From: an uncultured Candidatus Binatia bacterium
GTDB taxonomy: Bacteria > Desulfobacterota > Binatia > Bin18
DNA length: 64,000 nt
Reading direction: 5' to 3'
Assembly (NCBI GenBank): GCA_965243855.1
Contig: CBDEWE010000003.1
Location: forward strand, 1,474,610-1,538,609
Shown: positions 1 through 64,000 of the stretch, in pieces
Layout of the letters: the number at the start of each line of letters is the position of its first letter
Position numbering within the stretch: the first letter of the stretch is position 1
Position numbers and translations under genes: made by a program
The notes under the pieces: model-generated
Told to the model about the DNA's origin: nothing
Seen by the model: the letters and a program-made list of their open reading frames with translations, nothing else
Database searches by the model: none

Positions 1-120
1 CGAACCATCTTTGTCAATGACCACGCCTTCGGCCTGCAGAACGCCTTGTCCAAAAATTTCTACCTGGTCCAGAGAAAATGTCGTCACAGGTACGCTCCTT
101 TTGCTGTCCTCACGAGGCCG

Positions 121-537
121 TTACGGCGTCGTCAGACGCACCAGTTCCCCGTCCAGTTCAAGCGTAGTCTTGGAGTAGGTGAGTTTTTGAATGATCTTGC
201 CGTCTTTGAAGTGCAGGACATCGATGCCACGTCGGGCCTCGTGTTTTTTCTCCTGGCCCTTCTCAAACGAAGGCGAGTCGAGCTGCCACCGGTAGAGCAT
301 TTTTTGGTCTACCTCGTCGATGAAGGTCTCTTCGTCCGTAAATTTAAACCCCCCATGATTGGCAAACCAGGGGGTCCAGGCCTGGCGCAGATTCTCCTTG
401 CCTCTGACCCAGCCTCCGGTCCAGTTCTCGAAGTAAATTTCGTCGTGAAATAAATCCATCACGCCGTCGAGGTCGTGCTCGTTCCAGGCAACCCCCCATT
501 TGGCGAACGCGCTAGACATCTCGTCTCGTGTCAGCAT
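121..537 (-). CDS. SnoaL-like / NTF2-fold protein (ketosteroid-isomerase-like)
   Basis: 138-aa ORF of the size and hydrophobic-pocket pattern of NTF2/SnoaL proteins (WGVAWNEHDLDGVMDLF... start). It is tightly followed by an LLM oxidoreductase gene on the same strand. Confidence 0.5.
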   Translation of the reverse strand: MLTRDEMSSAFAKWGVAWNEHDLDGVMDLFHDEIYFENWTGGWVRGKENLRQAWTPWFANHGGFKFTDEETFIDEVDQKMLYRWQLDSPSFEKGQEKKHEARRGIDVLHFKDGKIIQKLTYSKTTLELDGELVRLTTP

Positions 538-590
538 GGTCTTCTCCTCCTTTCGGATGGTAGGAGCAATTCATGAATTGCCCCTACGTA

Positions 591-1475
591 TTACGATACA
601 TCTTGGACTTGCTTGGCAAACGATCGGACTTCCTGAGCAATACTATCCGGGTCGCGGCTGAGCGGAACGGTGTATAAGACTTTCACCCCAAGGTCGCGGT
701 AGGTTTTGATATCGTCCAGCGTGGTCCGGGTCGGGTCGGTCATGGCCGTCAGTTCGAGGTCGTCATAATTCCGTCCGGCCTCGTCCATGAGCCGTTTCAG
801 TTGCTCTAACATAGGCCGAATCTGGTTAAAGGTCAGCAGGGCAATATGCCATCCGTCACCGAACCGGGCCACCCGTTTCAGGGCGTACACCGACTCCCCT
901 CCAACCCAGATAGGGGGGTGGGGTTTCTGGAGGGGGCGCGGGAGCACATTGACATCTTCTTCCAGCTTGACGAACTCCCCCGCATAGCGCGGGCTGTCTT
1001 CGGTCCACAGCGCTTTCATCATCTCAATATATTCACGCGTGCGTTTGCCGCGGCGCTGAAAGGGAATGTCCAGCAGGTTGAACTCTTCTTCAAGCCAGCC
1101 TACTCCGGTGCCGAGAATGAAGCGCCCACCGGACAAGACATCGATGGTGGCGACCCGTCGCGCCACATCAAAAGGGTGGCGATAGGGGACAATCAGGACG
1201 CTCAGGCCGAGCCGGACCTTTTCGGTAATCCCTGCGAGAAAAGCTATGGTATCGAACGGGTCCAGCCATTCCATACTGGTGTAAATATCGTAATTCGGTT
1301 TTCCGTCGTTATACTCCTCATACGGCCACGGCGAGGCAATGGTTTTGGGCAGGACAATATGATCGCCAATGAGGAGCGAGTCGCAGCCTTCCTCCTCGGC
1401 AATACGGGCAACGTCCATGAGGACCTTCCGGTCACACACCGAAGCGCCGCCGGCTAAGTGTAAGCCGTATTTCAT
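591..1475 (-). CDS. LLM-class (luciferase-like) flavin/F420-dependent oxidoreductase
   Basis: 294 aa with LLM hallmarks (LGLSVLIVPYRHP, GRFILGTGVGW, EEEGCDSLLIGDH) of the TIM-barrel luciferase-like family. Confidence 0.75.
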   Translation of the reverse strand: MKYGLHLAGGASVCDRKVLMDVARIAEEEGCDSLLIGDHIVLPKTIASPWPYEEYNDGKPNYDIYTSMEWLDPFDTIAFLAGITEKVRLGLSVLIVPYRHPFDVARRVATIDVLSGGRFILGTGVGWLEEEFNLLDIPFQRRGKRTREYIEMMKALWTEDSPRYAGEFVKLEEDVNVLPRPLQKPHPPIWVGGESVYALKRVARFGDGWHIALLTFNQIRPMLEQLKRLMDEAGRNYDDLELTAMTDPTRTTLDDIKTYRDLGVKVLYTVPLSRDPDSIAQEVRSFAKQVQDVS

Positions 1476-1670
1476 GAATCCCCTCCTTTAGGCATCAATA
1501 GAGAATAAAACTGCCCACGTCGTAGCGAAAAGATCGGTCTCACGCAAGGGAGAATGCCCGGAGACGGTGACGGCCTTGCCTCTCTGTACGCCTTCCACGG
1601 TGTGGTCTTGCTTGACAGCCCGAAAGAGTTACTTCACAGTGATTTTATTGTGAATGCACAGCACAAGGTG

Positions 1671-2402
1671 ATGAGACGGATGGCAAGAACAGCCGCGCAC
1701 CGACGGAGCTCGTGGCTCTGGAACTGTTGCCTGCTGCTCGCTACGTGCTGTGCCTTTCTCCTCTCGGCCTGCTCGTCTAGTACTCCGCTTGACCGTCTGA
1801 AATCCCAACTCGCCTCCGCGCCGGAATACGCTATTATTCTCAGCGATATGCGCGAAGAGGGAACGTTCTTCTCTTCGTATTTCCATCAATACCAAGTGGT
1901 CCAAGGGGAAAACTCCTGGACCACTGACTGGTTGCAGGTCCCGGAATCCGTTTATCGCGCTAATGAGAATTTTCTCGGTATGACGCTCGCCTCCAAAACC
2001 CCTGACGGCGAGAATAATGTCCCCCATCCGCCCGGTTATGATTACGTTGGCAATCCGCGCTACGGCTCGTGGCAGACGAATAGCAGCGGTATGTCGTTCT
2101 GGGCGTTTTACGGCCAGTATGCGCTCATGCGCGACCTTCTCGGTATGGGACGGGGATCCATCTTCCGGAACGACTACGATTCCTATCAACGCTCGCGCTC
2201 GGAGCGACGGCCGTACTACGGCCGGACAGGAAGAGAATACGGGACGCGGGGCACGGTCACACAGCAACAGAAACCGTCTTTTTTCGCCCGCCGCCGCGCC
2301 CGGGATGCCGCGCAACGACAACGTTTCCAGCAAAAATTCAACAACCGCTTTGGGCGGAGCAGCGTTCCGACACGCTCGCGTGGCTTTGGCTTTGGCAAAT
2401 AA
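1671..2402 (+). CDS. hypothetical lipoprotein with an Arg-rich C-terminal tail
   Basis: Signal peptide with lipobox (LLSAC) after the Met at 1671. The mature part is Trp/Tyr-rich and the C-terminal region is RR/RG-rich. No recognisable domain. Confidence 0.45.
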   Translation: MRRMARTAAHRRSSWLWNCCLLLATCCAFLLSACSSSTPLDRLKSQLASAPEYAIILSDMREEGTFFSSYFHQYQVVQGENSWTTDWLQVPESVYRANENFLGMTLASKTPDGENNVPHPPGYDYVGNPRYGSWQTNSSGMSFWAFYGQYALMRDLLGMGRGSIFRNDYDSYQRSRSERRPYYGRTGREYGTRGTVTQQQKPSFFARRRARDAAQRQRFQQKFNNRFGRSSVPTRSRGFGFGK

Positions 2403-2418
2403 GCCGAAGAGGTAGGTC

Positions 2419-3264
2419 ATGACTCTGGACACTGTGATTCTGGCCAGTATCTATCTCCTGTCTGCCTATATCTTGTTCTGGTTGGGGAAGCGCGTATTTG
2501 ATTTTTTGCACCGCGATTTTCGCGTCCGCGAGGAATTGGTTGAGCGGAAAAATTCGGCCCTGGCTCTGGCTCTTGTGGGCTATTATCTCGGAGTCGTGTT
2601 TGCCATTGGCGGAGCTATTGTCGGTCCGTCGAGCGGCCTGGTTGACGATGTGCTCGATCTGTTTCTGTACGGTATATTGGCCATCATTCTGCTGAATATC
2701 TCCACGCTGGTCAGCGACCGCTTGATTCTCTTCCAGTTCAGCAACACCAAGGAGATCATTCAAGATCAAAACGCGGGAACGGGTGTCACCGCTGGGGGCG
2801 TGTACGCAGCTACCGGCCTGATTCTGTTCGGCGCTATTTCAGGGGAGGGCGGCACGGTCTGGACGGCGGTCGGCTTTTGGGGGTTGGGTCAATTGGCCCT
2901 GATTCTGACCGGGCTCGTGTACGAGTGGATCACACCGTACAGTATTCATGACGAGATCGAAAAGGATAATGTTGCCGTTGGGGTCAGCTTTGCCGGCGCG
3001 CTGCTGAGCATGGGCAATATCCTGCGCCATGCGCTGAGTGGCGATTTTTATTCCTGGCAGGCAAATCTGCTGACCTTCTGCTCCCTGGCCGTGATCGGCC
3101 TGGTGGCGCTGCCGATTATCCGCTGGGCTACGGACAAAGTGCTCTTACCCGGAACGACGATTACGGCCGAACTGGTGGAGCACGAACAGCCGAATCTCGG
3201 GGCTGCCTATATCGAGATGTTCTCCTATATTAGTGCGTCCTTTCTCATCACTTGGTGTCTCTAG
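2419..3264 (+). CDS. DUF350-type membrane protein (duplicated 4-TM module)
   Basis: 281 aa, multi-TM. Two similar halves with Gly-rich TM helices typical of DUF350. It overlaps the downstream spermidine-synthase-like gene. Confidence 0.55.
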   Translation: MTLDTVILASIYLLSAYILFWLGKRVFDFLHRDFRVREELVERKNSALALALVGYYLGVVFAIGGAIVGPSSGLVDDVLDLFLYGILAIILLNISTLVSDRLILFQFSNTKEIIQDQNAGTGVTAGGVYAATGLILFGAISGEGGTVWTAVGFWGLGQLALILTGLVYEWITPYSIHDEIEKDNVAVGVSFAGALLSMGNILRHALSGDFYSWQANLLTFCSLAVIGLVALPIIRWATDKVLLPGTTITAELVEHEQPNLGAAYIEMFSYISASFLITWCL

Positions 3265-4786
3265 TCTGCTGAAGCTGTGTCTGTTTGCCACAGGCTTGGC
3301 CGGCATAGTCGCCGAGTTTGTGCTGTGCACGCTTGCGACTTATTTCCTCGGCAACGCGGTGTTGCAGTGGACGCTGATGATGTCCTTCATGCTGTTTGCC
3401 ATGGGCCTGGGCAGCCATCTGAGCCGCTATTGCAGCGCCCATCTGCTGGATACCTTTACCATTCTCGAGTTCGCGCTGTCCCTACTGTGTGCCAGCGCCG
3501 CGGTTGCAGCCTATGTTCTATCTCCTTTTCTCAATAATGTGGGCGTGGTGATTTACCCGCTCGGCATCGCCATCGGCCTGTTAATCGGTATGGAGATTCC
3601 GCTTATTACGCGGGTCAACGCCACCTATGAAGAACTCCGGGTCAACATCTCTTCGGTGATGGAGAAGGATTATTACGGAGCGCTTATTGGGGGGCTGTTC
3701 TTTGCCTTTGTGGCCCTGCCGTATTTCGGATTGACCTATACTCCGATAGCGCTGGGTGCGGTGAACTTCGGGGTTGCCTCGCTCCTGTTGTTTCGCTTTC
3801 GGTCTTTGCTGAGCGCCCCGCGACTGCTGAGCGGCCTCTGGGCCGGGGTTGGCGCCGGGCTTATCGGACTGTTTGTCCTGGCGGAACCCATTCTCCTGTT
3901 TGGCGAGCAGGCCCTATATAAGGACACCGTTATCCTGGCCAAACAAACGCCCTATCAGCGGCTGGTGGTGACGCGCTGGCGGAATGATTACTGGCTCTAT
4001 ATTAACGGCAACCAGCAGTTCAGCAGCTACGATGAAGAGCGCTACCACGAACCGCTCGTCCATCCGGCTATGGTTTTGGCCGGCAATCGCGCAGAGGTGC
4101 TCATTCTCGGCGGGGGTGATGGGTTGGCGTTACGGGAAGTGCTCAAATACTCCCAAGTCCAAGCCGTGACTCTGGTTGATCTTGACCCGGAGATGACGAG
4201 CCTGGCCGCCACCCATCCGGTCTTCTTGCAACTCAACTCACACGCCTTCGCCGACCCTCGGGTGTCGGTTGTTAATGCCGATGCCTTTGCCTTTCTCCAG
4301 GACTCGCTGCAGTTATTCGACGTGATTATTATTGACTTGCCCGACCCGAACTCCGCGGAACTGGCCCGGCTGTATTCGCTCAACTTCTACCGACTGGGCA
4401 AGAAGCATCTCAAACGGGGCGGCACCCTGGTCACGCAGGCGACCAGCCCGTTTTTCAGCCGTCAGGCTTTTGTGTGTATCCAGAAAACGATAGCGGAAGC
4501 CGGCTTCAGCGTTTTGCCCTACCACAACCATATCCCGACGTTAGGCGAGTGGGGCTTCGTGCTAGGGGTGGATGCCGAACTGCTTGAATCTGCGACCCTG
4601 AAGAAAACCGTACAAGGGTTGTCTTTCCAAGAGGTTGAGACGCGCTTTCTCAACCAGGAGGCGATGATTGCCATGGTGCATTTTGGGAAGGATGTCTTTC
4701 GGGACGCGGGCGAGATTGAGGTGAATCGGGAGAGCCGGCCTGTTTTACCGTCGTATTATCAGCAGGGCCGGTGGGAGGTGTATTAG
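3233..4786 (+). CDS. membrane-anchored spermidine/spermine synthase-like protein (polyamine aminopropyltransferase family)
   Basis: N-terminal ~7 TM helices followed by a spermidine-synthase fold (GGGDG AdoMet-binding motif VLILGGGDGLALREVLKY, DVIIIDLPDP motif). Confidence 0.75.
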   Translation: MRPFSSLGVSSLLKLCLFATGLAGIVAEFVLCTLATYFLGNAVLQWTLMMSFMLFAMGLGSHLSRYCSAHLLDTFTILEFALSLLCASAAVAAYVLSPFLNNVGVVIYPLGIAIGLLIGMEIPLITRVNATYEELRVNISSVMEKDYYGALIGGLFFAFVALPYFGLTYTPIALGAVNFGVASLLLFRFRSLLSAPRLLSGLWAGVGAGLIGLFVLAEPILLFGEQALYKDTVILAKQTPYQRLVVTRWRNDYWLYINGNQQFSSYDEERYHEPLVHPAMVLAGNRAEVLILGGGDGLALREVLKYSQVQAVTLVDLDPEMTSLAATHPVFLQLNSHAFADPRVSVVNADAFAFLQDSLQLFDVIIIDLPDPNSAELARLYSLNFYRLGKKHLKRGGTLVTQATSPFFSRQAFVCIQKTIAEAGFSVLPYHNHIPTLGEWGFVLGVDAELLESATLKKTVQGLSFQEVETRFLNQEAMIAMVHFGKDVFRDAGEIEVNRESRPVLPSYYQQGRWEVY

Positions 4787-4794
4787 GGCGTAAT

Positions 4795-5346
4795 CTACGA
4801 TTGTTCCCGTGGCAGAATATGGGAGAACTCGTACTCGTTGACGTATTTGCCGACGGAGGCTTCAAATTCGTCTTCGTCCCACTGTTCGATGGTCAGGGTG
4901 TGGTCTTCCGACGCGTCCATATAATCCCAATAGATCATCTCATCGCCGGCAACCCGGCCGTTGGGATGATAATAGCCGGCCCCACTTTCGGCTAACCGAA
5001 AACGTATGCCTTGATATTCGATTTCCTCAGGCGGATCGTCATGCTGCTTAATATGCGCCCGAACACCTTGACCCAGGGCTGAAAAATCTATTTTGCGAGA
5101 GATATTCCATTCGACGCCATCGTCCTCTTCGCGCTCGAGGAAGAGCGCATCGTCCCCGGCGTCGAGTTCCCACTCCTGCGTCTTGGTGTCGTCAAAGGTA
5201 TAGTTATTCTGACTTTTGACCTGCCAGGTCTTGAGGTCATAGTCGACCAGATAGCCGACTTTCAGGTTTGAGAGGGTGAGATCACTGAGCGGGTCGATAT
5301 CCACTTGCTCGTCTTTTTTGCCAAAGAGTTTCTTCCAGAGAGACAT
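4795..5346 (-). CDS. DUF4178 domain protein
   Basis: Acidic, Trp-rich soluble protein starting MSLWKKLFGKK. Length and motif pattern are typical of DUF4178 proteins that accompany DUF350/SpeE-like and PspA genes. Start chosen at the internal Met. Confidence 0.5.
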   Translation of the reverse strand: MSLWKKLFGKKDEQVDIDPLSDLTLSNLKVGYLVDYDLKTWQVKSQNNYTFDDTKTQEWELDAGDDALFLEREEDDGVEWNISRKIDFSALGQGVRAHIKQHDDPPEEIEYQGIRFRLAESGAGYYHPNGRVAGDEMIYWDYMDASEDHTLTIEQWDEDEFEASVGKYVNEYEFSHILPREQS

Positions 5347-5447
5347 ATGTTCACCCGAAAAATCCCTTCCCCTTCCCAGGAACCAGCGCTCGCCGGACGT
5401 GGGGGACGGCCGGGCCGAGGATAACCCACCCCGCCGCTGACGCGGCA

Positions 5448-5503
5448 CAAAGAGGAAACGTGTCCCGCATTGAGGGCTGTTTGGAGGACACGTTTCCTCT
5501 TTC
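5448..5503. repeat. family-A palindromic intergenic element, copy 1
   Basis: AGAGGAAACGTGTCC ... GGACACGTTTCCTCT arms (15 bp) around a ~21-bp loop. Lies between the DUF4178 gene and pspA. Confidence 0.9.
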
Positions 5504-5627
5504 CCTCCGAGGAGGGGATAAAAAAAGCTCCACTCTTGGGAGGGGTGGTCCTGAGCTTGTCGAAGGACCGGTGTGGGTGCCTTTTCGCATTACACGTCCG
5601 AGGAGGGGAAAGCGTTTCAACACAGGG

Positions 5628-6335
5628 CTATGCCGAAATCCCCATCTTAGCCTTGAGCGCGGTCAGGGAATCATTCGCCGTGGCGTTGCTTTGGCTCAGG
5701 GCCGCATCAATCTCGTTGTCCACGCTTTTATCGATATCGGCGACCTGGCCGTACGCCTGGGCCAAGGACTCGTCTTCCTCGACCTTGTCGCGCATCTTTT
5801 CCAGCATGGCAATCGTGCTGGAGGAGTCGATCTTGGCAAGCTGCTGGTTGATCTTCTTGGTCGAGGCTGCCGTGCGTGCCCGGGCCTTGAGGGTAATGAG
5901 ATCGTTCTCATATTTGGTAATCGTGGATTTCAGCTTCTCGATCTTACCCTGCAACTGGTTGGCCATATTGTCTTGATTTTCCCAGTCTTTCAGCGCCTGG
6001 GCAGCTTTCTGGCTGGATTCTTCTTTCTTTTTCAGAGCCTCTGTCGCCAAGCGCTCGGCTTCGGCCTGATCCATCTCACCACCCTGCATCTTTTGCAGCA
6101 GCAGCATGGCCTTGCGCTCATACTCGGCGGCCAGAGATTTGCTGCTATCCCCATCCTTTTTCAGGCGAATAGCGACGCTTTTGACCTCGGCCAAACTGGT
6201 CATGCTGGCTTGGAGATCGTTCTTGAGGTCGCGGATACCCTGCTCGGTCATACGGATAGGGTCCTCCATATTGTCAAGAACGGCGTGGGCTTCGGATTGT
6301 CCAATTTTAAATAAGCGTTGAAAAAAACCTGCCAT
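5628..6335 (-). CDS. pspA: PspA/IM30 family protein (phage-shock protein A-like)
   Basis: 235 aa, all-helical coiled coil. The N-terminus MAGFFQRLFKIGQSEAHAVLDNMEDPIRMTEQGIRDLK matches the conserved PspA/Vipp1 N-terminal amphipathic helix and first coiled coil. Confidence 0.85.
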   Translation of the reverse strand: MAGFFQRLFKIGQSEAHAVLDNMEDPIRMTEQGIRDLKNDLQASMTSLAEVKSVAIRLKKDGDSSKSLAAEYERKAMLLLQKMQGGEMDQAEAERLATEALKKKEESSQKAAQALKDWENQDNMANQLQGKIEKLKSTITKYENDLITLKARARTAASTKKINQQLAKIDSSSTIAMLEKMRDKVEEDESLAQAYGQVADIDKSVDNEIDAALSQSNATANDSLTALKAKMGISA

Positions 6336-6365
6336 AGTCTGTTCCTCCAGATTGATTAGTGCTTG

Positions 6366-6420
6366 AAAGAGTAAACGTGCCCAGCATCTGCATATTTATT
6401 GGAGGACACGTTTACTCTTT
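6366..6420. repeat. family-A palindromic element, copy 2
   Basis: AAAGAGTAAACGTGCCCAGCATCTGCATATTTATTGGAGGACACGTTTACTCTTT. Lies between pspA and the ybjN-like gene. Confidence 0.9.
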
Positions 6421-6809
6421 GTATAGGAGAGTAATTCTCCCGCATTCTCGGCCAAAGCCAAACTCAGTGCTTCAATCGAGCCTTCCAACTCATTGCTGTC
6501 CAGATTCTCGATGCGTAGCGTGTCACGAAAAAGGATGGTCTGCGTCTCTTCGTCCACCACAAAGGCGCCATGCACCAGAAGCCGGTTCATCTGCAGCAGG
6601 CGCCGGAATAAATTCCCCGGCTCCTGCGGAATGGGCATAATGACCTGCTCCAACACGAGCAGGGGGTCTTCGCAGTCAACGATGAGGTTGTTGATGCCGC
6701 TGTCTTCGTCATCGACGATAAACAACTCCTGGCCTTCGTCCTCTTGCGAAATCGCATAACCTAAATCAATCAGCAGCGATTTTACTTTCCCAAAATACTC
6801 TGACGGCAT
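6396..6809 (-). CDS. YbjN-domain protein (putative sensory transduction regulator fold)
   Basis: About 137 aa, acidic, with a YbjN-like pattern (GYAISQEDEGQELFIVDDEDS...LLVLEQVIMP). A GGAGGA ribosome-binding site sits 8 nt upstream of the Met at 6809. Confidence 0.55.
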   Translation of the reverse strand: MPSEYFGKVKSLLIDLGYAISQEDEGQELFIVDDEDSGINNLIVDCEDPLLVLEQVIMPIPQEPGNLFRRLLQMNRLLVHGAFVVDEETQTILFRDTLRIENLDSNELEGSIEALSLALAENAGELLSYTKSKRVLQ

Positions 6810-6827
6810 ACGTCGCTTCCTCCACAT

Positions 6828-7856
6828 TTATCCCTGGTTGGGGCGTTCCTGTCCGATAACGATGAGTTGATCTTCAGCCTGAATTATATAGTCGCTCGGC
6901 GGGTTTGCAAGAAACCTCGCCTGTGCCTGGCTTTCTACGGCTACAAGCAGGAGATTCTGTGCTCTTTTCAGTTCGGTCAGGGCGTCCATAAAAGAATGGC
7001 CAACGCAGGATTGCGGCACGGAAATGGTGTACAGGGCGCTCCCGAAGCGGTTGCTGACGAGTTCGTTGACCAGCAGGGGCACGCCACGGTTCAAGGCGGC
7101 CTGGACAAGCAAGTTGGTGCTCAATGCGCCGGTGACGATAACCTCATCCGCCTTTGCCCGCTTGCCGTGAGAAATATTTTTCTGGTCAAGCAGTTCGATG
7201 CAAATATACAGGCTCGGATAGGTGGTCTTGATGGTGAGCGTATCCAGGATTGTCGTGGCGTCCCGTGTATGGACCTCACCCTGTTCATCCGCCAGCACAA
7301 TGGCGACTTCCGCCTTTTGGGCATTGGCCCGTGCCAAGGTTTCCGGGCTGACGACTCCGCTGACAAATTGGACCTGTTCACCGTCCAAAGGATTCTCCGG
7401 TAAGTCGGCGATCAGCACAATCGAACGGTTCCGGGCTTTTTCGTCGGCTCTGACCTCTTCAATAATTTCCTTGGCCTTATAATTCCAGCCGCACAGGACA
7501 ATATGTCCCGTATTTGAGAGCGGTTTCATCCCTTTTCCCTCCTGCCGCCGGTTTTCAACAAAGGTGCTGGCTAAGGTGGCCGTCAGCATACCCAGAAACC
7601 CGATGCCGAACAGCATCAGAAAGATGCCGACGATCCGGCCTCCCAGCGAGGTCGGGTAGATATCGCCATAGCCGACCGTGGTAATGGTCACGAGCGTCCA
7701 CCATACCGCGTCCACCACAGATAACTGCGGCTCAAAAAACGAGATGCCCATCACCCCGCTGACGGCGATGACAACCAGCACCAAGAGGACTACGTCCAAA
7801 TGGTCTTTCCGTAGCTGGTGGGCGAAGCGTCTCAAAAGGACCAGGATAGTGGGCAT
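6828..7856 (-). CDS. K+ channel with RCK/TrkA-N domain (MthK-like)
   Basis: Two TM helices plus a pore helix with the canonical selectivity filter TVGYGD, then a Rossmann RCK domain (HIVLCGWNYKAKEIIEEV). Confidence 0.85.
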   Translation of the reverse strand: MPTILVLLRRFAHQLRKDHLDVVLLVLVVIAVSGVMGISFFEPQLSVVDAVWWTLVTITTVGYGDIYPTSLGGRIVGIFLMLFGIGFLGMLTATLASTFVENRRQEGKGMKPLSNTGHIVLCGWNYKAKEIIEEVRADEKARNRSIVLIADLPENPLDGEQVQFVSGVVSPETLARANAQKAEVAIVLADEQGEVHTRDATTILDTLTIKTTYPSLYICIELLDQKNISHGKRAKADEVIVTGALSTNLLVQAALNRGVPLLVNELVSNRFGSALYTISVPQSCVGHSFMDALTELKRAQNLLLVAVESQAQARFLANPPSDYIIQAEDQLIVIGQERPNQG

Positions 7857-7865
7857 GAGGACAGA

Positions 7866-8267
7866 TTATGATTTGTCCGGCTTTTCCACGGGAAGCCCGG
7901 CCTCGGCCCAGCCGTTAAAACCGGCTTCCAGATGCGCAATATTGGGAAAACCCATATCTTGTAAAGCATCGGCAGCCAGCGCCGACCGACCACCTGCGGC
8001 ACAGTACACGACAATACGTTTTTCGGGATCAACTTTTCCGGTACAATACTGAGAAGACGGGTCGAGCCAGAATTCCAGCATTCCACGCGGCACATGCATG
8101 GCGCTAGGAATCCAGCCCAGCTTCTGCCGTTCACGCACGTCTCGAATGTCAAGAAGCTGCGTCTCTCCGGACTCTAATTCCTGTTGTAACTGTCCCACGG
8201 ACAGGTTCTCAATACGCGTCTTTGCCTCCTCAACTATCTGCTCCGCGGTCTTCTTGAGTTTGAACAT
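7866..8267 (-). CDS. rhodanese-domain sulfurtransferase
   Basis: 133 aa with a rhodanese active-site loop (VVYCAAGGRSA) containing the catalytic Cys. Confidence 0.8.
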   Translation of the reverse strand: MFKLKKTAEQIVEEAKTRIENLSVGQLQQELESGETQLLDIRDVRERQKLGWIPSAMHVPRGMLEFWLDPSSQYCTGKVDPEKRIVVYCAAGGRSALAADALQDMGFPNIAHLEAGFNGWAEAGLPVEKPDKS

Positions 8268-8372
8268 ACCAGTCCTTTCTGCTGCATCTCCGCTGCAATG
8301 CTAGAAGGTTTCCTCAAGCACGGCTACTCCCTGTCTATGGATCGGAGCCTACATCTGTCTCCACATGTCTGC

Positions 8373-8642
8373 TTACTCCGGACGACAGGTCAGGCTATCC
8401 CGGGGAGCGTTCTGACAGGCAATGGTGTCGGTGACACCCGAGGCGAGCAGGGCGCAGGCATTGGTAATCGCCGCCATCTGGGCCTCATGCTCTGTCGCTC
8501 CGTCCACCTCGCGGCAGACCTGACGGCCGTGGAAGGTGATACAGACCTCACACCGCACCCCGCCTATCTGAAACGTCGAGTACACGACGATAGCCATCAC
8601 CGCCAGAATAATGCCAAGTGCCACCCAACTCGTCCGCTTCAT
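8373..8642 (-). CDS. hypothetical small membrane-anchored Cys-rich protein
   Basis: 89 aa with an N-terminal TM helix and six Cys including a CxxC (RCEVC). No recognisable family. Confidence 0.3.
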   Translation of the reverse strand: MKRTSWVALGIILAVMAIVVYSTFQIGGVRCEVCITFHGRQVCREVDGATEHEAQMAAITNACALLASGVTDTIACQNAPRDSLTCRPE

Positions 8643-8693
8643 AGTCAGGTCATATTCCTTTGTTTGTGAGACTGCTATATTTCCGCACGAACA

Positions 8694-8748
8694 AAAGAGT
8701 AAACGTATCCAGCATCTGTATGTCTATTGGAGGACACGTTTCCTCTTC
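8694..8748. repeat. family-A palindromic element, copy 3
   Basis: AGAGTAAACGTATCCAGCATCTGTATGTCTATTGGAGGACACGTTTCCTCT. Confidence 0.9.
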
Positions 8749-8796
8749 GGTGTGTAGCATAGCTCAAAATGCTCCGCAGCCGCTCCCACATCACCT

Positions 8797-10098
8797 ATGA
8801 ACTGGATTTGGTTCGGCCTTATTGTCGGTTCTGTTGTGACCGCCGCTTTTACCGGCAAGATGGCTGAGGTTACGGCTGCCTCAATAGACTCGGCAAAGTC
8901 CGCGGTGACACTGGCCATCGGTCTGGTCGGGGTGATGGCCTTTTGGTTGGGTATGCTGCGCATTGTGCAAGTTGGCGGTTTTCTGCACACCCTGGCGCGC
9001 TGGCTGCGTCCCCTCATGGTGCGATTGTTTCCTGACGTTCCGGCTGATCACCCGGCTCTGAGCGCCATGATTATGAATATCGCATCCAATATGCTGGGTC
9101 TGGGCAACGCGGCTACTCCCTTCGGTATCAAGGCTATGCAGGAGCTTGATAGCCTCAATCCTCATAAAGGCACGGCGACCAACGCTATGGCCTTATTCCT
9201 GGCTATCAATACCTCGAATGTTGCCTTGGCTCCCCTTGGTGTGATTGCGCTAAGGGCGTCGATAGGGTCAGAAAACGCGGCGGGTATTTGGCTGCCCACG
9301 CTGCTGGCCACCTCATTCTCGACCTGCGTTGGTATTCTCGCGGCCAAGCTCTTGCAGGGACTCCCCGTATTCAGCGCGGGCGACCGAGCCGCTGAGCAGG
9401 AAGAAAATACCTCTGAGATCGACTTGCCGGAAGAGGAAACACTGGGTGCTGAGCAGCCGACTTCCCGACCGGGCTGTCTGCTGGCCCTCTTGTCTGTTGG
9501 AGCGATTGGGGTCGCCTTTCTCTTGTTCCTGCAATCCGGCTTGAGCGACGGTCAGCCGATTGGTCCGCTGCTACGTAACGCCGTATCGGGCTGGCTTTTG
9601 CCAGTGCTGATCGTGGTGATGCTCGGCTACGGCATTGCCAAAAGAGTGGCTATGTACGATGCCATGATCGAAGGAGCAAAAGAGGGCTTCCAGGTGGCTA
9701 TTAGGATTATTCCGTTTCTTGTCGCCATTCTTGTTGCCGCTGGCATGTTTCGGGCTTCGGGTTTATTAGATGTGATGATCGCTGGCGTGCAGCCTGTTCT
9801 GGGCCTTATCGGATTTCCCGCCGAGGCATTGCCGATGGCCATCCTGCGGCCCTTATCCGGCTCTGGCGCCTACGCTATTATGGCCGAGATCCTGCAAGCC
9901 GAAGGGCCGGACAGTCTGGTTGGCTATCTCGTTTCCACACTCCAGGGCAGCACAGAAACGACTTTCTACGTTTTGGCCGTGTATTTTGGTGCGGTTGGCG
10001 TGGTCCGCATTCGACACGCCTTGGTCGCCGGATTGACCGCAGATATCGCTGGGGTTATCGGAGCAGTTATCGCCGTCCAGTGGCTATTAATAGGATGA
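8797..10098 (+). CDS. nucleoside-recognition (Gate) domain membrane protein, SpmA/SpmB-like fusion
   Basis: 433 aa polytopic membrane protein with two Gate-type halves. The Gly-rich motifs resemble spore-maturation A/B and FeoB-gate family proteins. Confidence 0.55.
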   Translation: MNWIWFGLIVGSVVTAAFTGKMAEVTAASIDSAKSAVTLAIGLVGVMAFWLGMLRIVQVGGFLHTLARWLRPLMVRLFPDVPADHPALSAMIMNIASNMLGLGNAATPFGIKAMQELDSLNPHKGTATNAMALFLAINTSNVALAPLGVIALRASIGSENAAGIWLPTLLATSFSTCVGILAAKLLQGLPVFSAGDRAAEQEENTSEIDLPEEETLGAEQPTSRPGCLLALLSVGAIGVAFLLFLQSGLSDGQPIGPLLRNAVSGWLLPVLIVVMLGYGIAKRVAMYDAMIEGAKEGFQVAIRIIPFLVAILVAAGMFRASGLLDVMIAGVQPVLGLIGFPAEALPMAILRPLSGSGAYAIMAEILQAEGPDSLVGYLVSTLQGSTETTFYVLAVYFGAVGVVRIRHALVAGLTADIAGVIGAVIAVQWLLIG

Positions 10099-10142
10099 CA
10101 GCCACTGGACGATATTCGTATCACGATTTTTTCAGACAGAGA

Positions 10143-11627
10143 TTACTCAGGAGATGGGGCCGTTTGGGCGCCAGTGCGTAATTCTTCCACATCGTCCGGG
10201 TCGGGCATGACAACAAACTCCGGATAGGCTTCGATGCCGAGCTCCATGGCATCCTGGCCGACCTCTTCGACGCTGCGCGAAACTCGGACCCCAAGGGTCT
10301 TTTCCAGTGCCAGCCAGACTCCCCACGAAGTCACGAAGACGAACACGCCCACGGCCACCACTCCGAGGATCTGTACGCCGATATTGCCGCCCGCCGCGAT
10401 GCAGACTGCCAGCGTTCCCCAAGCACCGGCGAACATATGGGCTGGAATCGCACCGACTACATCGTCCAGCTTCATATTCTCCAGCAGCCTCATGCCGCCC
10501 AGACATACCACCCCGCCAATCGCTCCGATGATGACCGCCCAATACGTCTCCACAATATCCGGTCCTGCGGTAATAGAGACGAGGCCGGCAATCGCCCCGT
10601 TGAGAACGGCAAGCAGGTCGATTCGCCCGAGTAAGGGGCGTGAGACGCATAAGGCAGCCACAACCCCCGCGGCCGCCGCAAGGTTCGTGTTGGCAAGTAC
10701 ATTACTCATGGCCACAGCGTCAGTCACGCCACCCAGGGCGAGTTGTGAGCCACCGTTAAAGCCAAGCCAGCCAAACCACAGAATGAGCACGCCTAATGTC
10801 ACGAACGGGACGTTCGAGGGAGGGGTGGGTTTGACGCTGCCGTCAGGTCGGAATTTACCCATTCGTGGACCCACGACTATGGCACCGGCCAGCGCCGCCC
10901 AGCCGCCGGTCGAATGGACGATAGTGGAGCCGGCAAAGTCCTGAAACCCCATTTCATTCAGCCAGCCTCCACCCCAAGTCCAGGCTCCAATAATGGGATA
11001 GATGATTGCCGTCAAAACGGTTGTGAAGGCAAGAAACGACCACAGCCTGACCCGTTCGGCCAGGGTGCCGGATACAATCGAGGCAGCCGTCGCGACAAAG
11101 ACCATCTGGAAGAACCAGTCCGACATGACGGCGTAGCCGTTGGCGATGACAGCGGCCAGAGCCTCTGTCTGGTCGGACAACAGGGCCAGTTCATCGGCCG
11201 AAGGGCCGTACAGAAGGGTCACCGAGCCGACCCAGGACCCGACATCGACGTACATCAGATTGTAGCCGATGAAGTAGTAGGCCAGTCCTGCAACCGAGTA
11301 CAGCCCGATATTCTTGAGACAGATCACAGAAGCATTCTTCGTGCGCACCGAGCCCGACTCCAGCATGGTAAAGCCCGCACACATCCACATCACCAGCGCT
11401 CCCCAGATGAGAAACGAGAAGGTGTTCAGAACAAACTGTGACTCTTCATCCACGGCCGCCTGTGCAGCATCAGCCTGTAACAGGATGCTGAAAGCCACTA
11501 GCAACGCTCCTGTTCTCACGACACTCCGACCGGCGCTCCCTCGTCCATCTCTGCCTCTGTTCATGCTCGCCTCCAATCCTGTTTCGACTAACTGGCTGCC
11601 ACAAGAACTACGAACAAGCGGGTGCAT
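10143..11627 (-). CDS. amt: ammonium transporter (Amt family)
   Basis: 11 TM helices with Amt signature regions (DFAGSTIVHSTGGWAALAGAIVVGPRMGKF; the twin-His region VLNGAIAGLVSITAG). Signal-peptide-like N-terminus. The true start may be the internal Met at ~11561. Confidence 0.9.
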   Translation of the reverse strand: MHPLVRSSCGSQLVETGLEASMNRGRDGRGSAGRSVVRTGALLVAFSILLQADAAQAAVDEESQFVLNTFSFLIWGALVMWMCAGFTMLESGSVRTKNASVICLKNIGLYSVAGLAYYFIGYNLMYVDVGSWVGSVTLLYGPSADELALLSDQTEALAAVIANGYAVMSDWFFQMVFVATAASIVSGTLAERVRLWSFLAFTTVLTAIIYPIIGAWTWGGGWLNEMGFQDFAGSTIVHSTGGWAALAGAIVVGPRMGKFRPDGSVKPTPPSNVPFVTLGVLILWFGWLGFNGGSQLALGGVTDAVAMSNVLANTNLAAAAGVVAALCVSRPLLGRIDLLAVLNGAIAGLVSITAGPDIVETYWAVIIGAIGGVVCLGGMRLLENMKLDDVVGAIPAHMFAGAWGTLAVCIAAGGNIGVQILGVVAVGVFVFVTSWGVWLALEKTLGVRVSRSVEEVGQDAMELGIEAYPEFVVMPDPDDVEELRTGAQTAPSPE

Positions 11628-11678
11628 GCAGTCTCAGGCAAGGCCAGACTCATGCATTTATTCTAGGGAGGGAAGTCC

Positions 11679-11990
11679 TCAGACCGACAAGGTTTCGGAC
11701 TTCTCTACCGTATATTTCTTTGCATCCAGGGCTCCCGCCAGCAGGCTAGGGGCTTCTTTGAGAAAATTTTGCAGATGCTCGGTCTGAAAGTGGGCGGCAA
11801 GCGCCTCTTCCGACTCCCATTCCTCGAAGAGGAAGAAGGTATGTTCGGTGGTTGCCGCAGTGTGGAATTGATAACTGATGCAGCCCGGCTCTTTGAGCGT
11901 CTCCTCCACCATGTTCGCAGCAAGTGCCTTGGCGTCATTCCAGCGTTCGGCCTTGACCGGGATTGTCCCCGCAATAACGATCATGCGCAT
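11679..11990 (-). CDS. ABM (antibiotic-biosynthesis-monooxygenase-like) domain protein
   Basis: 103 aa with a ferredoxin-like ABM pattern (ISYQFH...FFLFEEWESEEALAAHFQTEH). Confidence 0.65.
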   Translation of the reverse strand: MRMIVIAGTIPVKAERWNDAKALAANMVEETLKEPGCISYQFHTAATTEHTFFLFEEWESEEALAAHFQTEHLQNFLKEAPSLLAGALDAKKYTVEKSETLSV

Positions 11991-12180
11991 CCTCCTTATC
12001 CGTTGAAAGATCGGTCGGCTAAGATCACGGTAGACTTGAACTCAGGAGAGAAGAAGAAAGCGGGAAATAATACAAGGGGATGTAACCGGAGTCAGACTTT
12101 ATGCATAGAACTACCGGTAACGTCTGTCAAACAAATAATTTTTTGAAACCGTCTGAGGAATGAATTACAAAAATAAATAT

Positions 12181-12194
12181 TAGACTATAGTCAG
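12181..12194. promoter_or_regulatory. TAGACTATAGTCAG palindrome upstream of the enoyl-CoA hydratase gene
   Basis: Same GACTATAGTC core, about 145 bp upstream of the 12329 start codon, in an AT-rich promoter region. Confidence 0.4.
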
Positions 12195-12328
12195 AAACGA
12201 ACATTCCAGAATTTTGGGGTTATCCATTCAGTTAAAAATGGACACTTTCCGACATGCCTGCTTTGTGAACTTCACGAGAAAAGCAGGGAAAGATGCAGTG
12301 AGGGTCATATCACCAGAAGGAGGGCGCG

Positions 12329-13198
12329 ATGTCGGATTTTGAATCTATTATGTATGAGACCCCTGTGGAGCATATAGCTCGCATTGTATTGAACCGGCCA
12401 GAAACTCGAAACGCACAGGATACCAAGCTGCTGTATGAATTGAATGCGGCCTTTGACCGTGCGGCACAAGATGATGCCATCAAGGTCATTATCCTGGCTG
12501 CAAACGGACCTCATTTTTCGTCCGGCCATGATCTGCGAGAGCCTAAAGTGTACGAGAAAATGTCTGAATTCGAGACGGTGGGAACCTGGTGCGGGTTTAC
12601 CTGTGCGGGTGCCGAGAGGCAGATGGCGCGCGAGAAAGAAATCTACGTTGGCTTTTGTGAACGCTGGCGTAATATTCCCAAGCCAACGCTGGCCGCAGTA
12701 CAAGGCAAGGTTATTGCCGGAGGACTGATGCTGATCTGGCCCTGCGATATCATTATCGCCAGCGGCGATGCGCAATTCTGCGACCCGGTGGTGAACTTTG
12801 GTATTGGCGAGGTAGAGTTTTTCGCTCACCCCTGGGAAGTCGGCGCGCGGAAGGCCAAAGAGATGCTCTTCACCTCAGACTGGATATCGGTCGAAGAGGC
12901 GAAGCAACTCGGCATGGTAAATCAAATCGTCCCTCGGGAGAAACTCGACGAAACCGTATTAGCCATGGCCCAAAAGATTGCAAAAAAATCCCTGTTTGCC
13001 CTGAAGCTGACCAAAGAGGCGGTCAACGTGGCGGAAGATGCGCAGGGTCGAGTCCAATCCATGCAAACGTCTTTTGCCTTGCATCAACTTGCCCACACCC
13101 ACTGGCTGGAGCAGTATGGCGTACTCTTGGACCCAACCGGCTTACCGCCTGAAACGGCCAAAGCCATCGGCGCAAAACTCAAGCAGAAAGAGACCTGA
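12329..13198 (+). CDS. enoyl-CoA hydratase/isomerase (crotonase) family protein
   Basis: 289 aa with crotonase-fold oxyanion-hole motifs (VIILAANGPHFSSGHDL; AAVQGKVIAGGLMLIWPCDIIIAS). Confidence 0.8.
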   Translation: MSDFESIMYETPVEHIARIVLNRPETRNAQDTKLLYELNAAFDRAAQDDAIKVIILAANGPHFSSGHDLREPKVYEKMSEFETVGTWCGFTCAGAERQMAREKEIYVGFCERWRNIPKPTLAAVQGKVIAGGLMLIWPCDIIIASGDAQFCDPVVNFGIGEVEFFAHPWEVGARKAKEMLFTSDWISVEEAKQLGMVNQIVPREKLDETVLAMAQKIAKKSLFALKLTKEAVNVAEDAQGRVQSMQTSFALHQLAHTHWLEQYGVLLDPTGLPPETAKAIGAKLKQKET

Positions 13199-13205
13199 GG
13201 ACGAG

Positions 13206-13260
13206 CAAAGAGGAAACGTGTCCAGCATCTCAACGCTATTGGAGGACTCGTTTCCTCTTC
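13206..13260. repeat. family-A palindromic element, copy 4
   Basis: AGAGGAAACGTGTCCAGCATCTCAACGCTATTGGAGGACTCGTTTCCTCT. Lies between the convergent enoyl-CoA hydratase and LLM genes. Confidence 0.9.
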
Positions 13261-13263
13261 GAG

Positions 13264-14289
13264 TCAGGGGACTGTTTTCCAGCCTCCCTGGGGCTGGATG
13301 TTTTTGGCTTCAGGGATCACGCTGGTGCTAAACTGCTGCATCTGGTCTTCAAGCTCGGACAGTTGTCCGGACGGGCAGTCAAAGAAACATACCATCAGTC
13401 CATAGCCTTCTTTGGCAAAACCGTGGAGGTCTTCGAGGATTTGTTCTGCCGTGCCCGTACAGATGCGGCGTGGTTGCTCCTGACTGAGAGGATCGGACGG
13501 TGAGGTGAGGCGGGCCGAACTCACGCCCATCATGATAAACTCATCGTGCGGACGACCGATTGCATCCAGCTCTTTTCGGATCAACGCTTGTTCTTTGGTG
13601 TAACGGTCCGGCCGTGCAAAGGGGTCGAGGAAAATCGGATAAAAGCCGTCGCATAAGCGTGCTGCCCGTCGGGCGCCGCCAGGGGTGACGCCGCCATAGA
13701 TAATCGGGGGTGGCTGTTGCAGCGGCTTGGGGTCCATGGACAGCGAGGCAAACTGATAAAAACGGCCTTGGTAGCTGACGACATCGTCCGTCCACGAGCG
13801 CTTGTAGACCTCTATACATTCGTCGGTCCGCGGGCCACGCTCGGCATAGGGAATACCGATTGCGCCGAACTCCTCCTGCATCCAGCCGGCCCCGACTCCG
13901 AACAGCAGCCGCCCTTTTGAGAGCTGATCGATGGTCGCAAACTGGCGGGCGTCGCTGAGCGGATTGCGATAAGGAGAAATGAGGACACTCGTGCCGAGCT
14001 TGAGGCTGGTCGTCGTATGGGCAACGGCGCCCATCACCACGGCGGCATCGAACATGGTATGGCGCGGCTCGTAGGCTCGGCTGCCTGAGGCGTTAGCGAC
14101 ATGCTCGCTTTCCGAGGCCATAGGCATACACACATGGTCCGGAAACCACATGGAGTGAAAGCCAAGGTGTTCAGCGAGCTGGGCGGTTTCTATTGGCTGG
14201 AGCTGATCCGCAGGAAGGGAACGGGCCAGTACGTTCTGGTCATCCCGATAGGCCAGACCGTGCGTAGTCGCATATATACCAATTTCCAT
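13264..14289 (-). CDS. LLM-class F420/flavin-dependent oxidoreductase
   Basis: Luciferase-like motifs (MEIGIYATTHG start, LKLGTSVLISPYRNP, GRLLFGVGAGW). Start chosen at the internal Met; the ORF is open to 14325. Confidence 0.7.
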   Translation of the reverse strand: MEIGIYATTHGLAYRDDQNVLARSLPADQLQPIETAQLAEHLGFHSMWFPDHVCMPMASESEHVANASGSRAYEPRHTMFDAAVVMGAVAHTTTSLKLGTSVLISPYRNPLSDARQFATIDQLSKGRLLFGVGAGWMQEEFGAIGIPYAERGPRTDECIEVYKRSWTDDVVSYQGRFYQFASLSMDPKPLQQPPPIIYGGVTPGGARRAARLCDGFYPIFLDPFARPDRYTKEQALIRKELDAIGRPHDEFIMMGVSSARLTSPSDPLSQEQPRRICTGTAEQILEDLHGFAKEGYGLMVCFFDCPSGQLSELEDQMQQFSTSVIPEAKNIQPQGGWKTVP

Positions 14290-14492
14290 ATGTCTCCCCG
14301 TGTGCAATAGCTTCATGCTGCGCAATATTCAATTTGGATATCCATACTGCCTCCTGCCTGCGATCTTTACCACACTCGGGAATCGGGCTCAACGAAACGA
14401 GCGGTGCGAAACAGGCTGACTTTGCTTTCTTGACCCGTGTGGTCTATGCTCCGGCCAAAGAAGCGTACATTCCCTGTGTTGAGGAGAGGATT

Positions 14493-15800
14493 ATGAATTG
14501 GCGTGATCAATGTGGTGACAAACTGGTCTCTGCTCAAGAGGCGGTCGGGTGCGTGCGGAACGGCGACTCCGTACAGTTCAACTGGCTGCACGCAACTCCG
14601 CTCTCGCTGTGCGAGGCTCTTCTTGGGCGCAAAGAAGAGCTGCGCGAGGTAAAAATTGGAACCATCGGTCCGCTCTTCGATTGGGACCAACTTGGTGCAG
14701 ACCAAGCCTTCACCATTCAGACTCCTTATCTGGGTACGACCACCCGTCCGCTCATGGGAAGAAAGAATATGGACTTCATTCCGGTGATGTATTACCGCCG
14801 GGGTGAACTCCCTCCAGGCATAGTCTGCGACGTGTATATGACTCCGGTTTCCGCGCCCGACAAGCACGGCTATTGCAGTTTTGGACATAGCTTATTCATG
14901 TCCAAAACGATGGCTGCCGCGGCTCGGACAGTCGTAGCCGAGGTCCAGGAAGACTTTATCCGAACCGGCGGAGAGAATTATATTCATGTGTCTGAGATCG
15001 ATTATTTTGTAGAGTCCACGCGGCCTGCGGCCGAACTCCCGGCCACTCAACGTAGCGAAGAAGAAACTGCTATGACCGAGGTCATCTGCACCCTGGTTGC
15101 CAACGAACTCATTCACGACGGTGATACTATCCAAATCGGTTTGGGCAGCGTTTCCTCCCCGCTCGGTATGTATTTAGGCAATAAGAATGACCTGGGTATT
15201 CACACCGAGGTCATTCCCGGCGGCATTGCCCGCCTGGTGAAGGAAGGCGTTATTACCGGGAAATACAAGACGGTGAACCCCGGTAAGGTCGTTGCCAGTG
15301 CCGGGATTGGGGTGTTCCCGGATGAGCTGTCGATTATCGACGGAAACCCGAAGTTTGAGTTTTACGACTTCACCTACACGGATGATTTACGGCTGTTGGT
15401 CAATCAAGAGCACTATGTTGCCGTCAATAACGCCCTCGCCGTAGACCTGGGCGGGCAGGCTTGCTCCGAGTCGTTCGGTCCGTTTATGTATACCGGAACG
15501 GGTGGCCAGACCATTTTTACTATCACCGCGGCCTACTGTAACCCCGGTCGGTCGGTGATTGTCACGCCGTCGAGCGCCGAGGTCAACGGCCGCCGGGTCT
15601 CGCGGATTGTGCCTATGCTTGAGCCTGGCAGTGTGGTGACCGCGCAGCGGACCTTTGTTGACTATGTGGTGACCGAATTCGGGATCGCCGAACTCAAGGG
15701 CAAGTCCCTCAAGCAGCGTGCGGCTGCGCTCCTGGAGGTTGCCCATCCCGATTTCCAGCCGGACCTCAGACGTGAAGCCGAGCGCATTTATCACATATAG
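14493..15800 (+). CDS. acetyl-CoA hydrolase/transferase family protein (4-hydroxybutyrate CoA-transferase-like)
   Basis: About 435 aa. Two-domain CoA-transferase pattern with C-terminal motifs ([10 protein letters not shown]; [10 protein letters not shown]; [18 protein letters not shown]). Confidence 0.7.
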
Positions 15801-15823
15801 AGAGTTCTCATCAGCAGGTCGGC

Positions 15824-17893
15824 ATGTCGGAAAAATTCACTAACCGTTTGGCGACGGAGACGAGCCCCTATTTACTCCAACATGCCCACAACCCGGTGGA
15901 CTGGTACCCGTGGGGCGCAGAGGCTTTTGCCAAAGCCCAGGCTGAAGACAAACCGATTCTGCTGAGCGTTGGCTATTCGGCGTGCCACTGGTGCCACGTT
16001 ATGGCGCACGAGTCCTTTGAGAACGAACACATTGCCGCGCTAATGAATAAGCTGTTCGTCAATGTCAAGGTTGACCGGGAAGAACGGCCGGATGTTGATG
16101 AAATCTATATGAATGCGGTGCAGATGCTGATCGGTCGCGGCGGCTGGCCGATGACGGTGTTTCTCACTCCAGATGGCAAGCCGTTCTATGGCGGAACCTA
16201 TTTCCCACCTGAGGACCGCCATAACATCCCCGCGTTCCCACGAGTCCTGGCAGGCATCGCCCAAGCCTATCGGGAAAAACCCGCGGATGTCACCAAATCG
16301 ACCGCCGAGATTTTGGACCGGCTTGAACAACTTGCCCGGCGTGAGCCAACGACGCGGCCGCTTGATGTGTCGGTGTTGGAGAAAGCGGTTGAAGGGTTGG
16401 CCCAACACTATGATGAGACCCACGGCGGAATAGGGCAAGCTCCCAAATTCCCGAATACTTCCGTTTTTTCGCTGTTTTTGCGCTATGCCCACGCAACCGG
16501 CAATCAGCGCTATCTGGACATGACCACGCATACGCTCCGCAAAATGGCTCAAGGTGGCATGTACGACCATCTCGGGGGAGGCTTTCACCGTTATTCGGTC
16601 GATGAGCGTTGGCTGGTGCCCCATTTTGAGAAGATGCTGTACGACAACGCGCTTCTGGCCCGGCTCTACCTTGAAGGCTACCAGGCCAGCGGAGACTCCT
16701 TCTTTCGGCAGGTTGTGGAGGACATTCTCGCCTATGTCGAGCGGGAGATGGTCGGCCAGGAGGGAGGATTTTATTCAACCCAGGACGCCGACTCGGAAGG
16801 TGCGGAAGGTAAGTTCTTTGTCTGGGGCCAAGATGAAGTGATGCAAATCTTGGGCGACGAGGCGGGGGAGATATTCTGTCGTTATTATGACGTCACGGAT
16901 GTCGGAAATTTCGAGCAGAAGAACATCCTGCATCCCACGCTGGAACTGGACCAATTGGCGCGGCTCTTCCGACGTGAGGTGGACGAGGTAAAGCAGTTGA
17001 TCGGCCAGGCCAAAGACTCCCTCTTCGCGATCCGTGAACAGCGAGTGAAACCGGGCCGGGATGAGAAAATTCTGACCAGCTGGAACGGCCTCATGATTTC
17101 GGCATTTGCCGAGGCGTATAAGGTGTTGGGTAATCCCGACTATCTTGAAGTCGCACGGCGCGGTATCCGCTTTATTCAAACTGCGTTGTCTCGTGAGGGC
17201 CGCTTGCTGCGTAGTTATAAGGACGGGCAAGCTAAATTCAACGCCTATCTCGACGACTACGCCTGTTTCAGCGCGGCCTTACTCGACGTGTATGAAGCGA
17301 CCTTTGAGCCAGAATATCTGGACGAGGCAGTAGCCTTGACCGATGTGCTGCTGGACCGTTTTTGGGACACACAGGAGGGAGGGTTCTTTTTCACCAGCTC
17401 AGACCATGAAGCGCTGATCAGCCGGTCAAAGTCCGCCTTTGATGGGTCTGTTCCGTCGGGGAATTCCGTAGCCGCTTCCGTTCTGCTGCGCCTCTATTAT
17501 GCCACTGAGCGGCAAGACTATCTGACTAAAGCGGAAACGATCTTTCGGCTATTCTACGATGCCCTGGAGCAAAATCCCTTCGGCTTTAGCAATATGCTGT
17601 GCGGGCTGGATTTGTACCTGCGCCGGCCCAAGGAAATCGTGCTCTTGGGAGACCCGGCCGCTCCTGCAACCACGGCGCTGCTGCGCAAGATTCATAGGAA
17701 CTTTATTCCGAATAAGACGCTGTTGTGTTTCGATCCTGCACGGCCACCCCAGCAGGGTGTCCCGAGTTTGCTCGAAGGCAAGACGCGGATCGATGACCAG
17801 CTGACTGCCTATGTCTGTCATAATTTTGCCTGTTCCTTGCCGGTTACAAGTTGGGAAGAGTTGCAAGCATTGGTAACTCCGACACGGCACTGA
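15824..17893 (+). CDS. thioredoxin-domain protein of the DUF255/YyaL family (Trx fold + six-hairpin glycosidase-like domain)
   Basis: N-terminal Trx-like fold with CHWC ([18 protein letters not shown]). The 689-aa length is typical of YyaL/SSP411. Confidence 0.8.
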
Positions 17894-17938
17894 GGACGGC
17901 ACTATCCGTCCTCAACGGGGTCGAAGGAGGAGAGGATT

Positions 17939-18535
17939 ATGCGATTTATGAGCGGGCTCTTGCAGGTTGTTTTTTTTCTGGCTGTGGTGTTTGCGTCTCT
18001 CCTGGCCGCCGGACTTATTTCCAATGACCTGCCGTGGAGTGACCCCCCAGGGATGGGAACTCGGCTGGTGACCTATCTGTCGACGAATGTTGCGGAAACC
18101 ACGTCAGACTCGGCCTTTCCCGAACTCCGGCCACGTACCTATGCGGCACCGGCTGCTTTGATGTTTGATGTTGCTCGTCGGGCAGCCGAGGCACTCCACT
18201 GGGAGTTAGGTACGGTTGAGCCTGAAGCGTGGAAAATAGAAGCCGTAGCGACGACGAGAGTCATTAAATTCAAGGATGATGTCACCATCTGGGTCGAGGC
18301 TGATGGGGAGGAGCGGAGTACGCTCTTCGCGCGTTCAGCCTCGCGTGTCGGCGTGGTCGATTTAGGGGCAAATACTCGCCACATCATGGACTTGTTTGAA
18401 ACCGTGGATATCATTGCGCCGGTAACGGCCATTGTGGATGAAGAGGAGGCGGCTGAAGAGTCCCAAGCCTCTCCCGAGGCAACACCCATGACAGGTGATA
18501 GCCCGTCTGCAACGGAAGATCAGTCACGGGAATAA
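17939..18535 (+). CDS. DUF1499-like membrane-anchored protein
   Basis: N-terminal TM helix followed by a soluble domain with an acidic tail. Pattern is consistent with DUF1499. Confidence 0.4.
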   Translation: MRFMSGLLQVVFFLAVVFASLLAAGLISNDLPWSDPPGMGTRLVTYLSTNVAETTSDSAFPELRPRTYAAPAALMFDVARRAAEALHWELGTVEPEAWKIEAVATTRVIKFKDDVTIWVEADGEERSTLFARSASRVGVVDLGANTRHIMDLFETVDIIAPVTAIVDEEEAAEESQASPEATPMTGDSPSATEDQSRE

Positions 18536-18545
18536 CACAGGAACG

Positions 18546-18824
18546 ATGCCTCAGCAGCCGCGTGTCGAGATCGTCTATTGTACGCAATGTCGCTGGCTCT
18601 TGCGGGCGAGCTGGATGGCGCAAGAGTTGCTCACCACTTTTCCTGATGAATTGGGGGAAGTGGCGTTGATTCCGGGCGGAAGCGGCATTTTTGAAATACG
18701 GCTGAATAATGAACTGATCTGGTCACGCCATGAACAGGGCAGCTTTCCTGAAATGAAAGTTCTCAAACAATCCATACGAGATACCATTGCCCCGCACAGA
18801 AACCTGGGCCACATTGATCGCTAA
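18546..18824 (+). CDS. SelT/SelW/Rdx family protein (Cys homologue of selenoprotein W)
   Basis: 92 aa with the Rdx motif VEIVYCTQCRW (CxxC where selenoproteins carry CxxU) at the N-terminus. Confidence 0.75.
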   Translation: MPQQPRVEIVYCTQCRWLLRASWMAQELLTTFPDELGEVALIPGGSGIFEIRLNNELIWSRHEQGSFPEMKVLKQSIRDTIAPHRNLGHIDR

Positions 18825-18836
18825 TGGCATCCCACT

Positions 18837-19748
18837 GTGACCTGGGTTGAGATTTCCATTGCCGCCGGCGTCTTCCTGACTCTGCGGAACGCGCTGGCAC
18901 GGACCCTGTCCGGCCGAGTGTCTCCCGTCCTTATCAGTTGGGCACGCTTTGCGTTTAATTTGCCGTTCTCAGGCCCCGCGGTGCTCATGCTGATGGCCGC
19001 GAGTGGCGTACCGCAGTTGTCGTTCGCATTCTATGGGTATTGCTTTTTGACAGGGGTTACCCAGATTCTTGCCAATATCGCCCTGGTCTCCGCCTTTCAG
19101 CATACCAATTTTGCGCAGGCTATTGTCTTGCACAAGCTGGAAGTGCTCTTCACCGCTTTGTGTGGCCTTATGTTTTTTGCAGAATACCCGTCAGCCTTCG
19201 GTTGGGTCGGTATTACCGCTTCCAGCCTGGGTGTGATGCTGATGAATCTCGGCAAAGAGGGGGGGCCTGCTGGCTGGCGTCGAGCCCTACATTTTGACCT
19301 GGGAACCTTACTCGCAGGTGCATGTGCCATCTTTCTTGTGTTCGCGAGTTTTCTGTTGAAGGAGGCTACCATGGAGTTTGCCGCCTTAAACCCTCACTTT
19401 GGAACAAGTCGCTTCGAGGCTGCTGTTCACGCCGTATTTCATACCACCTGGATGGAGGTTGTGATGCTGACGGCCTACCTGTGGTGGCTGAAGCGCGAGG
19501 AATTGCAGGATATTACAACCCACTGGCGTCGGATGGCGCTTATTGGGGCGACGAGCTTCGGCGGTAGCATCTGTGCCTTTTGGTCATACTCGCTGACCCT
19601 GGTGGTGTACGCCAAGGCGGTTGCTCAGATTGAAGCCGTAGTGGCGATTGTGCTGGCGCTCGTTCTGTGGCGTGAAAAAGAAGTCTGGCGTCAGTTCCCC
19701 GGTACTGTCCTCGTCATTATCGGAATAGGGATTATTCTGCTGGGATGA
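18837..19748 (+). CDS. polytopic membrane protein, probable EamA/DMT-type transporter
   Basis: About 10 predicted TM helices arranged as two 5-TM halves. Confidence 0.35.
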   Translation: MTWVEISIAAGVFLTLRNALARTLSGRVSPVLISWARFAFNLPFSGPAVLMLMAASGVPQLSFAFYGYCFLTGVTQILANIALVSAFQHTNFAQAIVLHKLEVLFTALCGLMFFAEYPSAFGWVGITASSLGVMLMNLGKEGGPAGWRRALHFDLGTLLAGACAIFLVFASFLLKEATMEFAALNPHFGTSRFEAAVHAVFHTTWMEVVMLTAYLWWLKREELQDITTHWRRMALIGATSFGGSICAFWSYSLTLVVYAKAVAQIEAVVAIVLALVLWREKEVWRQFPGTVLVIIGIGIILLG

Positions 19749-19910
19749 ATATGTACACCGCTCCAGGATGTACTACTGTGGGTCTTCAACGTTTTCTGGC
19801 TCATACTCTCTCGAATATTTCGTCCGGAATATTTTTCTGGACGGCTGCCACATTGTAGCATACGATTGAATTTGCCAACTCTTTCAAGCAGTCTATGAGG
19901 AGGCTTTGCC

Positions 19911-20930
19911 ATGAGCCTACCACAATCGAGTCGTTTGCAATTTACCCAGGATCTCACCATCTGTCGTATTCTTAACGGCTTGTGGCAGGTGTCTGGAGGA
20001 CACGGGCGCATTAATCCCCAAGCCGCAGTCCGGGAGATGTTCGACTATCATGAGACTGGCTTCACCTCGTGGGATCTTGCTGATCACTATGGTCCGGCTG
20101 AGGATTTTATCGGCGATTTCCGGCGTCAGCTCGCGAAGTCGCGCAGCACTGAAGCACCCCCTAGCATCCAGGCCTTTACCAAATGGGTCCCGCGCCCTGG
20201 CCGCATGACACGCGAGGTGGTAGAGCACAATATCGACATCTCTTTACGCCGCATGGATGTCGAGACGCTTGATCTCTTGCAGTTTCACTGGTGGGACTAT
20301 GGTGATAAACGCTATTTGGATGCACTCAAACACCTCTCCGATCTCAAAGAAGAAGGCAAGCTTCGCCATCTTGCCTTGACCAACTTCGATACTGAGCATC
20401 TCAGAATCATTACCGAGCACGGCATCACAATCGTTTCCAATCAAGTCCAGTTCTCCCTGATTGACCGTCGACCAGAGATCGAGATGATCCCGTTTTGCCA
20501 AGCGCATGACATCCAGTTGCTGACCTACGGGACAGTGTGCGGCGGGCTGCTGTCTGAACAGTTTCTTGGCCGGCGTGAGCCAGGTCAGTGGTCGCTGAAG
20601 ACAGCCAGCCTTCAGAAATATAAACAGATGATCGATGCCTGGGGTGGGTGGCAACTCTTCCAAGAACTGTTGGGCTGTCTCAAGGATATTGCCGAGAAGC
20701 ATGCAGTGAGCATCGCTAATATCGCCACCCATTACATCCTCGCCAAACCTCGCGTGGCTGGCGTTATTCTTGGCACCCGGCTGGGTGTTTCTGAGCACCG
20801 GGCCGACAACGTACGCGTTTTTGATATGACGCTCGACGCAGGGGAGCTTGATCAGGTGCATAGCCTCCTGAGCCACTCGAACAACCTCTTTCAGTCCATT
20901 GGCGATTGTGGAGATGAGTACCGGAATTAG
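19911..20930 (+). CDS. aldo/keto reductase
   Basis: 339 aa AKR TIM-barrel (DLADHYG; LKEEGKLRHLALTNF; SNQVQFSLIDRRPE). Confidence 0.85.
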   Translation: MSLPQSSRLQFTQDLTICRILNGLWQVSGGHGRINPQAAVREMFDYHETGFTSWDLADHYGPAEDFIGDFRRQLAKSRSTEAPPSIQAFTKWVPRPGRMTREVVEHNIDISLRRMDVETLDLLQFHWWDYGDKRYLDALKHLSDLKEEGKLRHLALTNFDTEHLRIITEHGITIVSNQVQFSLIDRRPEIEMIPFCQAHDIQLLTYGTVCGGLLSEQFLGRREPGQWSLKTASLQKYKQMIDAWGGWQLFQELLGCLKDIAEKHAVSIANIATHYILAKPRVAGVILGTRLGVSEHRADNVRVFDMTLDAGELDQVHSLLSHSNNLFQSIGDCGDEYRN

Positions 20931-20984
20931 ACTGAGCATGGCAATCAGTTGTAGCGGACGAGGACAGAAACGGAGTGTCTGGCG

Positions 20985-23429
20985 ATGAACCTTCCTTCGC
21001 ACGCGCAGGTTGTCATTATTGGCGGTGGAATCATTGGGTGCAGTGTAGCCTACCACCTCTGTAAACTTGGCCTGACCGATGTGGTCTTGCTCGAACGTAA
21101 AAGCCTCACCAGCGGCACGACCTGGCATGCGGCTGGCCTGGTGGGACAATTACGGGCAACCCAGAATCTGACCAGACTCGCCCAATATACGACGACACTC
21201 TTGCAGGAACTTGAAGCCGAAACCGGACAAGCAACCGGCTTTAAGCAAACCGGCTCCCTGGCCATTGCTAATAATGCCGAGCGTTTTGAGGAACTGAGGC
21301 GCGGCGCGTCTATGGCAAAATGCTTTGGTCTTGAGGTGGAAGTGATCGGCCCGCGGGAGGCGGCCGAGCTGTGGCCGCTCATGAATGCAAAAGACCTGGT
21401 GGGGGGAGTGTATTTACCGGGTGATGGGCAGACGAACCCAACCGATACCACCCAGGCCTACGCTAAGGGGGCCAAAATGCACGGCGCCCAGATATTCGAG
21501 AACGTGAAGGTAACAGACATTCACCAAAAAGATGGCAGAGCCAGCGGAGTTGCCACCGAATACGGCGATATCCACTCGGAATATGTCGTCAACTGTGCCG
21601 GCATGTGGGCGCGGCAGGTCGGTCTCATGGCCGGGGTCAGCATTCCCCTTCACGCGGCGGAACATTTCTACGTTGTGACCGAGCCGATTGCCGGTCTTGC
21701 CTCTGGTTTGCCGACGCTGCGCGATCCTGGGAGTGCGACGTATTTCAAGGAGGAAGTCGGCTGTGTTCTGGCCGGTTTCTTTGAACTCCAGGCCAAGCCG
21801 TGGGGAAGGGGAGGCGAGGCCGTTCCTGAAGACTTTGCATTTGGCACTTTTGGTGAAGACTGGGATCATCTTGAGGATGTGTTCAACAAGGCGATGCACC
21901 GTCTGCCGGCACTGGAGACCGCGGGAATCAAGCTCTTCCTCAACGGGCCCGAAAGTTTCACCCCGGACGACCGCTACCATTTGGGCGAAGCGCCCGAGCT
22001 CAAGAATTTCTACGTTGCCGCGGGCTTTAACTCTATTGGCATTCAGTCTTCCGGTGGGGCAGGGAAGGTTTTGGCCGAATGGATTGCGCACGGCCATCCG
22101 CCCGTCGATCTGTGGGACGTTGATATTCGACGTAACAGGCCCTTCCAGAACAACCGCCGTTATTTAGAAAAGCGGGTCTCGGAAACCCTGGGGCTCCTAT
22201 ACGATATGCACTGGCCGTTCCGGCAGTATGAAACAAGCCGTAACGTGCGTATGTCGCCGCTGCATGACCGGTTGGTCGCCCAGGGAGCGTGTTTCGGGGA
22301 GGCCGCTGGCTGGGAGCGGGCAAACTGGTTTGCTCCTCCGGGTGTGGAGCCCAGGTATCAATATTCGTACGGCAAACAGAACTGGTTTGCCCATTCGGCG
22401 GCCGAGCACCGAGCCGTCCGCGAGAATGTCGGTCTGTTCGACCAGACCTCTTTCAGCAAGTTTCTCCTCCAGGGGCGGGATGCGCTAAGCGTGCTGAATC
22501 GCCTGTGCGGGAACCAGATCGACGTTGTGCCGGGGAAGGTGGTCTATACCCAAATGTTGAATGAGCGGGGTGGAACCGAGGCTGACGTGACCGTCACCCG
22601 CGTTGCTCCAGACTGTTTCTATATTGTGGATGCCGCGGCCACACAGACAAAAACCTTTTCCTATATACAGACGCATATTGCTGCGGACGAATACGCCTTT
22701 CTCACCGACGTGACCTCAGCCTACGCCGTACTGGGCGTGATGGGTCCGAATGCTCGGGCGCTCCTAAGCGGCTTGACCGATGCGGACCTCTCCAATCAAG
22801 CCTTCCCGTTTGCAAGCGCGCAAGAGATCGACTTTGCCGATGCCAGGCTGCGTGCCATCCGTATTACCTATGTGGGGGAGTTGGGCTGGGAGCTGCACAT
22901 CCCGACTGAATTTACTCTTTCAGTCTATGACGCGCTGACGCAGGCCGGTCAAGCTCTGTCGCTCCAACACTGCGGTTATCACGCGCTCAATTCTTTGCGC
23001 ATAGAAAAAGGCTATCGCCACTGGGGACATGACGTGACCGATGAGGAAACACCGCTCGAAGCCGGGCTGGGATTTGCCGTCCGGCTGAATAAAGACCATT
23101 TCCTGGGCCGAGAAATCCTGCTGGAGCAAAAACACAACGGTGTCAAAAAACGGCTGGTCCAGTTTGTGTTAGAAGACCCGGAAGCGTTGCTCTATCACAA
23201 CGAACCCATCTGGCGGGACAATGAAATTGTCGGCTTTATTACCTCCGGGATGTTCGGCCATACCCTGGGCGCGGCCATTGGCCTGGGGTATGTCAATCAT
23301 GCGGATGGCGTCACACCCGAATATGTTCAGTCCGGCCGCTATGAAATCGAAGTCGCGGGCAGGCGTATTCCGGCTCGGGCTTCGCTGCGTCCTTTCTACG
23401 ACCCGGAGCACGAACGGATAAAAATGTAG
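20985..23429 (+). CDS. FAD-dependent oxidoreductase fused to a GcvT-like aminomethyltransferase domain (dimethylglycine oxidase / sarcosine dehydrogenase family)
   Basis: N-terminal DAO Rossmann motif VVIIGGGIIGCSVAYHL. The C-terminal folate-binding GcvT domain and the 814-aa length are typical of DMGO. Confidence 0.8.
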   Translation: MNLPSHAQVVIIGGGIIGCSVAYHLCKLGLTDVVLLERKSLTSGTTWHAAGLVGQLRATQNLTRLAQYTTTLLQELEAETGQATGFKQTGSLAIANNAERFEELRRGASMAKCFGLEVEVIGPREAAELWPLMNAKDLVGGVYLPGDGQTNPTDTTQAYAKGAKMHGAQIFENVKVTDIHQKDGRASGVATEYGDIHSEYVVNCAGMWARQVGLMAGVSIPLHAAEHFYVVTEPIAGLASGLPTLRDPGSATYFKEEVGCVLAGFFELQAKPWGRGGEAVPEDFAFGTFGEDWDHLEDVFNKAMHRLPALETAGIKLFLNGPESFTPDDRYHLGEAPELKNFYVAAGFNSIGIQSSGGAGKVLAEWIAHGHPPVDLWDVDIRRNRPFQNNRRYLEKRVSETLGLLYDMHWPFRQYETSRNVRMSPLHDRLVAQGACFGEAAGWERANWFAPPGVEPRYQYSYGKQNWFAHSAAEHRAVRENVGLFDQTSFSKFLLQGRDALSVLNRLCGNQIDVVPGKVVYTQMLNERGGTEADVTVTRVAPDCFYIVDAAATQTKTFSYIQTHIAADEYAFLTDVTSAYAVLGVMGPNARALLSGLTDADLSNQAFPFASAQEIDFADARLRAIRITYVGELGWELHIPTEFTLSVYDALTQAGQALSLQHCGYHALNSLRIEKGYRHWGHDVTDEETPLEAGLGFAVRLNKDHFLGREILLEQKHNGVKKRLVQFVLEDPEALLYHNEPIWRDNEIVGFITSGMFGHTLGAAIGLGYVNHADGVTPEYVQSGRYEIEVAGRRIPARASLRPFYDPEHERIKM

Positions 23430-23474
23430 GAATGTTTTTTCCCTCCTCCAGGGGAGAGGGGGCTCCCTACGCCG

Positions 23475-23530
23475 AAAAGAGTAAACGTGTCCTCCAATAG
23501 ACAGGCAGATGCTGGACACGTCTACTCTTT
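23475..23530. repeat. family-A palindromic element, copy 5 (inverted loop orientation)
   Basis: AGAGTAAACGTGTCCTCCAATAGACAGGCAGATGCTGGACACGTCTACTCT. Lies between the DMGO-like gene and coxG. Confidence 0.9.
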
Positions 23531-23971
23531 GAAATGTTTTGCAACGTTCCGGGCGAACTCGGCCACGATTTTGTCTGCCTTTTTCCGAATCACGGGCTGG
23601 CCGAACTCGCCCAGTTTGCCCATAAGCCGGGCTTCGGTCTGGATGGACAATTGGGTTTGCGCCTCTTCTTGTTCAACTAAAGTCAGCTCGGCACTGATAT
23701 GGACGCCGCCGCCAACGCGGCGGTCGTTTGCTTCCGCTCTGCCGACCGCACGCCAATTTGTTTGATCGAGTTCCTGTATGCTCAACTCGCCCTGTAAGGT
23801 GAGTCGAATAGGGCCGAATGTCACTTTCATCCGACCCGCGTATTGATCCTCACCGGCGGCGACAACCTCACTTACCCCAGGCACACAGGTCGCCATTTGA
23901 GGAACATCCATAAGAAAGTCCCACAGGGTTTCGCGCGCAACCGGGACGGTACAGCTATGCTCGAAGTTCAT
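23522..23971 (-). CDS. coxG: CoxG-like SRPBCC protein (carbon-monoxide-dehydrogenase subunit G family)
   Basis: 149 aa. It lies directly downstream of coxM in the operon. SRPBCC-like pattern. Confidence 0.65.
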   Translation of the reverse strand: MNFEHSCTVPVARETLWDFLMDVPQMATCVPGVSEVVAAGEDQYAGRMKVTFGPIRLTLQGELSIQELDQTNWRAVGRAEANDRRVGGGVHISAELTLVEQEEAQTQLSIQTEARLMGKLGEFGQPVIRKKADKIVAEFARNVAKHFKE

Positions 23972-24852
23972 TCGTTCCCCCTCCTTTCTTGAGCGCGTGT
24001 GACTGCCTGTTCGATGGCCCGCTGGGTAAAGACGACGGCCATGTCGCGCTTGTATTCTGCTGAGCCGCGAAAGTCCGCGAGAGGATCAATCTCTTCCGTC
24101 ACAAGAGCGGCCGCGTCACGAATAACCCGAGGGGTCAACGACTGGCCTTGGAGGGCCGTTTCAACTGCTCGTGTCCGGAGTGGGGTTGTCGCGGCGGCAC
24201 CCAGGGCGACACGGGCCTGAGCAATAGTGTCGCCGTCTAAGGAGATTCGTGCGGCGACGGCAATAGTTGCGTAATCGTCATGCGTTTGGGGCAGGAATTT
24301 CAGGAAAGAAGTCCCCGCGCCGGTAGGTTGGGGTGGGATGATAACGGTGGTGATGAGTTCTTCGGGTTCGAGAACGGTTTCATAATAATCGACAAAAAAG
24401 TCACTCAGCTCGATTTCCCGCTCGCCGTGGCGCGATTGGATTCGAATCCGCGCGTCCAGGACGAGCAGCGCAGGGGGTGGATCCTGGTTTGGGTCGGCAT
24501 GCGCCAACGAACCGCCAATGGTTGCGGCCGTCCGAATACGAACACTGGCCACATGCTGAAAGGTCGTAGCCAAAAGGGGAAGGCGGTGTTGAATCAGGGC
24601 TGAGGTTTCTATGGTACGGTGCGAACACAACGCCCCGATCGTGAGGTCGCCGTTGGTCCGAATCTCAGCGAGTTCCGGGCGGCGGGCCAGTTGGCGGAGA
24701 CCGATCAGATACGCGGGCTGAACCAGCCGCTGCTTCATCAGGTTGACCAGCCCGGTTCCGCCGGCAAGGACCTTGGCGTCCTCGCCGTGCTGTTCAAGCA
24801 GGGCTAAAGCCTCTTCGAGGCTTTCCGGTTCGACATATTCAAAGGCAATCAT
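23968..24852 (-). CDS. coxM: molybdenum hydroxylase FAD-binding subunit (CoxM-like)
   Basis: Begins MIAFEYVEPESLEEALALLEQHG...AGGTGLVNLMK, the classic FAD_binding_5 N-terminus. The start overlaps the coxS stop (ATGA). Confidence 0.8.
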   Translation of the reverse strand: MIAFEYVEPESLEEALALLEQHGEDAKVLAGGTGLVNLMKQRLVQPAYLIGLRQLARRPELAEIRTNGDLTIGALCSHRTIETSALIQHRLPLLATTFQHVASVRIRTAATIGGSLAHADPNQDPPPALLVLDARIRIQSRHGEREIELSDFFVDYYETVLEPEELITTVIIPPQPTGAGTSFLKFLPQTHDDYATIAVAARISLDGDTIAQARVALGAAATTPLRTRAVETALQGQSLTPRVIRDAAALVTEEIDPLADFRGSAEYKRDMAVVFTQRAIEQAVTRAQERRGNE

Positions 24853-25319
24853 GTGGTGACCTTTCCGTCCGCCACCGCCTGGATCGATGCGATGATTTTG
24901 TAATAGCCGGTACAGCGGCACAGATTGCCCATCATCCAGCTTTGAATCTCGTCTTTTGACGGATGCGGGTTTTCGTCCAACAGGGCTTTGGCCGACATGA
25001 TCTGACCCGGCGTACAGATGCCGCACTGAAAGCCGCCATAGTCGATAAACGCTTTTTGGAGCGGGTGCAGTCTGTCGCCTTCAGCCAGTCCTTCGATGGT
25101 GGTGACTTCGCCGCCGTCTGCCGTGACCGCGAGAGTCAAACAGGAACTGACGGGCTTACCGTCAAGCAGGACGGTACATGCTCCGCACACGCCCACGCTA
25201 CAGCCTTCTTTGGTCCCCGTGAGATCAAGCCCATTGCGTAACAAGTCAATGAGCAGGATGTTATCTGAAATATCCCGCTCAACCGCTTGGCCGTTTACCC
25301 GGAGTTGAATAGATTTCAT
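24849..25319 (-). CDS. coxS: molybdenum hydroxylase [2Fe-2S] subunit (CoxS-like)
   Basis: 156 aa with a plant-type ferredoxin cluster CSVGVCGACTV and a second cluster QCGICTPG...CRCTGY. Confidence 0.9.
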   Translation of the reverse strand: MKSIQLRVNGQAVERDISDNILLIDLLRNGLDLTGTKEGCSVGVCGACTVLLDGKPVSSCLTLAVTADGGEVTTIEGLAEGDRLHPLQKAFIDYGGFQCGICTPGQIMSAKALLDENPHPSKDEIQSWMMGNLCRCTGYYKIIASIQAVADGKVTT

Positions 25320-25334
25320 ATCTGGCTGCCTCCT

Positions 25335-27632
25335 CTACCCATCGCTCTTGACGGTGAGATTCTTTTCTCGGAGGGCCGCATATACTTTTTCTGCGGTCAC
25401 GGGTAAATCCATCAGACGAACCCCTACTGCATCAAAGACGGCGTTTGCCACCGCCGCCGGTACGGCCACATTGCTGTGTTCGCCAATGGCCTTGCCTGCG
25501 TACGGTGCCGGGCCGGCGTCGCTTTCGACCAGAACGGTTTTCAGCTCCGGAATATCCATACTGGTTGGTAGTTTGTAGTCACCCAAATGAACATTCGTCA
25601 CGGCGCCGTCCTGCACTATCAGATGTTCGGTCAGCGCGTGGCCGACCCCTTGGATAGCTCCGCCTTCAACTTGTCCCTGGTGGGTGAGCGGATTGAGAAT
25701 TGTGCCGACATCGTGCGCGGTTATGAGTTTCCTCAGGGTCACCTGGCCGGTTGTTGGATCAACTTCGACTTCGGCTATTTGGGCACAGAACGAGGTCACA
25801 TCCACAGGGTCTTCGGCCACATACTCTCCGGTATAGCGTAAAGGCAGCTCTTCCCGGCCGGCGAGTGCGGCCATCAGCGTGGGAAGGGCAAGGCGCTGTC
25901 CGTTCGTATTCACAAAGTCACCCGCCCGATATGCAACCTGTTCCTGCGGACTTTCCATATGCCGGGCAGCAAAGGCGGTCAGCCCTTCCTTTAATTTGCG
26001 GACAGCGGCAAGGGCTGCCTGACCGGCCATATGCGTCAGGCGGCTTCCTCCAGCGCCTACTTCCCAAGAAGCGGAATCGGTACTGCCCTGCACGACTCTG
26101 ACGGATTCTAAGGGGACCTGTAATTCTTCGGCCACAACTTGCTGCAGAACCGTATACGAGCCGGTACCTGTATCAGCCGCGCCCGTCATGAGGGTCAGCG
26201 TAGCGTCGGCAGTGATGCTTAAGGTGGCACTCGATGGCCCAAACGCACCCGGCTCGCGGTCATACATGCCTATGCCGCGCCCAACATGAGGCGGCTTTTC
26301 GGTGTTCCACCGAGCTTCCTTAGCTGCAGCCTCCAGCGTCTCCTTGCAGCGAATTTTTTTCCATTTTTCACCCAGCGGGGCGGCATCGCCTTCGACTAAC
26401 GTGTTGCGAAGCCGAAACTCCAAGGGATCAAGCCCCAGTTCCTGGGCAACGAGGTCCATATGGCTCTCAACCCCAAAAACGATCTGGGGTGCACCTGGCG
26501 CGCGCATATGCCCGGCAGGAACGGTGTTGGTATAGACCCGGAAGACTTCGATCTCGACATTGGGCATCCGATACGGACCGGCGGCGTGGACACTGCCGTG
26601 CACGGTGTGCAGGGGCGTGAATGCGCTGTAGGCCCCACAGCTAAAAACTAGCTTGGCCTTGCGGGCAACAATCCGGCCGTTGGCATCTACGCCGGTCCGG
26701 AGCGTAATGACCGCCGGATGACGTGGATTACCGGCTAACAGCTCTTCGGTATAGGTCATGACCATTTTTACCGGCCGACCTGCGGCCGCGGCCAGGTGAT
26801 AGCACACAACGCTATCCATTAATGAACCTTTACCGCCAAAATCACCCCCAATGGGCGCGGTGTTGACGCACACCCGGTCCTCGGTCACACCGAGCGCAGC
26901 AGCAAACTGGCCCCGAGCCACAAAGGGGGTCTTATTGGAAATCCACAGATTGACTTTGCCGCCCGGCTCAATCTGGACGACGCTGGCATGCGGCTCAATA
27001 TAGCCCTGATGAACCGGGGGAATGGTAAACGTATGGGTGAACTCGCGGGTGGCGTGGGCAAAGCCGGCTTCAATATCACCGTGAGTGTAGAACACTTGTG
27101 ACACCACGTTGGGAATGTCGGGGTACAGACGGTCGTCACCCGGATGAACAAAATCGGGCACCGGAGGATGGGTGTATGTGCTGGTGTCGGCATGGACGCG
27201 CGGTGCATCTTCCTGCATGGCCTCGGCCGGATCAAAGACCGCGGGCAGGGCTTCATACTCGACCGCTATGCGCGTGAGCGCTTCCTCGGCAATGTCCATG
27301 GACTCGGCCGCAACCGCAACGACCTTCTCGCCCACAAAACGAACCACATCACGCGCGAGGACGGGCTTGTCCAAAAAGAAGCGGCCAATACGGCGGTCCG
27401 GCAGCTCGGCTCCGGTAATGACCGCGTGGACGCCGGCCAGCGCTTTTGCTTGTGAAGTATCAATCGAGACAATTCGCGCGTGGGGAAACGGGCTGCGCAG
27501 GCATTTGCCGTACAGCAAACCGGGCAGCCGAATATCCGCGGTATAGCGGGCCTGTCCGGTTACTTTTGACGGCCCCTCCACATGGCCCGCCGGTTGCCCA
27601 ACGCTGGCTAAGTTCGCCATAGTGACCTCCAC
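25335..27632 (-). CDS. coxL: xanthine dehydrogenase family molybdopterin-binding subunit (CoxL-like, not a form-I CO dehydrogenase)
   Basis: 765 aa with the Mo-hydroxylase motif PIGGDFGGKG. No VAYRCSFR form-I CODH active-site loop is seen. Confidence 0.8.
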   Translation of the reverse strand: MEVTMANLASVGQPAGHVEGPSKVTGQARYTADIRLPGLLYGKCLRSPFPHARIVSIDTSQAKALAGVHAVITGAELPDRRIGRFFLDKPVLARDVVRFVGEKVVAVAAESMDIAEEALTRIAVEYEALPAVFDPAEAMQEDAPRVHADTSTYTHPPVPDFVHPGDDRLYPDIPNVVSQVFYTHGDIEAGFAHATREFTHTFTIPPVHQGYIEPHASVVQIEPGGKVNLWISNKTPFVARGQFAAALGVTEDRVCVNTAPIGGDFGGKGSLMDSVVCYHLAAAAGRPVKMVMTYTEELLAGNPRHPAVITLRTGVDANGRIVARKAKLVFSCGAYSAFTPLHTVHGSVHAAGPYRMPNVEIEVFRVYTNTVPAGHMRAPGAPQIVFGVESHMDLVAQELGLDPLEFRLRNTLVEGDAAPLGEKWKKIRCKETLEAAAKEARWNTEKPPHVGRGIGMYDREPGAFGPSSATLSITADATLTLMTGAADTGTGSYTVLQQVVAEELQVPLESVRVVQGSTDSASWEVGAGGSRLTHMAGQAALAAVRKLKEGLTAFAARHMESPQEQVAYRAGDFVNTNGQRLALPTLMAALAGREELPLRYTGEYVAEDPVDVTSFCAQIAEVEVDPTTGQVTLRKLITAHDVGTILNPLTHQGQVEGGAIQGVGHALTEHLIVQDGAVTNVHLGDYKLPTSMDIPELKTVLVESDAGPAPYAGKAIGEHSNVAVPAAVANAVFDAVGVRLMDLPVTAEKVYAALREKNLTVKSDG

Positions 27633-27699
27633 AGTCAGACGCTACCTAAAGTACGGATATCGTCATGAATCCTTTTCGCAGTCAAGCGCCGTGGGTGTT

Positions 27700-27786
27700 T
27701 GTTGAGTCGGTTGAGTCTTGACCCAAAAGACTCAAAAGACTCAAAAGACTCAATAGACTCAATAGACCCAATAGACCCAAAAGACT
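27700..27786. repeat. family-B tandem-9-mer palindromic element, copy 1
   Basis: GTTGAGTCG GTTGAGTCT TGACCCAAAA then GACTCAAAA x3, GACTCAATA x2, GACCCAATA, GACCCAAAA. The left 9-mers are the reverse complement of the right 9-mers. Lies upstream of coxL. Confidence 0.9.
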
Positions 27787-27815
27787 TCCTTTGCCTATGG
27801 GAGCGAGTGAGTGGG

Positions 27816-28118
27816 ATGCCGAGTTTCGATATTGGGGTTGGACATGGCTCCGCCTATCACCTGGTTGAAGAAAATATCGCGCGCTATGTGGTCAAGGCGT
27901 ATCGCGGCCGGCCCGAGCGCGCGCTGACGGCTGGCAGCATTGTTCGGCATATTCTACAGGAGCTGGGCGTCTCCGGGTTCTCCTTACAACCGGAGCATAT
28001 TGTGAAGTGGGTCTTGGTGTTTGAAGAACGGACGGGCCGAAAGATTCTTGAAGCAGAGCCGGAAACGTTTCCGGCACGTTATAGGTGCGTATACTACAAA
28101 GATATTCGGATTCTCTGA
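27816..28118 (+). CDS. hypothetical small protein
   Basis: 100-aa ORF directly downstream of a family-B repeat copy. No recognisable domain. The longer 27699 ORF reads through the repeat and is probably an artefact. Confidence 0.3.
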   Translation: MPSFDIGVGHGSAYHLVEENIARYVVKAYRGRPERALTAGSIVRHILQELGVSGFSLQPEHIVKWVLVFEERTGRKILEAEPETFPARYRCVYYKDIRIL

Positions 28119-28213
28119 GTAGGTGGCCGCAGAGCGGGGCTGCCTGCTCCAGCCAAAACGGCCAAGGGCGTATGCCCTTGGCCGTTCTATTTTGAGAGCA
28201 AGACGCTAGAATT

Positions 28214-29392
28214 TTATGCGTTCAGCTTGGCTTCGTCCGCTGCGGTCGGACCTTCGACTCTGTACAGTTTTTGTCCGTTGTCCCACAGGATTTTACGCCG
28301 AACCTCTTCGTCACAATCGTCCAGGCCGTTCTTGATCCGATCATGAACCTCGTCGCCGTAAAGCGAAGTCGGGTGGGGAAAGTCGGTTTCAAACATGATC
28401 CGGTCAGCTCCGACCTTGTCGATCAGACGCCGTGGGGCAATCTGCTCGAACCAGTAGCAGGCGTAGATATTACGCGCAAAATACTCGGACGGCAGCATAT
28501 CGAGATCGGGCCGTTCTTCCGGGACTCGATTACCGAGGAATTGGTAGTCCAGAGCTTCGAGGGCAAACGGAATCCAACCGATACCGCTCTCAACCGAGAC
28601 AAATTTAATGCTGGGATAACGGGCCAGGACACCCGAAATGATGAGGTCACTCAACTGAATGCCGTTGCGCATGAAGATATCAACCGAAAGCTCGGCAAAC
28701 GCCGCCATTTTACCGTAGGTTTTCACCTTGTCGCGCCGCAGGCCGCCATCCATATTGCCAGAGCCAATATGAAAGCTGATTGGCTGGTCAAGCTCGCAGG
28801 CAACTTCCCACAACGGATTCCAGTGCGGGTCGCCCAGCAGGGGTTGGCCGAGCGATTGCGGGTCTCCGGTGAAGAGAATGCCCTTATGGCCCATGGCGTG
28901 ACAGCGTCGGATTTCTTCAACCGAGGCGTCGACATCCCAGAACGGCGTTGAGGTGATCGGGAGCAGGCGGCGGGAATCGGCTGACGCCCACTCGGTCTGC
29001 CAATCGTTATACACTTTGACACAGGTGAGCTTGAGCCCGGAGTCTTCGAGGCGGAGAAACTCCTGGCTGCCAAATCCCCCGACGTTGGGATACATGACCA
29101 TCGCCCAGATGCCCATTTCATCCATGTATTTGAGACGCTCCGTGGCGTCGAATGCCCCTGGGTGCATCTCGTCATACGACTTGGGCCAGTTGGTCATATC
29201 GCCCACGCCCGCGGTGGCGGTCAGCCCTGGATTGGCTATGCGCCGGTCGCCGAGGAACCACCACTGGCGTCCCTTGGCGTCGAAGTCAACGCGGGGGACC
29301 GAGTCTTTCAACTTATCAGGGACCCGACTGGTCCATAGGTCCGGCGTTTCCGTTACGTGTGTGTCAACGTCAATGATTGTATAGCCGCTCAT
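28214..29392 (-). CDS. amidohydrolase-2 family metal-dependent hydrolase (ACMSD-like TIM barrel)
   Basis: Begins MSGYTIIDVDTHVTE (an H-x-H metal-binding start) and has a later GIWAMVMYPN pattern. A GGAGG ribosome-binding site precedes the Met at 29392. Confidence 0.7.
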   Translation of the reverse strand: MSGYTIIDVDTHVTETPDLWTSRVPDKLKDSVPRVDFDAKGRQWWFLGDRRIANPGLTATAGVGDMTNWPKSYDEMHPGAFDATERLKYMDEMGIWAMVMYPNVGGFGSQEFLRLEDSGLKLTCVKVYNDWQTEWASADSRRLLPITSTPFWDVDASVEEIRRCHAMGHKGILFTGDPQSLGQPLLGDPHWNPLWEVACELDQPISFHIGSGNMDGGLRRDKVKTYGKMAAFAELSVDIFMRNGIQLSDLIISGVLARYPSIKFVSVESGIGWIPFALEALDYQFLGNRVPEERPDLDMLPSEYFARNIYACYWFEQIAPRRLIDKVGADRIMFETDFPHPTSLYGDEVHDRIKNGLDDCDEEVRRKILWDNGQKLYRVEGPTAADEAKLNA

Positions 29393-29565
29393 ATATGTGC
29401 CTCCTTCAGCCGCCATTCTGGAGTCCTAGCGTATCTGAGGACTCGACAATTGCCAAGTCGGACGGAGGAGGGCAGGGGCTTCATGACGGGGGTGGTCGTT
29501 GTCATCGACCTGTCCGTATATGATACACTGGAATCAGCCGAACCAACGAGGCATGGGAGGACTGT

Positions 29566-29817
29566 ATGGCAACAAAAAAAGATATCGCCCTGGTAAGAGA
29601 ATTACGGCCCAGTAACCCAACGGAAGAACAGGTACCAGCCAAGGAGCCCTCCCTCATAGAAGAATTTCGGCTCACGAGCCTGGCAGCGGAATTTGAGCAG
29701 CATAGCCAAGCAGAAATCGAACGTTTGGGTGGTGAGAATCCTGATTTTGACGAGCAACTCTACCACGAAGCCGTTTCCCTCGTCCTGCGGAAACTCAGCC
29801 GATATCGAAAAGAGTAA
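29566..29817 (+). CDS. hypothetical small acidic protein
   Basis: 83 aa with no recognisable domain. Its 3' end runs into a family-A palindromic repeat. Confidence 0.3.
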   Translation: MATKKDIALVRELRPSNPTEEQVPAKEPSLIEEFRLTSLAAEFEQHSQAEIERLGGENPDFDEQLYHEAVSLVLRKLSRYRKE

Positions 29818-29858
29818 ACGTAGCCTCCAATTGAGATGCTGGATACCTTCACTCTTTT
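29809..29858. repeat. family-A palindromic element, copy 6 (degenerate, inverted)
   Basis: AGAGTAAACGTAGCCTCCAATTGAGATGCTGGATACCTTCACTCTTTT. Immediately upstream of the SMC-like ATPase gene. Confidence 0.75.
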
Positions 29859-29879
29859 AATCAAGTCAAGGAAGCTTTC

Positions 29880-32144
29880 ATGATCATCACGAGTGTCCAC
29901 GCGAAAAATGTGCTGCGTTATGCGGAATTGAAGCTGACGAATCTCCCCCGGCAGGGAGTGATTGGCATAAGCGGTGCCAATGAATCCGGCAAAACGACCA
30001 TTGCCGAGATTCTGTGTCTGGCATTGTTTGGCCGGACGTTCTCTCACGCTGAGAGCGATTTCCAAAAAAACATCAAGTGGGGCGAGTTTGGCGCTTCAAT
30101 CTCTGTTGGCTTTCTTGCCAAGGATAAACACAGCTATTTGGTGACTCGCTCTTTTGATGCGGACGGGAATCACTTGGCTCAGCTTCGCAGGGACAGGGAA
30201 GACGAGCCCTTTGTCCGTGGAGCCGCTGCGGTGAACGAGAATGTGGCCCAACTATGTGGTTTTACCTATCAACGTTTTATTGATTCCTTTTATTTAGCCC
30301 AGCGCAATATCGCATCTCCGTCCATTCTCCTCCAGACCGCCAAGGCGTTGGCAGGGGTTGAAACCTTTGAGCAGGTAGCGACTGAATGTGAGTCCGATAT
30401 CCACGCCCTCCAGGAAGAACTCGCCCCTCTGCACAGCGGTCTTGCCGAGGCTCGCCGGCAGCGCAGTGAACTCAATATCCAGGCTGATGCGTTGCCCAAT
30501 TTGAAGACCGAACAGAACGCACAAACCACCGCCATGGCTGAGCGAAAAAAAGAGAATACGGTCCGTCAGCTGACGCTCGACCGTCTGCGCGCTGCAACCA
30601 CAGAGATGGCTGAGCAAGTGAAAAAGACGATGCAGGCCACTCTCGATGTCAGCTTGAAGCAGTGGCTCCATTATGCGGAGAATATCGATACGGTCACACA
30701 AAACGTCGACGCGGCGAGCGAAGGGGCAGAATCCGGTTCGGGTCAACGGCTGACTGGGGCGCTCCAGTCTTGGCGTGACGATTTGCGCAAGCGCCTTGAA
30801 GCTTTTACCCCGGTGCGTAACGCGACAGCCACGTATCGCCAACGTTTGGCCTGGCTCATTGGCCAGGGAGAGCGGCCGGCCGAGGTCGACACTCATGCGC
30901 GCTCTTTACCCGACCAGAGAGCATTTCTCCTCAGTCAGGGGGAAGAAATACGCGGGAAGCGGACCGGCCCTATTATCGGCTTTTTTGGCGCGTTTCTGTT
31001 GATGATTATGAGTTGGAGCGCACTCTGGTTTCTGAACTATATGCCAGACCACGCCATTGGACAGTGGCTCAGCAACGGCTTGCAACTACAGGTGACGCAT
31101 ACCACTGTGCTTCTCCTGGTCGCCGCAGTCTCCAGCGGACTGAGCCTGGTGTTGCTTGTTATGGTTTTCCTTCTGACGGAGCGGATTCTGACTGCGCGGC
31201 AGAGGGCCGCCCGCCTCCAGTCCGACCAAGAAGAAACCAAAGTCCAACTCCAAAGTTTAGATGACCTTCCTCAGCAGTCCCTGGCAACGGAGGTGGCGAA
31301 GCTTGATGCCTATGCTGATCCGCAATTGAAAGAGGCTCTGACCCAGTTTGTCAGTGGTCCCGGTGTGTCGCTGCTTGATGCAGAATCGCTCGCAGCGTTT
31401 CTTGCTCCGCTGGAGGCCGCGAGCCTCACCTGCCAGGAGGACGCTGACGCTATCACCAGACGGATAACTGGAGAAATCCGGTCTGTTGAGACGAATTTGG
31501 TTGCCATACAACAAGACCTGGAGCGTCTGGATCAGGCCATTACGGAAGAAGATCGTCGCCTCAATAAAGCGGCGCAACTGGACCAGGAGATCGCTGCGTT
31601 CGAAAAGGATATTGATGGTAAAACTCACAGTATTGAAGTACGGCGAATCGCACAAAATCTCCTCACTGGCTCACACCGTCGTTTACTGAGCCGGTTTAAC
31701 CTGGAGATGCGGCACGTTGTGAGTAAAATCATGCCGCAACTCACTGAGGGGCGCTACGAGACCATGCAGATCGATAACGACCTCAACGTCCGGGTATGGT
31801 CTAGTGAAAAGGGTCATTTTGTTGATCTGAACGAAATTTCGGGAGGCACCTATAATCAGGTCATGCTGGCGATCCGTCTCGCCTTGTCGCAAGCCCTGAT
31901 TACCTCGTCGCTGTGTGGCGTTGAGTGCCTAATTCTCGATGAGCCGTTCGCCTTTTTTGACGCCCAGCGTACCCAAAAGACTCTGGAAATTTTGCCTCAG
32001 GTTAGTCCTGAAATCGAACAGATGTGGATTATTGCTCAGCGGTTTGATGACAACAGCCCTTTCGCCATGCACCTGAGTTGCTCACGGGACTCGGAGGTTT
32101 TGATCGCCCCAGTGGGTGAATATGAGGCGTTGGAGGAGGGATAA
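29880..32144 (+). CDS. membrane-anchored SMC/Rad50/SbcC-family ATPase (YhaN/SbcE-like)
   Basis: N-terminal Walker A GISGANESGKTT. C-terminal ABC signature ISGGTYNQ and Walker B CLILDEP. Long coiled-coil arms are interrupted by two hydrophobic TM helices (aa ~365-385 and ~405-430). Confidence 0.7.
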   Translation: MIITSVHAKNVLRYAELKLTNLPRQGVIGISGANESGKTTIAEILCLALFGRTFSHAESDFQKNIKWGEFGASISVGFLAKDKHSYLVTRSFDADGNHLAQLRRDREDEPFVRGAAAVNENVAQLCGFTYQRFIDSFYLAQRNIASPSILLQTAKALAGVETFEQVATECESDIHALQEELAPLHSGLAEARRQRSELNIQADALPNLKTEQNAQTTAMAERKKENTVRQLTLDRLRAATTEMAEQVKKTMQATLDVSLKQWLHYAENIDTVTQNVDAASEGAESGSGQRLTGALQSWRDDLRKRLEAFTPVRNATATYRQRLAWLIGQGERPAEVDTHARSLPDQRAFLLSQGEEIRGKRTGPIIGFFGAFLLMIMSWSALWFLNYMPDHAIGQWLSNGLQLQVTHTTVLLLVAAVSSGLSLVLLVMVFLLTERILTARQRAARLQSDQEETKVQLQSLDDLPQQSLATEVAKLDAYADPQLKEALTQFVSGPGVSLLDAESLAAFLAPLEAASLTCQEDADAITRRITGEIRSVETNLVAIQQDLERLDQAITEEDRRLNKAAQLDQEIAAFEKDIDGKTHSIEVRRIAQNLLTGSHRRLLSRFNLEMRHVVSKIMPQLTEGRYETMQIDNDLNVRVWSSEKGHFVDLNEISGGTYNQVMLAIRLALSQALITSSLCGVECLILDEPFAFFDAQRTQKTLEILPQVSPEIEQMWIIAQRFDDNSPFAMHLSCSRDSEVLIAPVGEYEALEEG

Positions 32145-32150
32145 GGGTCC

Positions 32151-32225
32151 TTTGAGTCGATTGAGTCCATTGAGTCCATGAGGCTCAACAGACCCAACAG
32201 ACCCAACAAACTCAATAGGCCCATA
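32151..32225. repeat. family-B element, copy 2
   Basis: TTGAGTCGA TTGAGTCCA TTGAGTCCA TGAGGCTCAACA GACCCAACA GACCCAACA AACTCAATA GGCCCAT. Lies between the SMC-like ATPase and acyl-CoA dehydrogenase genes. Confidence 0.9.
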
Positions 32226-32239
32226 ACCAAGGAGATCGT

Positions 32240-33391
32240 ATGGATTTCGCTCTCACTAAAGAACAAGAAGCGTTTCGCGCGGAAATCCGGGAGTTCTTGT
32301 CGAGCGAGGTGCCGGCTGGGGCACGAGTTGAAGACGGCTGGATTAGCGGCTATTCGCGCGAATTTTCTCAGAAACTTGGCCAGCAAGGCTGGATCGGATT
32401 GACTTGGCCCAAGCAATACGGCGGGCAAGAAAAGTCGTATCTTGACCGCTTGATCCTGACCGAAGAACTGCTGCGTGCCGGAGCCCCGGTTGCGGCGCAC
32501 TGGCTGGGGGATCGTCAGGTTGGTCCGGCGCTTCTGGCGTATGGAAGTGAAGAGCAAAAACAAGAAATCCTCCCGCAAGTCTGTAAAGGTGAGATCGTCT
32601 TTTGTCTGGGTATGAGTGAGCCCGGGTCCGGCTCAGACCTGGCTTCGCTCCAGACCAGGGCGGAAGAGGAGGGAGATTACTATACCCTGAACGGCCAAAA
32701 AATCTGGACCAGCTTTGCCCATGTTGCAGATTATGCCTATCTGGTCGCTCGTACGGACCCGGATGCTCCGAAGCACAGGGGGATCAGTGAGTTCCTGGTT
32801 GCGATGGATACTCCGGGTGTCGATGTGCGACCCCTTATCGATGCCACGGGGGAGCATCACTTTAACGAGGTCTTTTTTGATAATGCTGAGGTACCGAAAA
32901 ACCGGCTGATTGGTGAGAAAAATCGAGGCTGGTACCAGATTGCCTCCCAGCTTGACTATGAGCGCAGCGGTATTGAGCGGCTGCTGAGTAATTATCCCCT
33001 GTTTCAGGATGCCGTTCGGTACGCAAAGGAACAGGGGCTGACGAAAGATCCGCTTGTCCGGGACACACTGTCTCAGCTTCAGATCGAGCTCGATTTGGGC
33101 CGTTCCATGGTTTACAAGGTGGCTTGGTATCTGACTCAGAAGATGGTGCCGAACTACGAGGCCGCCATGGCAAAGTGTTTTTGTACCGAAGTGGAACAGC
33201 GTATTGCCAAAGCGGTGAGTGAACTGCTGGGTGATTATGCGGTCCTCCTGCCAGGCTCGCCTCATGCTCGCTTAGCCGGCCGTGCAGCTCGAGAATATCT
33301 GTACGCTCCGGCCTATACGATCCAGGGCGGAACGAGCAATATTCTGCGCAATATCGTCGCGATCCGCGGCCTTGGTTTGCAGCCAGGGTAG
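32240..33391 (+). CDS. acyl-CoA dehydrogenase
   Basis: 383 aa ACAD (GMSEPGSGSDLASL; IWTSFAHVADY; catalytic C-terminal YTIQGGTSNILRN). Confidence 0.85.
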   Translation: MDFALTKEQEAFRAEIREFLSSEVPAGARVEDGWISGYSREFSQKLGQQGWIGLTWPKQYGGQEKSYLDRLILTEELLRAGAPVAAHWLGDRQVGPALLAYGSEEQKQEILPQVCKGEIVFCLGMSEPGSGSDLASLQTRAEEEGDYYTLNGQKIWTSFAHVADYAYLVARTDPDAPKHRGISEFLVAMDTPGVDVRPLIDATGEHHFNEVFFDNAEVPKNRLIGEKNRGWYQIASQLDYERSGIERLLSNYPLFQDAVRYAKEQGLTKDPLVRDTLSQLQIELDLGRSMVYKVAWYLTQKMVPNYEAAMAKCFCTEVEQRIAKAVSELLGDYAVLLPGSPHARLAGRAAREYLYAPAYTIQGGTSNILRNIVAIRGLGLQPG

Positions 33392-33392
33392 A

Positions 33393-33443
33393 ATGAGTAA
33401 ACGTATCCAGCATCTGCATGTTTATTGGAGGACACGTTTACTT
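33393..33443. repeat. family-A palindromic element, copy 7
   Basis: GAGTAAACGTATCCAGCATCTGCATGTTTATTGGAGGACACGTTTACT. Lies between the acyl-CoA dehydrogenase and SDR genes. Confidence 0.9.
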
Positions 33444-33526
33444 ATCGGGACAGCATAAGAGTGAGCGGTTGCTCTTATGCTGCTCGGTCTTTGAGGGGCC
33501 AGTCGGCCCTGACTGAAGGAGGGCCC

Positions 33527-34279
33527 ATGCTTTTGGAAAATAAAGTTGCGCTTATTACCGGATCCGTCCGAGGGACCGGAGCTGGCATCGCTCGTGTTTT
33601 CGCCGGCGAAGGAGCGAAGGTTGTCATTAACCAAGTCAAAGAAGAAGGTAATCCTCAACAGGTGCTTGAAGAAATCGAATCAGCTGGCGGGCAAGCCCTA
33701 TTTGTCAAGGCAGACATTACGGATGAAGCTCAAGTTACTGATATAATTTGCCAAACCGAAGAACGGTTTGGTCAGATTGATATCCTCGTTAACAATTATG
33801 CTGGCAGTATTCCACAGAAACTGTTTCAGGACACAACCTGGGCGGACTGGCAGTATCAGCTCGATACGACGGTCAAAGCCGCCTTTTTGTGTGCGCAGGC
33901 GGTTTTGCCTGGAATGAAAACGCGACAGTGGGGACGGATCATCAGCATCAACACGATTGGCATTCATCAACCAAGACCGCACTATCATGCTTATATCGCA
34001 GCAAAAACAGCTATGTTGGGTTTCTCTCGGAATTTAGCGGTTGAATGTGGTCAGTATAGTATCACCGTCAATATTGTCTCTCCCGGCTTGACCTTAACTC
34101 AGGAAGTCAAAGACATGTTGACGGAGGAAACCCAGGCAAGGCATGAGAGCAAAGTGCCGTTGCGCAGAACAGGGACGGTTGAGGATACGGCAAACGCAGC
34201 GCTGTTTTTTGCGTCTGAGTTGAGCAGCTTCGTTACCGGCCACTACATGCCGGTGTGTGGTGGGCAGGTGTTAGAGTAG
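33527..34279 (+). CDS. SDR family oxidoreductase
   Basis: Begins MLLENKVALITGSVRGTGAGIA (TGxxxGxG). Catalytic YxxxK (YIAAK) present. Confidence 0.85.
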   Translation: MLLENKVALITGSVRGTGAGIARVFAGEGAKVVINQVKEEGNPQQVLEEIESAGGQALFVKADITDEAQVTDIICQTEERFGQIDILVNNYAGSIPQKLFQDTTWADWQYQLDTTVKAAFLCAQAVLPGMKTRQWGRIISINTIGIHQPRPHYHAYIAAKTAMLGFSRNLAVECGQYSITVNIVSPGLTLTQEVKDMLTEETQARHESKVPLRRTGTVEDTANAALFFASELSSFVTGHYMPVCGGQVLE

Positions 34280-34348
34280 GCTGAAAGATTGCTCGTTTGA
34301 TAAATATAAGACTGATAATTTTTCTTTTGTAAAATTTTAGGAGGATGT

Positions 34349-35362
34349 ATGCAGCGATATGGTATCGCTCTTTTTACACCGACGATCCGCGACATGATGG
34401 AAATCGCTCAACTCGCCGATGAGGCCGGTTTTGACTCTCTTTGGAACGGCGAGTTTTTTAATCGCAATAGCCTTGTCACCTTAGCCGCGGTTGCCACGTG
34501 TACCCAGCGCTCCAAAATTGCTACCGGCATCGCCTATGCGTATATGCGGAACCCGGTACTGAATGCGACCGGGGCAATGGATATTGACGAACTCTCGAAC
34601 GGCCGTCTGATTCTTGGCTTAGGGAGTGGGACCCGTTCCATGAACGAAATGTGGTACGGAGAAAAGTTCGAGCCCCGCTCGGCGTTGAAAATGAAAGAGT
34701 GTGTCACACTGATCAGGAAAATATGGTCATCGCACGCGGGCGGTGGGATGAAGTTTGAGGGCGACTATTACACATTGAACATTCCTGCGTACACGCGTCC
34801 GTATATCGTCCGTAATCGTATTCCTCTCTATCTGGCTGCGGTGCAAAAGGGCATGTTGCGGACGACTGGCGAGATTGCCGACGGCTTAGTCGGCCACCCG
34901 CTCTACAGCCGTAAATATATCGCGGAATTCATTCGACCGAATATAGAGGTCGGAGCGAAGCGGGCGGGTCGGAAACCCAAAGACGTTGACATGACGACGC
35001 TGCTGATCACCGCGATCAGCCATGATCGTGAGCAAGCCATACGCGACGCGAAAAATCAGATCGCCTTTTATGCCTCGGTAAAATCCTACGAGGGTATTCT
35101 GAATCTGCATGGTTGGGAGGAACAAAAACGGACGATATGGGAACATTTCAGAACCTTTAACCTGCCGAAGATGGCGGCTGCCGTGACCGACGATATGGTC
35201 GAACAAATCGCGATCGCAGGTACTCCGGAAGAATGTCGTGAGCAGATTGAGAAATGGAGAGACATCGTGGACCTGCCTATTCTGTATACACCAACGGCTG
35301 GGGTCAAAGCTGACCGCGTACGAGAGAATCACCGACTCATTGTTGAGACGTTTGGTCAGTGA
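34349..35362 (+). CDS. LLM-class F420-dependent oxidoreductase
   Basis: 337 aa luciferase-like TIM barrel (GRLILGLGSGT; FDSLWNGEFF). Confidence 0.75.
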   Translation: MQRYGIALFTPTIRDMMEIAQLADEAGFDSLWNGEFFNRNSLVTLAAVATCTQRSKIATGIAYAYMRNPVLNATGAMDIDELSNGRLILGLGSGTRSMNEMWYGEKFEPRSALKMKECVTLIRKIWSSHAGGGMKFEGDYYTLNIPAYTRPYIVRNRIPLYLAAVQKGMLRTTGEIADGLVGHPLYSRKYIAEFIRPNIEVGAKRAGRKPKDVDMTTLLITAISHDREQAIRDAKNQIAFYASVKSYEGILNLHGWEEQKRTIWEHFRTFNLPKMAAAVTDDMVEQIAIAGTPEECREQIEKWRDIVDLPILYTPTAGVKADRVRENHRLIVETFGQ

Positions 35363-35661
35363 CATAATCCAAAAGAGAGATGGGTGTCGTTAGAGAAAAA
35401 TGTTTCGTGTGAAACAGGTAAGGTATTGGATGAGGTAATTCATCTTTTTCAGGATTTTCTCTGACTGTTAAGACTGAAAAAATATCAAACAGTTAGATGG
35501 TAAGGTGGGGAATATTCTCAGGTAGAACATCACTTTTTGATATATGGCAATGTCGAGTCTGGAACGATTTTCTAGTGTCCTCTGTTCTCTCCATTGGAGG
35601 GGTACGGGAAGACTGAAGTCCAGCTATACCCAACCAGTGTTGATAAGCTAAAACTATCAAG

Positions 35662-36468
35662 GTGAATGGTGTGAGTGGAGATGCAGCCATCGGAATTTTT
35701 GACTCCGGTATAGGTGGACTTACCGTCTATCAGCAAATTGCGACTCTCTTACCTGCTGAAAACCTGATATATCTCGGAGATACTGCGCGCTGCCCTTATG
35801 GGACAAAGTCACACGATGTTGTGACGCAGTATGCGTGTGAGAATAGTGATTTTCTCACTGAACGGAATATCAAGATGCTGGTGGTGGCGTGTAATACTGC
35901 CTCGGCAGTGGCACTCATGGCTTTACAAGAACGTTACTCTATACCCGTTATCGGTGTAATACAGCCTGGTGCTTCGGCGGCCGTCCGGTCGAGTCGAAAT
36001 AAAAAAATAGGAGTGATAGGGACCGAGGCAACTATTGTGAGTGGAGCGTATACAAAAGCACTGCGGGCCTTAGACCCGTCTCTTGAGATTTATACGCGCG
36101 CGTGCCCACTCCTTGTTCCGTTAGTGGAGGAGGGCTGGGTGGAGAACGAGGTGGCCCACTCAACCGTAGCGACATATCTCAGTAGCCTCAAACAGAGTGG
36201 TATAGATACGTTGATTTTAGGTTGCACACATTATCCTTTATTAAAAAAGACGATTGCGGCATGTCTGGGAGAGCACGTACAGCTCATTGATTCTGCTGAG
36301 GAAACGGCCAAGGTGGTGAGCGCAACCTTATCCGATGACCACCGGACCCAGTTGAATGGACCGGGACGGGGCAGCTTTTTCGTCACAGACAGCCCGGATC
36401 AATTCATTAAAGTTGGTGCTCGCTTTCTCGGCGATGTGGTTGAATCAGCAGTGCGTCTGGAACGTTAA
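35662..36468 (+). CDS. murI: glutamate racemase
   Basis: [15 protein letters not shown]-terminus. Catalytic Cys motifs VVACNTAS and [10 protein letters not shown]. Confidence 0.9.
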
Positions 36469-36488
36469 TATCTAAAGGTAACACGATC

Positions 36489-39400
36489 ATGTTAGCACGT
36501 TTGGCACAGAAAATTTTTGGGAGCAAAAACGAACGCGAGCTCAAGCGCATGCGCCCGTTAGTGGCAGAGATCGGGCAGCTTGAACCTGAACTGCAACCGC
36601 TCAGCATGGATGAGCTGCGAGCGAAAACGGATATATTCCGCAGCCGAATCCAAGATGCCACTGCAGCGACACGTGTACAGTTGGATGAGATTGCACAGCA
36701 GGCGGCCGAGATTGCTCCAGAAGGTGTCCCTGACGCAGATGAGCTGGAGAAGTTGGACTACTTCCAAGAGGAACGAACCAGCCTGGAAAAAGAACTTCGC
36801 GCGGCGGAAGCTGATGTGCTTGACGATATTCTGCCCGAAGCCTATGCGACCGTCCGCGAAGTCTCGCGTCGGGTCACCAGCATGCGCCATTTTGATAGCC
36901 AACTCCTTGGCGGCATTGTCCTCCATCAGGGCCGTATTGCCGAGATGAAAACGGGCGAGGGAAAGACGCTGGTTGCAACCCTGCCGCTCTATCTCAACGC
37001 CCTACTCGGTCGTGGCTCACATCTGGTAACGGTCAACGACTATCTGGCCCGCCGTGATGTGCAGTGGATGGGGCCTATTTATCATGCCCTTGGGCTATCC
37101 GTTGCTTCTATCGTACACGACGCGAGTTTTATCTTTGACCCGACTCATGTGGTCAAAGATTATCGGTATATGAATCTTCGTCCGGTCAGCCGCAAAGAGG
37201 CATATGCGGCCGATATCACCTATGGAACGAATAACGAATACGGCTTCGACTACTTACGCGATAATATGAAGTTCAACCTTGAAGATTATGTTCAGCGTGA
37301 ATTGCATTTTGCCATTGTTGATGAAGTGGATAACATCCTGATTGACGAAGCTCGGACGCCACTGATTATTTCCGGTCCGGCAGAAGAATCCACACAGAAG
37401 TATTACTCGCTCAATCGGGTCATTCCGCGTCTCCAGCGTGAGGTCGATTACGCTATTGACGAAAAACTCAGAACCGCAACGCTCACCGAAGAGGGGGTCG
37501 CGAAAGTTGAGCGTATTCTCGGCGTGCGCAACCTGTACGACCCGTCTGAGATCGGGACCTTGCACCATGTCAACCAGGCGCTGAAAGCGCATGCCATTTT
37601 TAAGCGCGACGTTGATTATGTGATTAAGGATGGCGAAGTCGTCATCGTTGATGAATTTACCGGTCGTCTCATGCCCGGCCGACGCTGGTCGGATGGGCTG
37701 CATCAAGCCGTCGAAGCCAAGGAGGGCGTCCGGATTCGTGAGGAAAATCAAACTCTTGCGAGCATAACGATTCAGAATTACTTCCGCATGTACGATAAAT
37801 TGGGAGGCATGACTGGGACGGCGGATACGGAGGCGGTTGAATTCAAGAAGATCTACGATCTTGATGTGGTGGTGATTCCACCCAATCGTCCCATGGTCCG
37901 GATGGATCATCCTGACATGGTGTACAAGACCGAGCGCGAGAAATTCGAGGCAGTGATTGCCGATATCCTCGACTGCCACGAGCGGGGACAACCCGTATTG
38001 GTCGGTACAATTTCAGTCGAGAAGTCCGAATATCTCAGCAGACTCCTCAAGAGAAAAAAGGTCAAGCACAATGTCCTCAATGCGGTTAACCACGAAGCTG
38101 AGGCGAACATTATTGCCCAGGCGGGTCGTTTTGGTGCGGTGACTATTGCCACGAATATGGCTGGTCGGGGGACTGATATTTTGCTTGGTGGAAACCCGGA
38201 ATTCCTGGCCCGCTCCGATATTGAAAAAAAATGGGTCAATAAGGCCAGTGCCGCCCGGACCAAGAAAGGCGCAAAGACAGCGGCCACAACAGAAAAGAGT
38301 TACGAAGACCAACTAGAAGAAATCCGCGCAGAGTATAATGCTGCGACCGCCCAGGCCCAGGAAAAATATGAGCCTCAATGGACTCCTTTCGAGGAGGCCC
38401 GTAATGCGGCATTGAAACGGATGACGGAGACCTATCGCCCCTATCTCCACGCTACGCTGCAGAAAGCTCGGGTCGACTATGGGGAGGCTGCGCGTGTGTT
38501 CGTTGGGCCGGTTGAGTCCGTTGAGTCATCGAGTCGGTTGAGTCTTGACCCCAAAGACCCTAAAGACTCAACAGACCCAAAAGACCTCCCTATGGAGACG
38601 TATAGCCAAGCACGGGAAGCGTATGAGTCGGCATTGTCAGAATATGACAAGGTGGTCGGTCCAGCGCTGAATGAAGAGCAACAACAAGACTATGAGACTG
38701 CGCGTACCGATTTTATTGCGGTATTGACTGAAGATGGGATGGAGGAGGGAGAGGCGTCTGAACGCCTTAACCTCAACCGAAACCGCTACGAAGATTGGCT
38801 AGAAGATTACTGTCAGTCCATTATTCAGATGGCTGGCTTAGCTCTGAGTGAAAACGACCGGGTACAAGAGGTATATGAAGCCGCCCGCCAGGCGTATGAA
38901 GAAAACCAACAAGCCTACCAGGATGCTGATCAACGCTATGAGGAGGCGCGTAAGCCGTATGAAGCCGCTGTCGCTGAGGCAGAGCGTGTGTACGAGCAAC
39001 AGCGCAAGGATCATGTCCAGGTCATAGAAGAGGTCAGGGAACAGCTTGAGAAAGCACCTGACGCGTATAGCCAGGATTTCAACGAAATTCTTGAGAAGTA
39101 CGAGAAAACGTGCGGCGAGGAGCGAGAAAAGGTTGTTGCTGCCGGTGGTGTACACATTTTGGGCACTGAGCGTCACGAGTCTCGAAGAATTGATAACCAA
39201 CTCCGCGGGCGCGCGGGACGCCAGGGAGACCCTGGTTCATCCAGATTTTTCCTCTCCCTGGAAGATGACCTCCTGCGTATTTTTGGCGCAGAGCGCGTAC
39301 AGAAAATAATGGACCGGCTGGGCATGGAAGAGGGGGAACCCATAGAAGCCGGACTCGTCACCCGGGCTATCGAAAATGCCCAGGGGCGAGTCGAGGGCCA

Positions 39401-40226
39401 TAACTTCGATATCCGAAAACATCTGCTGGAATATGATGATGTGATTAACAAACAGCGTGAAGTCATCTATGAGCAGCGCCGGGGATTCCTGGCCGGTGAA
39501 AATTTGAAAGGTCAGGTACTGGAAATTGTTGAAGAGATGGCTGAAGAAAGTGTGCTGAACTATGCGGATAAAGGAATCGACCCGGCGGAGTGGGACTGGA
39601 AAGGGCTTGATGACACGGTGTTTCGCCAATTCAATATGCGTCTTGGCTTGAGTGAGGAACAGCAAGAAGAGCTGATAACGGAAGATCTCCAGGACCTTGT
39701 GCGAGACCGGGCGCTCCAACACTATGAAGAACGAGAACAGGCTTTTACACCACCTGTTATGCGGTATCTCGAAAAGGTGATCATGCTACAAACCATGGAC
39801 AGTCTGTGGAAAGACCACCTGTTTGCCATGGACCACCTTAAAGAGGGGATTGGTCTGCGCGGCTACGGTCAGAAAAACCCCCTGCAAGAGTACAAGAAAG
39901 AGGCATTCAGTCTGTTCGACGACCTCTCCCGTCGGATGCAGGAAGATATTGTTGAAAAGCTCTATAGCGTCCAGGTGGCCCGCCAGGAAGATGTCCAGCG
40001 GATGGAGGAAGGGCAGGCTGCACAACGGCCTATGCAGATGATGCACGGCGGACAGGCAACGCTCCAACAACCACAGTCGGCAACACGACCTATGCAGGGG
40101 GGACCGAATGGACAGCCACAGACGGAACGACCTGTCCAAGCCGTACGGGATACGCCCAAGGTTGGTCGGAACGCACCCTGTCCGTGTGGTAGCGGCAAGA
40201 AATACAAGAAGTGTCACGGCGCATGA
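36489..40226 (+). CDS. secA: preprotein translocase ATPase SecA, with a ~300-aa insertion in NBD2 and a C-terminal zinc finger
   Basis: [21 protein letters not shown] start. DEAD-motor motifs ([13 protein letters not shown]; DEVD; [10 protein letters not shown]; [27 protein letters not shown]). C-terminal [14 protein letters not shown]. 1245 aa versus about 900 aa for typical SecA. Confidence 0.95.
38511..38586. repeat. family-B element, copy 3, inside the secA coding sequence and in frame
   Basis: GTTGAGTCC GTTGAGTCA TCGAGTCG GTTGAGTCT TGACCCCAAAGACCCTAAAGACTCAACAGACCCAAAAGAC, translated as [25 protein letters not shown] within SecA. Confidence 0.9.
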
Positions 40227-40244
40227 TAGAATCAGAGCCAAGCT

Positions 40245-41453
40245 ATGAAAATTACAGTCAAAAAATCTCCGATTATTGTTCCTGGATTTCGATTCTCCGG
40301 GGTAGCCTGCGGGCTCAAGCCCAGTGGTAAAAAAGATCTGTCATTGCTGGTATCGGACGTACCGGCGACGGCGGCTGCCGCATTCACGACGAACCAGGTG
40401 AAGGCCGCGCCGGTCGCCATAGGTGAAGAGCGCCTCCGGACTGGACATCTGCAAGCTATTGTCGTCAACAGCGGAAATGCTAACGCTTCGACTGCTCAAC
40501 CCGGACTCAAGCTGGCCCGGGACACCTGCTCGCTGGTCGGCCGCGAACTTGCCATTGATGCGCAACTGGTACTGCCATCATCTACGGGGGTGATAGGCGT
40601 GCTGCCCGACTGGAAGAAAATGCGGACCGGTATTCCCTCTGCCGTTGCATCCCTGTCGCCACGCGGCTTCTGGAATGCCGTGGCCGGCATCATGACGACC
40701 GATGTCTTTCCCAAGGTCGCGACTCGACAGGTGAAACTGAACGGACGGACGCTGACCATCGCTGGTATGGCCAAGGGAGCCGGTATGATTAACCCGAATA
40801 TGGCGACCATGTTGTGTTATGTGTGCACGGATGCCGCTGTGAGCCGGGCTGCGCTCCAGCAGGTGCTCGACCAGACCTTGCCCGATTCTTTCAACGCGAT
40901 CTCCGTGGATGGTGATACCAGTACGAACGACACCCTGGTTCTACTCGCCAACGGGCAGGCCGGCAACCGAGAGATTACGCCGCGCAACCGTGGATATGCG
41001 GCCTTTCGAGACGCAGTCCGGGAAGTCTTGTGCAGCTTGGCCCGGATGTGTGTCAAAGATGGGGAGGGGGCGACCAAGGTTGTCGATATTTATGTCAACG
41101 GCGCAAAGAATAGGGCGGACGCGGAAAAAGTCGCCCGTAGTATCGCCTATTCACCCTTGGTTAAAACGGCCTTTTTCGGAGGCGACCCGAACTGGGGCCG
41201 TATTGCCTGCGCGGTGGGCTATGCGGGCGCGCAATTGAAGCAGGACCGGCTGGCCATCAGCGTCGGCGATGTTCCCATTGGCCGCAACGGCATGAGTACT
41301 GGGTCACGCAATGCGCAACGGGCCGCCCGGATTATGCAACAGGACGAGTTCTCCATAGACGTCCATTTACATATGGGCCGCGGCCGTGCCCACGTCGTTA
41401 CCTCCGACCTGTCCACCGGCTACGTCCACTTTAACTCGGCGTATACGACCTAG
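40245..41453 (+). CDS. argJ: bifunctional glutamate N-acetyltransferase / amino-acid acetyltransferase ArgJ
   Basis: 402 aa. Autoproteolytic ATML site (NPNMATMLCYVCTDA) characteristic of ArgJ. Confidence 0.9.
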   Translation: MKITVKKSPIIVPGFRFSGVACGLKPSGKKDLSLLVSDVPATAAAAFTTNQVKAAPVAIGEERLRTGHLQAIVVNSGNANASTAQPGLKLARDTCSLVGRELAIDAQLVLPSSTGVIGVLPDWKKMRTGIPSAVASLSPRGFWNAVAGIMTTDVFPKVATRQVKLNGRTLTIAGMAKGAGMINPNMATMLCYVCTDAAVSRAALQQVLDQTLPDSFNAISVDGDTSTNDTLVLLANGQAGNREITPRNRGYAAFRDAVREVLCSLARMCVKDGEGATKVVDIYVNGAKNRADAEKVARSIAYSPLVKTAFFGGDPNWGRIACAVGYAGAQLKQDRLAISVGDVPIGRNGMSTGSRNAQRAARIMQQDEFSIDVHLHMGRGRAHVVTSDLSTGYVHFNSAYTT

Positions 41454-42635
41454 TTAGCGGCCCTTGGGTAGTTGGAGTACGCGTTCGGCGATGATGTTGC
41501 GCAGGATTTCGGACGTGCCGCCCTCAATAGTATTGGCCCGGGCGCGGAGAAAACCGTACTGCCAATAATGTTCCGCTTCGGCTTCACCATAGAGTTGTCC
41601 GGCTGTCCCCTGCATCTCGACAGCGAGATCTTGCATGCGCTGGTTGGTTTCGGCCCAATGTAGCTTGGCAATCGAGCCTTCCGGTCCTGCCGGGTTGCCG
41701 CGCAGCAACCGCGTCAAGGCGCGATAATTATTCAGCTTCAAGACTTCGCAATCGATATATGCCTGGGCCATTTTCTGGCGGAGCCGACGATCAGTCCGGT
41801 CTGAGGCCGAACTGGAGTCGCACAGCCAGGCACGCAGGTCATCGTACGTCCGTTTTTGGGCGAAGGTAAAATAAAAGCCCAGCCCCTGCCGCTCAAACAT
41901 GAGCGAGGTGATAATGACCTTCCAGCCCTGGTTCACCTCCCCCAGAAGATTAGCCTTTGGGACCTGGACGTTCTCGAAAAAGACCTCGTTAAACTCGCTC
42001 TCTCCTGTCATAGTACGTAGCGGCTTAATCGTGATACCCGGACTCTTCATATTAACCAGGAGGGCCGATAGGCCATTATGCTTTGGCGCGTCCGGGTCGG
42101 TCCGCACCAGGAGCAAGCACCAGTTGGCATAGCGGGCTAAACTCGTCCACACCTTCTGGCCATTGACCAAAAAATAATCGCCCTGGTCAACCGCGCGGGT
42201 CTGGAGTGAACCCAGGTCCGAGCCCGAGTTCGGCTCGGAATAGCCCTGGCTCCAAATATCCGCACCACTCAGAATAGCGGCGAGATGTTTTTTTTTCTGC
42301 TCCTCTGTTCCATAGACGATAATCGTCGGCCCGACGATCTCCAAACCCAGGACATTGAGCAAACCGGGCGCTTGATGGTTAGCCATTTCTTCATCAAAGA
42401 TCATCCGTTCGATCAGAGAAGCACCGCGACCGCCGTACTCTTTAGGCCAGGAAATCCCGGCCCAGCCACCTTCGTACACCGTGCGTTGCCAGTCTTTCAG
42501 AAAGGCGAGGTCCGCGGCTGAGGCCTGCGGCTGAAGGTGACGTAGCGGGCCATTGTTTTGTGGAACGTTGACCGCGAGCCAGGTGCGGAGTTCCTGCCGA
42601 AAGGCCTTCTGCGCTGAGGTAAAATGAAAATCCAT
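41454..42635 (-). CDS. acyl-CoA dehydrogenase
   Basis: ACAD motifs (YSEPNSGSDLGSL; C-terminal IEGGTSEILRN). Start chosen at MDFHFTSAQKAF to avoid overlap with gatB. Confidence 0.8.
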   Translation of the reverse strand: MDFHFTSAQKAFRQELRTWLAVNVPQNNGPLRHLQPQASAADLAFLKDWQRTVYEGGWAGISWPKEYGGRGASLIERMIFDEEMANHQAPGLLNVLGLEIVGPTIIVYGTEEQKKKHLAAILSGADIWSQGYSEPNSGSDLGSLQTRAVDQGDYFLVNGQKVWTSLARYANWCLLLVRTDPDAPKHNGLSALLVNMKSPGITIKPLRTMTGESEFNEVFFENVQVPKANLLGEVNQGWKVIITSLMFERQGLGFYFTFAQKRTYDDLRAWLCDSSSASDRTDRRLRQKMAQAYIDCEVLKLNNYRALTRLLRGNPAGPEGSIAKLHWAETNQRMQDLAVEMQGTAGQLYGEAEAEHYWQYGFLRARANTIEGGTSEILRNIIAERVLQLPKGR

Positions 42636-42675
42636 GCTGGGCTCCTGTACCGGAACAGTCGAATCGCTGGTAACG

Positions 42676-44121
42676 CTATTGGGAGAGCTTTTGCCGTAAG
42701 AGGGTATTGACCATCTGGGGATTGGCTTTGCCCTGGGTGGCACGCATAACCTGCCCGACAAAGAAGCCGATTAGCTTTTCTTTGCCGCTACGATAGGCCT
42801 CCACTTTGTCCGGGTTGGCCGTCAAGACCTTGGCAATAGCAGCCTGCAGAGTGTCGGTGTCGCTGACCTGGCGCAGTCCCTTGGCCTCAATGATCTCTTC
42901 TGGGGGCTGAGCGGTTTGGCGCATTTCCTCGTAGACGGTCTTGGCGATGGTCGTGCTGATGGTGTTGTCTTGTATCAATCCGATTAATTCGCCCAAGTGC
43001 TCGGGCGGGCAGGGCCAGGTCTCGATTTTCAGCGCCGCGTCCAGTTTTTCTTCCTTGATGAAGCGCAATACGCTGTCCATGACCCAGTTGCTGACGACTT
43101 TGGGTGCTGCGGGGCAGGCGCGCACGCTGGCCTCGAAATAATCCGCCACATCTTTGCGGGCCGTCAGCACCTCGGCATCATAGGCCGGCAGGTCGTAGTC
43201 GTGCATGAAGCGGGCTCTCCGTGTGGCTGGTAGCTCGGGCAGGACGGCTCGAATGTTTTCGACCCAAGTCTGGTCCACGACCAGTGGTAACAAATCCGGA
43301 TCGGGAAAATAGCGGTAATCGTGGGCGAACTCCTTGCTGCGCATGGGTCGGGTCACCTCTCGATCCGCATCCCATAGACGGGTTTCCTGGACGACCCGCC
43401 CGCCGGCTTCGACAACCTCGGTCTGGCGCTGAATTTCATGCTCGATCGCCTTTTCGACGGCGCGAAACGAATTGAGGTTCTTAGTCTCAGTTCTAGTGCC
43501 AAACTCGGTCTGCCCCTGCGGACGTATGGAGACGTTGGCGTCGCAGCGGAGACTGCCTTCTTCCATATTGCCATCACAGACCTCAATATATTGAAGCAGC
43601 GCCCGCAGGCTGCGCAGATAATTACCCGCTTCCGCGGCAGACCGGATATCCGGTTCGCTGACAATCTCTAATAGGGGAACACCGGTACGATTCAGGTCAA
43701 CAAGACTCGCGCCCGCTTCAGCATCATGGATGCTCTTGCCGGCGTCTTCCTCCATATGAATTCGGGTTAAGCGCACCTTCTTTGCTTGGCCTTGGTCGGC
43801 GACCTCAACATAACCGTGTTCGGCAATGGGCAGCTCGTACATGCTGATCTGGTAGCCCTTGGGCAGGTCGGGATAAAAATAGTTTTTCCGCGCCCAACGG
43901 CTGGTGGATGCAACCGCGCAGTGCGTGGCCAGTGCGGCGCGGAGGGCGAAATCAACGACCTTCTTATTGAGCACGGGCAAAACCCCAGGCAAACCCAGGC
44001 AGACCGGGCAGGTATGCTGGTTGGGCATTGCACCGAAGCGGGTGGAACAGCCACAAAAAATTTTTGACTCGGTCAGTAATTGCGCATGCACTTCCAGGCC
44101 AATGACGGATTCGTAGGACAT
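42676..44121 (-). CDS. gatB: Asp-tRNA(Asn)/Glu-tRNA(Gln) amidotransferase subunit B
   Basis: Begins [27 protein letters not shown]. 481 aa with a C-terminal GatB/YqeY domain. Confidence 0.95.
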
Positions 44122-44148
44122 ACTGTTACTCTGTCTATATTGCTGCTG

Positions 44149-45609
44149 TTAGAGAGGCGGCTTACGGGTCCGCCAGTCATGATCCTGTTCGTACGCGTAA
44201 CCAGTCTGGAGCAGGGCTTCTTCATCAAAGGGGCGCCCTATCAACTGGAGTCCAATCGGCAACCCGTGATGATCAAATCCGCACGGGACAGACAACCCTG
44301 GTAAGCCGGCCAAATTGACCGCTATCGTAAAAATATCCGAAAGATACATCGTAAGTGGGTCCGCCAGCTTCTCTCCCAGCCGAAACGCGGTTGTCGGAGC
44401 GACCGGAGTCGTAATGATATCACAGGCTTCAAAGGCATCCAGGAAATCCTGCCGAATCAGAGTTCGTACCTTCTGCGCCTTTACATAATAGGCGTCATAA
44501 TACCCAGCGGATAAAACATAGGTGCCGAGTGCAATGCGCCGTTTAACCTCGCTGCCAAATCCCTGGGCACGGGTCGTCTGATACAGCTCTCCCAGGTCTT
44601 CAACCTCAGCTGCCCGGTAGCCATAGCGGACACCATCGTAGCGAGCCAAATTTGAGCTCGCCTCAGCCATGGCAATAATATAATAGCTTGCCACTGCATA
44701 TTCGGTATGAGGGAGAGAGATCGGGACAATCTCTGCTCCCAATGTGCCCAGGTGGGCGATCGCGTCCCTGACTGCTGTCTCTACCTCCGGCTGCATTCCC
44801 TCAATAAAGTATTCTTGCGGTATACCGATACGCAGGCCGCTGACGCCTCGCTCCAGATGGGCAGTGTAGCTCGATGTGGGTCTGTTGACGGAAGTCGAAT
44901 CGCGAGGATCATAGCCGGCAATCACCTCCAGCAGGAGGGCGCAGTCCCGGACATCTTTGGTACACGGACCGACCTGATCTAAGGACGACGCATAGGCCAC
45001 AACCCCAAACCGACTCACCCGCCCGTAAGTTGGTTTCAGGCCCACAATGCCACAGAATGCGGCCGGCAGGCGAATGGAACCGCCCGTATCTGTTCCCAAG
45101 GCCGCATAGGCTTGATCAGCCGCAACGGATGCCGCCGACCCGCCGGATGAGCCGCCCGGTACCCGGTCCGTATCCCACGGATTCCGGCAGGGGTTGAACG
45201 CCGAATTTTCATTGGACGAGCCCATCGCAAATTCGTCACAGTTGACTTTGCCGATAACCACCGCCCCGGCCTCCTTGAGGCGCTGTGTCACGGTTGCGTC
45301 ATACGGCGAAATAAAACGTTCGAGAATTTTTGAGCCCGCGGTTGAACGCACTCCCTGGGCAAGGATAACGTCCTTGAGCGCAATCGGAATCCCGCACAGC
45401 GGAGGTGGGGTCGCCCCGCTTGATAGGGTTCGGTCTGCGGCTTCTGCCTGGACGAGCGCTTCCTCGGCACACACGGTCAGGTATGAATGCAGGTGCCCAT
45501 CTGTGGCTTGAATCCGACTCAGCATCGACTGTGCTAACTCAACCGCACTGACTTCTCGGCTGCGCAGTTTTTCCCGGGCCTGATGAATGGTCAGGGCATG
45601 GTGTGACAT
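44149..45609 (-). CDS. gatA: Asp-tRNA(Asn)/Glu-tRNA(Gln) amidotransferase subunit A (amidase signature family)
   Basis: Amidase signature [13 protein letters not shown]. 486 aa. Sits between gatC and gatB. Confidence 0.95.
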
Positions 45610-45611
45610 GG

Positions 45612-45908
45612 TTACTCAATGATTTTTGGAACGCGAAAGAAATGGGTTTTCCGACTCGGTGCATTCGCCAGCAGGGCGTCGGTTTGGGCGGCACTTAGCG
45701 TATTGGTGACAACATCGTCCCGGAGCGGAGCGGACACCGCTACTGCATGGGCGGTCGGCTCGACACTGTCGGTCTGCAATTCGCCAAGTTTATCGACATA
45801 GGTTAAGATCGTATCAAAGTGTTGAGTCAGCTCCGCCAATTCTTCCTCTGTAAACGACAGGCGGGCCAATACAGCAACCTGTCGAACTTCATCCGGTGTA
45901 ATACGCAT
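45612..45908 (-). CDS. gatC: Asp-tRNA(Asn)/Glu-tRNA(Gln) amidotransferase subunit C
   Basis: 98 aa beginning [27 protein letters not shown], the canonical GatC N-terminus. The longer ORF-track version reads through a family-B repeat. Confidence 0.9.
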
Positions 45909-45963
45909 AATTGCTCTTCTTTCTGCGGGTGTCAGTGTGTCACACCACCCCTTGCAATTCAAC

Positions 45964-46017
45964 AAAGAGTAAACGTGTCCAGCATCTGCCTGTCTATGGG
46001 AGGATACGTTTACTCTT
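45964..46017. repeat. family-A palindromic element, copy 8
   Basis: AAAGAGTAAACGTGTCCAGCATCTGCCTGTCTATGGGAGGATACGTTTACTCTT. Lies between gatC and yraN, 70 bp from a family-B copy. Confidence 0.9.
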
Positions 46018-46085
46018 CGCGGTAGGCCGGTCGTCGGAGGACGCTCTTGATCCACGCAAGCCGTGTCAGCTACCCTGTATGTGTT

Positions 46086-46178
46086 CGTTGAGTCCGTTGA
46101 GTCTTTAGGGTCTTTGGGGTCAAGACTCAACAGACCCAATGACTCAACAGACCCAATGACTCAACAGACCCGAAAGAC
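46086..46178. repeat. family-B element, copy 4
   Basis: GTTGAGTCC GTTGAGTCT TTAGGGTCTTTGGGGTCAAGACTCAACAGACCCAAT GACTCAACAGACCCAAT GACTCAACAGACCCGAAAGAC. Lies between gatC and yraN. Confidence 0.9.
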
Positions 46179-46184
46179 ATCGTT

Positions 46185-46565
46185 ATGGTGAGAGGCGACC
46201 GGCGACGCCTGTTCGGCCAACACGGCGAGCAACGCGCCGCACAGTTTTTACAGAGCCTCGGCTATAGGATAGTGAACCGAAATTATCGATGCCCTCGCGG
46301 AGAAATTGATCTCGTTGCGCAGGATAAAGGAACCATTGTCTTCGTGGAGGTTCGGACGCACCGCTCTCAGGAGTTCGGAAACCCTCTCGCCTCAGTAAAC
46401 AAGCGGAAGCAACGCCAAATCGCCATGACTGCCCTCCATTATCTTTCACGTTTTCACCTCCATGACCACGCTGCACGATTTGACGTCATTGGAATTATAG
46501 GGGAAGGAGAGGCTGCGCAGCTGACCCATATCAAAGAGGCTTTTGAATTCCCAATCTCACGATAA
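46185..46565 (+). CDS. yraN: YraN family (UPF0102) endonuclease-like protein
   Basis: About 126 aa with a PD-(D/E)xK-like core (GEIDLVAQDKGTIVFVEVRTHR). Confidence 0.8.
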   Translation: MVRGDRRRLFGQHGEQRAAQFLQSLGYRIVNRNYRCPRGEIDLVAQDKGTIVFVEVRTHRSQEFGNPLASVNKRKQRQIAMTALHYLSRFHLHDHAARFDVIGIIGEGEAAQLTHIKEAFEFPISR

Positions 46566-46575
46566 AGAGCGAGGT

Positions 46576-47856
46576 ATGCTTGATATTAAACTGATCCGAG
46601 ACAACCCGGAAGAAGTGAAAGCACGGCTGGCAACGGTCGGTGTTCCAGGTACTGACGTTGATGCCCTGCTTAATAGCGATCGAGTTCGACGCGCGCGCAT
46701 AAGCGAAGTCGAGGCACTGCGCGCCGAACGCACGAAACGTTCAAAAGAAATTCGCAAAATTTCCGATCCCACCGAGCGAGACACCGCCGTCCGATCTATG
46801 CGAGCGCTCGGAGAGCGAGTGAGCCAGCTGGAGAAACAACTCGCTCAGGAGGAAGAAGACTTCCAGCAGCGGCTCTTGGATTTGCCAAACCTGCCCCACC
46901 CAGACGTCCCGGTTGGGCAAGACGAGGACGAAAATGTGGTCATCCGAACGGAAGGAAAACCGCCGACCTTTGCTTTTTCTCCTCGTCCGCACTGGGAACT
47001 GGGCGAAGCCTTGGGTATCATTGATTTTGAGCGCGGGGTAAAAATTTCAGGCAGCCGTTTTTATATCCTCAAAGGACTCGGCGCCCGACTCCAGCGCACG
47101 CTGATTAGCTGGATGCTGGATCTGCATGTCAATGAACACGGCTATACCGAAATCTACCCACCTGCCATGGTGAAACAGGATTGTTTAGTTGGGACGGGTA
47201 ACCTGCCAAAATTTGGGGATAATCTCTACCGGGATATTGAAGAAGACTTTTGGTTTATTCCTACGGCAGAAGTGCCCGTGACCAATCTCTATAGAGAAGA
47301 AGTGATCGAATCTGGACATCTCCCATTGTATCATGTGGCGTATACGCCGTGCTTCCGCCGCGAGAAAATGTCGGCGGGTCGCGATGTTCGTGGCATTAAA
47401 CGTGGCCATCAGTTCGACAAGGTCGAAATGGTAAAATTTGTTGAGCCGTCGCAGTCAGATGCGGAGTTACTCGCTCTGGTCGACAATGCGGAAGATGTGT
47501 GCCGCAAACTCAACATCCCGTATCGGGTCGTTCAGATGTGTACTGGAGATTTAAGCTTTGTTGCTGCCTGCAAATATGACGTGGAAATGTGGGCACCGGG
47601 CTGCGCCGAATGGCTCGAAGTGAGTTCCTGCTCCAATTTCCGTGATTTCCAGGCCCGTCGGGCGAAAATACGATACCGACCCACGCCTGGCGCAAAACCT
47701 GAGTTGGTGCACACCCTGAACGGCTCTGGACTCGCCCTCCCGCGGGTTGTCATCGCTATTCTTGAGAACTACCAACAAGAAGATGGGAGTGTTGTGATAC
47801 CCAATGTCCTTCGCCCTTATATGGGGGGGCGGGAGAAAATCGCTATGGCTCAATGA
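46576..47856 (+). CDS. serS: serine--tRNA ligase
   Basis: Begins MLDIKLIRDNPEEVKARL, with an N-terminal coiled coil. Class II aaRS motifs (FRRE; GLALPRVVIAILENYQ). Confidence 0.95.
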   Translation: MLDIKLIRDNPEEVKARLATVGVPGTDVDALLNSDRVRRARISEVEALRAERTKRSKEIRKISDPTERDTAVRSMRALGERVSQLEKQLAQEEEDFQQRLLDLPNLPHPDVPVGQDEDENVVIRTEGKPPTFAFSPRPHWELGEALGIIDFERGVKISGSRFYILKGLGARLQRTLISWMLDLHVNEHGYTEIYPPAMVKQDCLVGTGNLPKFGDNLYRDIEEDFWFIPTAEVPVTNLYREEVIESGHLPLYHVAYTPCFRREKMSAGRDVRGIKRGHQFDKVEMVKFVEPSQSDAELLALVDNAEDVCRKLNIPYRVVQMCTGDLSFVAACKYDVEMWAPGCAEWLEVSSCSNFRDFQARRAKIRYRPTPGAKPELVHTLNGSGLALPRVVIAILENYQQEDGSVVIPNVLRPYMGGREKIAMAQ

Positions 47857-47938
47857 TTCGTTCCTTGAGAGGGGTAGGGGGAGTTGACGACTGAGGGGCA
47901 GCCCGTTACTAAATTGCCCAAGAAAACGGCGAAACTCT

Positions 47939-48298
47939 GTGGCAGAAGACGCGCACAAACCAGCGCCCGGTCAGGATGTCGAAAATACCATCGAGGACCT
48001 GACGCAAGAGCTGTCTCGCTTAATCAACGAAGCTGGGACGGACGGACGCGAAGAATTGCGTGACTATGCGGTAAGCCTGCTACAGGGTGAAACGGAAACA
48101 ACACAAACGGAAGAGCCTGCGAGGGAAGATTCGGCTCAGCCTTCTACCCCTTTTAGCCCAGTTGCTTTGAGCATTCCATTTCTGCTTATTGGTATTATTC
48201 TCCTACCGCTTTTTGCCCCAATAGGGCTGCTGATGTTGTTATTGGCGACAATCATGGGGGTAGGCGGCTGGCTGGCTCTCATGTTCAGAAGAAAATAA
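47939..48298 (+). CDS. hypothetical membrane protein (acidic N-terminus, C-terminal TM hairpin)
   Basis: 119 aa. It lies immediately upstream of the Rieske gene and could be an accessory subunit. No recognisable domain. Confidence 0.3.
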   Translation: MAEDAHKPAPGQDVENTIEDLTQELSRLINEAGTDGREELRDYAVSLLQGETETTQTEEPAREDSAQPSTPFSPVALSIPFLLIGIILLPLFAPIGLLMLLLATIMGVGGWLALMFRRK

Positions 48299-48338
48299 GA
48301 GAACCAGGTATAATCACTATCACTAAGGAGTAGGCTCC

Positions 48339-48941
48339 ATGGCAAAAAAACCAACTTCTCCTGAAGAAGTCCAGGAATATGAGGAGCGTCGCCGTGTTGA
48401 GCAACGGGCTGAGCGTGAGAAACGACTCCGTGAACGCGTGCAAAGAGGCGGCCTGTGGTCACGGCGTGATTTTTTCGGCCGGCTCAGCTGGGGCGGTTTT
48501 GGACTGGTTTCGCTTGTGAGTCTGCTCGCCTTTGTCCGTTCTGCCTTTCCTCGGGTGCTCTTCGTTCCGCCGTCAACCTTCAAGGCTGGCTTTCCCGGGG
48601 ACTACCCGGTTGGCGAGGTGAGCGAGAAATACCGCTCAGACCAACGCACCTGGATTGTCCGAGAACCGCAGGGCTTCTACGCGATCTTTGCCAATTGTAC
48701 ACACCTCGGCTGTACCCCGCGCTGGTCGTCGTCGGAGAATAAATACAAATGTCCCTGTCATGGCAGTGGGTACTACCGGACTGGATACAATTTTGAAGGG
48801 CCGGCGCCCAGACCAATGGATCGCTTTCAATTGTCGTTGGCTGACGATGGGCAGTTGCTAGTTGATAAGAGCAAAATTTTCAAAATGCAGCCCGGCGTTG
48901 ACCCCAATAAGCAACATCCGGACAGCATTTTACGCATTTAG
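48339..48941 (+). CDS. petC: Rieske [2Fe-2S] protein with Tat signal
   Basis: RRDFFGRL twin-arginine motif followed by a TM anchor. Rieske boxes CTHLGC and CPCHGS. Confidence 0.9.
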   Translation: MAKKPTSPEEVQEYEERRRVEQRAEREKRLRERVQRGGLWSRRDFFGRLSWGGFGLVSLVSLLAFVRSAFPRVLFVPPSTFKAGFPGDYPVGEVSEKYRSDQRTWIVREPQGFYAIFANCTHLGCTPRWSSSENKYKCPCHGSGYYRTGYNFEGPAPRPMDRFQLSLADDGQLLVDKSKIFKMQPGVDPNKQHPDSILRI

Positions 48942-48980
48942 CTGCCAGTGGAAGAGCGAGTGTAAAGGCAAGGAAACAGT

Positions 48981-49754
48981 ATGAGCAGCCAGTTTGATGA
49001 ACTCAAACGCCAGGTCATGGAGTCGCAGGCCTGGCAGTCCATTTTTCGCCACGGCTACGAAGATACGCCGCGCAACCGCATCCTGATGGTCTCGGGCAAT
49101 GTCTGGCTCCATCTCCACCCTTCGAAAGTTCGTAAGCATGCCACGCGCTTACGCTTCACTTGGTGCATGGGCGGTATTACCTTTCTGATGTATTTGGTCA
49201 CCGTGGTCACTGGTGTGTATCTTATGTTCTACTACCGCCCTGTGGCGGAATATGCCTACGCCGACATTAAATATCTCGAATTTGATATGCCGTTTGGCAT
49301 GCTGATGCGGAATATGCATCGCTGGGCCGCCCATGGCATGGTGATTGCCGTCTGGCTGCACATGTTTCGCGTCTTTATGACGGGTTCGTATAAGCCCCCG
49401 CGTGAGTTTAATTGGGTCGTGGGGGTTCTGCTCTTAGTGTTGACCTTGCTTCTTTCGTTTACCGGATACCTCCTGCCGTGGGACCAGCTTGCCATCTGGG
49501 CCGTTTCTGTCGGGTCGAACATGGGCCGGGCAACCCCGTTGTTGGGATATGAAGGGCCTTTCAATGAAGTGCTCGGGGTGAACCCGATTTACGACGCCCG
49601 CGCTTTTCTCTTTGGCGGTGGGGAGATTGGGGCACATACCTTACTCCGTTTCTATATTCTGCACTGTATCTTTATTCCGCTGGTAACGAGTTTATTCCTG
49701 GCGGTTCATTTCTGGCGTATCCGACGTGACGGATTCTCGGGACCAGCCCTCTAG
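48981..49754 (+). CDS. petB: cytochrome b (N-terminal b6-like half, four-helix haem-binding domain)
   Basis: 257 aa with conserved haem-ligating His in helices B and D (FRHGYEDT...; AHGMVIAVWLHMFRVF; WAVSVGSNM). Confidence 0.85.
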   Translation: MSSQFDELKRQVMESQAWQSIFRHGYEDTPRNRILMVSGNVWLHLHPSKVRKHATRLRFTWCMGGITFLMYLVTVVTGVYLMFYYRPVAEYAYADIKYLEFDMPFGMLMRNMHRWAAHGMVIAVWLHMFRVFMTGSYKPPREFNWVVGVLLLVLTLLLSFTGYLLPWDQLAIWAVSVGSNMGRATPLLGYEGPFNEVLGVNPIYDARAFLFGGGEIGAHTLLRFYILHCIFIPLVTSLFLAVHFWRIRRDGFSGPAL

Positions 49755-49766
49755 TCGAGGTTTCTT

Positions 49767-49862
49767 ATGCGTGTACTCGCGATTCCCATCTTAGTCGGCG
49801 TTGTGTGCTGGCTGCTGTACGTAGTGGCGAAACCCAAAGCGTCTTCTCCGGAAGACCAGTAA
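49767..49862 (+). CDS. possible 31-aa single-TM micro-protein between the cytochrome b halves
   Basis: Unlisted short ORF (MRVLAIPILVGVVCWLLYVVAKPKASSPEDQ) that exactly fills the gap between petB and the subunit-IV-like gene. Hydrophobic helix plus charged tail, like small subunits of b6f/bc complexes. Speculative. Confidence 0.25.
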   Translation: MRVLAIPILVGVVCWLLYVVAKPKASSPEDQ

Positions 49863-49877
49863 GAAAAGGAAGCTGTT

Positions 49878-50675
49878 ATGGCGGAAATGGCCTCAGCTGC
49901 CACGCGAGTCGAGGTGACGCTCAAGAAGGCGACCGGCCCAGGCGATGATAAGGTCCATACCTGGCCGAATCTGGTTCGAGCAGAATTCCTCTGCACCCTG
50001 TTTACGATTATCTTCCTGCTTTTATGGTCACTGCTGGTCGATGCGCCGCTTGAAGAGCCGGCCGACCCTGGGCGCACGCCCAACCCGTCCAAAGCGCCCT
50101 GGTATTTCCTTGGACTGCAAGAAATATTGGTCTTTTTCGATCCCTGGCATGCCGGAGTGGTTGCGCCCACCTTTATAATCATGGGACTGATGGTCATTCC
50201 CTACATCGATATCAATCCCAAGGGAAACGGCTATTACACTTTTAAGGAACGGAAATACGAAATCATAACCTTTATCTTTGGTTTCCATGTCCTATGGATT
50301 TCAACCATTATTATTGGCACCTTTGTCAGGGGGCCGGGCTGGAACTGGTTTTGGCCTTGGGAGGTGTGGGATGCGCACCTGGTTGAAGCCTTGACCAACC
50401 AGGATCTGCCTTATTTGGTTGGTATCCGAGATTACTGGACTGCGGCGGTTTTCGGCCTGTCGCTCATTATTGGTTTCTTTGTGCTGGGTACCGCTGCCAT
50501 GTATTGGTGGGTGGTGTGGCTCAAGGGGCGTGAATTCATGCAGCGCTGGGGTGCGGCTCGGTTTTTCTTAACGTCATTTCTCACGCTGAACATGATTGCC
50601 GTAGTGATTAAGATGCTCCTACGTCATATACTGAATGTAAAATATATTTTAGTTACGCCGTGGATTAATGTCTGA
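49878..50675 (+). CDS. petD: cytochrome b C-terminal domain protein (subunit IV / PetD-like)
   Basis: PNPSKAPWYFLGLQEIL, the PEWY-type Qo-site motif, followed by additional TM helices. Confidence 0.8.
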   Translation: MAEMASAATRVEVTLKKATGPGDDKVHTWPNLVRAEFLCTLFTIIFLLLWSLLVDAPLEEPADPGRTPNPSKAPWYFLGLQEILVFFDPWHAGVVAPTFIIMGLMVIPYIDINPKGNGYYTFKERKYEIITFIFGFHVLWISTIIIGTFVRGPGWNWFWPWEVWDAHLVEALTNQDLPYLVGIRDYWTAAVFGLSLIIGFFVLGTAAMYWWVVWLKGREFMQRWGAARFFLTSFLTLNMIAVVIKMLLRHILNVKYILVTPWINV

Positions 50676-50729
50676 AAAGGGTAAACGTATCCAGCATCTC
50701 ATATCTATAGGAGGACACGTTTACTCTTT
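50676..50729. repeat. family-A palindromic element, copy 9
   Basis: AAGGGTAAACGTATCCAGCATCTCATATCTATAGGAGGACACGTTTACTCTTT. Directly after the petD-like stop. Confidence 0.9.
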
Positions 50730-50915
50730 ATGACGTTTTATCTGGCAAAAATTCTTCAGGCACTTGGGATTGCAGATGTTGGGTACGCTTTATTCGTTGG
50801 TCTGACTGAAGAAAAGAGCATGGGTAAGGAATTATGGCTCCTTGGGATTGGGGTTGTAGTGTTTTATCTCGGTCGCTTCCTTGAGACGCGAGCAACCGGT
50901 TCGTAGTGGATTATT

Positions 50916-53615
50916 ATGGCACGTAGAGAAGTTGACGACGAAAAGAAATCGTATAGTGGAGTATTTCTCTTCGCAGTAGGGCTGCTGTTGATCGGGTCGG
51001 TTTGGTCGGTCTGGGACGATGCGATTTCGCGGCGGCCCTGGAAGAAATACCAGGCTGAATTCTCGATGCTCGCCTACAACCAAACTATGGCGGAAATTCA
51101 GGCTGAAGAAGAGCGCCTGGCCGCAGACTCGGCCTACCAAGAGGCTATGGCGGCATTAGAATCGGCCCAGACCGATATTGTGGGTGGGGAAGGGGGGCAG
51201 CGCCTCGCCACGCTGCAAACCGAACTAGCGGCCGCTGAAATGCGGACGAGCGATGCGGAGAATGCTTTACGTATCGTCCGGAGCGAAATTGAGGCCGCTT
51301 GGTACGAATACGACCACGCTATTCAGTTGGAACACTCGACAAAAGACGAGAAAGCCCATCTTGATGCGCTCCTGGCCGAGGCGGACGAGCGTGAGAAAGT
51401 CTTTCTGGCCGAGCAATCGGAACGGGACCGGATTGAAAACGAGATCAATGAGATCAACGCGCGTGTTATTGAATCCCAAGATACGCTGCGCAAAATGCAC
51501 CAGCAAAAGGATTTCCTGACTCAACGGCTCGACAATTATGTCATGCAGCCGCTCCCAGGGCTTGTCCTGCCCGCAATTCCCGCCATTACGCAGGTGGTCG
51601 TGCCGGAATTCGACCAGGGCAATTTTGATACCCCCTTGGCGCGCGTTGACCGCTGCCAGTCCTGCCATGTCGGTATCGATAAGCGAGGCTTTGAAGACCA
51701 GCCGAATCCACACAAAACCCATCCGCAGTATGACCTCTTGATGGCGAATCATCCTCCGGAATCGTTCGGTTGCACCTCGTGTCATAATGGCCAAGGGGTT
51801 GCAACCAGTAGTGTGGATATTGCCCACGGCTATGTGCAATTCTGGGAGCATCCGCTGCTGCTCGGTCCCAAAATGGACGCCAACTGTCTGAGCTGTCATA
51901 CCGATATGCAGACGGTGGCCACGAAGAATACCACCGTTGGCCAGCATATAGCCCGCGGCGAAAAGCTCTTTATGCAGCTCGGCTGTACCGGTTGTCATTT
52001 GGTCGAAGGGTATGGCGAGGCCAAGAAAATAGGCCCCTACCTACGGCGGGTCGCCGCCAAGTCCGACCCGGCCTGGATGGTTGAATGGGTCACCAACCCT
52101 CATGAATTTCGGCCGCATACCCGGATGCCGCACTTCTTCTTTACCGAGGATCAGGGCCGGGCGGTGACGGCCTACCTGATGAAGACCAGCATGGAGGAGG
52201 GGCAGGCTTGGTTGGAATCTCATCCTGAGCCTGAAGGGATTGATTCGACGAATGCCGAACTCGTCCAAAAAGGCGAACATCTCGTCAACTCCCTTGGCTG
52301 CCGAGCCTGCCATGGATTCAGCCCGGAACAGACGGCGACCATGGTCGGACAGAACAAAAATCATGCCCCGAATTTAGCCCGGGTTGCAGAGAAGACGAAC
52401 GCGCGCTGGCTCTATCACTGGATTAAAAATCCGCGTGACTATTCACCAGATACGGCCATGCCGGACCTGCGTCTGAGTGATGAGGAAGCGCGAGCTATCG
52501 TGTCCTATCTTTTGACTCTCAAGACAGAAATTGAGCGGCCAGATATTCGAGCCGAACTGGAGGACCCAGACTTGGTTCTTGAAGGGGAGGGCCTGGTCCG
52601 AAAATATGGCTGCCACGGTTGCCACGACATCTCCGGTATGGAAAGAGAGGCTCGGATTGGGGTCGAGTTGACTTCGTTCGGGGAGAAGAGTCTGGAAGAA
52701 CTCTTCTTTGGGAACCGGACTGACGTTCCGCATACCTGGGAAGACTGGACGTATGAAAAGGTCAATGCCCCGCGGGGTTATGCCACGGAACGCATTGAGC
52801 AGCTCATGCCGGGGTTCAGTCTCTCAGACGAGGATATTCTCTCCGTCCGTGTCTTTTTGAAGAGCCAGACCGGACATCATGTGCCTGAGCGATTCACTGC
52901 CCACAGTGACTGGACTGACGCCATTGTCAAAGGTCAGCGGCTGGTCCAGTACTACAATTGTACCGGTTGTCATGTCATCGAAGGCGGCGGCGGAGATATT
53001 CGCTCGCTCTATTTGGATAATCCTTCCTTTGCCCCGCCTATTCTGACCGGCCAGGGGAAAAAGGTGCAGCCCGACTGGTTCTACGGCTTTCTCAAACAGC
53101 CGATTCCCATCCGTCCCTGGCTTGAACTGCGGATGCCGACCTTTCATTTCGCCAATGACGAGGCCAGCGGTATCGTGGATTATTTTAACGCCTTGAATAA
53201 GCTGGAGATTCCATACAACTATTTTGACCGCTCTCGCACCTCGCCGGAAATGGTTCATGCGGGCGAGGTCCTCATGTCAGAGGATTATTTTGCGTGTTTT
53301 TCCTGCCATCAGCAGGGCGACCGCAAGCCTGAGGGACCGCCGGCCGGCTGGGCGCCGGACTTAGCCTTGGCCAAGGAGCGCCTGAACCCAGAGTGGATTG
53401 TCGAGTGGATTCAGGATCCCCAGGCTCTCATGCCGGGGACGAATATGCCTACCTTTTACCCCGGTGGACCGGATGATATTTTTGACGGCGACGAGGACAA
53501 ACAAATTGTAGCTATGCGGGATTATATCATGCTGCTTGGCATCGGCGATCCGTTTGCTAGTATGAATGGGAATGGGTCGAGTGGAACGGAAGCAATGGAT
53601 GAATTTCAATTCTGA
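50916..53615 (+). CDS. octahaem c-type cytochrome with N-terminal TM anchor and coiled-coil region
   Basis: Eight CxxCH motifs (CQSCH, CTSCH, CLSCH, CTGCH, CRACH, CHGCH, CTGCH, CFSCH). One TM helix at aa ~15-35, then about 180 aa of coiled coil. Confidence 0.85.
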   Translation: MARREVDDEKKSYSGVFLFAVGLLLIGSVWSVWDDAISRRPWKKYQAEFSMLAYNQTMAEIQAEEERLAADSAYQEAMAALESAQTDIVGGEGGQRLATLQTELAAAEMRTSDAENALRIVRSEIEAAWYEYDHAIQLEHSTKDEKAHLDALLAEADEREKVFLAEQSERDRIENEINEINARVIESQDTLRKMHQQKDFLTQRLDNYVMQPLPGLVLPAIPAITQVVVPEFDQGNFDTPLARVDRCQSCHVGIDKRGFEDQPNPHKTHPQYDLLMANHPPESFGCTSCHNGQGVATSSVDIAHGYVQFWEHPLLLGPKMDANCLSCHTDMQTVATKNTTVGQHIARGEKLFMQLGCTGCHLVEGYGEAKKIGPYLRRVAAKSDPAWMVEWVTNPHEFRPHTRMPHFFFTEDQGRAVTAYLMKTSMEEGQAWLESHPEPEGIDSTNAELVQKGEHLVNSLGCRACHGFSPEQTATMVGQNKNHAPNLARVAEKTNARWLYHWIKNPRDYSPDTAMPDLRLSDEEARAIVSYLLTLKTEIERPDIRAELEDPDLVLEGEGLVRKYGCHGCHDISGMEREARIGVELTSFGEKSLEELFFGNRTDVPHTWEDWTYEKVNAPRGYATERIEQLMPGFSLSDEDILSVRVFLKSQTGHHVPERFTAHSDWTDAIVKGQRLVQYYNCTGCHVIEGGGGDIRSLYLDNPSFAPPILTGQGKKVQPDWFYGFLKQPIPIRPWLELRMPTFHFANDEASGIVDYFNALNKLEIPYNYFDRSRTSPEMVHAGEVLMSEDYFACFSCHQQGDRKPEGPPAGWAPDLALAKERLNPEWIVEWIQDPQALMPGTNMPTFYPGGPDDIFDGDEDKQIVAMRDYIMLLGIGDPFASMNGNGSSGTEAMDEFQF

Positions 53616-53627
53616 AGAGGAGGAAAC

Positions 53628-54350
53628 ATGCGTATTATGAATAGTAAGACGGTTATTTCCCTGGCTGTAGGAGCAAGTCTCTCGCTCGCTTCTGTGGCCC
53701 TTGGGTACGACGCGGGTGCAGTGAGCAACGGCGGGAGTATTAGCGGAACCATTACGTTTATCGGCGACGCGCCTGAAGTCAAACCTGTTGAAGTAACCAA
53801 AGATACAAAGGTTTGCGCACAGACACAAAAATATGATGAGAGTCTTGTAGTTGGCGAGAACAAAGGTATAAAAAACGCGGTCGTCTCAATTTCGAATATT
53901 TCCAATGGGAAAGATTTTGGCGAGGCAATGGTCTTAGATCAAAAAGAATGTGTCTACACGCCGCATATCGTGCTCACGCCAACTGGGTCGGAACTCGAGA
54001 TTCTCAATAACGACGGTATTCTGCACAACATTCATACCTATAGCGAGGCGAACCCGGCCTTTAATCAGGCGCAGCCGAAGTTCAAGAAAAAACTGAAAAA
54101 GAAGTTCGACCAGCCTGAGGTCGTTCGGGTAGAGTGTGATGCCCATGGCTGGATGAAGGGCTGGATCGTTGTCATGGAACATCCTTATTATGCGGTGACC
54201 GACGGGGAGGGGAAGTTTAGCTTGAGTGACGTGCCGGCTGGCGAGTATGAAGTAAAGATCTGGCATGAGACCTTAGGCGAAACCATGCAGAAGGTCACAG
54301 TGGAAGCTGGTGGCGATGCGAGTCTCGCGGTAGAGTTATCGCAGTCGTAA
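53628..54350 (+). CDS. secreted cupredoxin-domain (type-1 copper) protein with an extra C-terminal beta-sandwich
   Basis: Signal peptide. The plastocyanin-like north-His region LEILNNDGILHNIH and the C-x2-H-x2-M ligand loop VRVECDAHGWMKGW follow the amicyanin pattern. The C-terminal VTDGEGKFSLSDVPAGEYEV resembles a carboxypeptidase-regulatory-like domain. Confidence 0.55.
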   Translation: MRIMNSKTVISLAVGASLSLASVALGYDAGAVSNGGSISGTITFIGDAPEVKPVEVTKDTKVCAQTQKYDESLVVGENKGIKNAVVSISNISNGKDFGEAMVLDQKECVYTPHIVLTPTGSELEILNNDGILHNIHTYSEANPAFNQAQPKFKKKLKKKFDQPEVVRVECDAHGWMKGWIVVMEHPYYAVTDGEGKFSLSDVPAGEYEVKIWHETLGETMQKVTVEAGGDASLAVELSQS

Positions 54351-54380
54351 GTTTTAGCGTTTAGAAGGATAAAAAAGGAG

Positions 54381-54416
54381 CCCTTTAAGGGGCTCCTTTT
54401 TTGTTGTGTGCCTTCT
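54381..54416. terminator. Rho-independent (bidirectional) terminator
   Basis: AAAAAAGGAGCCC-TTTAAG-GGGCTCC-TTTTTT: a 7-bp GC-rich stem flanked by an A-tract and a T-tract, 30 nt after the stop of the cupredoxin gene. Confidence 0.85.
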
Positions 54417-54430
54417 CCCGATACAGAAAT

Positions 54431-54454
54431 AGATATTGACTATAGTCAATATCT
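54431..54454. promoter_or_regulatory. perfect 24-bp palindrome AGATATTGACTATAGTCAATATCT (operator-like)
   Basis: Read directly in an AT-rich convergent intergenic region. Core TTGACTATAGTCAA. Confidence 0.5.
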
Positions 54455-54544
54455 ATTATTCCAACATATTTACCTCTTCCTTACCCGGAACAATAGTGCA
54501 AATTTTTAGAGGTGGGGTGGAATTTTTACCTGGAATTAAAGATT

Positions 54545-54558
54545 TTGACTATAGTCAA
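54545..54558. promoter_or_regulatory. second TTGACTATAGTCAA palindrome
   Basis: Identical 14-bp core, 109 bp downstream of the first. Confidence 0.5.
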
Positions 54559-55063
54559 TTATATTTTGTAAATCAAAGACTATTTCAATTGGGGGAGGAC
54601 CCTGGAAACCACTAAGGAGAAGACAGCCCATTCGGCTCCGTCTACATAGGATCGCAACAACGCTAACACTGTCTTGGCTTTCATTCAGTGCAGGTCTTTC
54701 ATAATCCACTCGCGCAGCGGATTATCATTATTGCACGCCTCCACCTAGAGCAAGTGACGATTCTGCGTAGCTGCTGGTCATTTCGCTGGAATGACCAGGT
54801 ATCCAGACCTCTAGCCCCCGGCCTCTGGATGGCCGGATCATGTCCGATATGACGTGAGGGTAGCGACATGGCTAGAACTTATCGTACAACGTGCGAGTGT
54901 CCCTCAGGCGCTGGTTTCGGATGTAGAGCCTTACAACGTGCATTCTGACAGAGGATGGGCTGGCAGTTGCCCTTGAATACTTCTTATTTACACCAGGATA
55001 TCTTCAGACCGACTATAATTTTACAAAATATATATTATCAGACATAATGTATAATATAAAAAC

Positions 55064-55720
55064 TCACTTGTCCGTCTTGGTGCGAACTACCTCAGCCAAT
55101 GGAGAGTCGGGGAATTGCTCTAACAAATCAACATACGCTTGCGGCACTGTAGCCTCCCCCTGTCGCTCTAAGACTTCTCCCAGGGCCAGGAATGCTTCAC
55201 TCTTGCCTGGTCCATCCAGCCGAGAAGCTTCTTCGTACCACTGGGCCGCGGCAGCGAACTCCTCAGCTTCTTCCGCCCCTTGACCCAAACGTAAGAGCGC
55301 AATCTGTTTCAAATACGGTCCAGCATCATGAAACGCGGCGACTCGCTCGTAGGCAGCCATCGCCTCGGCTGGCTGATTGCTCTTCTCAAATACTTCCCCT
55401 AAGTGCAAGGCGGCGACTCCCCTACTCTCGCGGTCAAGCACCGCTTCTGCCTGGGCGAGTTCGGCAATCGCCACATCGTACTCTTCCGATTCAATGGCAA
55501 GGAGTCCAGCACGGAAATATGCCAGCCCCTGACTATGACGATACTGTGTCCAGGTGGCCCAGGAAATACCGGATATGGCGCATACCACAACAACAACGCC
55601 CCCAAGGACAATCTGCCGTTTGTAATGCATGATAAGGCCCGACCGCTGCCGGAACCATTCAATCAAACGTGCCGAGGGGTATGAAGATGGAGACAGCTCT
55701 TGCTTACGACTGCGCGCCAT
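55064..55720 (-). CDS. TPR-repeat membrane-anchored protein
   Basis: N-terminal TM helix, then several 34-aa TPR-like repeats (AYFRAGLLAIESEEYDVAIAELAQAEAV...). Confidence 0.6.
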   Translation of the reverse strand: MARSRKQELSPSSYPSARLIEWFRQRSGLIMHYKRQIVLGGVVVVVCAISGISWATWTQYRHSQGLAYFRAGLLAIESEEYDVAIAELAQAEAVLDRESRGVAALHLGEVFEKSNQPAEAMAAYERVAAFHDAGPYLKQIALLRLGQGAEEAEEFAAAAQWYEEASRLDGPGKSEAFLALGEVLERQGEATVPQAYVDLLEQFPDSPLAEVVRTKTDK

Positions 55721-55749
55721 GGACCGTACCGAGTTGTCGCTGAAAGAGA

Positions 55750-56268
55750 CTACATCTTGTACTTAAAGTCGTCTGGAGACATCTTCTCCAGGATCTCTGC
55801 CCATTTATCCCGAGAGACACTCGACAAATCAGCCTCTTCCTCACTGTCTTCCGTCTGCTCGAGTACGCTCGATGACTCAAGCACCTGGGTTGCCACAAAG
55901 ATGGGACATTTTGTTCGCAGCGCAAGCGAGATCGCATCACTCGGCCGAGAGTCAATCGAAATGTCTCGTTCCCCGACCTTGAGGCGAATGGCGGCATAAT
56001 ACGTGTTGTCCTGGAGACTCGTCACCTCAATGGCCTCGACCCTGCCCCCAACCTCTTTGATCATATTGTGGAGCAAGTCATGGGTCATGGGACGCGCCAT
56101 TTTGATCCCCTCCAGCTCAGTCGCCATTGAGGTCGCTTCCATCAAACCAATCCAAATCGGCAGGTTGAGCTTGTTCTCTGCATCTTTCAGGATGACGATT
56201 GGGGTCTTGGTCACCGGGTCGAGCGTCAACCCGCCGACTTTCATTTCGATAAAACCCTCGCGGTCCAT
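55750..56268 (-). CDS. bifunctional nuclease family protein (BFN/DUF151 domain)
   Basis: MDREGFIEMKVGGLTLDPVTKTPIVILKDAENKLNLPIWIG is the conserved BFN-domain N-terminus. Acidic C-terminal tail. Confidence 0.7.
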   Translation of the reverse strand: MDREGFIEMKVGGLTLDPVTKTPIVILKDAENKLNLPIWIGLMEATSMATELEGIKMARPMTHDLLHNMIKEVGGRVEAIEVTSLQDNTYYAAIRLKVGERDISIDSRPSDAISLALRTKCPIFVATQVLESSSVLEQTEDSEEEADLSSVSRDKWAEILEKMSPDDFKYKM

Positions 56269-56330
56269 TCCTCCTCCATTTGCGTGAGATCACAAAAAGG
56301 ATAGCACCTTCAAGAGAACATGCCTACCGC

Positions 56331-56370
56331 AAAGCGCAAACGTGTCCAGCATATTATGTCTAGGCGGTCA
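56331..56370. repeat. family-A element, truncated half-copy 10
   Basis: CAAAGCGCAAACGTGTCCAGCATATTATGTCTAGGCGG. Left arm plus loop only, between the BFN nuclease and coxE. Confidence 0.6.
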
Positions 56371-57772
56371 CTAGGTGATCAATAACCCGGTAGAGCTGAT
56401 TAAGGTTGCGGCACTCTTCAACCAGATCACAGTACGGCGCATAGCGGTCCATCTCGCTATCGCCAAATCCCCACGTCAGCCGGCTTTCAGGGTTCAGCCA
56501 AATCACCTGCTTAGCTTTTTGTTGCAGGTCTCGAATAACCCAGTCGTGGGGGAGATTATAATTATTGCGCGCATCGCCCAGCACCAGCACCGTAGTCCGC
56601 TTATTGATGATAGAGAGATAATCCCGATGAAAAGTCTTGAAAGCCCGGCCAAAGTCTGAGTGCGCGTAGATATTAATAAAATTTCCCCGTAAGGCTAAAT
56701 CAATGGCTTGATGGACGTCATTGTCCTCGAACAGCTTGGTCACATCACCAATGTCAGCCACGAAAATAAAGCTGCGCACCTTGGAATAGAGGTCCTGCAC
56801 GGAATAGACAAACTGCAACATAAAGCGCGAGACGTTCCGCACCGAGTCAGATACGTCACACAGAATAACAACTTGCGGTTTTTCTTTCTTTTTCACATCA
56901 AGAATGATGTTGAACGGCACGCCACCGTATTGCAGGTTTTTTCGCAGCGTGCGTTGCAAATCCAGCCGTCCCCGTTTGGCCCGTTTCCGCCGAATCGCAA
57001 TGATATGTTTGAGCCGCTGGGCTAGCTTGGTGACCGCCTCCTTCATCTTTCGGATTTCGTCCTCGGAGAGGTAATAGAAACTCTTATCCGCCAAGCTCCG
57101 CATCTTTTGCTGATCGCGCAGCTCCGAGTCTTTTTTCTCCAACTCAGCCCGGACATAACTGCGGATCATATGCGCCAAGTCTTGGAGGCGCTGGTCAATA
57201 TATTGGGACAATTGTTCGATTTGTTCCGGGCTTAAGCCGGCCTGTTGCAAGGCATCCTTAAGGGTCTGTAATTCCTGCTGGATATTGCCAAAACCCATCA
57301 TCTGAGCGAGCGCATTCGCAAACTGTCCTTCCTGGAAAGAGCGCTGAATCTCCTGAAGGTTCGCCTGCTGGGCGGCCTCCTGGAGCATTTTTTCGAGTTG
57401 CCCGGTATTATTCGTCAGTAAGGCGCGCGCCAAGTCTGACAACTCTTGGTCCATATTCTGCAAGGCGTCTTCGAGCTGTTCGAGGAATTCTTGAAACTCT
57501 TCCTCGGTCATGTCCATCGCCTGCATGGTGGACGCGGCCGCAGCCTTGATCACTTCGCCGAGGCCGGTGAAGAACATGTCGAAGAGTTCGTCATAAATCG
57601 AGATGTCTACCTGACGTTTGACAAAGGTCGCACGCAACGTATCTTTCAGTAATTGTTTATCTCGGATGCCCACCAACCCTAGAGCGGCGAAGGTATCCAT
57701 GTTCTCCGCCACCGAGACTTTCAGGCCGTTCTCTCGCAGCAAGTAGCCAAATTCAATAATCTTGTCGTCCAT
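56360..57772 (-). CDS. coxE: VWA-domain protein of the CoxE family
   Basis: Long helical N-terminal region, then a VWA domain with MIDAS-like DxSxS (VVILCDVSDSVRNVSRF). It lies immediately downstream of a MoxR ATPase. Confidence 0.75.
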   Translation of the reverse strand: MDDKIIEFGYLLRENGLKVSVAENMDTFAALGLVGIRDKQLLKDTLRATFVKRQVDISIYDELFDMFFTGLGEVIKAAAASTMQAMDMTEEEFQEFLEQLEDALQNMDQELSDLARALLTNNTGQLEKMLQEAAQQANLQEIQRSFQEGQFANALAQMMGFGNIQQELQTLKDALQQAGLSPEQIEQLSQYIDQRLQDLAHMIRSYVRAELEKKDSELRDQQKMRSLADKSFYYLSEDEIRKMKEAVTKLAQRLKHIIAIRRKRAKRGRLDLQRTLRKNLQYGGVPFNIILDVKKKEKPQVVILCDVSDSVRNVSRFMLQFVYSVQDLYSKVRSFIFVADIGDVTKLFEDNDVHQAIDLALRGNFINIYAHSDFGRAFKTFHRDYLSIINKRTTVLVLGDARNNYNLPHDWVIRDLQQKAKQVIWLNPESRLTWGFGDSEMDRYAPYCDLVEECRNLNQLYRVIDHLVTA

Positions 57773-57795
57773 ACAACCTCACCGCTGCCCAAAGC

Positions 57796-58767
57796 TTAGT
57801 GGAGGAGGTCTTTGTCGTCTTGTTCCTGACTCGGGGTCTGCGCCTCGACCTTGGCCTTCTGGCGGCTGATATATTCTTTTAACTCGGCCTCGGCCTTGCG
57901 CACGTCCCCTTCATATTTCAGGATCGTGTTCAGGGTCTCATTCACCTGCGCTTCCTCAAGCCGATGCACATTGAGCAAGGTGAGCGCTTTTGCCCAGTCC
58001 AGGGTCTCGCTAATACTGGGGAGTTTTTTCAGGTCAAGTTTGCGGATCGACTGGACGACTTCTACCACCTGATTAGCCAACTGCGCCGCGATCCCCGGCA
58101 CCTTGAGCTTCACAATCTCAAGTTCTTGCTCCTGGCTCGGAAAATCGATGAAGAGATGGAGACAGCGCCGTTTGAGCGCGTCTGACATCTCACGCGCATT
58201 ATTACTGGTTAGGACTACTACCGGAAGCTGTTGGGCCTGAATCGTTCCCAGCTCGGGCACACTCACCTGAAAGTCACTCAGGACCTCAAGCAAAAAGGCT
58301 TCGAACTCACTGTCCGATTTATCAATCTCGTCGATGAGTAAGACCAGCGGATGGTCAGCCGATATGGCCTGCAACAAGGGTCGGGGCAGAATAAAGCGTT
58401 CCGAAAAGAAGACGCTATCCTGCCTGCCGATACGCTCGACCGCCTCCTTCAGGGTTGCCGCGCCTTCGAGCACTTCACTGATTTTGTCTTTGAGGATCTG
58501 AGTATAGAGCAGCTGTTTGGCATACTCCCATTCATACAGAGCTTTCGCCTCATCAAGACCTTCGTAACACTGCAGGCGTAACAATTCACAGTCCATCGCC
58601 CCGGCCACCACCTTGGCGAGCTCCGTTTTTCCGACACCAGCGGGCCCTTCGACAAGGATAGGTTTGCGGAGTTGGCTGGCTAAATAGACGACGGTCGCGA
58701 TTTGGCGGCTACAAATATATTTCTGCTCTGAGAGTCTTGAAACAACGTCATCAACAGATTCGAACAT
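57796..58767 (-). CDS. coxD: MoxR-family AAA+ ATPase (CoxD-like)
   Basis: Walker A VEGPAGVGKT, Walker B LLIDEIDK. About 320 aa, typical of MoxR/AAA_5. Confidence 0.85.
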   Translation of the reverse strand: MFESVDDVVSRLSEQKYICSRQIATVVYLASQLRKPILVEGPAGVGKTELAKVVAGAMDCELLRLQCYEGLDEAKALYEWEYAKQLLYTQILKDKISEVLEGAATLKEAVERIGRQDSVFFSERFILPRPLLQAISADHPLVLLIDEIDKSDSEFEAFLLEVLSDFQVSVPELGTIQAQQLPVVVLTSNNAREMSDALKRRCLHLFIDFPSQEQELEIVKLKVPGIAAQLANQVVEVVQSIRKLDLKKLPSISETLDWAKALTLLNVHRLEEAQVNETLNTILKYEGDVRKAEAELKEYISRQKAKVEAQTPSQEQDDKDLLH

Positions 58768-58890
58768 TCTTCCTCCTCAGCGAATACATGTCGGCAGACC
58801 CTATCACAGGGGTAGCTGAAACACAACGTGAACCCCCTTCCTTCTTGCCTCTTGCGACGACTCGTTCCCCATCTTATACTGCCGCGCGCT

Positions 58891-59667
58891 ATGTGTACGC
58901 TCGCCTTGTACTTCCAAACTTTTCCAGACTATCCCCTCGTGGTAGCGGCAAACCGGGACGAATTTTTGAGTCGTCCCTCCACCGCACCGGTCGTGCTCCA
59001 GCACACTCCCTGGATTTTTGGCGGGAAGGATCTTGTGGCCGGAGGAACCTGGCTGGGTGTCAACCAGCATGGGCTTGTGGCCGGCATGTTGAACCGGCAC
59101 ACACCGCAACCAACTGACCCACGCCGGCGTTCGCGTGGCTTGTTAAGCCTGGATGCCCTTCAGGCGACATCCGCCCGCCAGGCTGCCACGTCCGTGCAGC
59201 GCCAACCTGCCGATCGCTACAACCCCTTCAATCTTCTCCTGGTTGATAGCCAAGCTGCCTATGTTGTCTACCCGGCTGAGCAGACCATCCATGTTCAGCC
59301 GCTCGAGCCTGGGGTCCATCTGTTGACCAATATGAATCTCAACGATCCCGAATGTCCCAAGATCGCGCACTCGTTTCAGCATTTTCAGGCCGTAGCAGAA
59401 AAAGTGACTGCGGCCCCCGAATTGTCTTTTTCCGTCGTGGAGCTTTTTCGCCTCCTCCATGAGCGACTTGCAGACCATGCCACACCGCTTGACCCACGGG
59501 CGGAGGATCCGCGTAACGGCCTGTGTATCCACCTCGACGGCTACGGCACCTGCTCTTCGACATTACTTGCGTATTCCGCTCGACAGCGCCAATTTATCTA
59601 TCACTTTGCCCCTGGCGCCCCGTGCCAGACCGATTATAGCGAGGTCTCGGTGCCGTCGTGCCCCTGA
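58891..59667 (+). CDS. NRDE family protein (TANGO2/DUF833 homologue)
   Basis: Begins MCTLALYFQ, with the eponymous motif VVAANRDEF. Confidence 0.85.
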   Translation: MCTLALYFQTFPDYPLVVAANRDEFLSRPSTAPVVLQHTPWIFGGKDLVAGGTWLGVNQHGLVAGMLNRHTPQPTDPRRRSRGLLSLDALQATSARQAATSVQRQPADRYNPFNLLLVDSQAAYVVYPAEQTIHVQPLEPGVHLLTNMNLNDPECPKIAHSFQHFQAVAEKVTAAPELSFSVVELFRLLHERLADHATPLDPRAEDPRNGLCIHLDGYGTCSSTLLAYSARQRQFIYHFAPGAPCQTDYSEVSVPSCP

Positions 59668-60383
59668 GCCAGCCAACCGCCATCAACCACGTAGCTGGCC
59701 CCTGTCACAAAATCCCCTGATTCGACAAGAAAGCGGACCGTACGCGCAATGTCGTACGGGCTCCCAAAGCGTTGCAGCGGCGTACGGATACGCAGCTCTT
59801 CTTGCTGGTCAGGGCCATAGTCTTCGGGGAGTAAGACCGGGCCGGGCGCGATTTCGTTGACCTGGACATGCGGGGCAAATGCCTTTGCTAATGCTTGCGT
59901 CAGCGCAGAGACCCCCGCCTTGGATACACAATAGGGGAGAAAGTTTCGACTTGGTCGCCGACCGCTCCAATCGCCAAGAAAAATGATTTTACCCCTCCCC
60001 TGTTGATACATCTGTCTTCCGATGAGCATCGAGAGGAAGAAGGGGGCTGATATATTCGTCTGACGGAAGGTGTGCCATTCCTGTGCGGTGAGGGCGGTGA
60101 TGGGCGTCGGAAAGAACACAGCGGCATTATTGATGAGAATGTCGATTTTTCCTGTTTTTTCCAGCGCTTCACGGGCGATACGCTGTATGTTGCGGCGATT
60201 TGTCAAATCGCCCCGTATAACCCAGGCGCGGCGGCCATGTTGTTGCACAGCTCGTCTCGTCTCGTCTCCTGACGACGTATGGGCGTGCAGGACCACATCC
60301 GCTCCTCCTTGCGCTAAAGTAATGGCAATCTCTCGTCCTATACGGCGGCCTGCACCGGTCACCAGTGCACTCCGTAACTGCAT
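59634..60383 (-). CDS. SDR family oxidoreductase
   Basis: Begins MQLRSALVTGAGRRIGREIA (TGxxxxIG). YxxxK as YCVSK. Confidence 0.85.
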   Translation of the reverse strand: MQLRSALVTGAGRRIGREIAITLAQGGADVVLHAHTSSGDETRRAVQQHGRRAWVIRGDLTNRRNIQRIAREALEKTGKIDILINNAAVFFPTPITALTAQEWHTFRQTNISAPFFLSMLIGRQMYQQGRGKIIFLGDWSGRRPSRNFLPYCVSKAGVSALTQALAKAFAPHVQVNEIAPGPVLLPEDYGPDQQEELRIRTPLQRFGSPYDIARTVRFLVESGDFVTGASYVVDGGWLAQGHDGTETSL

Positions 60384-60391
60384 ACGCTTTG

Positions 60392-61921
60392 CTACCCTTT
60401 TTGTTCTGGCACGGTGAGTGGAATGGTCAAGGTAAAGGTCGCGCCGCCATCTCTATTATTATGTGCGGAGACCGTCCCATTATGGAGTTCGATAATTTTT
60501 TGCGTGAAGGCGAGGCCTAAACCGGAACCGGTTTTCTTGGTAGAAACAAAGGGGGCAAAGACCTGTTCAGCCACTCCCTCCGGAATACCCGTGCCCGTGT
60601 CTCGGACTGTAACCTGCATCTGATCCTGTACCTGTCGTGCCCCAATCGTAATCTGTCCATCTTCAGATGAGGCTTCCAGCGCGTTCGCTAAGAGATTCAA
60701 GATGGCCTGCTTGAGCTTGATATGATCAAAGGGCATGAGAGGTCCCTCACCCTGCATTGCCAACTCATAGCGGAGCGTCACCCCTCGTGCCCGAGCGGCT
60801 TCATGAATTTCTCGTCCCGCCTCTTGCAGGAGTTTGCTCAATAACCCAGGCTCACGATGAACGGCAAAGTCACGGGAAAAGACCAGCAGATCGGACAGCG
60901 TGGTGTTCAAGTCTGTAATGGCCGCATCGAGTTGTTCGACTCGTTGGGAGGCCTCTTCCAGTGTCTCGTGGGTGGGTGGCTGCGTTTCGTCCAGCGTATC
61001 TCGCAACAGGTCGCACTGAAGACCTAAGAGGCCGATTTTCTGGAGGATTTGGTGTGAGATCGTCGACGACATATGTCCAATTGCCGCCATGCGTTCGCTT
61101 CTTGCCATATCGACATTCATCAATTGAAGTTGCGTATTTTGACGCTCAATTTCCTTTTTGCGAAGCGTGAGCGTCCGCATGAGCACATGGGCCGCCCCAA
61201 CCGGAATAGCGCTCAAGTAGAGTCCTGCCCCCCCAAAGGTATTGACCCCAAGGATCATGATCGCACTATACGGCGTGACCAGCAGCAGCCCGGTAATCAT
61301 CAATGTCGGGAAATTACCTGCAAAATCGAGCCCGGACGTATAGAGTGTCCCATACCGCGCACGGTGCTGTAATCCATAACCCAGGGTAAAAACAGCCCAC
61401 CCGCCTGCTTCACTCAGTATGAATCGTGCCAGTTCTTCAAATTCTCCAATATGAATAGGAATGTGCCCACCGCTCGAACGATAAACGATATAGCGGGCAA
61501 AGAGTGCCATTTGCAGCAGCGCGCATAATTCAAGAATCCGTCGGACCGGGTGGGCGTCCTCTCGTACGGTTTGGGGCACCGTATCTACGCCCCACCATCT
61601 TACTACCAAGGAGAGAGGGAGACTGAGGAATATTGATCCGAGGAGTAAGGGTAAGGCAAACAGCCCAACCGTGTACAGCAGTGAACTCGTCACCGCAAAG
61701 AGTAAGAGAGACAGGAACCAGTCTTGTCCCACCTCAACCCGCAACAACACTCCAATACACAGCAGAGGCACAAACGCCTGGTAGAGATCAAGATAGCCAA
61801 GATTAAACGCGACAAAACCACTCGCCGCCAACAGAAGACCGAACAATCCGCCAGCAGTTCCAGCTTGCAGAGGGCTGAGCACTCTCTCGTCGCTCATCAC
61901 TCCCGGCCCGTCAGAAACCAA
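60392..61921 (-). CDS. sensor histidine kinase with polytopic membrane N-terminal domain
   Basis: About 6 TM helices, then a DHp H-box (IGHMSSTISHQI) and a HATPase_c domain (GTGIPEG; GSGLGLA). Confidence 0.85.
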   Translation of the reverse strand: MVSDGPGVMSDERVLSPLQAGTAGGLFGLLLAASGFVAFNLGYLDLYQAFVPLLCIGVLLRVEVGQDWFLSLLLFAVTSSLLYTVGLFALPLLLGSIFLSLPLSLVVRWWGVDTVPQTVREDAHPVRRILELCALLQMALFARYIVYRSSGGHIPIHIGEFEELARFILSEAGGWAVFTLGYGLQHRARYGTLYTSGLDFAGNFPTLMITGLLLVTPYSAIMILGVNTFGGAGLYLSAIPVGAAHVLMRTLTLRKKEIERQNTQLQLMNVDMARSERMAAIGHMSSTISHQILQKIGLLGLQCDLLRDTLDETQPPTHETLEEASQRVEQLDAAITDLNTTLSDLLVFSRDFAVHREPGLLSKLLQEAGREIHEAARARGVTLRYELAMQGEGPLMPFDHIKLKQAILNLLANALEASSEDGQITIGARQVQDQMQVTVRDTGTGIPEGVAEQVFAPFVSTKKTGSGLGLAFTQKIIELHNGTVSAHNNRDGGATFTLTIPLTVPEQKG

Positions 61922-63351
61922 TCAAGCCACGGGACACGCCGGAATAAGAGGAAACCATATTCGAGGTTTGTGGAGTTAAAGTCATATTCGTTCAGCGAGA
62001 CGTTGAAACGCAGATCCTGAAATCCGTAGCGTATATCCAGCTGATTGTTCCAATCGTAGGCTTCTTGTTTGACCGGTACGCGATAGACGATGTCCCAGTG
62101 CAATACAATCCGATAATAGGGATGGGTCCGCCATTGAGTATTCGGGAAGACAAATTCCAAAACATAGCAGGGGCGGCCGTCATGTTCCTGAATGCCACGA
62201 AATTGCACCTCCAGCTCGCTCTGTAGCCACCCTTGTAAGAGTTGCGTCTGTAGCTGTTCGACAACCTGACCAAATCCAAACTCATTAAGAGAATAGTGCA
62301 ATTCTCGTTGCACCCAGGGACCGTCCGGTATCAAGTCACCAATGACCGGGACACCGAACAACGACGTCCGGACCCGGACCCGTCCTCTATTCCAGCCCGT
62401 CCGGAACAGCGCCTCCTTGAGTCCACCGCTCTCTTGTTCCCACGCTATATAGACATCGAACGGTTTCCGAAACTTGAATCTCGCCGTCCGACGGCTCAAT
62501 TGGCCCTCACGACGCGCTTCAGTCACCCATACCCCGGTATAGTCTTGTATTTCACCAGCACGGCGCAACCAATTCTGGGTGAATCCACGGACATCCAGAT
62601 CGGTTCCCGGTCGAAACAGACTCGGATCCCCAGACGCCGGAGATTCACGCTCAAAGACCTGTTGTGAAATCCCAATATTGACCTGTAGGTCTGTATACGA
62701 CAAGCGTTGGCGGACTTCTCCGGATGCCCCTCGAAGGATGAGTTCGAGGGGCATCCCTGTTCCCCGCTCGATCACGAACTCATACGTCGCAACCATATTA
62801 TCACGAAATGGAATGAGAAAAGCCGGCACTGACAGAATCACTCGCCCTTCGGCCAATTGTGGGTCTCCCGGCTGAAGGGCGACAAGCTGGAGGCTACGGT
62901 CGGCGCTAGACCGCTGAGAGAGGGCTCTGAGTGCATATAACCACGCGTTCACATCTTTGAGGGCTGGAGCGAAAGGGTCGCTAATTTCCGTGGAGGGAAT
63001 ACTGACCCGGACGTAATCAAACCAGCCGCCGAGTCTGATGAAAACTGTTCCCAGAGCCCGGGTTGGCCTGGTGAGCAGGGTGGTACCGCGGTATAAACCC
63101 GATTGCCACTGCATGAGCAGAGAAGATGGCTTACGAAAGGTTACTGCAATTTCGTGCTGCCTCTGGGCGCCGCCCTTTTCCCATATCTCATGCCGTAATG
63201 TACCGCGATAGTCGACAAGCCGGTGATACGCGGCTTGACACTCGGCCAAGAGTTCCTGCACTCTCGTCTCCACGGCTTCGGCACCTGCGCCTCTTGGTAT
63301 AAACAACACCAGAGAGAGCGTGTACAGCATCATCGGGACCAGCCGCGTCAT
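61897..63351 (-). CDS. exported hypothetical protein embedded in the two-component operon
   Basis: Signal peptide (LVLFIPRGAGAEA). 484 aa, Trp/Arg-rich with an internally duplicated domain. No recognisable family. Its ends overlap the response-regulator gene by 4 bp and the kinase gene by 25 bp. Confidence 0.5.
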   Translation of the reverse strand: MTRLVPMMLYTLSLVLFIPRGAGAEAVETRVQELLAECQAAYHRLVDYRGTLRHEIWEKGGAQRQHEIAVTFRKPSSLLMQWQSGLYRGTTLLTRPTRALGTVFIRLGGWFDYVRVSIPSTEISDPFAPALKDVNAWLYALRALSQRSSADRSLQLVALQPGDPQLAEGRVILSVPAFLIPFRDNMVATYEFVIERGTGMPLELILRGASGEVRQRLSYTDLQVNIGISQQVFERESPASGDPSLFRPGTDLDVRGFTQNWLRRAGEIQDYTGVWVTEARREGQLSRRTARFKFRKPFDVYIAWEQESGGLKEALFRTGWNRGRVRVRTSLFGVPVIGDLIPDGPWVQRELHYSLNEFGFGQVVEQLQTQLLQGWLQSELEVQFRGIQEHDGRPCYVLEFVFPNTQWRTHPYYRIVLHWDIVYRVPVKQEAYDWNNQLDIRYGFQDLRFNVSLNEYDFNSTNLEYGFLLFRRVPWLDWFLTGRE

Positions 63352-64000
63352 TCGTCCCCCAAACCGGCTTTCAGCGCCAGCACCGCTGCTTTCGTCCGAT
63401 CGTTCACCTGCAACTTTCGAAAAATGCTCGCAAGGTGCATCTTGACTGTGAGTTCACTGATAAAGAGTTGCTGACTGATTTCTTTATTCGAGGCGCCGGT
63501 TGCCACCGAACGTAATACTTCTTCCTCTCGATTCGTGAGTGTCTGGACCAAGCGCCTCAGTTCTTCAACTTCTTGATCACGCTGAAACTCATGTAAGAAC
63601 TTACTGGCTAAGTCAGGATTCAAAAACACTTCTCCGTCTGCGACTTTACGGAGTGTTTCAAGAATCTCTTTAGAGCGGGTATTTTTGAGCAGGTATCCGA
63701 CGGCTCCAACTTTCAAGGCACGGAAGATAAGAGGCGGGTTGTCATAGCCGGTGAGCATCACAACCTTCGTTTCCGGTGACTGCTTACGAACAAAAGCAGT
63801 CGCACCAATCCCATCTCCCTCGGGCAACTCGAAATCCATGAGAATGACCTGAGGTTTTTTCTTTTCGAGTAGCTTCTTCAGATCAGCCACACTCTCGGCT
63901 ACGCCAAGGAGTTCAAAGTCAGGCTGTTTTCGAAATAACTCCTGGAGGCCGGACAGAAAAATCGGGTGATCATCGACAAGAATAATAGAGATTTTTCCAC
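63348..64000 (-). CDS. response regulator, REC + LuxR-type HTH (NarL/FixJ family); start lies beyond the window edge
   Basis: The reading frame continues past 63890 to the window end (…ISIILVDDHPIFLSGL… is the REC N-terminus with DD). Phospho-acceptor LMDFELPEGDG. C-terminal LuxR HTH LTNREEEVLRSVATGASNKEISQQLFISELTVKMH. Confidence 0.85.
   Translation of the reverse strand, partial: GKISIILVDDHPIFLSGLQELFRKQPDFELLGVAESVADLKKLLEKKKPQVILMDFELPEGDGIGATAFVRKQSPETKVVMLTGYDNPPLIFRALKVGAVGYLLKNTRSKEILETLRKVADGEVFLNPDLASKFLHEFQRDQEVEELRRLVQTLTNREEEVLRSVATGASNKEISQQLFISELTVKMHLASIFRKLQVNDRTKAAVLALKAGLGDE

What the first reader, a model, noticed from the sequence alone, without database searches (positions are those of the whole stretch)
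29566..32225. Orphan membrane-anchored SMC/Rad50-like ATPase flanked by both repeat families
The 754-aa protein has SbcC/Rad50-type head motifs (Walker A GANESGKT, signature SGG, Walker B ILDEP) at its two ends. Two transmembrane helices interrupt its coiled-coil arms, the architecture of B. subtilis YhaN/SbcE. No SbcD/Mre11-like nuclease partner lies nearby. Its neighbours are an amidohydrolase and an acyl-CoA dehydrogenase. A family-A repeat sits just upstream and a family-B repeat just downstream, so the gene, with an 83-aa ORF upstream, looks like a discrete inserted cassette. Stand-alone SMC-like ATPases are common components of antiphage systems (Lamassu, Septu, Wadjet-like). A membrane-tethered version without a partner could be a repair or defence factor.
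Basis: partly seen in the sequence, partly recalled or inferred. Interest (0 to 1): 0.65.

Follow-up and report, generated by a model that had tools for sequence, protein, structure and literature searches.

The report
Membrane-anchored Rad50-like ATPase with small partner
This is a conserved chromosomal gene pair of Binatia bacteria: a Rad50/SMC-type ATPase whose coiled-coil tip is buried in the membrane, plus a tiny helical partner protein; the family is uncharacterised but widespread and inherited with its core-genome neighbours, and it is not an inserted defence cassette.

Summary
The sequence description holds. ORF 29880..32144 (+) encodes a 754-aa Rad50-clade ABC ATPase with intact Walker A, Q-loop, signature, Walker B and D-loop motifs. 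Two central hydrophobic helices keep their position across the whole family. No nuclease gene lies nearby.

- The gene is not an orphan. The 83-aa upstream ORF belongs to a family found directly upstream in 72 of 76 loci from several phyla. In 42 of these its stop overlaps the ATPase start by 4 nt.
- It is not a repeat-bounded cassette. Both repeat families are dispersed hairpin elements that come and go in the spacers of a constant gene order. The family-A copy lies between the two genes, not outside them.
- In Binatia found through the ATPase, the pair keeps its place before ACAD-SDR down to about 40% ATPase identity, and its divergence tracks its neighbours.
- It is absent from plasmid and phage collections. 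Outside Binatia its neighbours are housekeeping genes.
- The PADLOC LmuB hit is non-specific.

The most likely mechanism (inferred) is an ATP-gated dimer anchored in the inner membrane that clamps or tethers DNA there without a nuclease. This is a new variant of a known kind, of moderate interest.

The parts
29566..29817 (+). Small partner gene (83 aa; conserved core about aa 28-82). It is acidic, with a disordered N-terminus followed by a helical hairpin.
   Evidence: ORF. A GGGAGG Shine-Dalgarno sequence lies 7 nt upstream. An HMM of the family finds it directly upstream on the same strand in 72 of 76 loci, with a 4-nt stop/start overlap in 42. 149 stand-alone homologues of 58-116 aa carry no Pfam domain. 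AF2 gives helices 28-57 and 63-82 with pLDDT above 90 in the core. There is no PDB or Pfam relative. Mean net charge of the family is -3.5.
29809..29857 (.). Family-A palindromic repeat (~49 nt) inserted exactly at the stop codon of the small gene. It supplies the new stop (..AAA GAG TAA) and widens the spacer to 62 nt.
   Evidence: Repeat families D3/D4/D6 and inverted pairs I10, I14, I16, I18, I19 and I21. The element is present at this spacer only in the window, L001, L003, L010 and L018. Relatives without it (e.g. L007, L017) read CGA|TAATCAAGTCAAGG with a 19-nt spacer. It folds as a weak hairpin, z = -1.5.
29880..32144 (+). 754-aa Rad50-clade ABC ATPase with a transmembrane hairpin at the apex of its coiled-coil arms.
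   Evidence: Rad50 head homology; AF2 mean pLDDT 83.6; the best Foldseek PDB matches are Rad50, then Smc5/6 and MukB; family of 564 50%-identity clusters at E <= 1e-30.
29973..29996 (+). Walker A, GANESGKT (aa 32-39). N34, E35, G37 and K38 are invariant in the family.
30291..30308 (+). Q-loop, YLAQRN (Q141 invariant). It aligns to the Rad50 Q-loop IYIKQGE.
30969..31034 (+). Transmembrane helix 1 (aa 364-385).
   Evidence: Hydropathy peak 1.92, conserved in position in the family. It lies within AF2 helix 343-387. The preceding segment is positively charged.
31035..31100 (+). Short loop between the TM helices (aa 386-407), predicted to lie outside the cytoplasm. P389 is nearly invariant.
   Evidence: P389 conserved in 90% or more of sequences; short helix 392-400; net charge -1.6.
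31101..31202 (+). Transmembrane helix 2 (aa 408 to about 441).
   Evidence: Hydropathy peak 2.65. It lies within AF2 helix 405-461.
31836..31859 (+). ABC signature motif ISGGTYNQ (S654, G656 and Q660 invariant).
31932..31961 (+). Walker B ILDEP and D-loop FAFFD (D687, E688 and D694 invariant).
32037..32039 (+). Gln720 at the position of the Rad50 H-loop histidine (family consensus ..WvisQ..; Rad50 has ..IITHH / ..LVSHD).
   Evidence: Residue-level alignment to M. jannaschii and P. furiosus Rad50. Q720 is conserved in 90% or more of sequences.
32144..32223 (.). Family-B repeat, (TTGAGTCNN)n followed by its inverse (GACCCAACA)n, filling the ATPase/ACAD spacer.
   Evidence: It forms a stable hairpin, z = -4.4. 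Copy number varies among relatives, and the array is absent in L001, L014-L016, L018 and L022.

Best explanation
What it is (shown). A two-gene chromosomal module.
- Gene 1 encodes a 60-85-aa acidic protein whose conserved core is a helical hairpin.
- Gene 2 encodes a Rad50-clade ABC ATPase. Its two head halves (aa 1-158 and 623-743) are joined by long helical arms. At the apex of the arms a two-helix transmembrane hairpin takes the place of the zinc hook of Rad50 or the hinge of SMC.
- The heads and the base of the C-terminal arm are strongly conserved. The membrane segment is conserved only in position and hydrophobicity, as expected of an anchor.
- In most relatives the two genes are translationally coupled.

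How it most likely works (inferred from what is established for Rad50, SbcC, RecN and SMC).
- Two ATPase chains sit in the inner membrane with both heads in the cytoplasm, roughly 20 nm from the membrane.
- ATP binding sandwiches the heads (Walker A against the signature motif).
- This closes a compartment bounded by heads, arms and membrane, which clamps or tethers DNA at the cell envelope.
- Gln in place of the H-loop histidine suggests slow hydrolysis and hence a long-lived engaged state.
- The small partner is proposed to bind the conserved coiled-coil base or head. The Rad50-binding helix-loop-helix of Mre11 and the N-terminal helices of a kleisin bind there, and the partner would tune head engagement in the same way.
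- No nuclease is part of the unit, so the action would be tethering or sensing, as in RecN, and not end resection.

The two flanking repeats are unrelated dispersed hairpin elements that landed in the spacers.
For: Head homology and intact catalytic motifs:
-. The family profile hits MjRad50 at 2e-38 and E. coli SbcC at 7e-11. No LmuB or RecN chain reaches E <= 1e-3, and one SMC chain is a weak hit at 1.7e-06.

Fold:
- AF2 mean pLDDT is 83.6, with head beta-sheets plus a 122-residue C-arm helix.
- Foldseek ranks Rad50 first.

TM hairpin and topology:
-.

Conservation profile:
- Heads score 2.5-3.6 bits, the C-arm base (aa 586-622) 2.7-3.2, and the arms and TM region 1.5-2.1.

Partner linkage:
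- 72 of 76 loci, with 47 overlapping the ATPase start.
- The same holds for the short-form relatives.

No conserved third gene or nuclease:
-.

Vertical, chromosomal inheritance:
- Synteny holds in the 80-92%, 60% and 40% identity tiers of Binatia.
- Identity rank tracks the neighbours.
- The family is absent from 72,556 plasmids and 50,697 phages.

Precedent:
- SbcE/YhaN is an SMC-like protein with a hydrophobic, insoluble central domain that acts in double-strand-break repair and competence at the cell pole (PMC2811018).
Against: - No experiment and no DNA-binding evidence exists for this family.
- The heads are net acidic (C-lobe mean -8.6).
- The T. maritima Rad50 lysines that I recall as DNA contacts (from memory, not checked) align to acidic or neutral residues (my reading of the alignment).
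- Dimerisation, the ring geometry and the partner's binding site could not be modelled, because only monomer AF2 was available.
- The small hairpin has no detectable relative, so its comparison with the Mre11 Rad50-binding domain or a kleisin is by analogy only.
- Synteny was judged on loci found through the ATPase itself. About ten contigs found through ACAD at ~80% identity lack the module at that position, so loss or relocation does occur.
- The family is patchy across bacteria: 474 hits among 185,579 species genomes.
Confidence: 0.45

Rival explanations
1. Membrane mechanics without DNA. Nucleotide-dependent head dimerisation of membrane-anchored coiled coils tethers, shapes or scaffolds membranes or an envelope machine. 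This is analogous in logic to atlastin, mitofusin or bacterial dynamin-like proteins, or to the mechanotransmission of FtsEX and MacB.
For: - The protein is anchored by a hairpin with both ends in the cytoplasm.
- The heads and the partner are acidic.
- No DNA-metabolism gene is consistently adjacent.
- Many hosts are lineages with elaborate internal membranes, such as Chromatiales, Magnetococcales and Phycisphaerae. This is a loose association and was not tested statistically.
Against: - Every characterised member of the Rad50/SMC/RecN/RecF clade works on nucleic acid (established knowledge), and the head is unambiguously of that clade.
- The TM region is poorly conserved in sequence. This argues for a passive anchor and against a specific membrane-active site.
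Confidence: 0.2
2. An antiphage or antiplasmid system of the SMC-like kind (Lamassu-, Wadjet- or Septu-like). The ATPase senses foreign DNA, and the membrane hairpin acts as a built-in abortive-infection effector.
For: - PADLOC LmuB model PDLC03859 hits at 2.5e-18, and mad3, PbeC and DndD models hit more weakly.
- Foldseek finds LmuB structures among the matches.
- The distribution across phyla is patchy, and the module is absent at this position in some related contigs.
- A patatin-like phospholipase lies downstream in two loci.
Against: - The same LmuB model scores unrelated SMC/SbcC-like proteins far higher, at 1e-31, so the hit is generic.
- No LmuA or LmuC, nuclease or other effector gene is present in any of 75 loci.
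- Neighbours are housekeeping genes: LysA, DapF, ValS, HemB, RsmE, HrpB, RNase II, HtpG and Adk.
- The pair is stably syntenic and diverges in step with its neighbours in Binatia.
- There is no copy on plasmids or phages.
- The TM sequence is not conserved as an effector would be.
Confidence: 0.12
3. A Gram-negative counterpart of SbcE/YhaN that works as the ATPase of a Rad50-Mre11-type nuclease complex, with the SbcD/YhaO-like nuclease encoded elsewhere in the genome.
For: - It has the same overall architecture as SbcE: a Rad50-like head, long arms, and a hydrophobic central domain with a conserved proline (P389).
- The head is closest to Rad50/SbcC.
Against: - The Pfam YhaN-type model AAA_27 scores 10.9 bits against a cut-off of 22.
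- No nuclease gene is adjacent in any of 75 loci, whereas sbcCD, yhaON and rad50-mre11 are operon partners (PMC2811018).
- The invariably linked gene is instead a 65-aa hairpin protein.
Confidence: 0.1
4. One reading: the two ORFs form a recently inserted cassette delimited by the family-A and family-B repeats.
For: Repeats do sit next to the ATPase gene.
Against: - The family-A copy lies between the two genes of the module.
- Relatives lacking either repeat still have both genes in the same place.
- About 14 such elements occur in 64 kb, one of them inside the secA reading frame.
- GC content is not deviant: 0.535-0.554 over 29-32 kb against 0.47-0.59 across the window.
Confidence: 0.02

Closest known systems
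Rad50 / SbcC (ATPase of the Mre11-Rad50 / SbcCD complex)
   Same: - It is the best sequence and fold match: MjRad50 at 2e-38 and SbcC at 7e-11, and Foldseek ranks 1, 2 and 5.
- It has a split ABC head with Walker A, Q-loop, signature, Walker B and D-loop.
- Antiparallel helical arms emerge from the head.
   Different: - There is no CxxC zinc hook. The apex is a two-helix membrane hairpin instead.
- The arms are much shorter than in E. coli SbcC (754 aa against 1048 aa).
- The H-loop His is replaced by Gln.
- There is no Mre11/SbcD gene. The linked partner is a 65-aa helical hairpin.
- Scores fall far below the NCBIfam Rad50 and SbcC cut-offs (62 bits against 700-1087).
B. subtilis SbcE (YhaN) with SbcF (YhaO)
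   Same: - It is an SMC/SbcC-like ATPase whose coiled coils are separated by a hydrophobic, insoluble central domain containing a conserved proline (PMC2811018).
- This is the only characterised precedent found for a hydrophobic apex in this clade.
   Different: - The YhaN-type Pfam model AAA_27 is not matched (10.9 bits against a cut-off of 22).
- SbcE is about 960 aa long (from memory) and has ~300-aa heptad-repeat arms.
- yhaN lies next to the SbcD-like nuclease gene yhaO. Here there is no nuclease, and a different small partner is linked instead.
- The hosts are Gram-negative lineages.
LmuB of Lamassu (with LmuA effector and LmuC)
   Same: - It is a Rad50-like head with short arms, of comparable size (~600-750 aa).
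- It hits PADLOC model PDLC03859 at 2.5e-18.
- LmuACB structures appear in Foldseek at ranks 23-38.
   Different: - No LmuA or LmuC genes are present.
- The PADLOC model is promiscuous.
- The profile search of PDB does not recover LmuB.
- The LmuB structures recovered by Foldseek are soluble complexes, whereas this protein has a TM hairpin.
- The genomic context is housekeeping and syntenic.
RecN
   Same: It is an SMC-like ATPase that acts without a dedicated nuclease partner, tethering DNA in double-strand-break repair. This is the closest functional analogy for a nuclease-free Rad50-like protein.
   Different: RecN is soluble and has no small operon partner (both from established knowledge). 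No RecN chain appears in the profile search.

Membership tests
Rad50/SbcC clade of ABC ATPases (superfamily level) | Split ABC head with Walker A, Q-loop, signature motif, Walker B and D-loop, aligned to Rad50 heads | tested here: met
   (residue-level alignment to MjRad50 and PfRad50); invariant residues; Pfam AAA_23 above its cut-off.
Rad50/SbcC clade of ABC ATPases (superfamily level) | Long antiparallel helical arms inserted between the two head halves | tested here: met
   AF2 secondary structure is almost entirely helical over aa 160-622, including a 122-residue helix at 501-622. The actual pairing of the arms was not inspected, because no coordinates were available.
Rad50/SbcC proper (orthologue) | CxxC zinc hook at the apex of the arms | tested here: not met
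   There is no CxxC between aa 160 and 622 (sequence). The apex is the hydrophobic hairpin.
Rad50/SbcC proper (orthologue) | Adjacent Mre11/SbcD metallophosphoesterase gene | tested here: not met
   None is conserved in 75 related loci, and no motif-bearing ORF exists in the 64-kb window.
Rad50/SbcC proper (orthologue) | Score above the curated family cut-offs (NCBIfam Rad50 equivalogs, TIGR00618 sbcc) | tested here: not met
   62 bits against cut-offs of 700-1087, and 44.5 bits against 478.5.
SbcE/YhaN | Hydrophobic central domain between the coiled coils | tested here: met
   compared with the description in PMC2811018.
SbcE/YhaN | YhaN-type N-terminal domain (Pfam AAA_27, PF13514) | tested here: not met
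   10.9 bits, E = 0.34, cut-off 22.
SbcE/YhaN | Operon partner YhaO/SbcF nuclease | tested here: not met
Lamassu (LmuB) | Co-located LmuA effector and LmuC | tested here: not met
   Neighbour clustering of 76 loci shows only the 65-aa gene as a constant neighbour. The small ORF has no PADLOC hit.
Lamassu (LmuB) | Specific match to LmuB profiles | tested here: inconclusive
   PDLC03859 hits at 2.5e-18, but the same model gives 1e-31 for unrelated SMC/SbcC-like proteins P0100 and P0101.
SMC proper / MukB / JetC | Hinge dimerisation domain and kleisin plus KITE/HAWK partners | tested here: not met
   There is no SMC_hinge hit, and SMC_N is below its cut-off (21.5 against 40 bits). No kleisin-sized partner is present. 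Whether the 65-aa protein binds like the N-terminus of a kleisin is not testable with these tools.
Defence island / mobile cassette | Variable genomic context, association with mobile elements, presence/absence among close relatives | tested here: not met
   The module is present and syntenic in all 17 close genome relatives and in metagenome contigs with ACAD at 89-97% identity. It is absent from plasmids and phages. Caveat: it is absent at this position in about ten contigs with ACAD at ~80% identity.

The most novel reading that the evidence does not exclude
The pair defines a distinct class of SMC/Rad50-like machine, a 'membrane SMC'. Its ring is closed on one side by ATP-engaged heads and on the other by the lipid bilayer, and it is regulated by a dedicated 65-aa hairpin subunit unrelated to Mre11, kleisins or LmuC. 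It would physically couple DNA (chromosome, incoming or damaged DNA) to the inner membrane in several Gram-negative phyla. Alternatively, it would be the first member of this ATPase clade to have left DNA biology for membrane tethering.
Probability: 0.25. Interest if true: 0.7.

Novelty: new variant of a known kind. Interest (0 to 1): 0.45.

Why it matters
SMC/Rad50-type ATPases are the universal motors and clamps of chromosome biology and, more recently, of bacterial immunity. In every well-studied case the arms end in a hinge or a zinc hook. A family whose arms end in the membrane, and which always travels with its own tiny subunit, has not been characterised. It has about 560 clusters at 50% identity across Binatia, Gammaproteobacteria, Phycisphaerae, Magnetococcales and Desulfobulbaceae. 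Studying it would give a way to ask how, or whether, bacteria mechanically couple DNA to the envelope. It might also explain the poorly understood hydrophobic domain of B. subtilis SbcE. For annotation, it shows that 'SbcC exonuclease' and 'LmuB' labels on such genes are unsafe.

Tried and rejected
- Cassette hypothesis. I compared the two spacers in 22 relatives. The repeats vary and the genes do not, so I rejected it.
- Lamassu or defence assignment. The PADLOC hit was controlled with unrelated SMC-like proteins and found to be non-specific. Plasmid and phage searches were empty.
- YhaN orthology. AAA_27 scores below its cut-off.
- A third conserved gene. I clustered 1031 ORFs from 76 loci. 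Nothing beyond the small ORF is conserved outside Binatia.
- Identity of the small protein. Pfam, NCBIfam and PADLOC, a PDB profile search and Foldseek gave nothing significant. No fused architectures turned up among 149 homologues.
- Rfam on 27-34 kb gave no match. Promoter and terminator scans were not above shuffled expectation.
- Foldseek against afdb50 was unavailable.
- Literature searches for a described membrane-anchored Rad50/SMC-like family found only the SbcE paper. The 2020 ABC-ATPase classification by Krishnan et al. is not held in the library and may mention the family.
- A head surface-charge or DNA-contact check was inconclusive, because no model coordinates were available.
Full report
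**Observation**

The window region 29566-32225 contains an 83-aa ORF (29566..29817, +) and a 754-aa ORF (29880..32144, +), as described. Both have Shine-Dalgarno-like sequences upstream.

The large protein carries these motifs:
- Walker A GANESGKT (aa 32-39)
- Q-loop YLAQRN (Q141)
- Signature ISGG (653-656)
- Walker B ILDEP (685-689)
- D-loop FAFFD

Family assignment rests on several searches.
- Pfam places it in AAA_23 (45 bits, cut-off 27). It also gives sub-threshold SMC_N and SbcC_Walker_B hits.
- NCBIfam gives only far-sub-threshold Rad50 and SbcC matches.
- A profile of 40 homologues hits M. jannaschii Rad50 at 2e-38, T. maritima Rad50 and E. coli SbcC at about 1e-11, and one SMC chain weakly. 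It hits no LmuB or RecN chain.
- In the residue-level alignment every catalytic motif lines up with Rad50, except that the H-loop histidine is a nearly invariant glutamine, Q720.

**Architecture**

AlphaFold2 with that alignment gives a confident model, with mean pLDDT 83.6.
- Beta-rich head halves lie at aa 1-158 and 623-743.
- Everything between them is helical, including a 122-residue helix at 501-622.
- Foldseek against the PDB ranks Rad50 first, then Smc5/6, MukB and, lower down, LmuB.

Two hydrophobic stretches (aa 364-385 and 408 to about 441) have Kyte-Doolittle 19-residue peaks of 1.9 and 2.65.
- They recur at the same alignment position in nearly all homologues down to 28% identity.
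- They also recur in a shorter (600-650 aa) branch of the family.
- The segment before TM1 is positively charged (mean +2.4) and the ~20-residue loop between the helices is slightly negative (-1.6). This fits a topology with both heads in the cytoplasm.

Column conservation across the family is uneven.
- It is high in the heads (2.5-3.6 bits) and in the base of the C-terminal arm (aa 586-622; 2.7-3.2 bits).
- It is low in the arms and the membrane segment (1.5-2.1 bits).
- So the membrane hairpin is conserved as a hydrophobic anchor and not as a sequence-specific site.

**The gene is not an orphan**

A genome scan with the family alignment returned 75 loci. These come from Candidatus Binatia, which identifies the source of the window, and from Gammaproteobacteria (many Chromatiales), Phycisphaerae, Magnetococcales and Desulfobulbaceae.

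An HMM of the 83-aa protein finds a homologue directly upstream on the same strand in 72 of 76 loci.
- One of the four misses has no upstream sequence. The other three are the most divergent ATPases.
- In 42 loci the stop overlaps the ATPase start by 4 nt, and in five more it overlaps otherwise.
- The short-form ATPases have the same 65-aa overlapping gene.

The small protein family has these properties.
- It comprises 149 stand-alone homologues of 58-116 aa.
- It has no Pfam, NCBIfam, PADLOC or PDB relative.
- It is acidic, with mean net charge -3.5.
- AF2 predicts a disordered N-terminus followed by a helical hairpin (helices 28-57 and 63-82, pLDDT above 90).

No other gene is consistently linked. 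Outside Binatia the neighbours are LysA, DapF, DUF484, ValS, HemB, RsmE, HrpB, RNase II, HtpG, Adk and the like. No nuclease is adjacent anywhere. The window has no metallophosphoesterase-motif ORF and no paralogue of the ATPase.

**It is not a cassette**

The window holds two dispersed repeat families.
- Family A is a ~50-nt palindrome (AAAGAGTAAACGTGTCC...GGACACGTTTACTCTTT) with about ten copies.
- Family B consists of arrays of 9-bp units followed by their inverse, with four copies.

The family-A copy (29809-29857) lies between the small gene and the ATPase. It is inserted exactly at the small gene's stop codon.
- Relatives such as L007 and L017 read CGA|TAA-TCAAGTCAAGG with a 19-nt spacer.
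- The window, L001, L003, L010 and L018 carry the element and a 62-67-nt spacer.

The family-B array in the ATPase/ACAD spacer varies in copy number and is missing in six relatives. The genes on both sides never change. GC content is unremarkable.

**Inheritance**

In every Binatia genome locus found through the ATPase, the pair sits upstream of the same acyl-CoA dehydrogenase and, in nearly all of them, the same SDR.
- This holds in the 80-92%, ~60% and ~40% ATPase-identity tiers.
- In the closer tiers the order Amidohydro_2 / pair / ACAD / SDR / LLM oxidoreductase / MurI / SecA is kept.
- ATPase identity follows the rank order of the neighbours' identity but falls faster, as expected for a coiled-coil protein.

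An independent scan of metagenome contigs with the ACAD protein gave a mixed result.
- The ATPase lies upstream in the two close contigs (ACAD 97% and 89%).
- It is absent in about ten contigs whose ACAD-SDR pair is ~80% identical.
- In those contigs a DsbH-like thioredoxin, a DUF1499 protein and a glutaredoxin or methyltransferase lie upstream instead.

So the module is ancestral and stable in a large part of Binatia but is not universal at this position. Loss or relocation occurs at deeper divergence.

The family has no member on 72,556 plasmids or 50,697 phage records. These collections are biased towards cultured hosts. In a 1.84-billion-protein library, 564 cluster representatives match at E <= 1e-30.

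**Defence reading**

PADLOC's LmuB model PDLC03859 matches at 2.5e-18. The same model scores two unrelated SMC/SbcC-like proteins at about 1e-31, so the hit only says 'Rad50-like'. There is no LmuA, LmuC, HNH, TOPRIM or other effector gene in any locus. Together with the housekeeping contexts and the stable synteny, this makes a defence system unlikely, at about 0.12.

**Mechanism**

Shown: a Rad50-clade head with all ATP-binding and dimerisation motifs, helical arms, a membrane hairpin at the apex with the heads in the cytoplasm, and a small hairpin protein encoded directly upstream in nearly every locus examined.

Inferred, from the established behaviour of Rad50, SbcC, RecN and SMC:
- Two chains dimerise through ATP-sandwiched heads, and probably through their TM hairpins.
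- This forms a compartment between heads and membrane that clamps or tethers DNA at the envelope.
- Gln at the H-loop suggests slow hydrolysis.
- The partner probably docks on the conserved arm base or head, the site used by the Rad50-binding domain of Mre11 or by kleisin N-termini.
- Without a nuclease, the action would be tethering or sensing, as in RecN.

The only characterised analogue of a hydrophobic apex found here is B. subtilis SbcE/YhaN. It has an insoluble hydrophobic central domain with a conserved proline, acts in double-strand-break repair and competence, and forms polar foci (PMC2811018). This family is not a YhaN orthologue, because AAA_27 scores 10.9 bits against a cut-off of 22, and it lacks the YhaO nuclease.

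Weaknesses:
- There is no evidence of DNA binding.
- The heads are acidic.
- No multimer model was possible.
- An alternative in which the machine acts on membranes and not on DNA cannot be excluded (about 0.2).

**Novelty and verdict**

No description of this family was found in the held literature. The 2020 ABC-ATPase classification could not be consulted. Source databases label its members 'AAA family ATPase' or 'exonuclease SbcC'.

I rate it a new variant of a known kind. It is a Rad50/SMC-like ATPase with a membrane apex and a new dedicated small subunit. Its 'orphan, repeat-bounded, possibly defensive cassette' interpretation is largely replaced by 'conserved, vertically inherited two-gene module of unknown but probably DNA-at-membrane function'. 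Interest is 0.45.

Noticed in passing
window 38495-38598 (inside secA, ORF 36489..40226 +): A family-B 9-bp repeat array sits in frame inside the SecA coding sequence and encodes ..[25 protein letters not shown]... Homologous insertions of variable length occur in SecA of L001, L002, L007, L008, L009 and L018, with a partial one in L004. They are absent in L003, L006, L010, L014-L017, L022 and the more distant Binatia. A repeat with a 9-nt period that can expand inside an essential gene without breaking the frame is unusual.
   Followed up: partly
window 5449, 6366, 8694, 13207, 23476, 29809, 33392, 45964, 50676 (and partial at 56331): Family A is a ~50-55-nt palindromic element (AAAGAGTAAACGTGTCC - loop - GGACACGTTTACTCTTT), with about ten copies in 64 kb. 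It resembles a REP or MITE element. The copy at 29809 was inserted precisely at a stop codon and supplies a new in-frame stop. L002 keeps only the left arm, so it may be a deletion derivative. Rfam has no match in 27-34 kb.
   Followed up: partly
window 27702-27786, 32144-32223, 46071-46191: Further family-B elements: (TTGAGTCNN)n followed by the inverse (NNGACTCAA/GACCCAANA)n, forming long hairpins (z = -4.4 for the 32144 copy). The copy at 27702-27786 extends ORF 27699..28118 to 139 aa. Many relatives have 109 aa (range 103-153), so the annotated N-terminus there is probably repeat-derived.
   Followed up: no
window 29566-34279 and L011-L013, L020-L026, L065, L066: In Binatia the small gene, the ATPase, the acyl-CoA dehydrogenase and the SDR lie on one strand. 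Spacers are as short as 14-27 nt in the repeat-free relatives, which suggests co-transcription of a DNA/membrane ATPase with lipid-type redox enzymes. This linkage is not seen outside Binatia.
   Followed up: partly
L081-L092 (metagenome contigs): About ten contigs carry an ACAD-SDR pair ~80% identical to the window's but have DsbH-like, DUF1499 and glutaredoxin or methyltransferase genes upstream instead of the module. Whether these lineages lost the pair or keep it elsewhere is unknown.
   Followed up: partly
P0060-P0097 and P0258-P0342 (short-form relatives); loci L076, L077: A sister branch of 600-650-aa proteins lacks about 110 residues of the N-terminal arm (profile positions ~245-350). 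It keeps the full C-terminal arm, both TM helices and the overlapping 65-aa gene. The two arms therefore differ in length, so part of the long form's N-arm must be an extra helical insert.
   Followed up: partly
L028 7898-10426 and L050 (downstream of the ATPase): An 842-aa patatin-like phospholipase lies directly downstream of the ATPase in two related gammaproteobacterial loci. This is the only neighbour with a possible effector flavour, and it is not conserved elsewhere.
   Followed up: no
window 23968-27632 (- strand): Three adjacent or overlapping ORFs look like a molybdenum hydroxylase or CO-dehydrogenase-type enzyme: a 2Fe-2S small subunit, an FAD-binding medium subunit and a 765-aa large subunit. 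This is judged from the translations only and was not searched.
   Followed up: no

Follow-up and report, generated by a model that had tools for sequence, protein, structure and literature searches.

The SecA protein encoded in the 64-kb window (the whole stretch of DNA that was analysed) carries a large block between helicase motifs V and VI. This region is probably a lineage-specific enlargement of the VAR subdomain in NBD2, ~ 280 residues in size, for which a functional role is proposed.

The secA gene and its VAR block

All five SecA Pfam domains were found in one open reading frame: SecA_DEAD (E = 4.9e-121), P-loop_SecA (E = 1.1e-91), SecA_SW (E = 1.3e-67), SecA_PP_bind (E = 3.2e-46) and the C-terminal SEC-C motif PF02810 (residues 1227–1244, E = 4.8e-10). 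The core domains of a SecA1-type protein are thus in place, with a DEAD motor of NBD1 and NBD2, a PPXD and a helical scaffold/wing, and the MKTGEGKT (Walker A) and DEVD motifs are readable in the translation. A phmmer comparison with the SecA chains of the PDB matched the E. coli protein with an E-value of 4.9e-262, and the C-terminus matches the SecA zinc-domain peptides 1sx0 and 1ozb. In accessory SecA2 proteins, a C-terminal zinc-binding SEC-C motif is usually missing. By its domains and its SEC-C tail, the protein is predicted to be the housekeeping, SecA1-type SecA. Promoter/terminator and Rfam scans yielded nothing above background. The features discussed here are located in Table 1.

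Table 1 Features of secA, its VAR block and the family-B element, by position in the window.
Feature	Position	Strand	Description
secA	36489..40226	+	1245 aa, single intact ORF; predicted housekeeping type; SecA_DEAD, PP_bind, P-loop_SecA, SecA_SW, C-terminal SEC-C zinc motif
Second lineage-specific insert	36654..36803	+	aa 56-105; acidic, helical, N-terminal region of NBD1; 53 of 67 examined Binatia loci carry it
Whole VAR region of NBD2	38193..39143	+	aa 569-885; 317 aa between flanking motifs, 34 in E. coli
First VAR helix (NPEFLA...)	38196..38261	+	aa 570-591; aligns to VAR start of T. thermophilus and M. tuberculosis SecA
Lineage-specific arm middle	38262..39056	+	aa 592-856, 265 aa; net charge -26; without Pfam family or homologue outside SecA
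Long helix 1	38301..38504	+	aa 605-672, 68 residues; conserved Tyr 605, 616, 627, 664
Family-B element, secA copy	about 38494..38591	+	in frame; encodes aa ~669-701, predicted low-confidence loop
Long helix 5	38853..39053	+	aa 789-855, 67 residues; heptad Tyr ladder Y796, Y803, Y810, Y817, Y824, plus Y835 (xxAYEEAxx)
Last VAR helix	39057..39140	+	aa 857-884; aligns to VAR C-terminal helix of E. coli, T. thermophilus and M. tuberculosis
Family-B element, intergenic copy	27695..27800	.	divergent intergenic region; strong hairpin, z = -4.6
Family-B element, intergenic copy	32144..32215	.	flanked by a stop codon (32144) and a start codon (32240); hairpin z = -4.4
Family-B element, intergenic copy	46071..46191	.	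just upstream of ATG at 46185; 90% complementary to secA copy over 69 nt

An earlier note on this DNA had described a single contiguous insert in NBD2 within positions 38100–39200, and the alignments bear this out. Residues 106–569 align with E. coli residues 47–510 and residues 866–1184 with E. coli residues 524–846. Because these two segments flank a single gap, the extra length is one block and is not distributed over scattered small indels. The block splits the Pfam P-loop_SecA domain into two stretches. VAR length is polymorphic between lineages; against the 317 residues of the query, the motif-to-motif count gives 34 in E. coli, ~ 45 in M. tuberculosis, ~ 72 in T. thermophilus and 0–2 in B. 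subtilis and T. maritima, and the solved SecA structures hold 0–72 residues at the VAR site. At the two ends of the block, query residues 570–583 align with T. thermophilus residues 589–602 (GGNPEYLAAALLEKE), and residues ~ 863–885 align with T. thermophilus 636–661, M. tuberculosis 548–575 and E. coli 524–545. The 265 residues between the first and last VAR helices have no counterpart in the VARs of the solved SecA structures. As judged from these alignments, the block begins and ends with the canonical VAR helices, and what is new is the stretch of ~ 265 residues enclosed by them.

The query SecA contains a second acidic insert in NBD1 and a small 18-residue insert (residues 209–226) at the Thermotogales insert site. 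Coupling between the NBD1 insert and the VAR block was considered and rejected, since 14 of 67 Binatia loci carry the VAR block without it; SecA of Candidatus Ratteibacteria likewise has no insert at the site of residues 56–105.

A scan with the insert profile recovered 104 species-representative genomes with the block, many of them chromosome-level assemblies. At least 70 species-level genomes are carriers, and nearly all of these are labelled Candidatus Binatia. The VAR length is 276–338 residues (median 282) in 70 of the recovered genomes, so that the length polymorphism anticipated earlier is present, and every Binatia SecA that the scan recovered has a block in this range, a count made with the insert itself as the probe, by which lineages without it would be missed. 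The bulk of the arm is common to essentially all sampled Binatia at 30–50% identity. The block explains the Binatia secA length of about 1190–1270 codons and can serve as a clear marker by which Binatia SecA is recognised.

When 1.84 billion representative proteins were searched exhaustively with the profile, 104 matched, and the strong matches examined were all SecA, with no homologue from outside this family. The weak matches, to TPR or coiled-coil proteins, fit a resemblance in composition. A search with the insert only matched solely SecA fragments labelled Binatia or 'Deltaproteobacteria', a word-based search with the insert profile returned fragments only, and no Pfam family matches the insert. 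TPR_12 proteins were among the weak matches of the library search. A TPR repeat identity was rejected: the insert scores only TPR_10 at E = 0.95 and TPR_14 at E = 7.7, and its tyrosine period is 7 or 11 rather than 34. No description of the block was found in the literature on the SecA variable subdomain, NBD2/IRA2 insertions and Binatota.

The earlier note had also raised the question of an artefact, and the extra length might be attributed to mis-assembly or a collapsed repeat, or else to an intein or another selfish protein element, given that a repeat element lies within the block and that several secA calls in the databases are truncated. These calls, however, break at scattered positions and yield frameshifted peptides, as assembly errors do, and those on long contigs were treated as such errors and not as biology. 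One MAG has an in-frame TAG inside the block. The open reading frame of the query is intact, and the same architecture recurs in more than 100 independent assemblies, complete chromosomes included. The block is predicted to be all-helical and is acidic, and Pfam showed no domain of the intein, Hint or endonuclease type at E ≤ 10. The chance that the block is an artefact or an intein is close to nil, and both are considered refuted.

Predicted fold, tyrosine spacing and selection

The AlphaFold2 model of the insert alone (pLDDT 91.3, pTM 0.77) comprises seven helices, two of them 68 and 67 residues long with pLDDT above 90, as expected from the earlier description of the insert as helical and long enough to form an extra coiled-coil domain. 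The predicted middle helices span residues 605–672, 700–723, 729–747, 753–782 and 789–855. The full-length model (residues 1–1165) is globally poor (pTM 0.34) and was used for local confidence only; the same helices are locally confident in it, and a Foldseek search with it returned SecA structures. With the insert, Foldseek identified only generic long helical bundles in the PDB (BAR, SMC, ClyA and SH3BP5) with E-values of 0.065 or higher and TM-scores of 0.24 or lower.

The richness in YE motifs claimed for the insert was confirmed. The block contains 20 tyrosines (6.3% versus 3.3% in the rest of the protein), 13 of which precede E, D or Q (binomial p = 9e-4). Successive tyrosines are spaced by 7 or 11 residues in 11 of 19 cases, a count reached by none of 20,000 shuffles, and five tyrosines stand at exact heptad spacing. 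Across the family the corresponding alignment columns are 59–100% tyrosine, with the exception of Y652 at 39%. The net charge of the block is -26 in the query and about -17 to -20 on average in the family. The long predicted helices and the 7/11 periodicity of the sequence both fit a coiled coil or helical bundle, and we infer that the arm would form an elongated, antiparallel, coiled-coil-like helical bundle, ~ 10 nm in length, projecting from NBD2.

The block is under purifying selection. Its dN/dS is 0.122, compared with 0.039 for the SecA core and 0.52 for the segment encoded by the family-B element described below, and its rate of evolution is about three times that of the core. The most conserved third (residues 791–885), which takes in the last VAR helix, has a dN/dS of 0.079. 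Among 20 close SecA sequences, every indel is either in a predicted loop (residues 590–598, 672–700, 748–758 and 783) or in the C-terminal linker. The term 'low-complexity' applied to the insert at the outset was therefore misleading, as a dN/dS of 0.12 and indels confined to predicted loops are those of a conserved domain.

Selection of this kind might nonetheless act only on folding and solubility, and the block could be a tolerated passenger, that is, a self-contained helical bundle at a permissive loop that adds nothing to SecA activity. The VAR of E. coli reportedly slows ADP release and damps the ATPase, and is said to be dispensable for growth. Sequence identity falls to about 30% in the block while the remaining SecA stays at 60–70%, and the block is an insertion hot spot that tolerates repeat elements, runs rich in D or in G/K and, in the one MAG, a stop codon; neither the profile search nor Pfam revealed a partner or catalytic motif. 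Such a passenger is rather unlikely, however, in view of the near-constant length over at least 70 species, none of which, as recovered with the insert as probe, has gone back to a short VAR, the low dN/dS of the block and of its C-terminal third, the conserved tyrosine ladder and the acidic surface. The enlargement of VAR with a functional role is preferred.

The family-B element and the growth of the block

The block encloses a repeat, termed family-B, as the earlier note had stated. It lies at about positions 38494–38591 or, by a second delimitation, 38495–38598. Four copies occur in the 64-kb window, three of them intergenic. The element is ~ 100 nt long and consists of 9-nt units (GTTGAGTCN) followed by inverted units (NGACYCAAN), and its arms are 87–90% complementary between copies. 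Hairpin folding of the secA copy gave z = -1.7. Because the unit is 9 nt long, the reading frame is kept at any unit number.

At the orthologous secA site the element is present in the query, L001, L002, L003, L008 and L077, with differing unit numbers and always in the same frame, whereas L004, L005, L006, L010, L012 and L014 are without it. Alleles that bear the element are 19–27 residues longer than those that do not. The element stands in place of about 40 nt of ancestral secA sequence and is not simply added to it; the ancestral ~ 40 nt are ~ 57% similar to the left end of the element by a hand count over 14 positions. No target duplication was visible in the orthologue alignment of the secA site, and no terminal repeats were identified for family-B. 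No other part of the block is as poorly conserved, or modeled with as little confidence, as the encoded (VES)n...(DPK)n peptide. The spacer between secA and argJ contains element B, element A or neither, depending on the species. Family-B is a dispersed, short palindromic element that sits in frame in the SecA loop after the first long helix in one sub-lineage. Three tandem GTTGAGTCN units were tried as a marker of the element and rejected: a metagenome scan gave at least 120 stretches, and the inverted arm was found downstream in only one of the 103 matches listed (80 loci), so that the triple-unit pattern is not element-specific and is uninformative on spread.

The earlier proposal that the insert had grown by repeat insertion or expansion is upheld for these 19–27 residues in one sub-lineage but not for the bulk of the block. 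In its full form, this proposal has the whole insert built by repeated family-B insertion or by tandem expansion of a short YE unit. It is consistent with the in-frame family-B copy and its variable unit number, with a second, unrelated palindromic element (ACPEPVLSPVEGRGRR) located in frame at a different loop of the block in L007, L009 and L011, with the five tyrosines at exact heptad spacing, and with a weak similarity between the long helices (hhalign probability 40–60%, E about 1e-4, in sequences that are biased and helical). Yet sister species without the element still have a block of 298 residues, and distant Binatia have 276–285. Tandem Repeats Finder detected the 9-nt units and one 12-nt, 1.9-copy repeat but none spanning the block, the offset self-similarity of the block is not above that of shuffles, and the peptide encoded by the element is the part least conserved and least confidently modeled. 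For the bulk of the block, growth from repeats is very unlikely and is regarded as largely refuted.

Proposed role and known systems

In the preferred reading, the conserved base of the arm would retain the role of the E. coli VAR, with slower ADP release and a damped ATPase, by analogy with that protein. The distal arm would offer a basic partner a docking site or act on it sterically. Anionic lipid or rRNA are unlikely partners because the arm is acidic.

A bolder account goes further. The acidic, ~ 10-nm, tyrosine-zippered arm would add a function to the Sec motor in Binatia, possibly shared with Ratteibacteria by common descent. In one version, it would engage the basic C-terminal tail of SecA itself, or client proteins, in a docking, dimerisation or autoinhibitory mode that alters the gating of ATP turnover. 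The distal loops would serve as landing pads for mobile palindromes and inter-species recombination; if so, they let such events diversify an essential protein harmlessly. This bolder account is speculative and must be considered unlikely.

The VAR of E. coli SecA corresponds to NBD2/IRA2 residues ~ 519–547, according to Das et al. (2012, J Bacteriol 194:2205) as cited in PMC6620043. It shares its insertion point with the Binatia block, the last helix of which aligns to it. In contrast to the VARs of solved SecA structures, which have up to ~ 72 residues, the Binatia block has 317 residues, five additional helices, a conserved tyrosine ladder and a net charge near -26. Clade-specific SecA inserts of 50 residues in Thermotogales/Aquificales and 76 residues in Thermales were described by Khadka, Persaud and Gupta (2019, PMC7023208). 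Like the Binatia block, these are clade-specific, surface-exposed, located in the ATPase motor and kept throughout their lineages. The Binatia block is 4–6 times larger and all-helical, is at another site than the 50-residue insert and has no link to thermophily.

The SecA proteins of Candidatus Ratteibacteria (1270 residues in P0272 and 1303 in P0271) contain a large helical insert at the same site that is weakly similar to the Binatia profile over most of its length. The whole-library search aligned the two with E-values of 1.9e-8 and 4.4e-6, and pairwise alignment gave 22% identity over 389 columns. The Ratteibacteria insert is ~ 375–420 residues long and K/E-rich, whereas the Binatia block is shorter and A/E/Y-rich. 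The two inserts may be related by common descent or may have arisen by convergence.

To our knowledge, all mechanistic work on SecA concerns proteins with a short or absent VAR. A domain-sized, confidently predicted NBD2 arm that is kept across a class of widespread uncultured bacteria is a natural experiment on the coupling between VAR and the ATPase, and it suggests that a further platform for interactions can be accommodated on the SecA motor.

Rickettsia palindromic elements (RPEs) and other intragenic MITEs insert in frame in housekeeping genes (PMC10969869). Family-B is likened to them by its architecture: it is a short, dispersed, multi-copy hairpin element, mostly intergenic, that shows presence/absence polymorphism at an orthologous site and lies in frame at a predicted surface loop. 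It differs from RPEs in being ~ 100 nt long and built of 9-nt units that preserve the frame at any unit number, which makes its insertions frame-safe. The copy in secA would thus extend RPE-like 'selfish DNA in proteins' beyond Rickettsia.

Site and extent of the SecA insert

The window's secA gene is flanked by murI-like and argJ-like genes, and its product, hereafter the query, contains all SecA domains, the C-terminal SEC-C zinc motif included (Pfam). In a PDB chain search it matched E. coli SecA with E = 4.9e-262, query residues 106–569 pairing with E. coli 47–510 and 866–1184 with 524–846. Since these pairs leave a single gap, the ~283 extra residues constitute one block between the two conserved motifs that flank the VAR site. 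The earlier note had described one contiguous insert, and its coordinates and residue counts proved essentially correct: 317 residues separate the motifs in the query, compared with 34 in E. coli, about 45 in M. tuberculosis, about 72 in T. thermophilus and 0–2 in B. subtilis and T. maritima. A passage in PMC6620043, citing Das et al. 2012, places the VAR (variable) subdomain of NBD2 at about residues 519–547 of E. coli SecA. Judged from the alignments, the query block occupies this site and is, by position and flanking helices, a member of the VAR subdomain. At either end it has a helix that aligns with VAR helices in known SecA structures, so the novelty lies in the ~265 residues in between.

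Further length variation occurs elsewhere in the query. The N-terminal NBD1 insert, likewise lineage-specific, is predicted to lie within a long helical hairpin (helices 40–75 and 83–130; pLDDT about 90). Of 67 Binatia loci, 53 have it; because the other 14 all retain the VAR block, and Ratteibacteria SecA also lacks the insert, it is independent of the block. A second, 18-residue NBD1 insert occurs where Thermotogales/Aquificales SecA has its 50-aa signature insert. The C-terminal linker is long, Q/P-rich and indel-prone (dN/dS 0.29).

Features of the secA locus, of dispersed repeats and of related loci (L numbers, secA loci of relatives)
Feature	Nucleotides	Residues	Remarks
secA	36489-40226 (+)		1245 aa, intact ORF
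N-terminal NBD1 insert	36654-36803	56-105	about 50 aa; acidic, net -9
Second NBD1 insert	37113-37166	209-226	18 aa
VAR block	38193-39143 (+)	569-885	motif-to-motif span
Predicted block helices (insert-only model)		570-591, 605-672, 700-723, 729-747, 753-782, 789-855, 857-884	
Family-B copy in secA	about 38494-38591		in frame; weaker folding, z = -1.7
C-terminal linker	39981-40154	1165-1222	
secA-argJ spacer	40227-40244		no element
Family-B, intergenic	27695-27800; 32144-32215; 46071-46191		
Family-A	5449, 6366, 8694, 13207, 23476, 29806, 33392, 45964, 50676		
secA-argJ spacer with family-B	L001 8037-8140; L003 8019-8125		
secA-argJ spacer with family-A	L077 8052-8115; L002 8031-8075		AAAGAGTAAACGTGTCCAGCATCTG-type
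GC-rich element in secA	L009 and L011 about 6468-6590; L007 about 6483		in frame
In-frame TAG	L081 (JACPTR010000089.1) 4950-4960		within VAR arm

Distribution, predicted fold and constraint

A search with the block alone matched solely SecA fragments (31–58% identity) whose source MAGs carry the label Candidatus Binatia or 'Deltaproteobacteria', and a Pfam search of the block matched no family. When 1.84 billion representative proteins were searched exhaustively with a profile, only 104 matched; the strong ones, as far as examined, were SecA, and the weak ones (TPR_12 / coiled-coil proteins) are read as compositional. The block profile also retrieved 104 species-representative genomes. The 80 kept were nearly all labelled Binatia, many at chromosome level, and were fetched with the block itself as probe, such that Binatia without it would have escaped retrieval. 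Block length ranged from 276 to 338 aa (median 282) in the 70 genomes with both motifs locatable, and the best 120 full-length relatives measured 1169–1269 aa, a few truncated calls aside, with 59–95% overall identity. The VAR block is real and conserved, and an artefactual origin of the extra length is a minor alternative. In one MAG (L081) an in-frame TAG, downstream of which the frame is kept, causes secA to be annotated as two genes (626 and 505 aa); possible readings are an error of sequencing, a split SecA and readthrough of the stop codon.

AlphaFold2 modeling of the insert (residues 566–890, 79-sequence alignment) yielded seven helices with mean pLDDT of 91.3 and pTM of 0.77, and the same helices are confident in a full-length model that is poor overall (pTM 0.34). 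The PDB matches returned by Foldseek were all long helical bundles of a generic kind (BAR domains, SMC coiled coils, ClyA, SH3BP5), none better than E = 0.065 or TM = 0.24. The YE motif reported in the earlier note is statistically real and conserved. Thirteen of the 20 block tyrosines precede E, D or Q (p = 9e-4), 11 of the 19 intervals between consecutive tyrosines measure 7 or 11 residues (reached in 0 of 20,000 shuffles), and the family's Tyr columns have aromatic fractions of 0.72–1.0, at least 0.9 in 13 of 20.

Among 18 closely related species, dN/dS was 0.039 for the SecA core, 0.122 for the whole block, 0.079 for its C-terminal third and 0.52 for the repeat-element segment. All SecA indels in 20 close sequences fall in the C-terminal linker or at block residues 590–598, 672–700, 748–758 and 783, four spots that coincide with loops in the model. 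The block thus behaves like a folded domain rather than junk. That it is a tolerated passenger domain we regard as the less likely reading.

Dispersed repeats and possible mosaicism in secA

The family-B element, a dispersed palindromic repeat, occurs in four copies in the window and consists of repeated 9-nt GTTGAGTCN units followed by inverted NGACYCAAN units. Three copies are intergenic, 10–30 nt upstream of start codons, and their predicted hairpins are strong (z = -4.4 to -4.6). Because every unit carries a GAGTC/GACTC (GANTC) site, the intergenic copies are GANTC arrays at 9-nt spacing. The fourth copy lies inside the SecA insert, as the earlier note held, and encodes a low-confidence loop following the first long helix; no target duplication is visible at its site. 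The element is found at the identical site and frame, with varying unit numbers, in L001, L002, L003, L008 and L077, the reading frame surviving such changes because the unit is 9 nt. Short forms occur in L007, L013 and L015, and L004, L005, L006, L010, L012 and L014 have QLIDTTHGSLSSAQLETY instead. These three states imply that family-B accounts for about 20–30 residues in one sub-lineage. To that extent the proposed growth by repeats stands, but the element-free orthologues still have a 298-aa block, and repeat growth is a minor explanation of the block. In its in-frame arrangement the secA copy resembles Rickettsia palindromic elements (PMC10969869).

Element-bearing and element-free species are interleaved in the secA core tree, and nearest neighbors change between core and block (L001–L016 and L077 compared with the window). 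In the core, the query has element-free L004 as its nearest neighbor (4.8%), but in the stretch immediately upstream of the element this is element-bearing L077 (4.5%; L004 9.4%). L003 and L013 are 1.7% apart in the core and >12% apart over the block's right half. These sequence comparisons suggest recombination in the block region, to which chimeric MAGs are an alternative.

Other arm loops also vary. An unrelated GC-rich palindromic element (GCCTGTCCTGAGCCTGTCCTGAGCCCCGTCGAAGGGCGAGGTCGAAGGG, encoding ACPEPVLSPVEGRGRRDG / ACPEPVLSPVEGRGRR) follows AVLTE (~residue 748 of the query) in L007, L009 and L011. In the distant relatives L018, L019 and P0008 (a database protein), a G/K/S-rich run that follows the first VAR helix and a D-rich run (SPATADASDDRPPDNDTSADVDGADDDD) in the loop equivalent to query residue 783 jointly extend the block to 337–338 aa. 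The second dispersed palindromic family, family-A (AAAGAGTAAACGTGTCCAGCATCTG...TTGGAGGACACGTTTACTCTTT), looks REP/MITE-like, with at least nine window copies of about 55 nt in both orientations. The secA–argJ spacer is short and polymorphic between sister species, and lacks an element in L004; given its differing content, both repeat families appear recently mobile.

Proposed working and standing among known SecA proteins

In our proposal, based on the model, the arm helices would form an elongated antiparallel bundle of about 10 nm, its two long helices ~100 Å each, anchored on a canonical VAR base. By analogy, this base may retain the role of the E. coli VAR, whose deletion, Das et al. are said to have found in 2012, produces hyperactive ATPase, faster ADP release and azide resistance. 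The distal arm would act as a docking or steric element. The novel middle of the arm is strongly acidic (net charge -26 across its 265 aa in the query; family mean about -17 to -20), which argues for a basic partner and against direct binding of anionic lipids or rRNA; the basic C-terminal tail of SecA itself (+6 over 81 aa) could be that partner. On balance, the block probably functions as a regulatory or docking arm derived from the VAR.

Our literature search found no paper describing the Binatia SecA block. Two Candidatus Ratteibacteria SecA proteins, P0272 (1270 aa) and P0271 (1303 aa), gave weak but full-length matches to the block profile. Their K/E-rich, helical insert at the VAR site, about 375–420 aa, is larger than the Binatia block and weakly similar to it across most of its length; thus, a giant VAR is not strictly confined to Binatia. 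They share the 18-aa NBD1 insert with the query, whereas the insert at residues 56–105 is absent. The lineage-specific SecA inserts of thermophiles, the largest that we found described, comprise 50 and 76 aa (PMC7023208). The query block is about nine times the size of the E. coli VAR and exceeds the largest VAR among solved SecA proteins at least fourfold.

What the first reader, a model, noticed from the sequence alone, without database searches (positions are those of the whole stretch)
54417..55063. 660-bp AT-rich convergent intergenic gap with perfect TTGACTATAGTCAA palindromes; the same core recurs at 12183
A strong terminator closes the + strand operon at about 54416 and the minus-strand TPR gene ends at 55064. 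Two converging 3' ends should not need 650 bp of spacer. The GC content here is far below the rest of the window. The gap contains a perfect 24-bp palindrome (AGATATTGACTATAGTCAATATCT) and a second TTGACTATAGTCAA 109 bp later, plus a half-site (GACTATAATT) at 55011. The same GACTATAGTC core occurs about 145 bp upstream of the enoyl-CoA hydratase gene (12181-12194). Such 14-bp palindromes are typical dimeric transcription-factor operators, and two to three copies suggest a regulated promoter driving something unannotated here. Between the palindromes, stretches such as 54620-54840 contain stable local hairpins (CTGGTCATT..AATGACCAG). A 26-aa Cys-containing micro-ORF (54868-54948, MARTYRTTCECPSGAGFGCRALQRAF, with a GAGG ribosome-binding site) could be the regulated unit. 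Alternatively the region is a decayed mobile-element or prophage remnant.
Basis: seen in the sequence. Interest (0 to 1): 0.65.

Follow-up and report, generated by a model that had tools for sequence, protein, structure and literature searches.

The report
Terminus dif site with palindrome pair
The long gap between two converging genes is the end point of chromosome replication in an uncultured Binatia bacterium: it holds the ordinary dif site where tangled sister chromosomes are separated, some fast-decaying filler DNA, and an unexplained, strongly conserved pair of protein-binding palindromes.

Summary
The palindromes, the gap and the terminator are real. The proposed regulated promoter, hairpins and micro-ORF are not supported. 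That central stretch is unconserved (28% identity, 35% gaps), unstructured, and matches no Pfam or Rfam family.

The AT-rich block next to the TPR gene (55018-55045, minus strand, ATGTCTGATAA|TATATA|TTTTGTAAAAT) is a XerC/XerD dif site:
- It is the top hit in the window for a matrix built from published dif sites of other phyla (35.2 bits; shuffles reach 16.6 at most).
- It is conserved in 16 related Binatia loci, with a variable 6-bp centre.
- GC skew flips there regardless of gene strand.
- GGGNAGGG (KOPS) motifs converge on it (14:2 in the window, 80:4 overall).

The two TTGACTATAGTCAA copies are the cores of a convergent pair of asymmetric roughly 30-bp elements (palindrome, 8 nt, ATTCCA).
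- They are 95-96% conserved while the spacer between them is 31%.
- Their spacing is fixed at 107-111 bp in 14 loci.
- They always lie 64-2133 bp from dif, on its XerD-arm side.

The 12181 copy has the same architecture and is conserved in orthologous loci. The element is rare, and nothing suggests it is mobile or an RNA. Its binding protein and role are unknown. A terminus-linked polar site is my favoured guess, and a transcription-factor operator is the main rival.

The parts
54371..54408 (+). Intrinsic terminator of the Rieske / cytochrome b / multihaem cytochrome c operon (hairpin AAAAAAGGAGCCCTTT/AAGGGGCTCCTTTTTT followed by a T run)
   Evidence: Inverted repeat I2. It is conserved in all aligned relatives at 73% identity. 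Operon content comes from Pfam.
54434..54467 (+). Left arm (P1) of the convergent pair: 14-bp palindrome TTGACTATAGTCAA (54436-54449), 8 nt, then ATTCCA (54458-54463). In this genome the palindrome extends to a perfect 30 bp (54428-54457).
   Evidence: 47.6 bits on the arm matrix. The 14-mer is 96% conserved and ATTCCA 88%.
54468..54526 (.). AT-rich spacer between the two arms. Its length is constrained but its sequence is not.
   Evidence: The middle of the spacer is 31% identical to relatives with 1% gaps. Palindrome-to-palindrome spacing is 107-111 bp in 14 loci.
54527..54560 (-). Right arm (P2) of the pair, in inverted orientation: TGGAAT (54531-54536), 8 nt, then TTGACTATAGTCAA (54545-54558)
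   Evidence: I1; 49.5 bits. The 14-mer is 95% conserved.
54575..55010 (.). Unconserved filler between the pair and dif. No function is assigned.
   Evidence: Identity to relatives is 28% with 35% gaps. Its length ranges from 64 to 2133 bp among loci (positions). Fold z-scores are -0.97 and +0.74. There is no Pfam match, no Rfam match, and no match in phage or plasmid collections.
55018..55045 (-). dif site, read on the minus strand as ATGTCTGATAA|TATATA|TTTTGTAAAAT. The XerC arm is 55045-55035, the centre 55034-55029 and the XerD arm 55028-55018.
   Evidence: It is the best hit in the window for a matrix built from other phyla (35.2 bits, next 21.8, shuffles at most 16.6). It is conserved in 16 loci with a variable centre. 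GC skew flips here. KOPS motifs converge on it. Its XerC arm equals that of published Acidobacteria and Chlamydiae dif predictions.
12179..12212 (+). Single copy of the same asymmetric element: TAGACTATAGTCAG, 8 nt, then ATTCCAG. It points in the same direction as P1 and lies in the intergenic region upstream of the enoyl-CoA hydratase gene (12329-13198).
   Evidence: 40.8 bits. Its position and orientation are conserved in L019, L025 and L023.
34308..34335 (+). Degenerate dif-like relic AAGACTGATAA|TTTTTC|TTTTGTAAAAT, 29 nt after the stop of gene 33425-34279
   Evidence: It matches dif at 23 of 28 positions and scores 21.8 bits, above every shuffle. In L020 the orthologous position holds the intact dif and the palindrome pair.

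Best explanation
The gap is the replication terminus of a Candidatus Binatia chromosome. It has three layers.

(1) The AT-rich block beside the TPR gene is the chromosome's dif site. XerC and XerD bind its two 11-bp arms and exchange strands across the 6-bp centre to resolve chromosome dimers. FtsK is steered to the site by GGGNAGGG motifs that point at it from both sides. The site, the skew flip and the motif polarity are shown here. The proteins and the reaction are inferred from the XerCD/dif family.

(2) The 436 bp between the palindromes and dif is disposable DNA that turns over quickly. In one relative it holds insertion-sequence debris. Its hairpins and its micro-ORF have no role.

(3) The two TTGACTATAGTCAA palindromes are the cores of a convergent pair of asymmetric roughly 30-bp sites (palindrome, AAWC, ATTCCA). 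A dimeric DNA-binding protein most likely binds them.
- Selection keeps their sequence and their spacing of about 10.4 helical turns, but not the DNA between them. This points to two protein complexes on one face of the helix, possibly bridging.
- The element is very rare in the genome.
- It always sits on the XerD side of dif.
- In the few cases that can be oriented, it points along the direction of replication.

For these reasons I favour a terminus-linked, orientation-dependent role, such as a fork or translocase barrier or a terminus anchor, over gene regulation. That last step is inference only.
For: Terminus:
- The + strand is G-rich left of the gap even in minus-strand genes (GC3 skew +0.16 to +0.18 for 13264-14325, 23968-25026, 28214-29416 and 42676-44121). 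It is C-rich right of the gap, including the + ORF 58828-59667.
- The same +/- flip occurs at the pair and dif in every locus with enough flank, including L020, whose flanking genes differ.

dif:
- A position matrix built only from published dif sites of Acidobacteria, Actinobacteria, Proteobacteria, Firmicutes, Chlamydiae and Bacteroidetes ranks 55018-55045(-) first of about 128,000 positions. It scores 35.2 bits against 21.8 for the next hit and 16.6 for the best of 30 shuffles.
- The orthologous site is the top hit in all 16 syntenic loci (21.5-39.9 bits). Truncated or non-syntenic loci reach at most 11 bits.
- The arms are conserved while the centre varies (TATATA, TGGATA, GATATA, CATATA, GGTATA).
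- GGGNAGGG runs 14:2 toward dif in the window and 80:4 over all loci. It is the most frequent and second most skewed of 42 same-composition controls.

Pair:
- The 14-mers are 95-96% identical to relatives, against 31% for the spacer and 23% for the linker to the terminator.
- Spacing is 107-111 bp in 14 loci.
- All pairs are convergent.
- All five pairs found in an unbiased metagenome scan lie next to a dif-like site, on its XerD-arm side.
- There is no covariation between the arms (p = 0.27), so a long RNA or ssDNA hairpin is not what is selected.

Rarity:
- No further copy scores above 14 bits in the window or in roughly 150 kb of other flanks.
- The metagenome scan gave about as many single-site loci as pairs.

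Orientation:
- The arrow (palindrome to ATTCCA) follows KOPS and the leading strand at P1, P2, 12181, L022 and L030.
Against: dif:
- Single occurrence per chromosome could not be checked, because only 64 kb of the genome is available. Neither could the presence of xerC, xerD and ftsK.
- The XerD arm in this clade begins TTTTG rather than the usual TTATG. More distant relatives have TTATG.

Pair:
- No candidate binding protein was found. None of about 52 window ORFs has a DNA-binding, Tus or RTP domain.
- The association with dif is largely inherited synteny, so the 14 loci are not 14 independent observations.
- The pair is equally linked to the 3' end of the cytochrome operon.
- Relatives L011 and L012 keep dif and both flanking genes but lack the pair, so it is dispensable.
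- The orientation test rests on five sites, and two of them are oriented by a single KOPS motif each. GC skew at those loci is not significant.
- The 12181 copy sits in a divergent promoter region, as an operator would.
Confidence: 0.62

Rival explanations
1. The palindromes are operators of a dimeric transcription factor, for example a CRP/FNR/FixK-type regulator. That factor controls the enoyl-CoA hydratase region at 12181 and some transcript in or beside the gap.
For: - TTGACTATAGTCAA fits the generic FixK/FNR box TTGA-N6-TCAA (a paper listed), and P1 and P2 are the only two such boxes in the window.
- The 12181 copy lies in what is probably a divergent intergenic region, between an ABM-like gene on the minus strand and the hydratase gene. 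It is conserved there in L019, L025 and L023.
- The operon ending at the gap is respiratory, a typical target class for such regulators.
- Two operators about 10.4 helical turns apart resemble repression loops.
Against: - The pair lies between two converging 3' ends, after a strong terminator.
- The arms face each other across an unconserved 67-bp spacer.
- No -10 element is conserved at class II distance or elsewhere (my reading).
- Nothing downstream is conserved, structured or coding.
- The central CTATAG, which FNR-type boxes leave free, is invariant in every copy.
- The one-sided AAWC...ATTCCA extension has no counterpart in such operators.
- Other single copies lie downstream of genes or between converging frames (L022, L030).
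- No regulator gene is present in the window.
Confidence: 0.22
2. The pair is a REP/BIME- or REPIN-like doublet, or a miniature inverted-repeat element, that happens to sit in a permissive convergent gap. The 12181 copy would be another member of the family.
For: - The family consists of extragenic palindromes that occur as singlets and as an inverted doublet of about 125 bp.
- A relative that lacks the pair (L011) has a cluster of GC-rich REP-like inverted repeats in the same gap.
- Four of 38 sites have been extended to perfect 30-34-bp palindromes with different flanking sequence. This suggests hairpin-prone DNA.
Against: - Copy number is very low. There are three in 64 kb, none in roughly 150 kb of other flanks, and about one single-site locus per pair in the metagenome scan.
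- The spacer and the 8-nt linker differ completely between copies, so they are not recent copies of one another.
- The orthologous copies stay 95-96% identical while neighbouring DNA has randomised. That is purifying selection at the locus, not transposition.
- No Y1/RAYT transposase was found in the window.
- There is no match in the phage, plasmid or viral collections.
Confidence: 0.07
3. The GC-normal centre of the gap (54575-55010) encodes a small RNA or the 26-aa Cys-rich peptide.
For: - The ORF 54868-54948 has an ATG and a GAGG upstream.
- Local hairpins exist.
Against: - The region is 28% identical to relatives with 35% gaps. For the ORF the figures are 18% and 52%.
- tblastn gives no hit at the syntenic position.
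- There is no Pfam hit and no Rfam hit even at E <= 1.
- Folding energy is no better than shuffles (z -0.97 and +0.74).
- The length of this stretch varies from 64 to 2133 bp among loci.
Confidence: 0.03
4. The conserved AT-rich block at 55011-55063 is not dif. It is merely the promoter-like or terminator region of the TPR operon, or of an antisense transcript.
For: - A sigma-70-like match (TTTACA, 17 nt, CATAAT) lies at 55020-55048 on the + strand.
- The 18 nt between the block and the TPR stop are also 79% conserved.
Against: - The match to dif sites from other phyla is 18 bits above any shuffle.
- The conservation pattern is two fixed arms with a free 6-bp centre. That is the pattern of a tyrosine-recombinase core site, not of a promoter.
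- The block coincides with the skew flip and the KOPS convergence.
- It stays with the palindrome pair in L020, where the TPR gene is replaced by another gene.
Confidence: 0.04

Closest known systems
XerCD/dif chromosome dimer resolution sites (E. coli GGTGCGCATAATGTATATTATGTTAAAT; B. subtilis ACTTCCTAGAATATATATTATGTAAACT; predicted Acidobacteria and Chlamydiae sites in Kono et al. 2011, PMC3025954)
   Same: - It has the 11 + 6 + 11 bp layout.
- Its XerC arm A[TC]GTC[TC]GATAA is identical to the published Koribacter Ellin345 and Chlamydophila abortus predictions.
- Its XerD arm is TT[TA]TGTAAAAT.
- It lies at the GC-skew shift point.
- KOPS-like GGGNAGGG motifs converge on it.
   Different: - In this clade the XerD arm starts TTTTG instead of TTATG.
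- A second, degenerate copy lies 20.7 kb away in inverted orientation (34308-34335).
B. subtilis RTP/Ter fork trap. [quoted passage not shown] From memory, its innermost terminators IRI and IRII are an inverted pair a few tens of bp apart.
   Same: - The sites are asymmetric and about 30 bp long, made of a strong dimer-type core plus a one-sided auxiliary part.
- An inverted pair sits at the terminus close to dif.
- There are a handful of copies per genome.
- The one outlying copy on the same replichore has the same orientation as the nearer member of the pair.
   Different: - There is no sequence similarity.
- No RTP (or Tus) gene is found next to the sites or anywhere in the window.
- The core here is a perfect palindrome.
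- Fork arrest is untested.
- dif lies just outside the 67-bp interval rather than inside the trap.
E. coli MatP/matS (13-bp palindrome GTGACRNYGTCAC marking the Ter macrodomain)
   Same: - Both are short palindromes containing TGAC...GTCA that are tied to the terminus region rather than to promoters.
   Different: - The half-sites are separated by 4 bp, not 3.
- The flanking base is T, not G.
- No matS-consensus match occurs in the window.
- matS sites are symmetric and number about two dozen. These sites are asymmetric and rarer.
- From memory, MatP is confined to enterobacteria and Vibrio.
FNR/FixK-type operators (TTGA-N6-TCAA)
   Same: - The 14-mer fits the consensus exactly.
   Different: - The centre is invariant.
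- The site has a one-sided extension.
- The pair is not in a promoter.
- No -10 element is found at the class II distance.
REP/BIME/REPIN extragenic palindromes
   Same: - Both are extragenic palindromes found as singlets and as inverted doublets of about 110-125 bp in a convergent gap.
   Different: - Copy number is very low.
- The copies share nothing outside the motif.
- The locus is under purifying selection.
- No RAYT transposase was seen.
IMEX and other elements that accumulate beside dif (review PMC5357621)
   Same: - The DNA immediately beside dif is hypervariable in length and content.
- In L001 it contains transposase and resolvase fragments.
   Different: - No second direct dif-like site flanks the variable stretch.
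- No phage or plasmid similarity was found.

Membership tests
XerCD dif site | A 28-bp core made of two 11-bp arms with partial dyad symmetry (inner ..ATAA / TTAT..) around a 6-bp centre | tested here: met
   The core is ATGTCTGATAA|TATATA|TTTTGTAAAAT. Across loci the arms are conserved and the centre is free. The inner TTAT reads TTTT in this clade and TTAT in L020, L024, L026, L027 and L031.
XerCD dif site | Sequence similarity to established or predicted dif sites of other bacteria | tested here: met
   The site scores 35.2 bits on a phylum-weighted matrix built from 38 published sites. It ranks first in the window, and shuffles reach at most 16.6 bits.
XerCD dif site | [quoted passage not shown] | tested here: met
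   The skew flips from + to - at the gap independently of gene strand. It does so in all related loci with enough flank. The position relative to oriC could not be seen.
XerCD dif site | FtsK-orienting polar sequences converge on the site | tested here: met
   GGGNAGGG runs 14:2 in the window and 80:4 overall. It ranks second of 42 composition-matched controls for skew and first for count. That Binatia FtsK reads this motif is assumed.
XerCD dif site | A single functional copy per chromosome | not testable with these tools
The window holds one strong site plus a degenerate relic at 34308.
XerCD dif site | xerC, xerD and ftsK present in the genome, and recombination at the site | not testable with these tools
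   No integrase-family protein is found among the window ORFs.
Replication fork trap (Tus/Ter or RTP/Ter type) | Asymmetric (polar) protein-binding sites | tested here: met
   Every copy has AAWC...ATTCCA on one side of the palindrome only. Matrix scores are 29-50 bits in that orientation and at most 31 bits in the other.
Replication fork trap (Tus/Ter or RTP/Ter type) | Sites in two opposed groups flanking the terminus, each oriented to let forks in but not out | tested here: inconclusive
   P1 and P2 are opposed at the skew flip. The single copy 42 kb to the left has the orientation of P1. Two unrelated single-copy loci are co-oriented with their one KOPS motif each. There are too few sites, and none was seen on the right-hand side (only 9 kb available).
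Replication fork trap (Tus/Ter or RTP/Ter type) | A cognate terminator protein, usually encoded next to a Ter site | tested here: not met
   Pfam scans of about 52 window ORFs found no Tus, RTP or any DNA-binding domain. The neighbours of the sites are TPR, BFN-domain, cytochrome, hydratase and ABM-like genes. A new protein family elsewhere in the genome is not excluded.
Replication fork trap (Tus/Ter or RTP/Ter type) | Match to a known Ter consensus | tested here: not met
   The E. coli Ter core GNRNGTTGTAACKA gives no match with up to 1 mismatch. The B. subtilis consensus was not scanned.
MatP/matS | The 13-bp palindrome GTGACRNYGTCAC | tested here: not met
   There is no match with up to 1 mismatch in the window. 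The element here has a 4-bp centre and T flanks.
CRP/FNR-family operator | TTGA-N6-TCAA dyad centred near -41.5 (or -61.5 and so on) of a promoter with a -10 element | tested here: inconclusive
   The dyad is met. For the pair the promoter context is not met: the gene ends converge and no -10 is conserved. For the 12181 copy a promoter context is possible.
REP/BIME/REPIN | High copy number, near-identical copies, and an associated RAYT transposase | tested here: not met
   There are three copies in 64 kb and none in roughly 150 kb of other flanks. The linkers and spacers are unrelated between copies. No Y1 transposase is found in the window.
Known RNA families (Rfam 15) | A covariance-model match | tested here: not met
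   Nothing but chance-level hairpin matches appear at E <= 1 in 54300-55200. There are no gathering-score matches in the window or in five related loci. No tRNA or tmRNA was found.

The most novel reading that the evidence does not exclude
The convergent pair and its few co-oriented single copies are the binding sites of an undescribed terminus system in Binatia. This would be a third, independently evolved replication fork trap, or a polar barrier or anchor for FtsK or SMC, placed within 0.1-2 kb of dif. Its asymmetric sites would work like RTP/Ter, but the protein would be unrelated to Tus or RTP.
Probability: 0.2. Interest if true: 0.75.

Novelty: new member of a known kind. Interest (0 to 1): 0.42.

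Why it matters
The dif site is ordinary biology. It does, however, fix the replication terminus of an uncultured class (Binatia). It also explains a puzzling non-coding gap without invoking a hidden gene.

The part worth following is the palindrome pair. Fork traps are known only from the Tus/Ter and RTP/Ter systems, and how most bacteria finish replication and organise the terminus is open (review PMC10331603).

The element here is rare, asymmetric and strongly selected. It sits as an inverted pair beside dif, with a fixed spacing of about 10 helical turns. That makes it a concrete, cheap-to-test candidate for such a system.

If it turns out to be only an operator, the finding reduces to one new transcription-factor motif.

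Tried and rejected
- **Rfam at E <= 1 over the gap, and at gathering score over the window plus five loci:** nothing real.
- **tRNA/tmRNA scan:** none.
- **blastn of the gap against plasmids and phages:** no match.
- **Viral-contig scan for the element:** none.
- **Exact-protein look-ups to extend the window:** the source genome is not in that collection.
- **Long RNA or ssDNA hairpin between the two arms:** rejected, because the 8-nt linkers do not covary within genomes (p = 0.27).
- **Sigma-70, sigma-54 and ECF promoter readings of the arm in either direction:** no consistent hexamers at proper spacing (my reading).
- **IMEX insertion as the origin of the variable core:** no second direct dif-like site within 7 mismatches.
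- **Core derived from a neighbouring gene fragment:** only weak similarity to the two closest relatives, and one chance-level 53-nt match.
- **A third GACTAT half-site after P2:** present in only 3 of 14 loci.
- **Literature search for the 12-mer TGACTATAGTCA:** only an unrelated human primer.
- **ZapT as an analogue:** it has no sequence motif and its sites lie inside genes.
- **GC skew as an orientation test at single-copy loci:** too weak to use.
- **The 125-aa ORF 11769-12146 as a possible RTP-sized binding protein:** it is probably spurious, because the conserved ORF is an ABM-like protein on the other strand.
Full report
**What is there**

The window comes from a Candidatus Binatia bacterium. 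The protein encoded just left of the gap finds 13 syntenic loci in Binatia MAGs, at 68-96% identity.

The gap runs from 54351 to 55063. On its left is the last gene of a Rieske / cytochrome b / multihaem cytochrome c operon. On its right is a membrane-anchored TPR gene on the other strand.

A GC-rich hairpin with a T run (54371-54408) ends the operon. TTGACTATAGTCAA occurs exactly at 54436 and 54545, and with two mismatches at 12181. That is three matches where 0.03 are expected.

Only the two flanks of the gap are AT-rich. The middle has normal composition.

**What is conserved**

I aligned the gap with seven relatives and measured identity by segment.

| Segment | Identity to relatives |
|---|---|
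| Terminator | 73% |
| Each 14-bp palindrome | 95-96% |
| 28-bp block beside the TPR gene | 95% |
| Linker from terminator to P1 | 23% |
| Spacer between the palindromes | 31% (almost no gaps) |
| 436-bp centre | 28% (35% gaps) |

The centre also:
- folds no better than shuffled sequence (z -0.97 and +0.74);
- has no Pfam match and no Rfam match;
- has no phage or plasmid similarity.

Its length ranges from 64 bp (L020) to 2133 bp (L001). In L001 it contains IS1-like transposase pieces and a resolvase fragment. I treat it as disposable DNA.

**The AT-rich block is dif**

Read on the minus strand, 55018-55045 is ATGTCTGATAA|TATATA|TTTTGTAAAAT. This is the 11 + 6 + 11 layout of a XerC/XerD site.

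- *Conservation.* The 28-mer occurs once in each of 11 genome loci, and dif-like top hits turned up in five further metagenome loci. The arms are conserved and the 6-bp centre changes (TATATA, TGGATA, GATATA, CATATA, GGTATA).
- *Match to published sites.* Its XerC arm is identical to the dif sites published for Koribacter Ellin345 and Chlamydophila abortus.
- *Matrix test.* I built a matrix from 38 published dif sites of six other phyla. It ranks this site first in the window at 35.2 bits. The next hit scores 21.8, and the best of 30 shuffles scores 16.6. The same matrix picks the orthologous site as top hit in all 16 syntenic loci. It finds nothing above 11 bits in truncated or unrelated loci.

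**It sits at the terminus**

- Left of the gap, the + strand is G-rich even within minus-strand genes (GC3 skew +0.16 to +0.18 in four of them). Right of the gap it is C-rich, including the one + ORF.
- The same flip is seen in every related locus with enough flank. This includes L020, where the genes on the dif side are different.
- The E. coli-type FtsK-orienting motif GGGNAGGG points toward the site from both sides, 14:2 in the window and 80:4 over all loci. It is the most frequent and second most skewed of 42 control octamers of equal composition.
- This matches the published link between dif and the skew shift point (PMC3025954).

I could not test whether the site is unique in the chromosome, or whether xerC, xerD and ftsK are present.

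**The palindromes are a convergent pair of asymmetric elements**

- *Architecture.* Each palindrome is followed, on the side facing its partner, by AAWC and then, 8 nt from the palindrome, by ATTCCA. The copy at 12181 has the same architecture (TAGACTATAGTCAG, 8 nt, ATTCCAG).
- *Wider search.* An exact-pattern scan of metagenome contigs returned 13 loci.
  - Five are convergent pairs with 107-111 bp spacing. Each lies next to a dif-like site, on its XerD-arm side.
  - Three are orthologues of the 12181 site, with conserved position and orientation.
  - Three are other intergenic single-copy loci. One of them holds a segmental duplication.
  - Two lie inside long ORFs of organisms with different composition and look like chance matches.
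- *Copy number.* No weaker copies exist in the window or in roughly 150 kb of other flanks. The element is therefore rare, a handful per genome at most.
- *What it is not.* The 8-nt linkers do not covary between the two arms of a pair (p = 0.27). What is selected is the sequence of each arm and the distance between them, not pairing between them. That argues for protein binding and against an RNA or a mobile hairpin.
- *Side observation.* Four of 38 sites have grown into perfect 30-34-bp palindromes with unrelated flanking sequence, against about 0.1 expected. I read this as template-switch perfection of a hairpin-prone site. That is an inference.

**What the pair does**

*Against a promoter operator.* The pair lies between converging 3' ends, behind a strong terminator. 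The arms face each other. No -10 element or downstream product is conserved.

*For an operator.* The 14-mer fits TTGA-N6-TCAA, the FixK/FNR box. The 12181 copy lies in a probable divergent promoter region.

*For a terminus-linked role.*
- Two of the few copies in the genome sit beside dif, across loci whose flanking protein has diverged to 57% identity.
- The site is asymmetric.
- In the five cases that can be oriented (P1, P2, 12181, L022, L030), the arrow follows KOPS and the leading strand.

This geometry recalls the B. subtilis RTP/Ter design, in which a strong and a weak dimer site make a polar barrier and opposed sites form a trap.

*Against that reading.*
- No Tus, RTP or any DNA-binding gene lies in the window.
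- The window contains no E. coli Ter or matS consensus.
- L011 and L012 keep dif without the pair.
- The dif association is mostly inherited synteny.
- The orientation test is thin.

I therefore put about 0.9 on dif and the terminus. I put about 0.85 on the pair being a selected protein-binding element. I put only about 0.2 on a fork-trap or terminus-barrier system specifically, and about 0.22 on a plain operator.

**Verdict**

It is the replication terminus with a standard dif site, which is a new member of a known kind. Next to dif lies filler DNA, and beyond that an unexplained, conserved, rare palindrome pair.

The regulated-promoter and micro-ORF reading is not supported. The pair is the only part that could be new, and whole-genome scans of the complete Binatia chromosomes already in the archives would settle most of that question.

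Noticed in passing
window 34308-34335 (+); L020 258-285 (-): A degenerate dif-like site (AAGACTGATAATTTTTCTTTTGTAAAAT) matches dif at 23 of 28 positions and has an identical XerD arm. It lies 29 nt after the stop of the short-chain dehydrogenase gene 33425-34279, inverted relative to the real dif 20.7 kb away. In L020 the orthologous spot, after the same gene, carries the intact dif and the palindrome pair. This suggests that a 20.7-kb inversion between two inverted dif-like sites distinguishes the lineages.
   Followed up: partly
L001 6970-9100: In the closest relative, the stretch between the palindrome pair and dif is 2.1 kb. It holds IS1-like transposase fragments (8300-9089), a serine-resolvase fragment (7091-7273, -) and, judged by eye from its sequence motif only, a DUF1232-like ORF (7524-7868, -).
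   Followed up: partly
L011 6798-7023: A more distant relative lacks the TTGACTATAGTCAA pair. In the same gap it has a cluster of GC-rich REP-like inverted repeats, including perfect 15-nt arms TTGAGCCTGTCGAAA / TTTCGACAGGCTCAA that are 112 bp apart start to start. This spacing is close to that of the pair.
   Followed up: no
window 54428-54457; L020 63-96 and 170-203; L024 2198-2229: Four of 38 element copies are extended to perfect 30-34-bp palindromes, and the added flanks are unrelated in sequence between genomes. About 0.1 such sites are expected by chance. The pattern looks like template-switch perfection of a quasi-palindrome.
   Followed up: partly
window 11628-12328: The mechanical ORF 11769-12146 (+) is probably not a gene. 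In L019 the opposite strand carries a well-formed 101-aa ORF that looks like an ABM (antibiotic biosynthesis monooxygenase) protein (judged by eye; no Pfam scan was run). The 12181 element therefore lies in a divergent intergenic region next to the ammonium transporter / ABM-like genes and the enoyl-CoA hydratase gene.
   Followed up: partly
L030 100-200 and 2480-2580: Two direct copies of the element, with about 80 nt of identical downstream sequence, lie 2.4 kb apart. They bracket a 205-aa ORF, a 324-aa membrane-protein ORF and a duplicated fragment of the neighbouring 536-aa gene. This is a segmental duplication or insertion that ends at the element.
   Followed up: no
window 55750-56268 (-): A 172-aa BFN (bifunctional nuclease domain, PF02577) gene is the most conserved neighbour of the dif gap. 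It is 74-78% identical in the distant loci L024, L026, L027 and L031, where the adjacent TPR gene is 35% identical (L024, L027) or undetected (L026, L031).
   Followed up: no
window 1-64000: None of the roughly 52 ORFs scanned carries a recognisable DNA-binding or regulator domain. The only signalling gene is a histidine kinase-like ORF at 60392-61921. Housekeeping genes (secA, argJ, gatCAB, serS) lie within 20 kb of the terminus.
   Followed up: no
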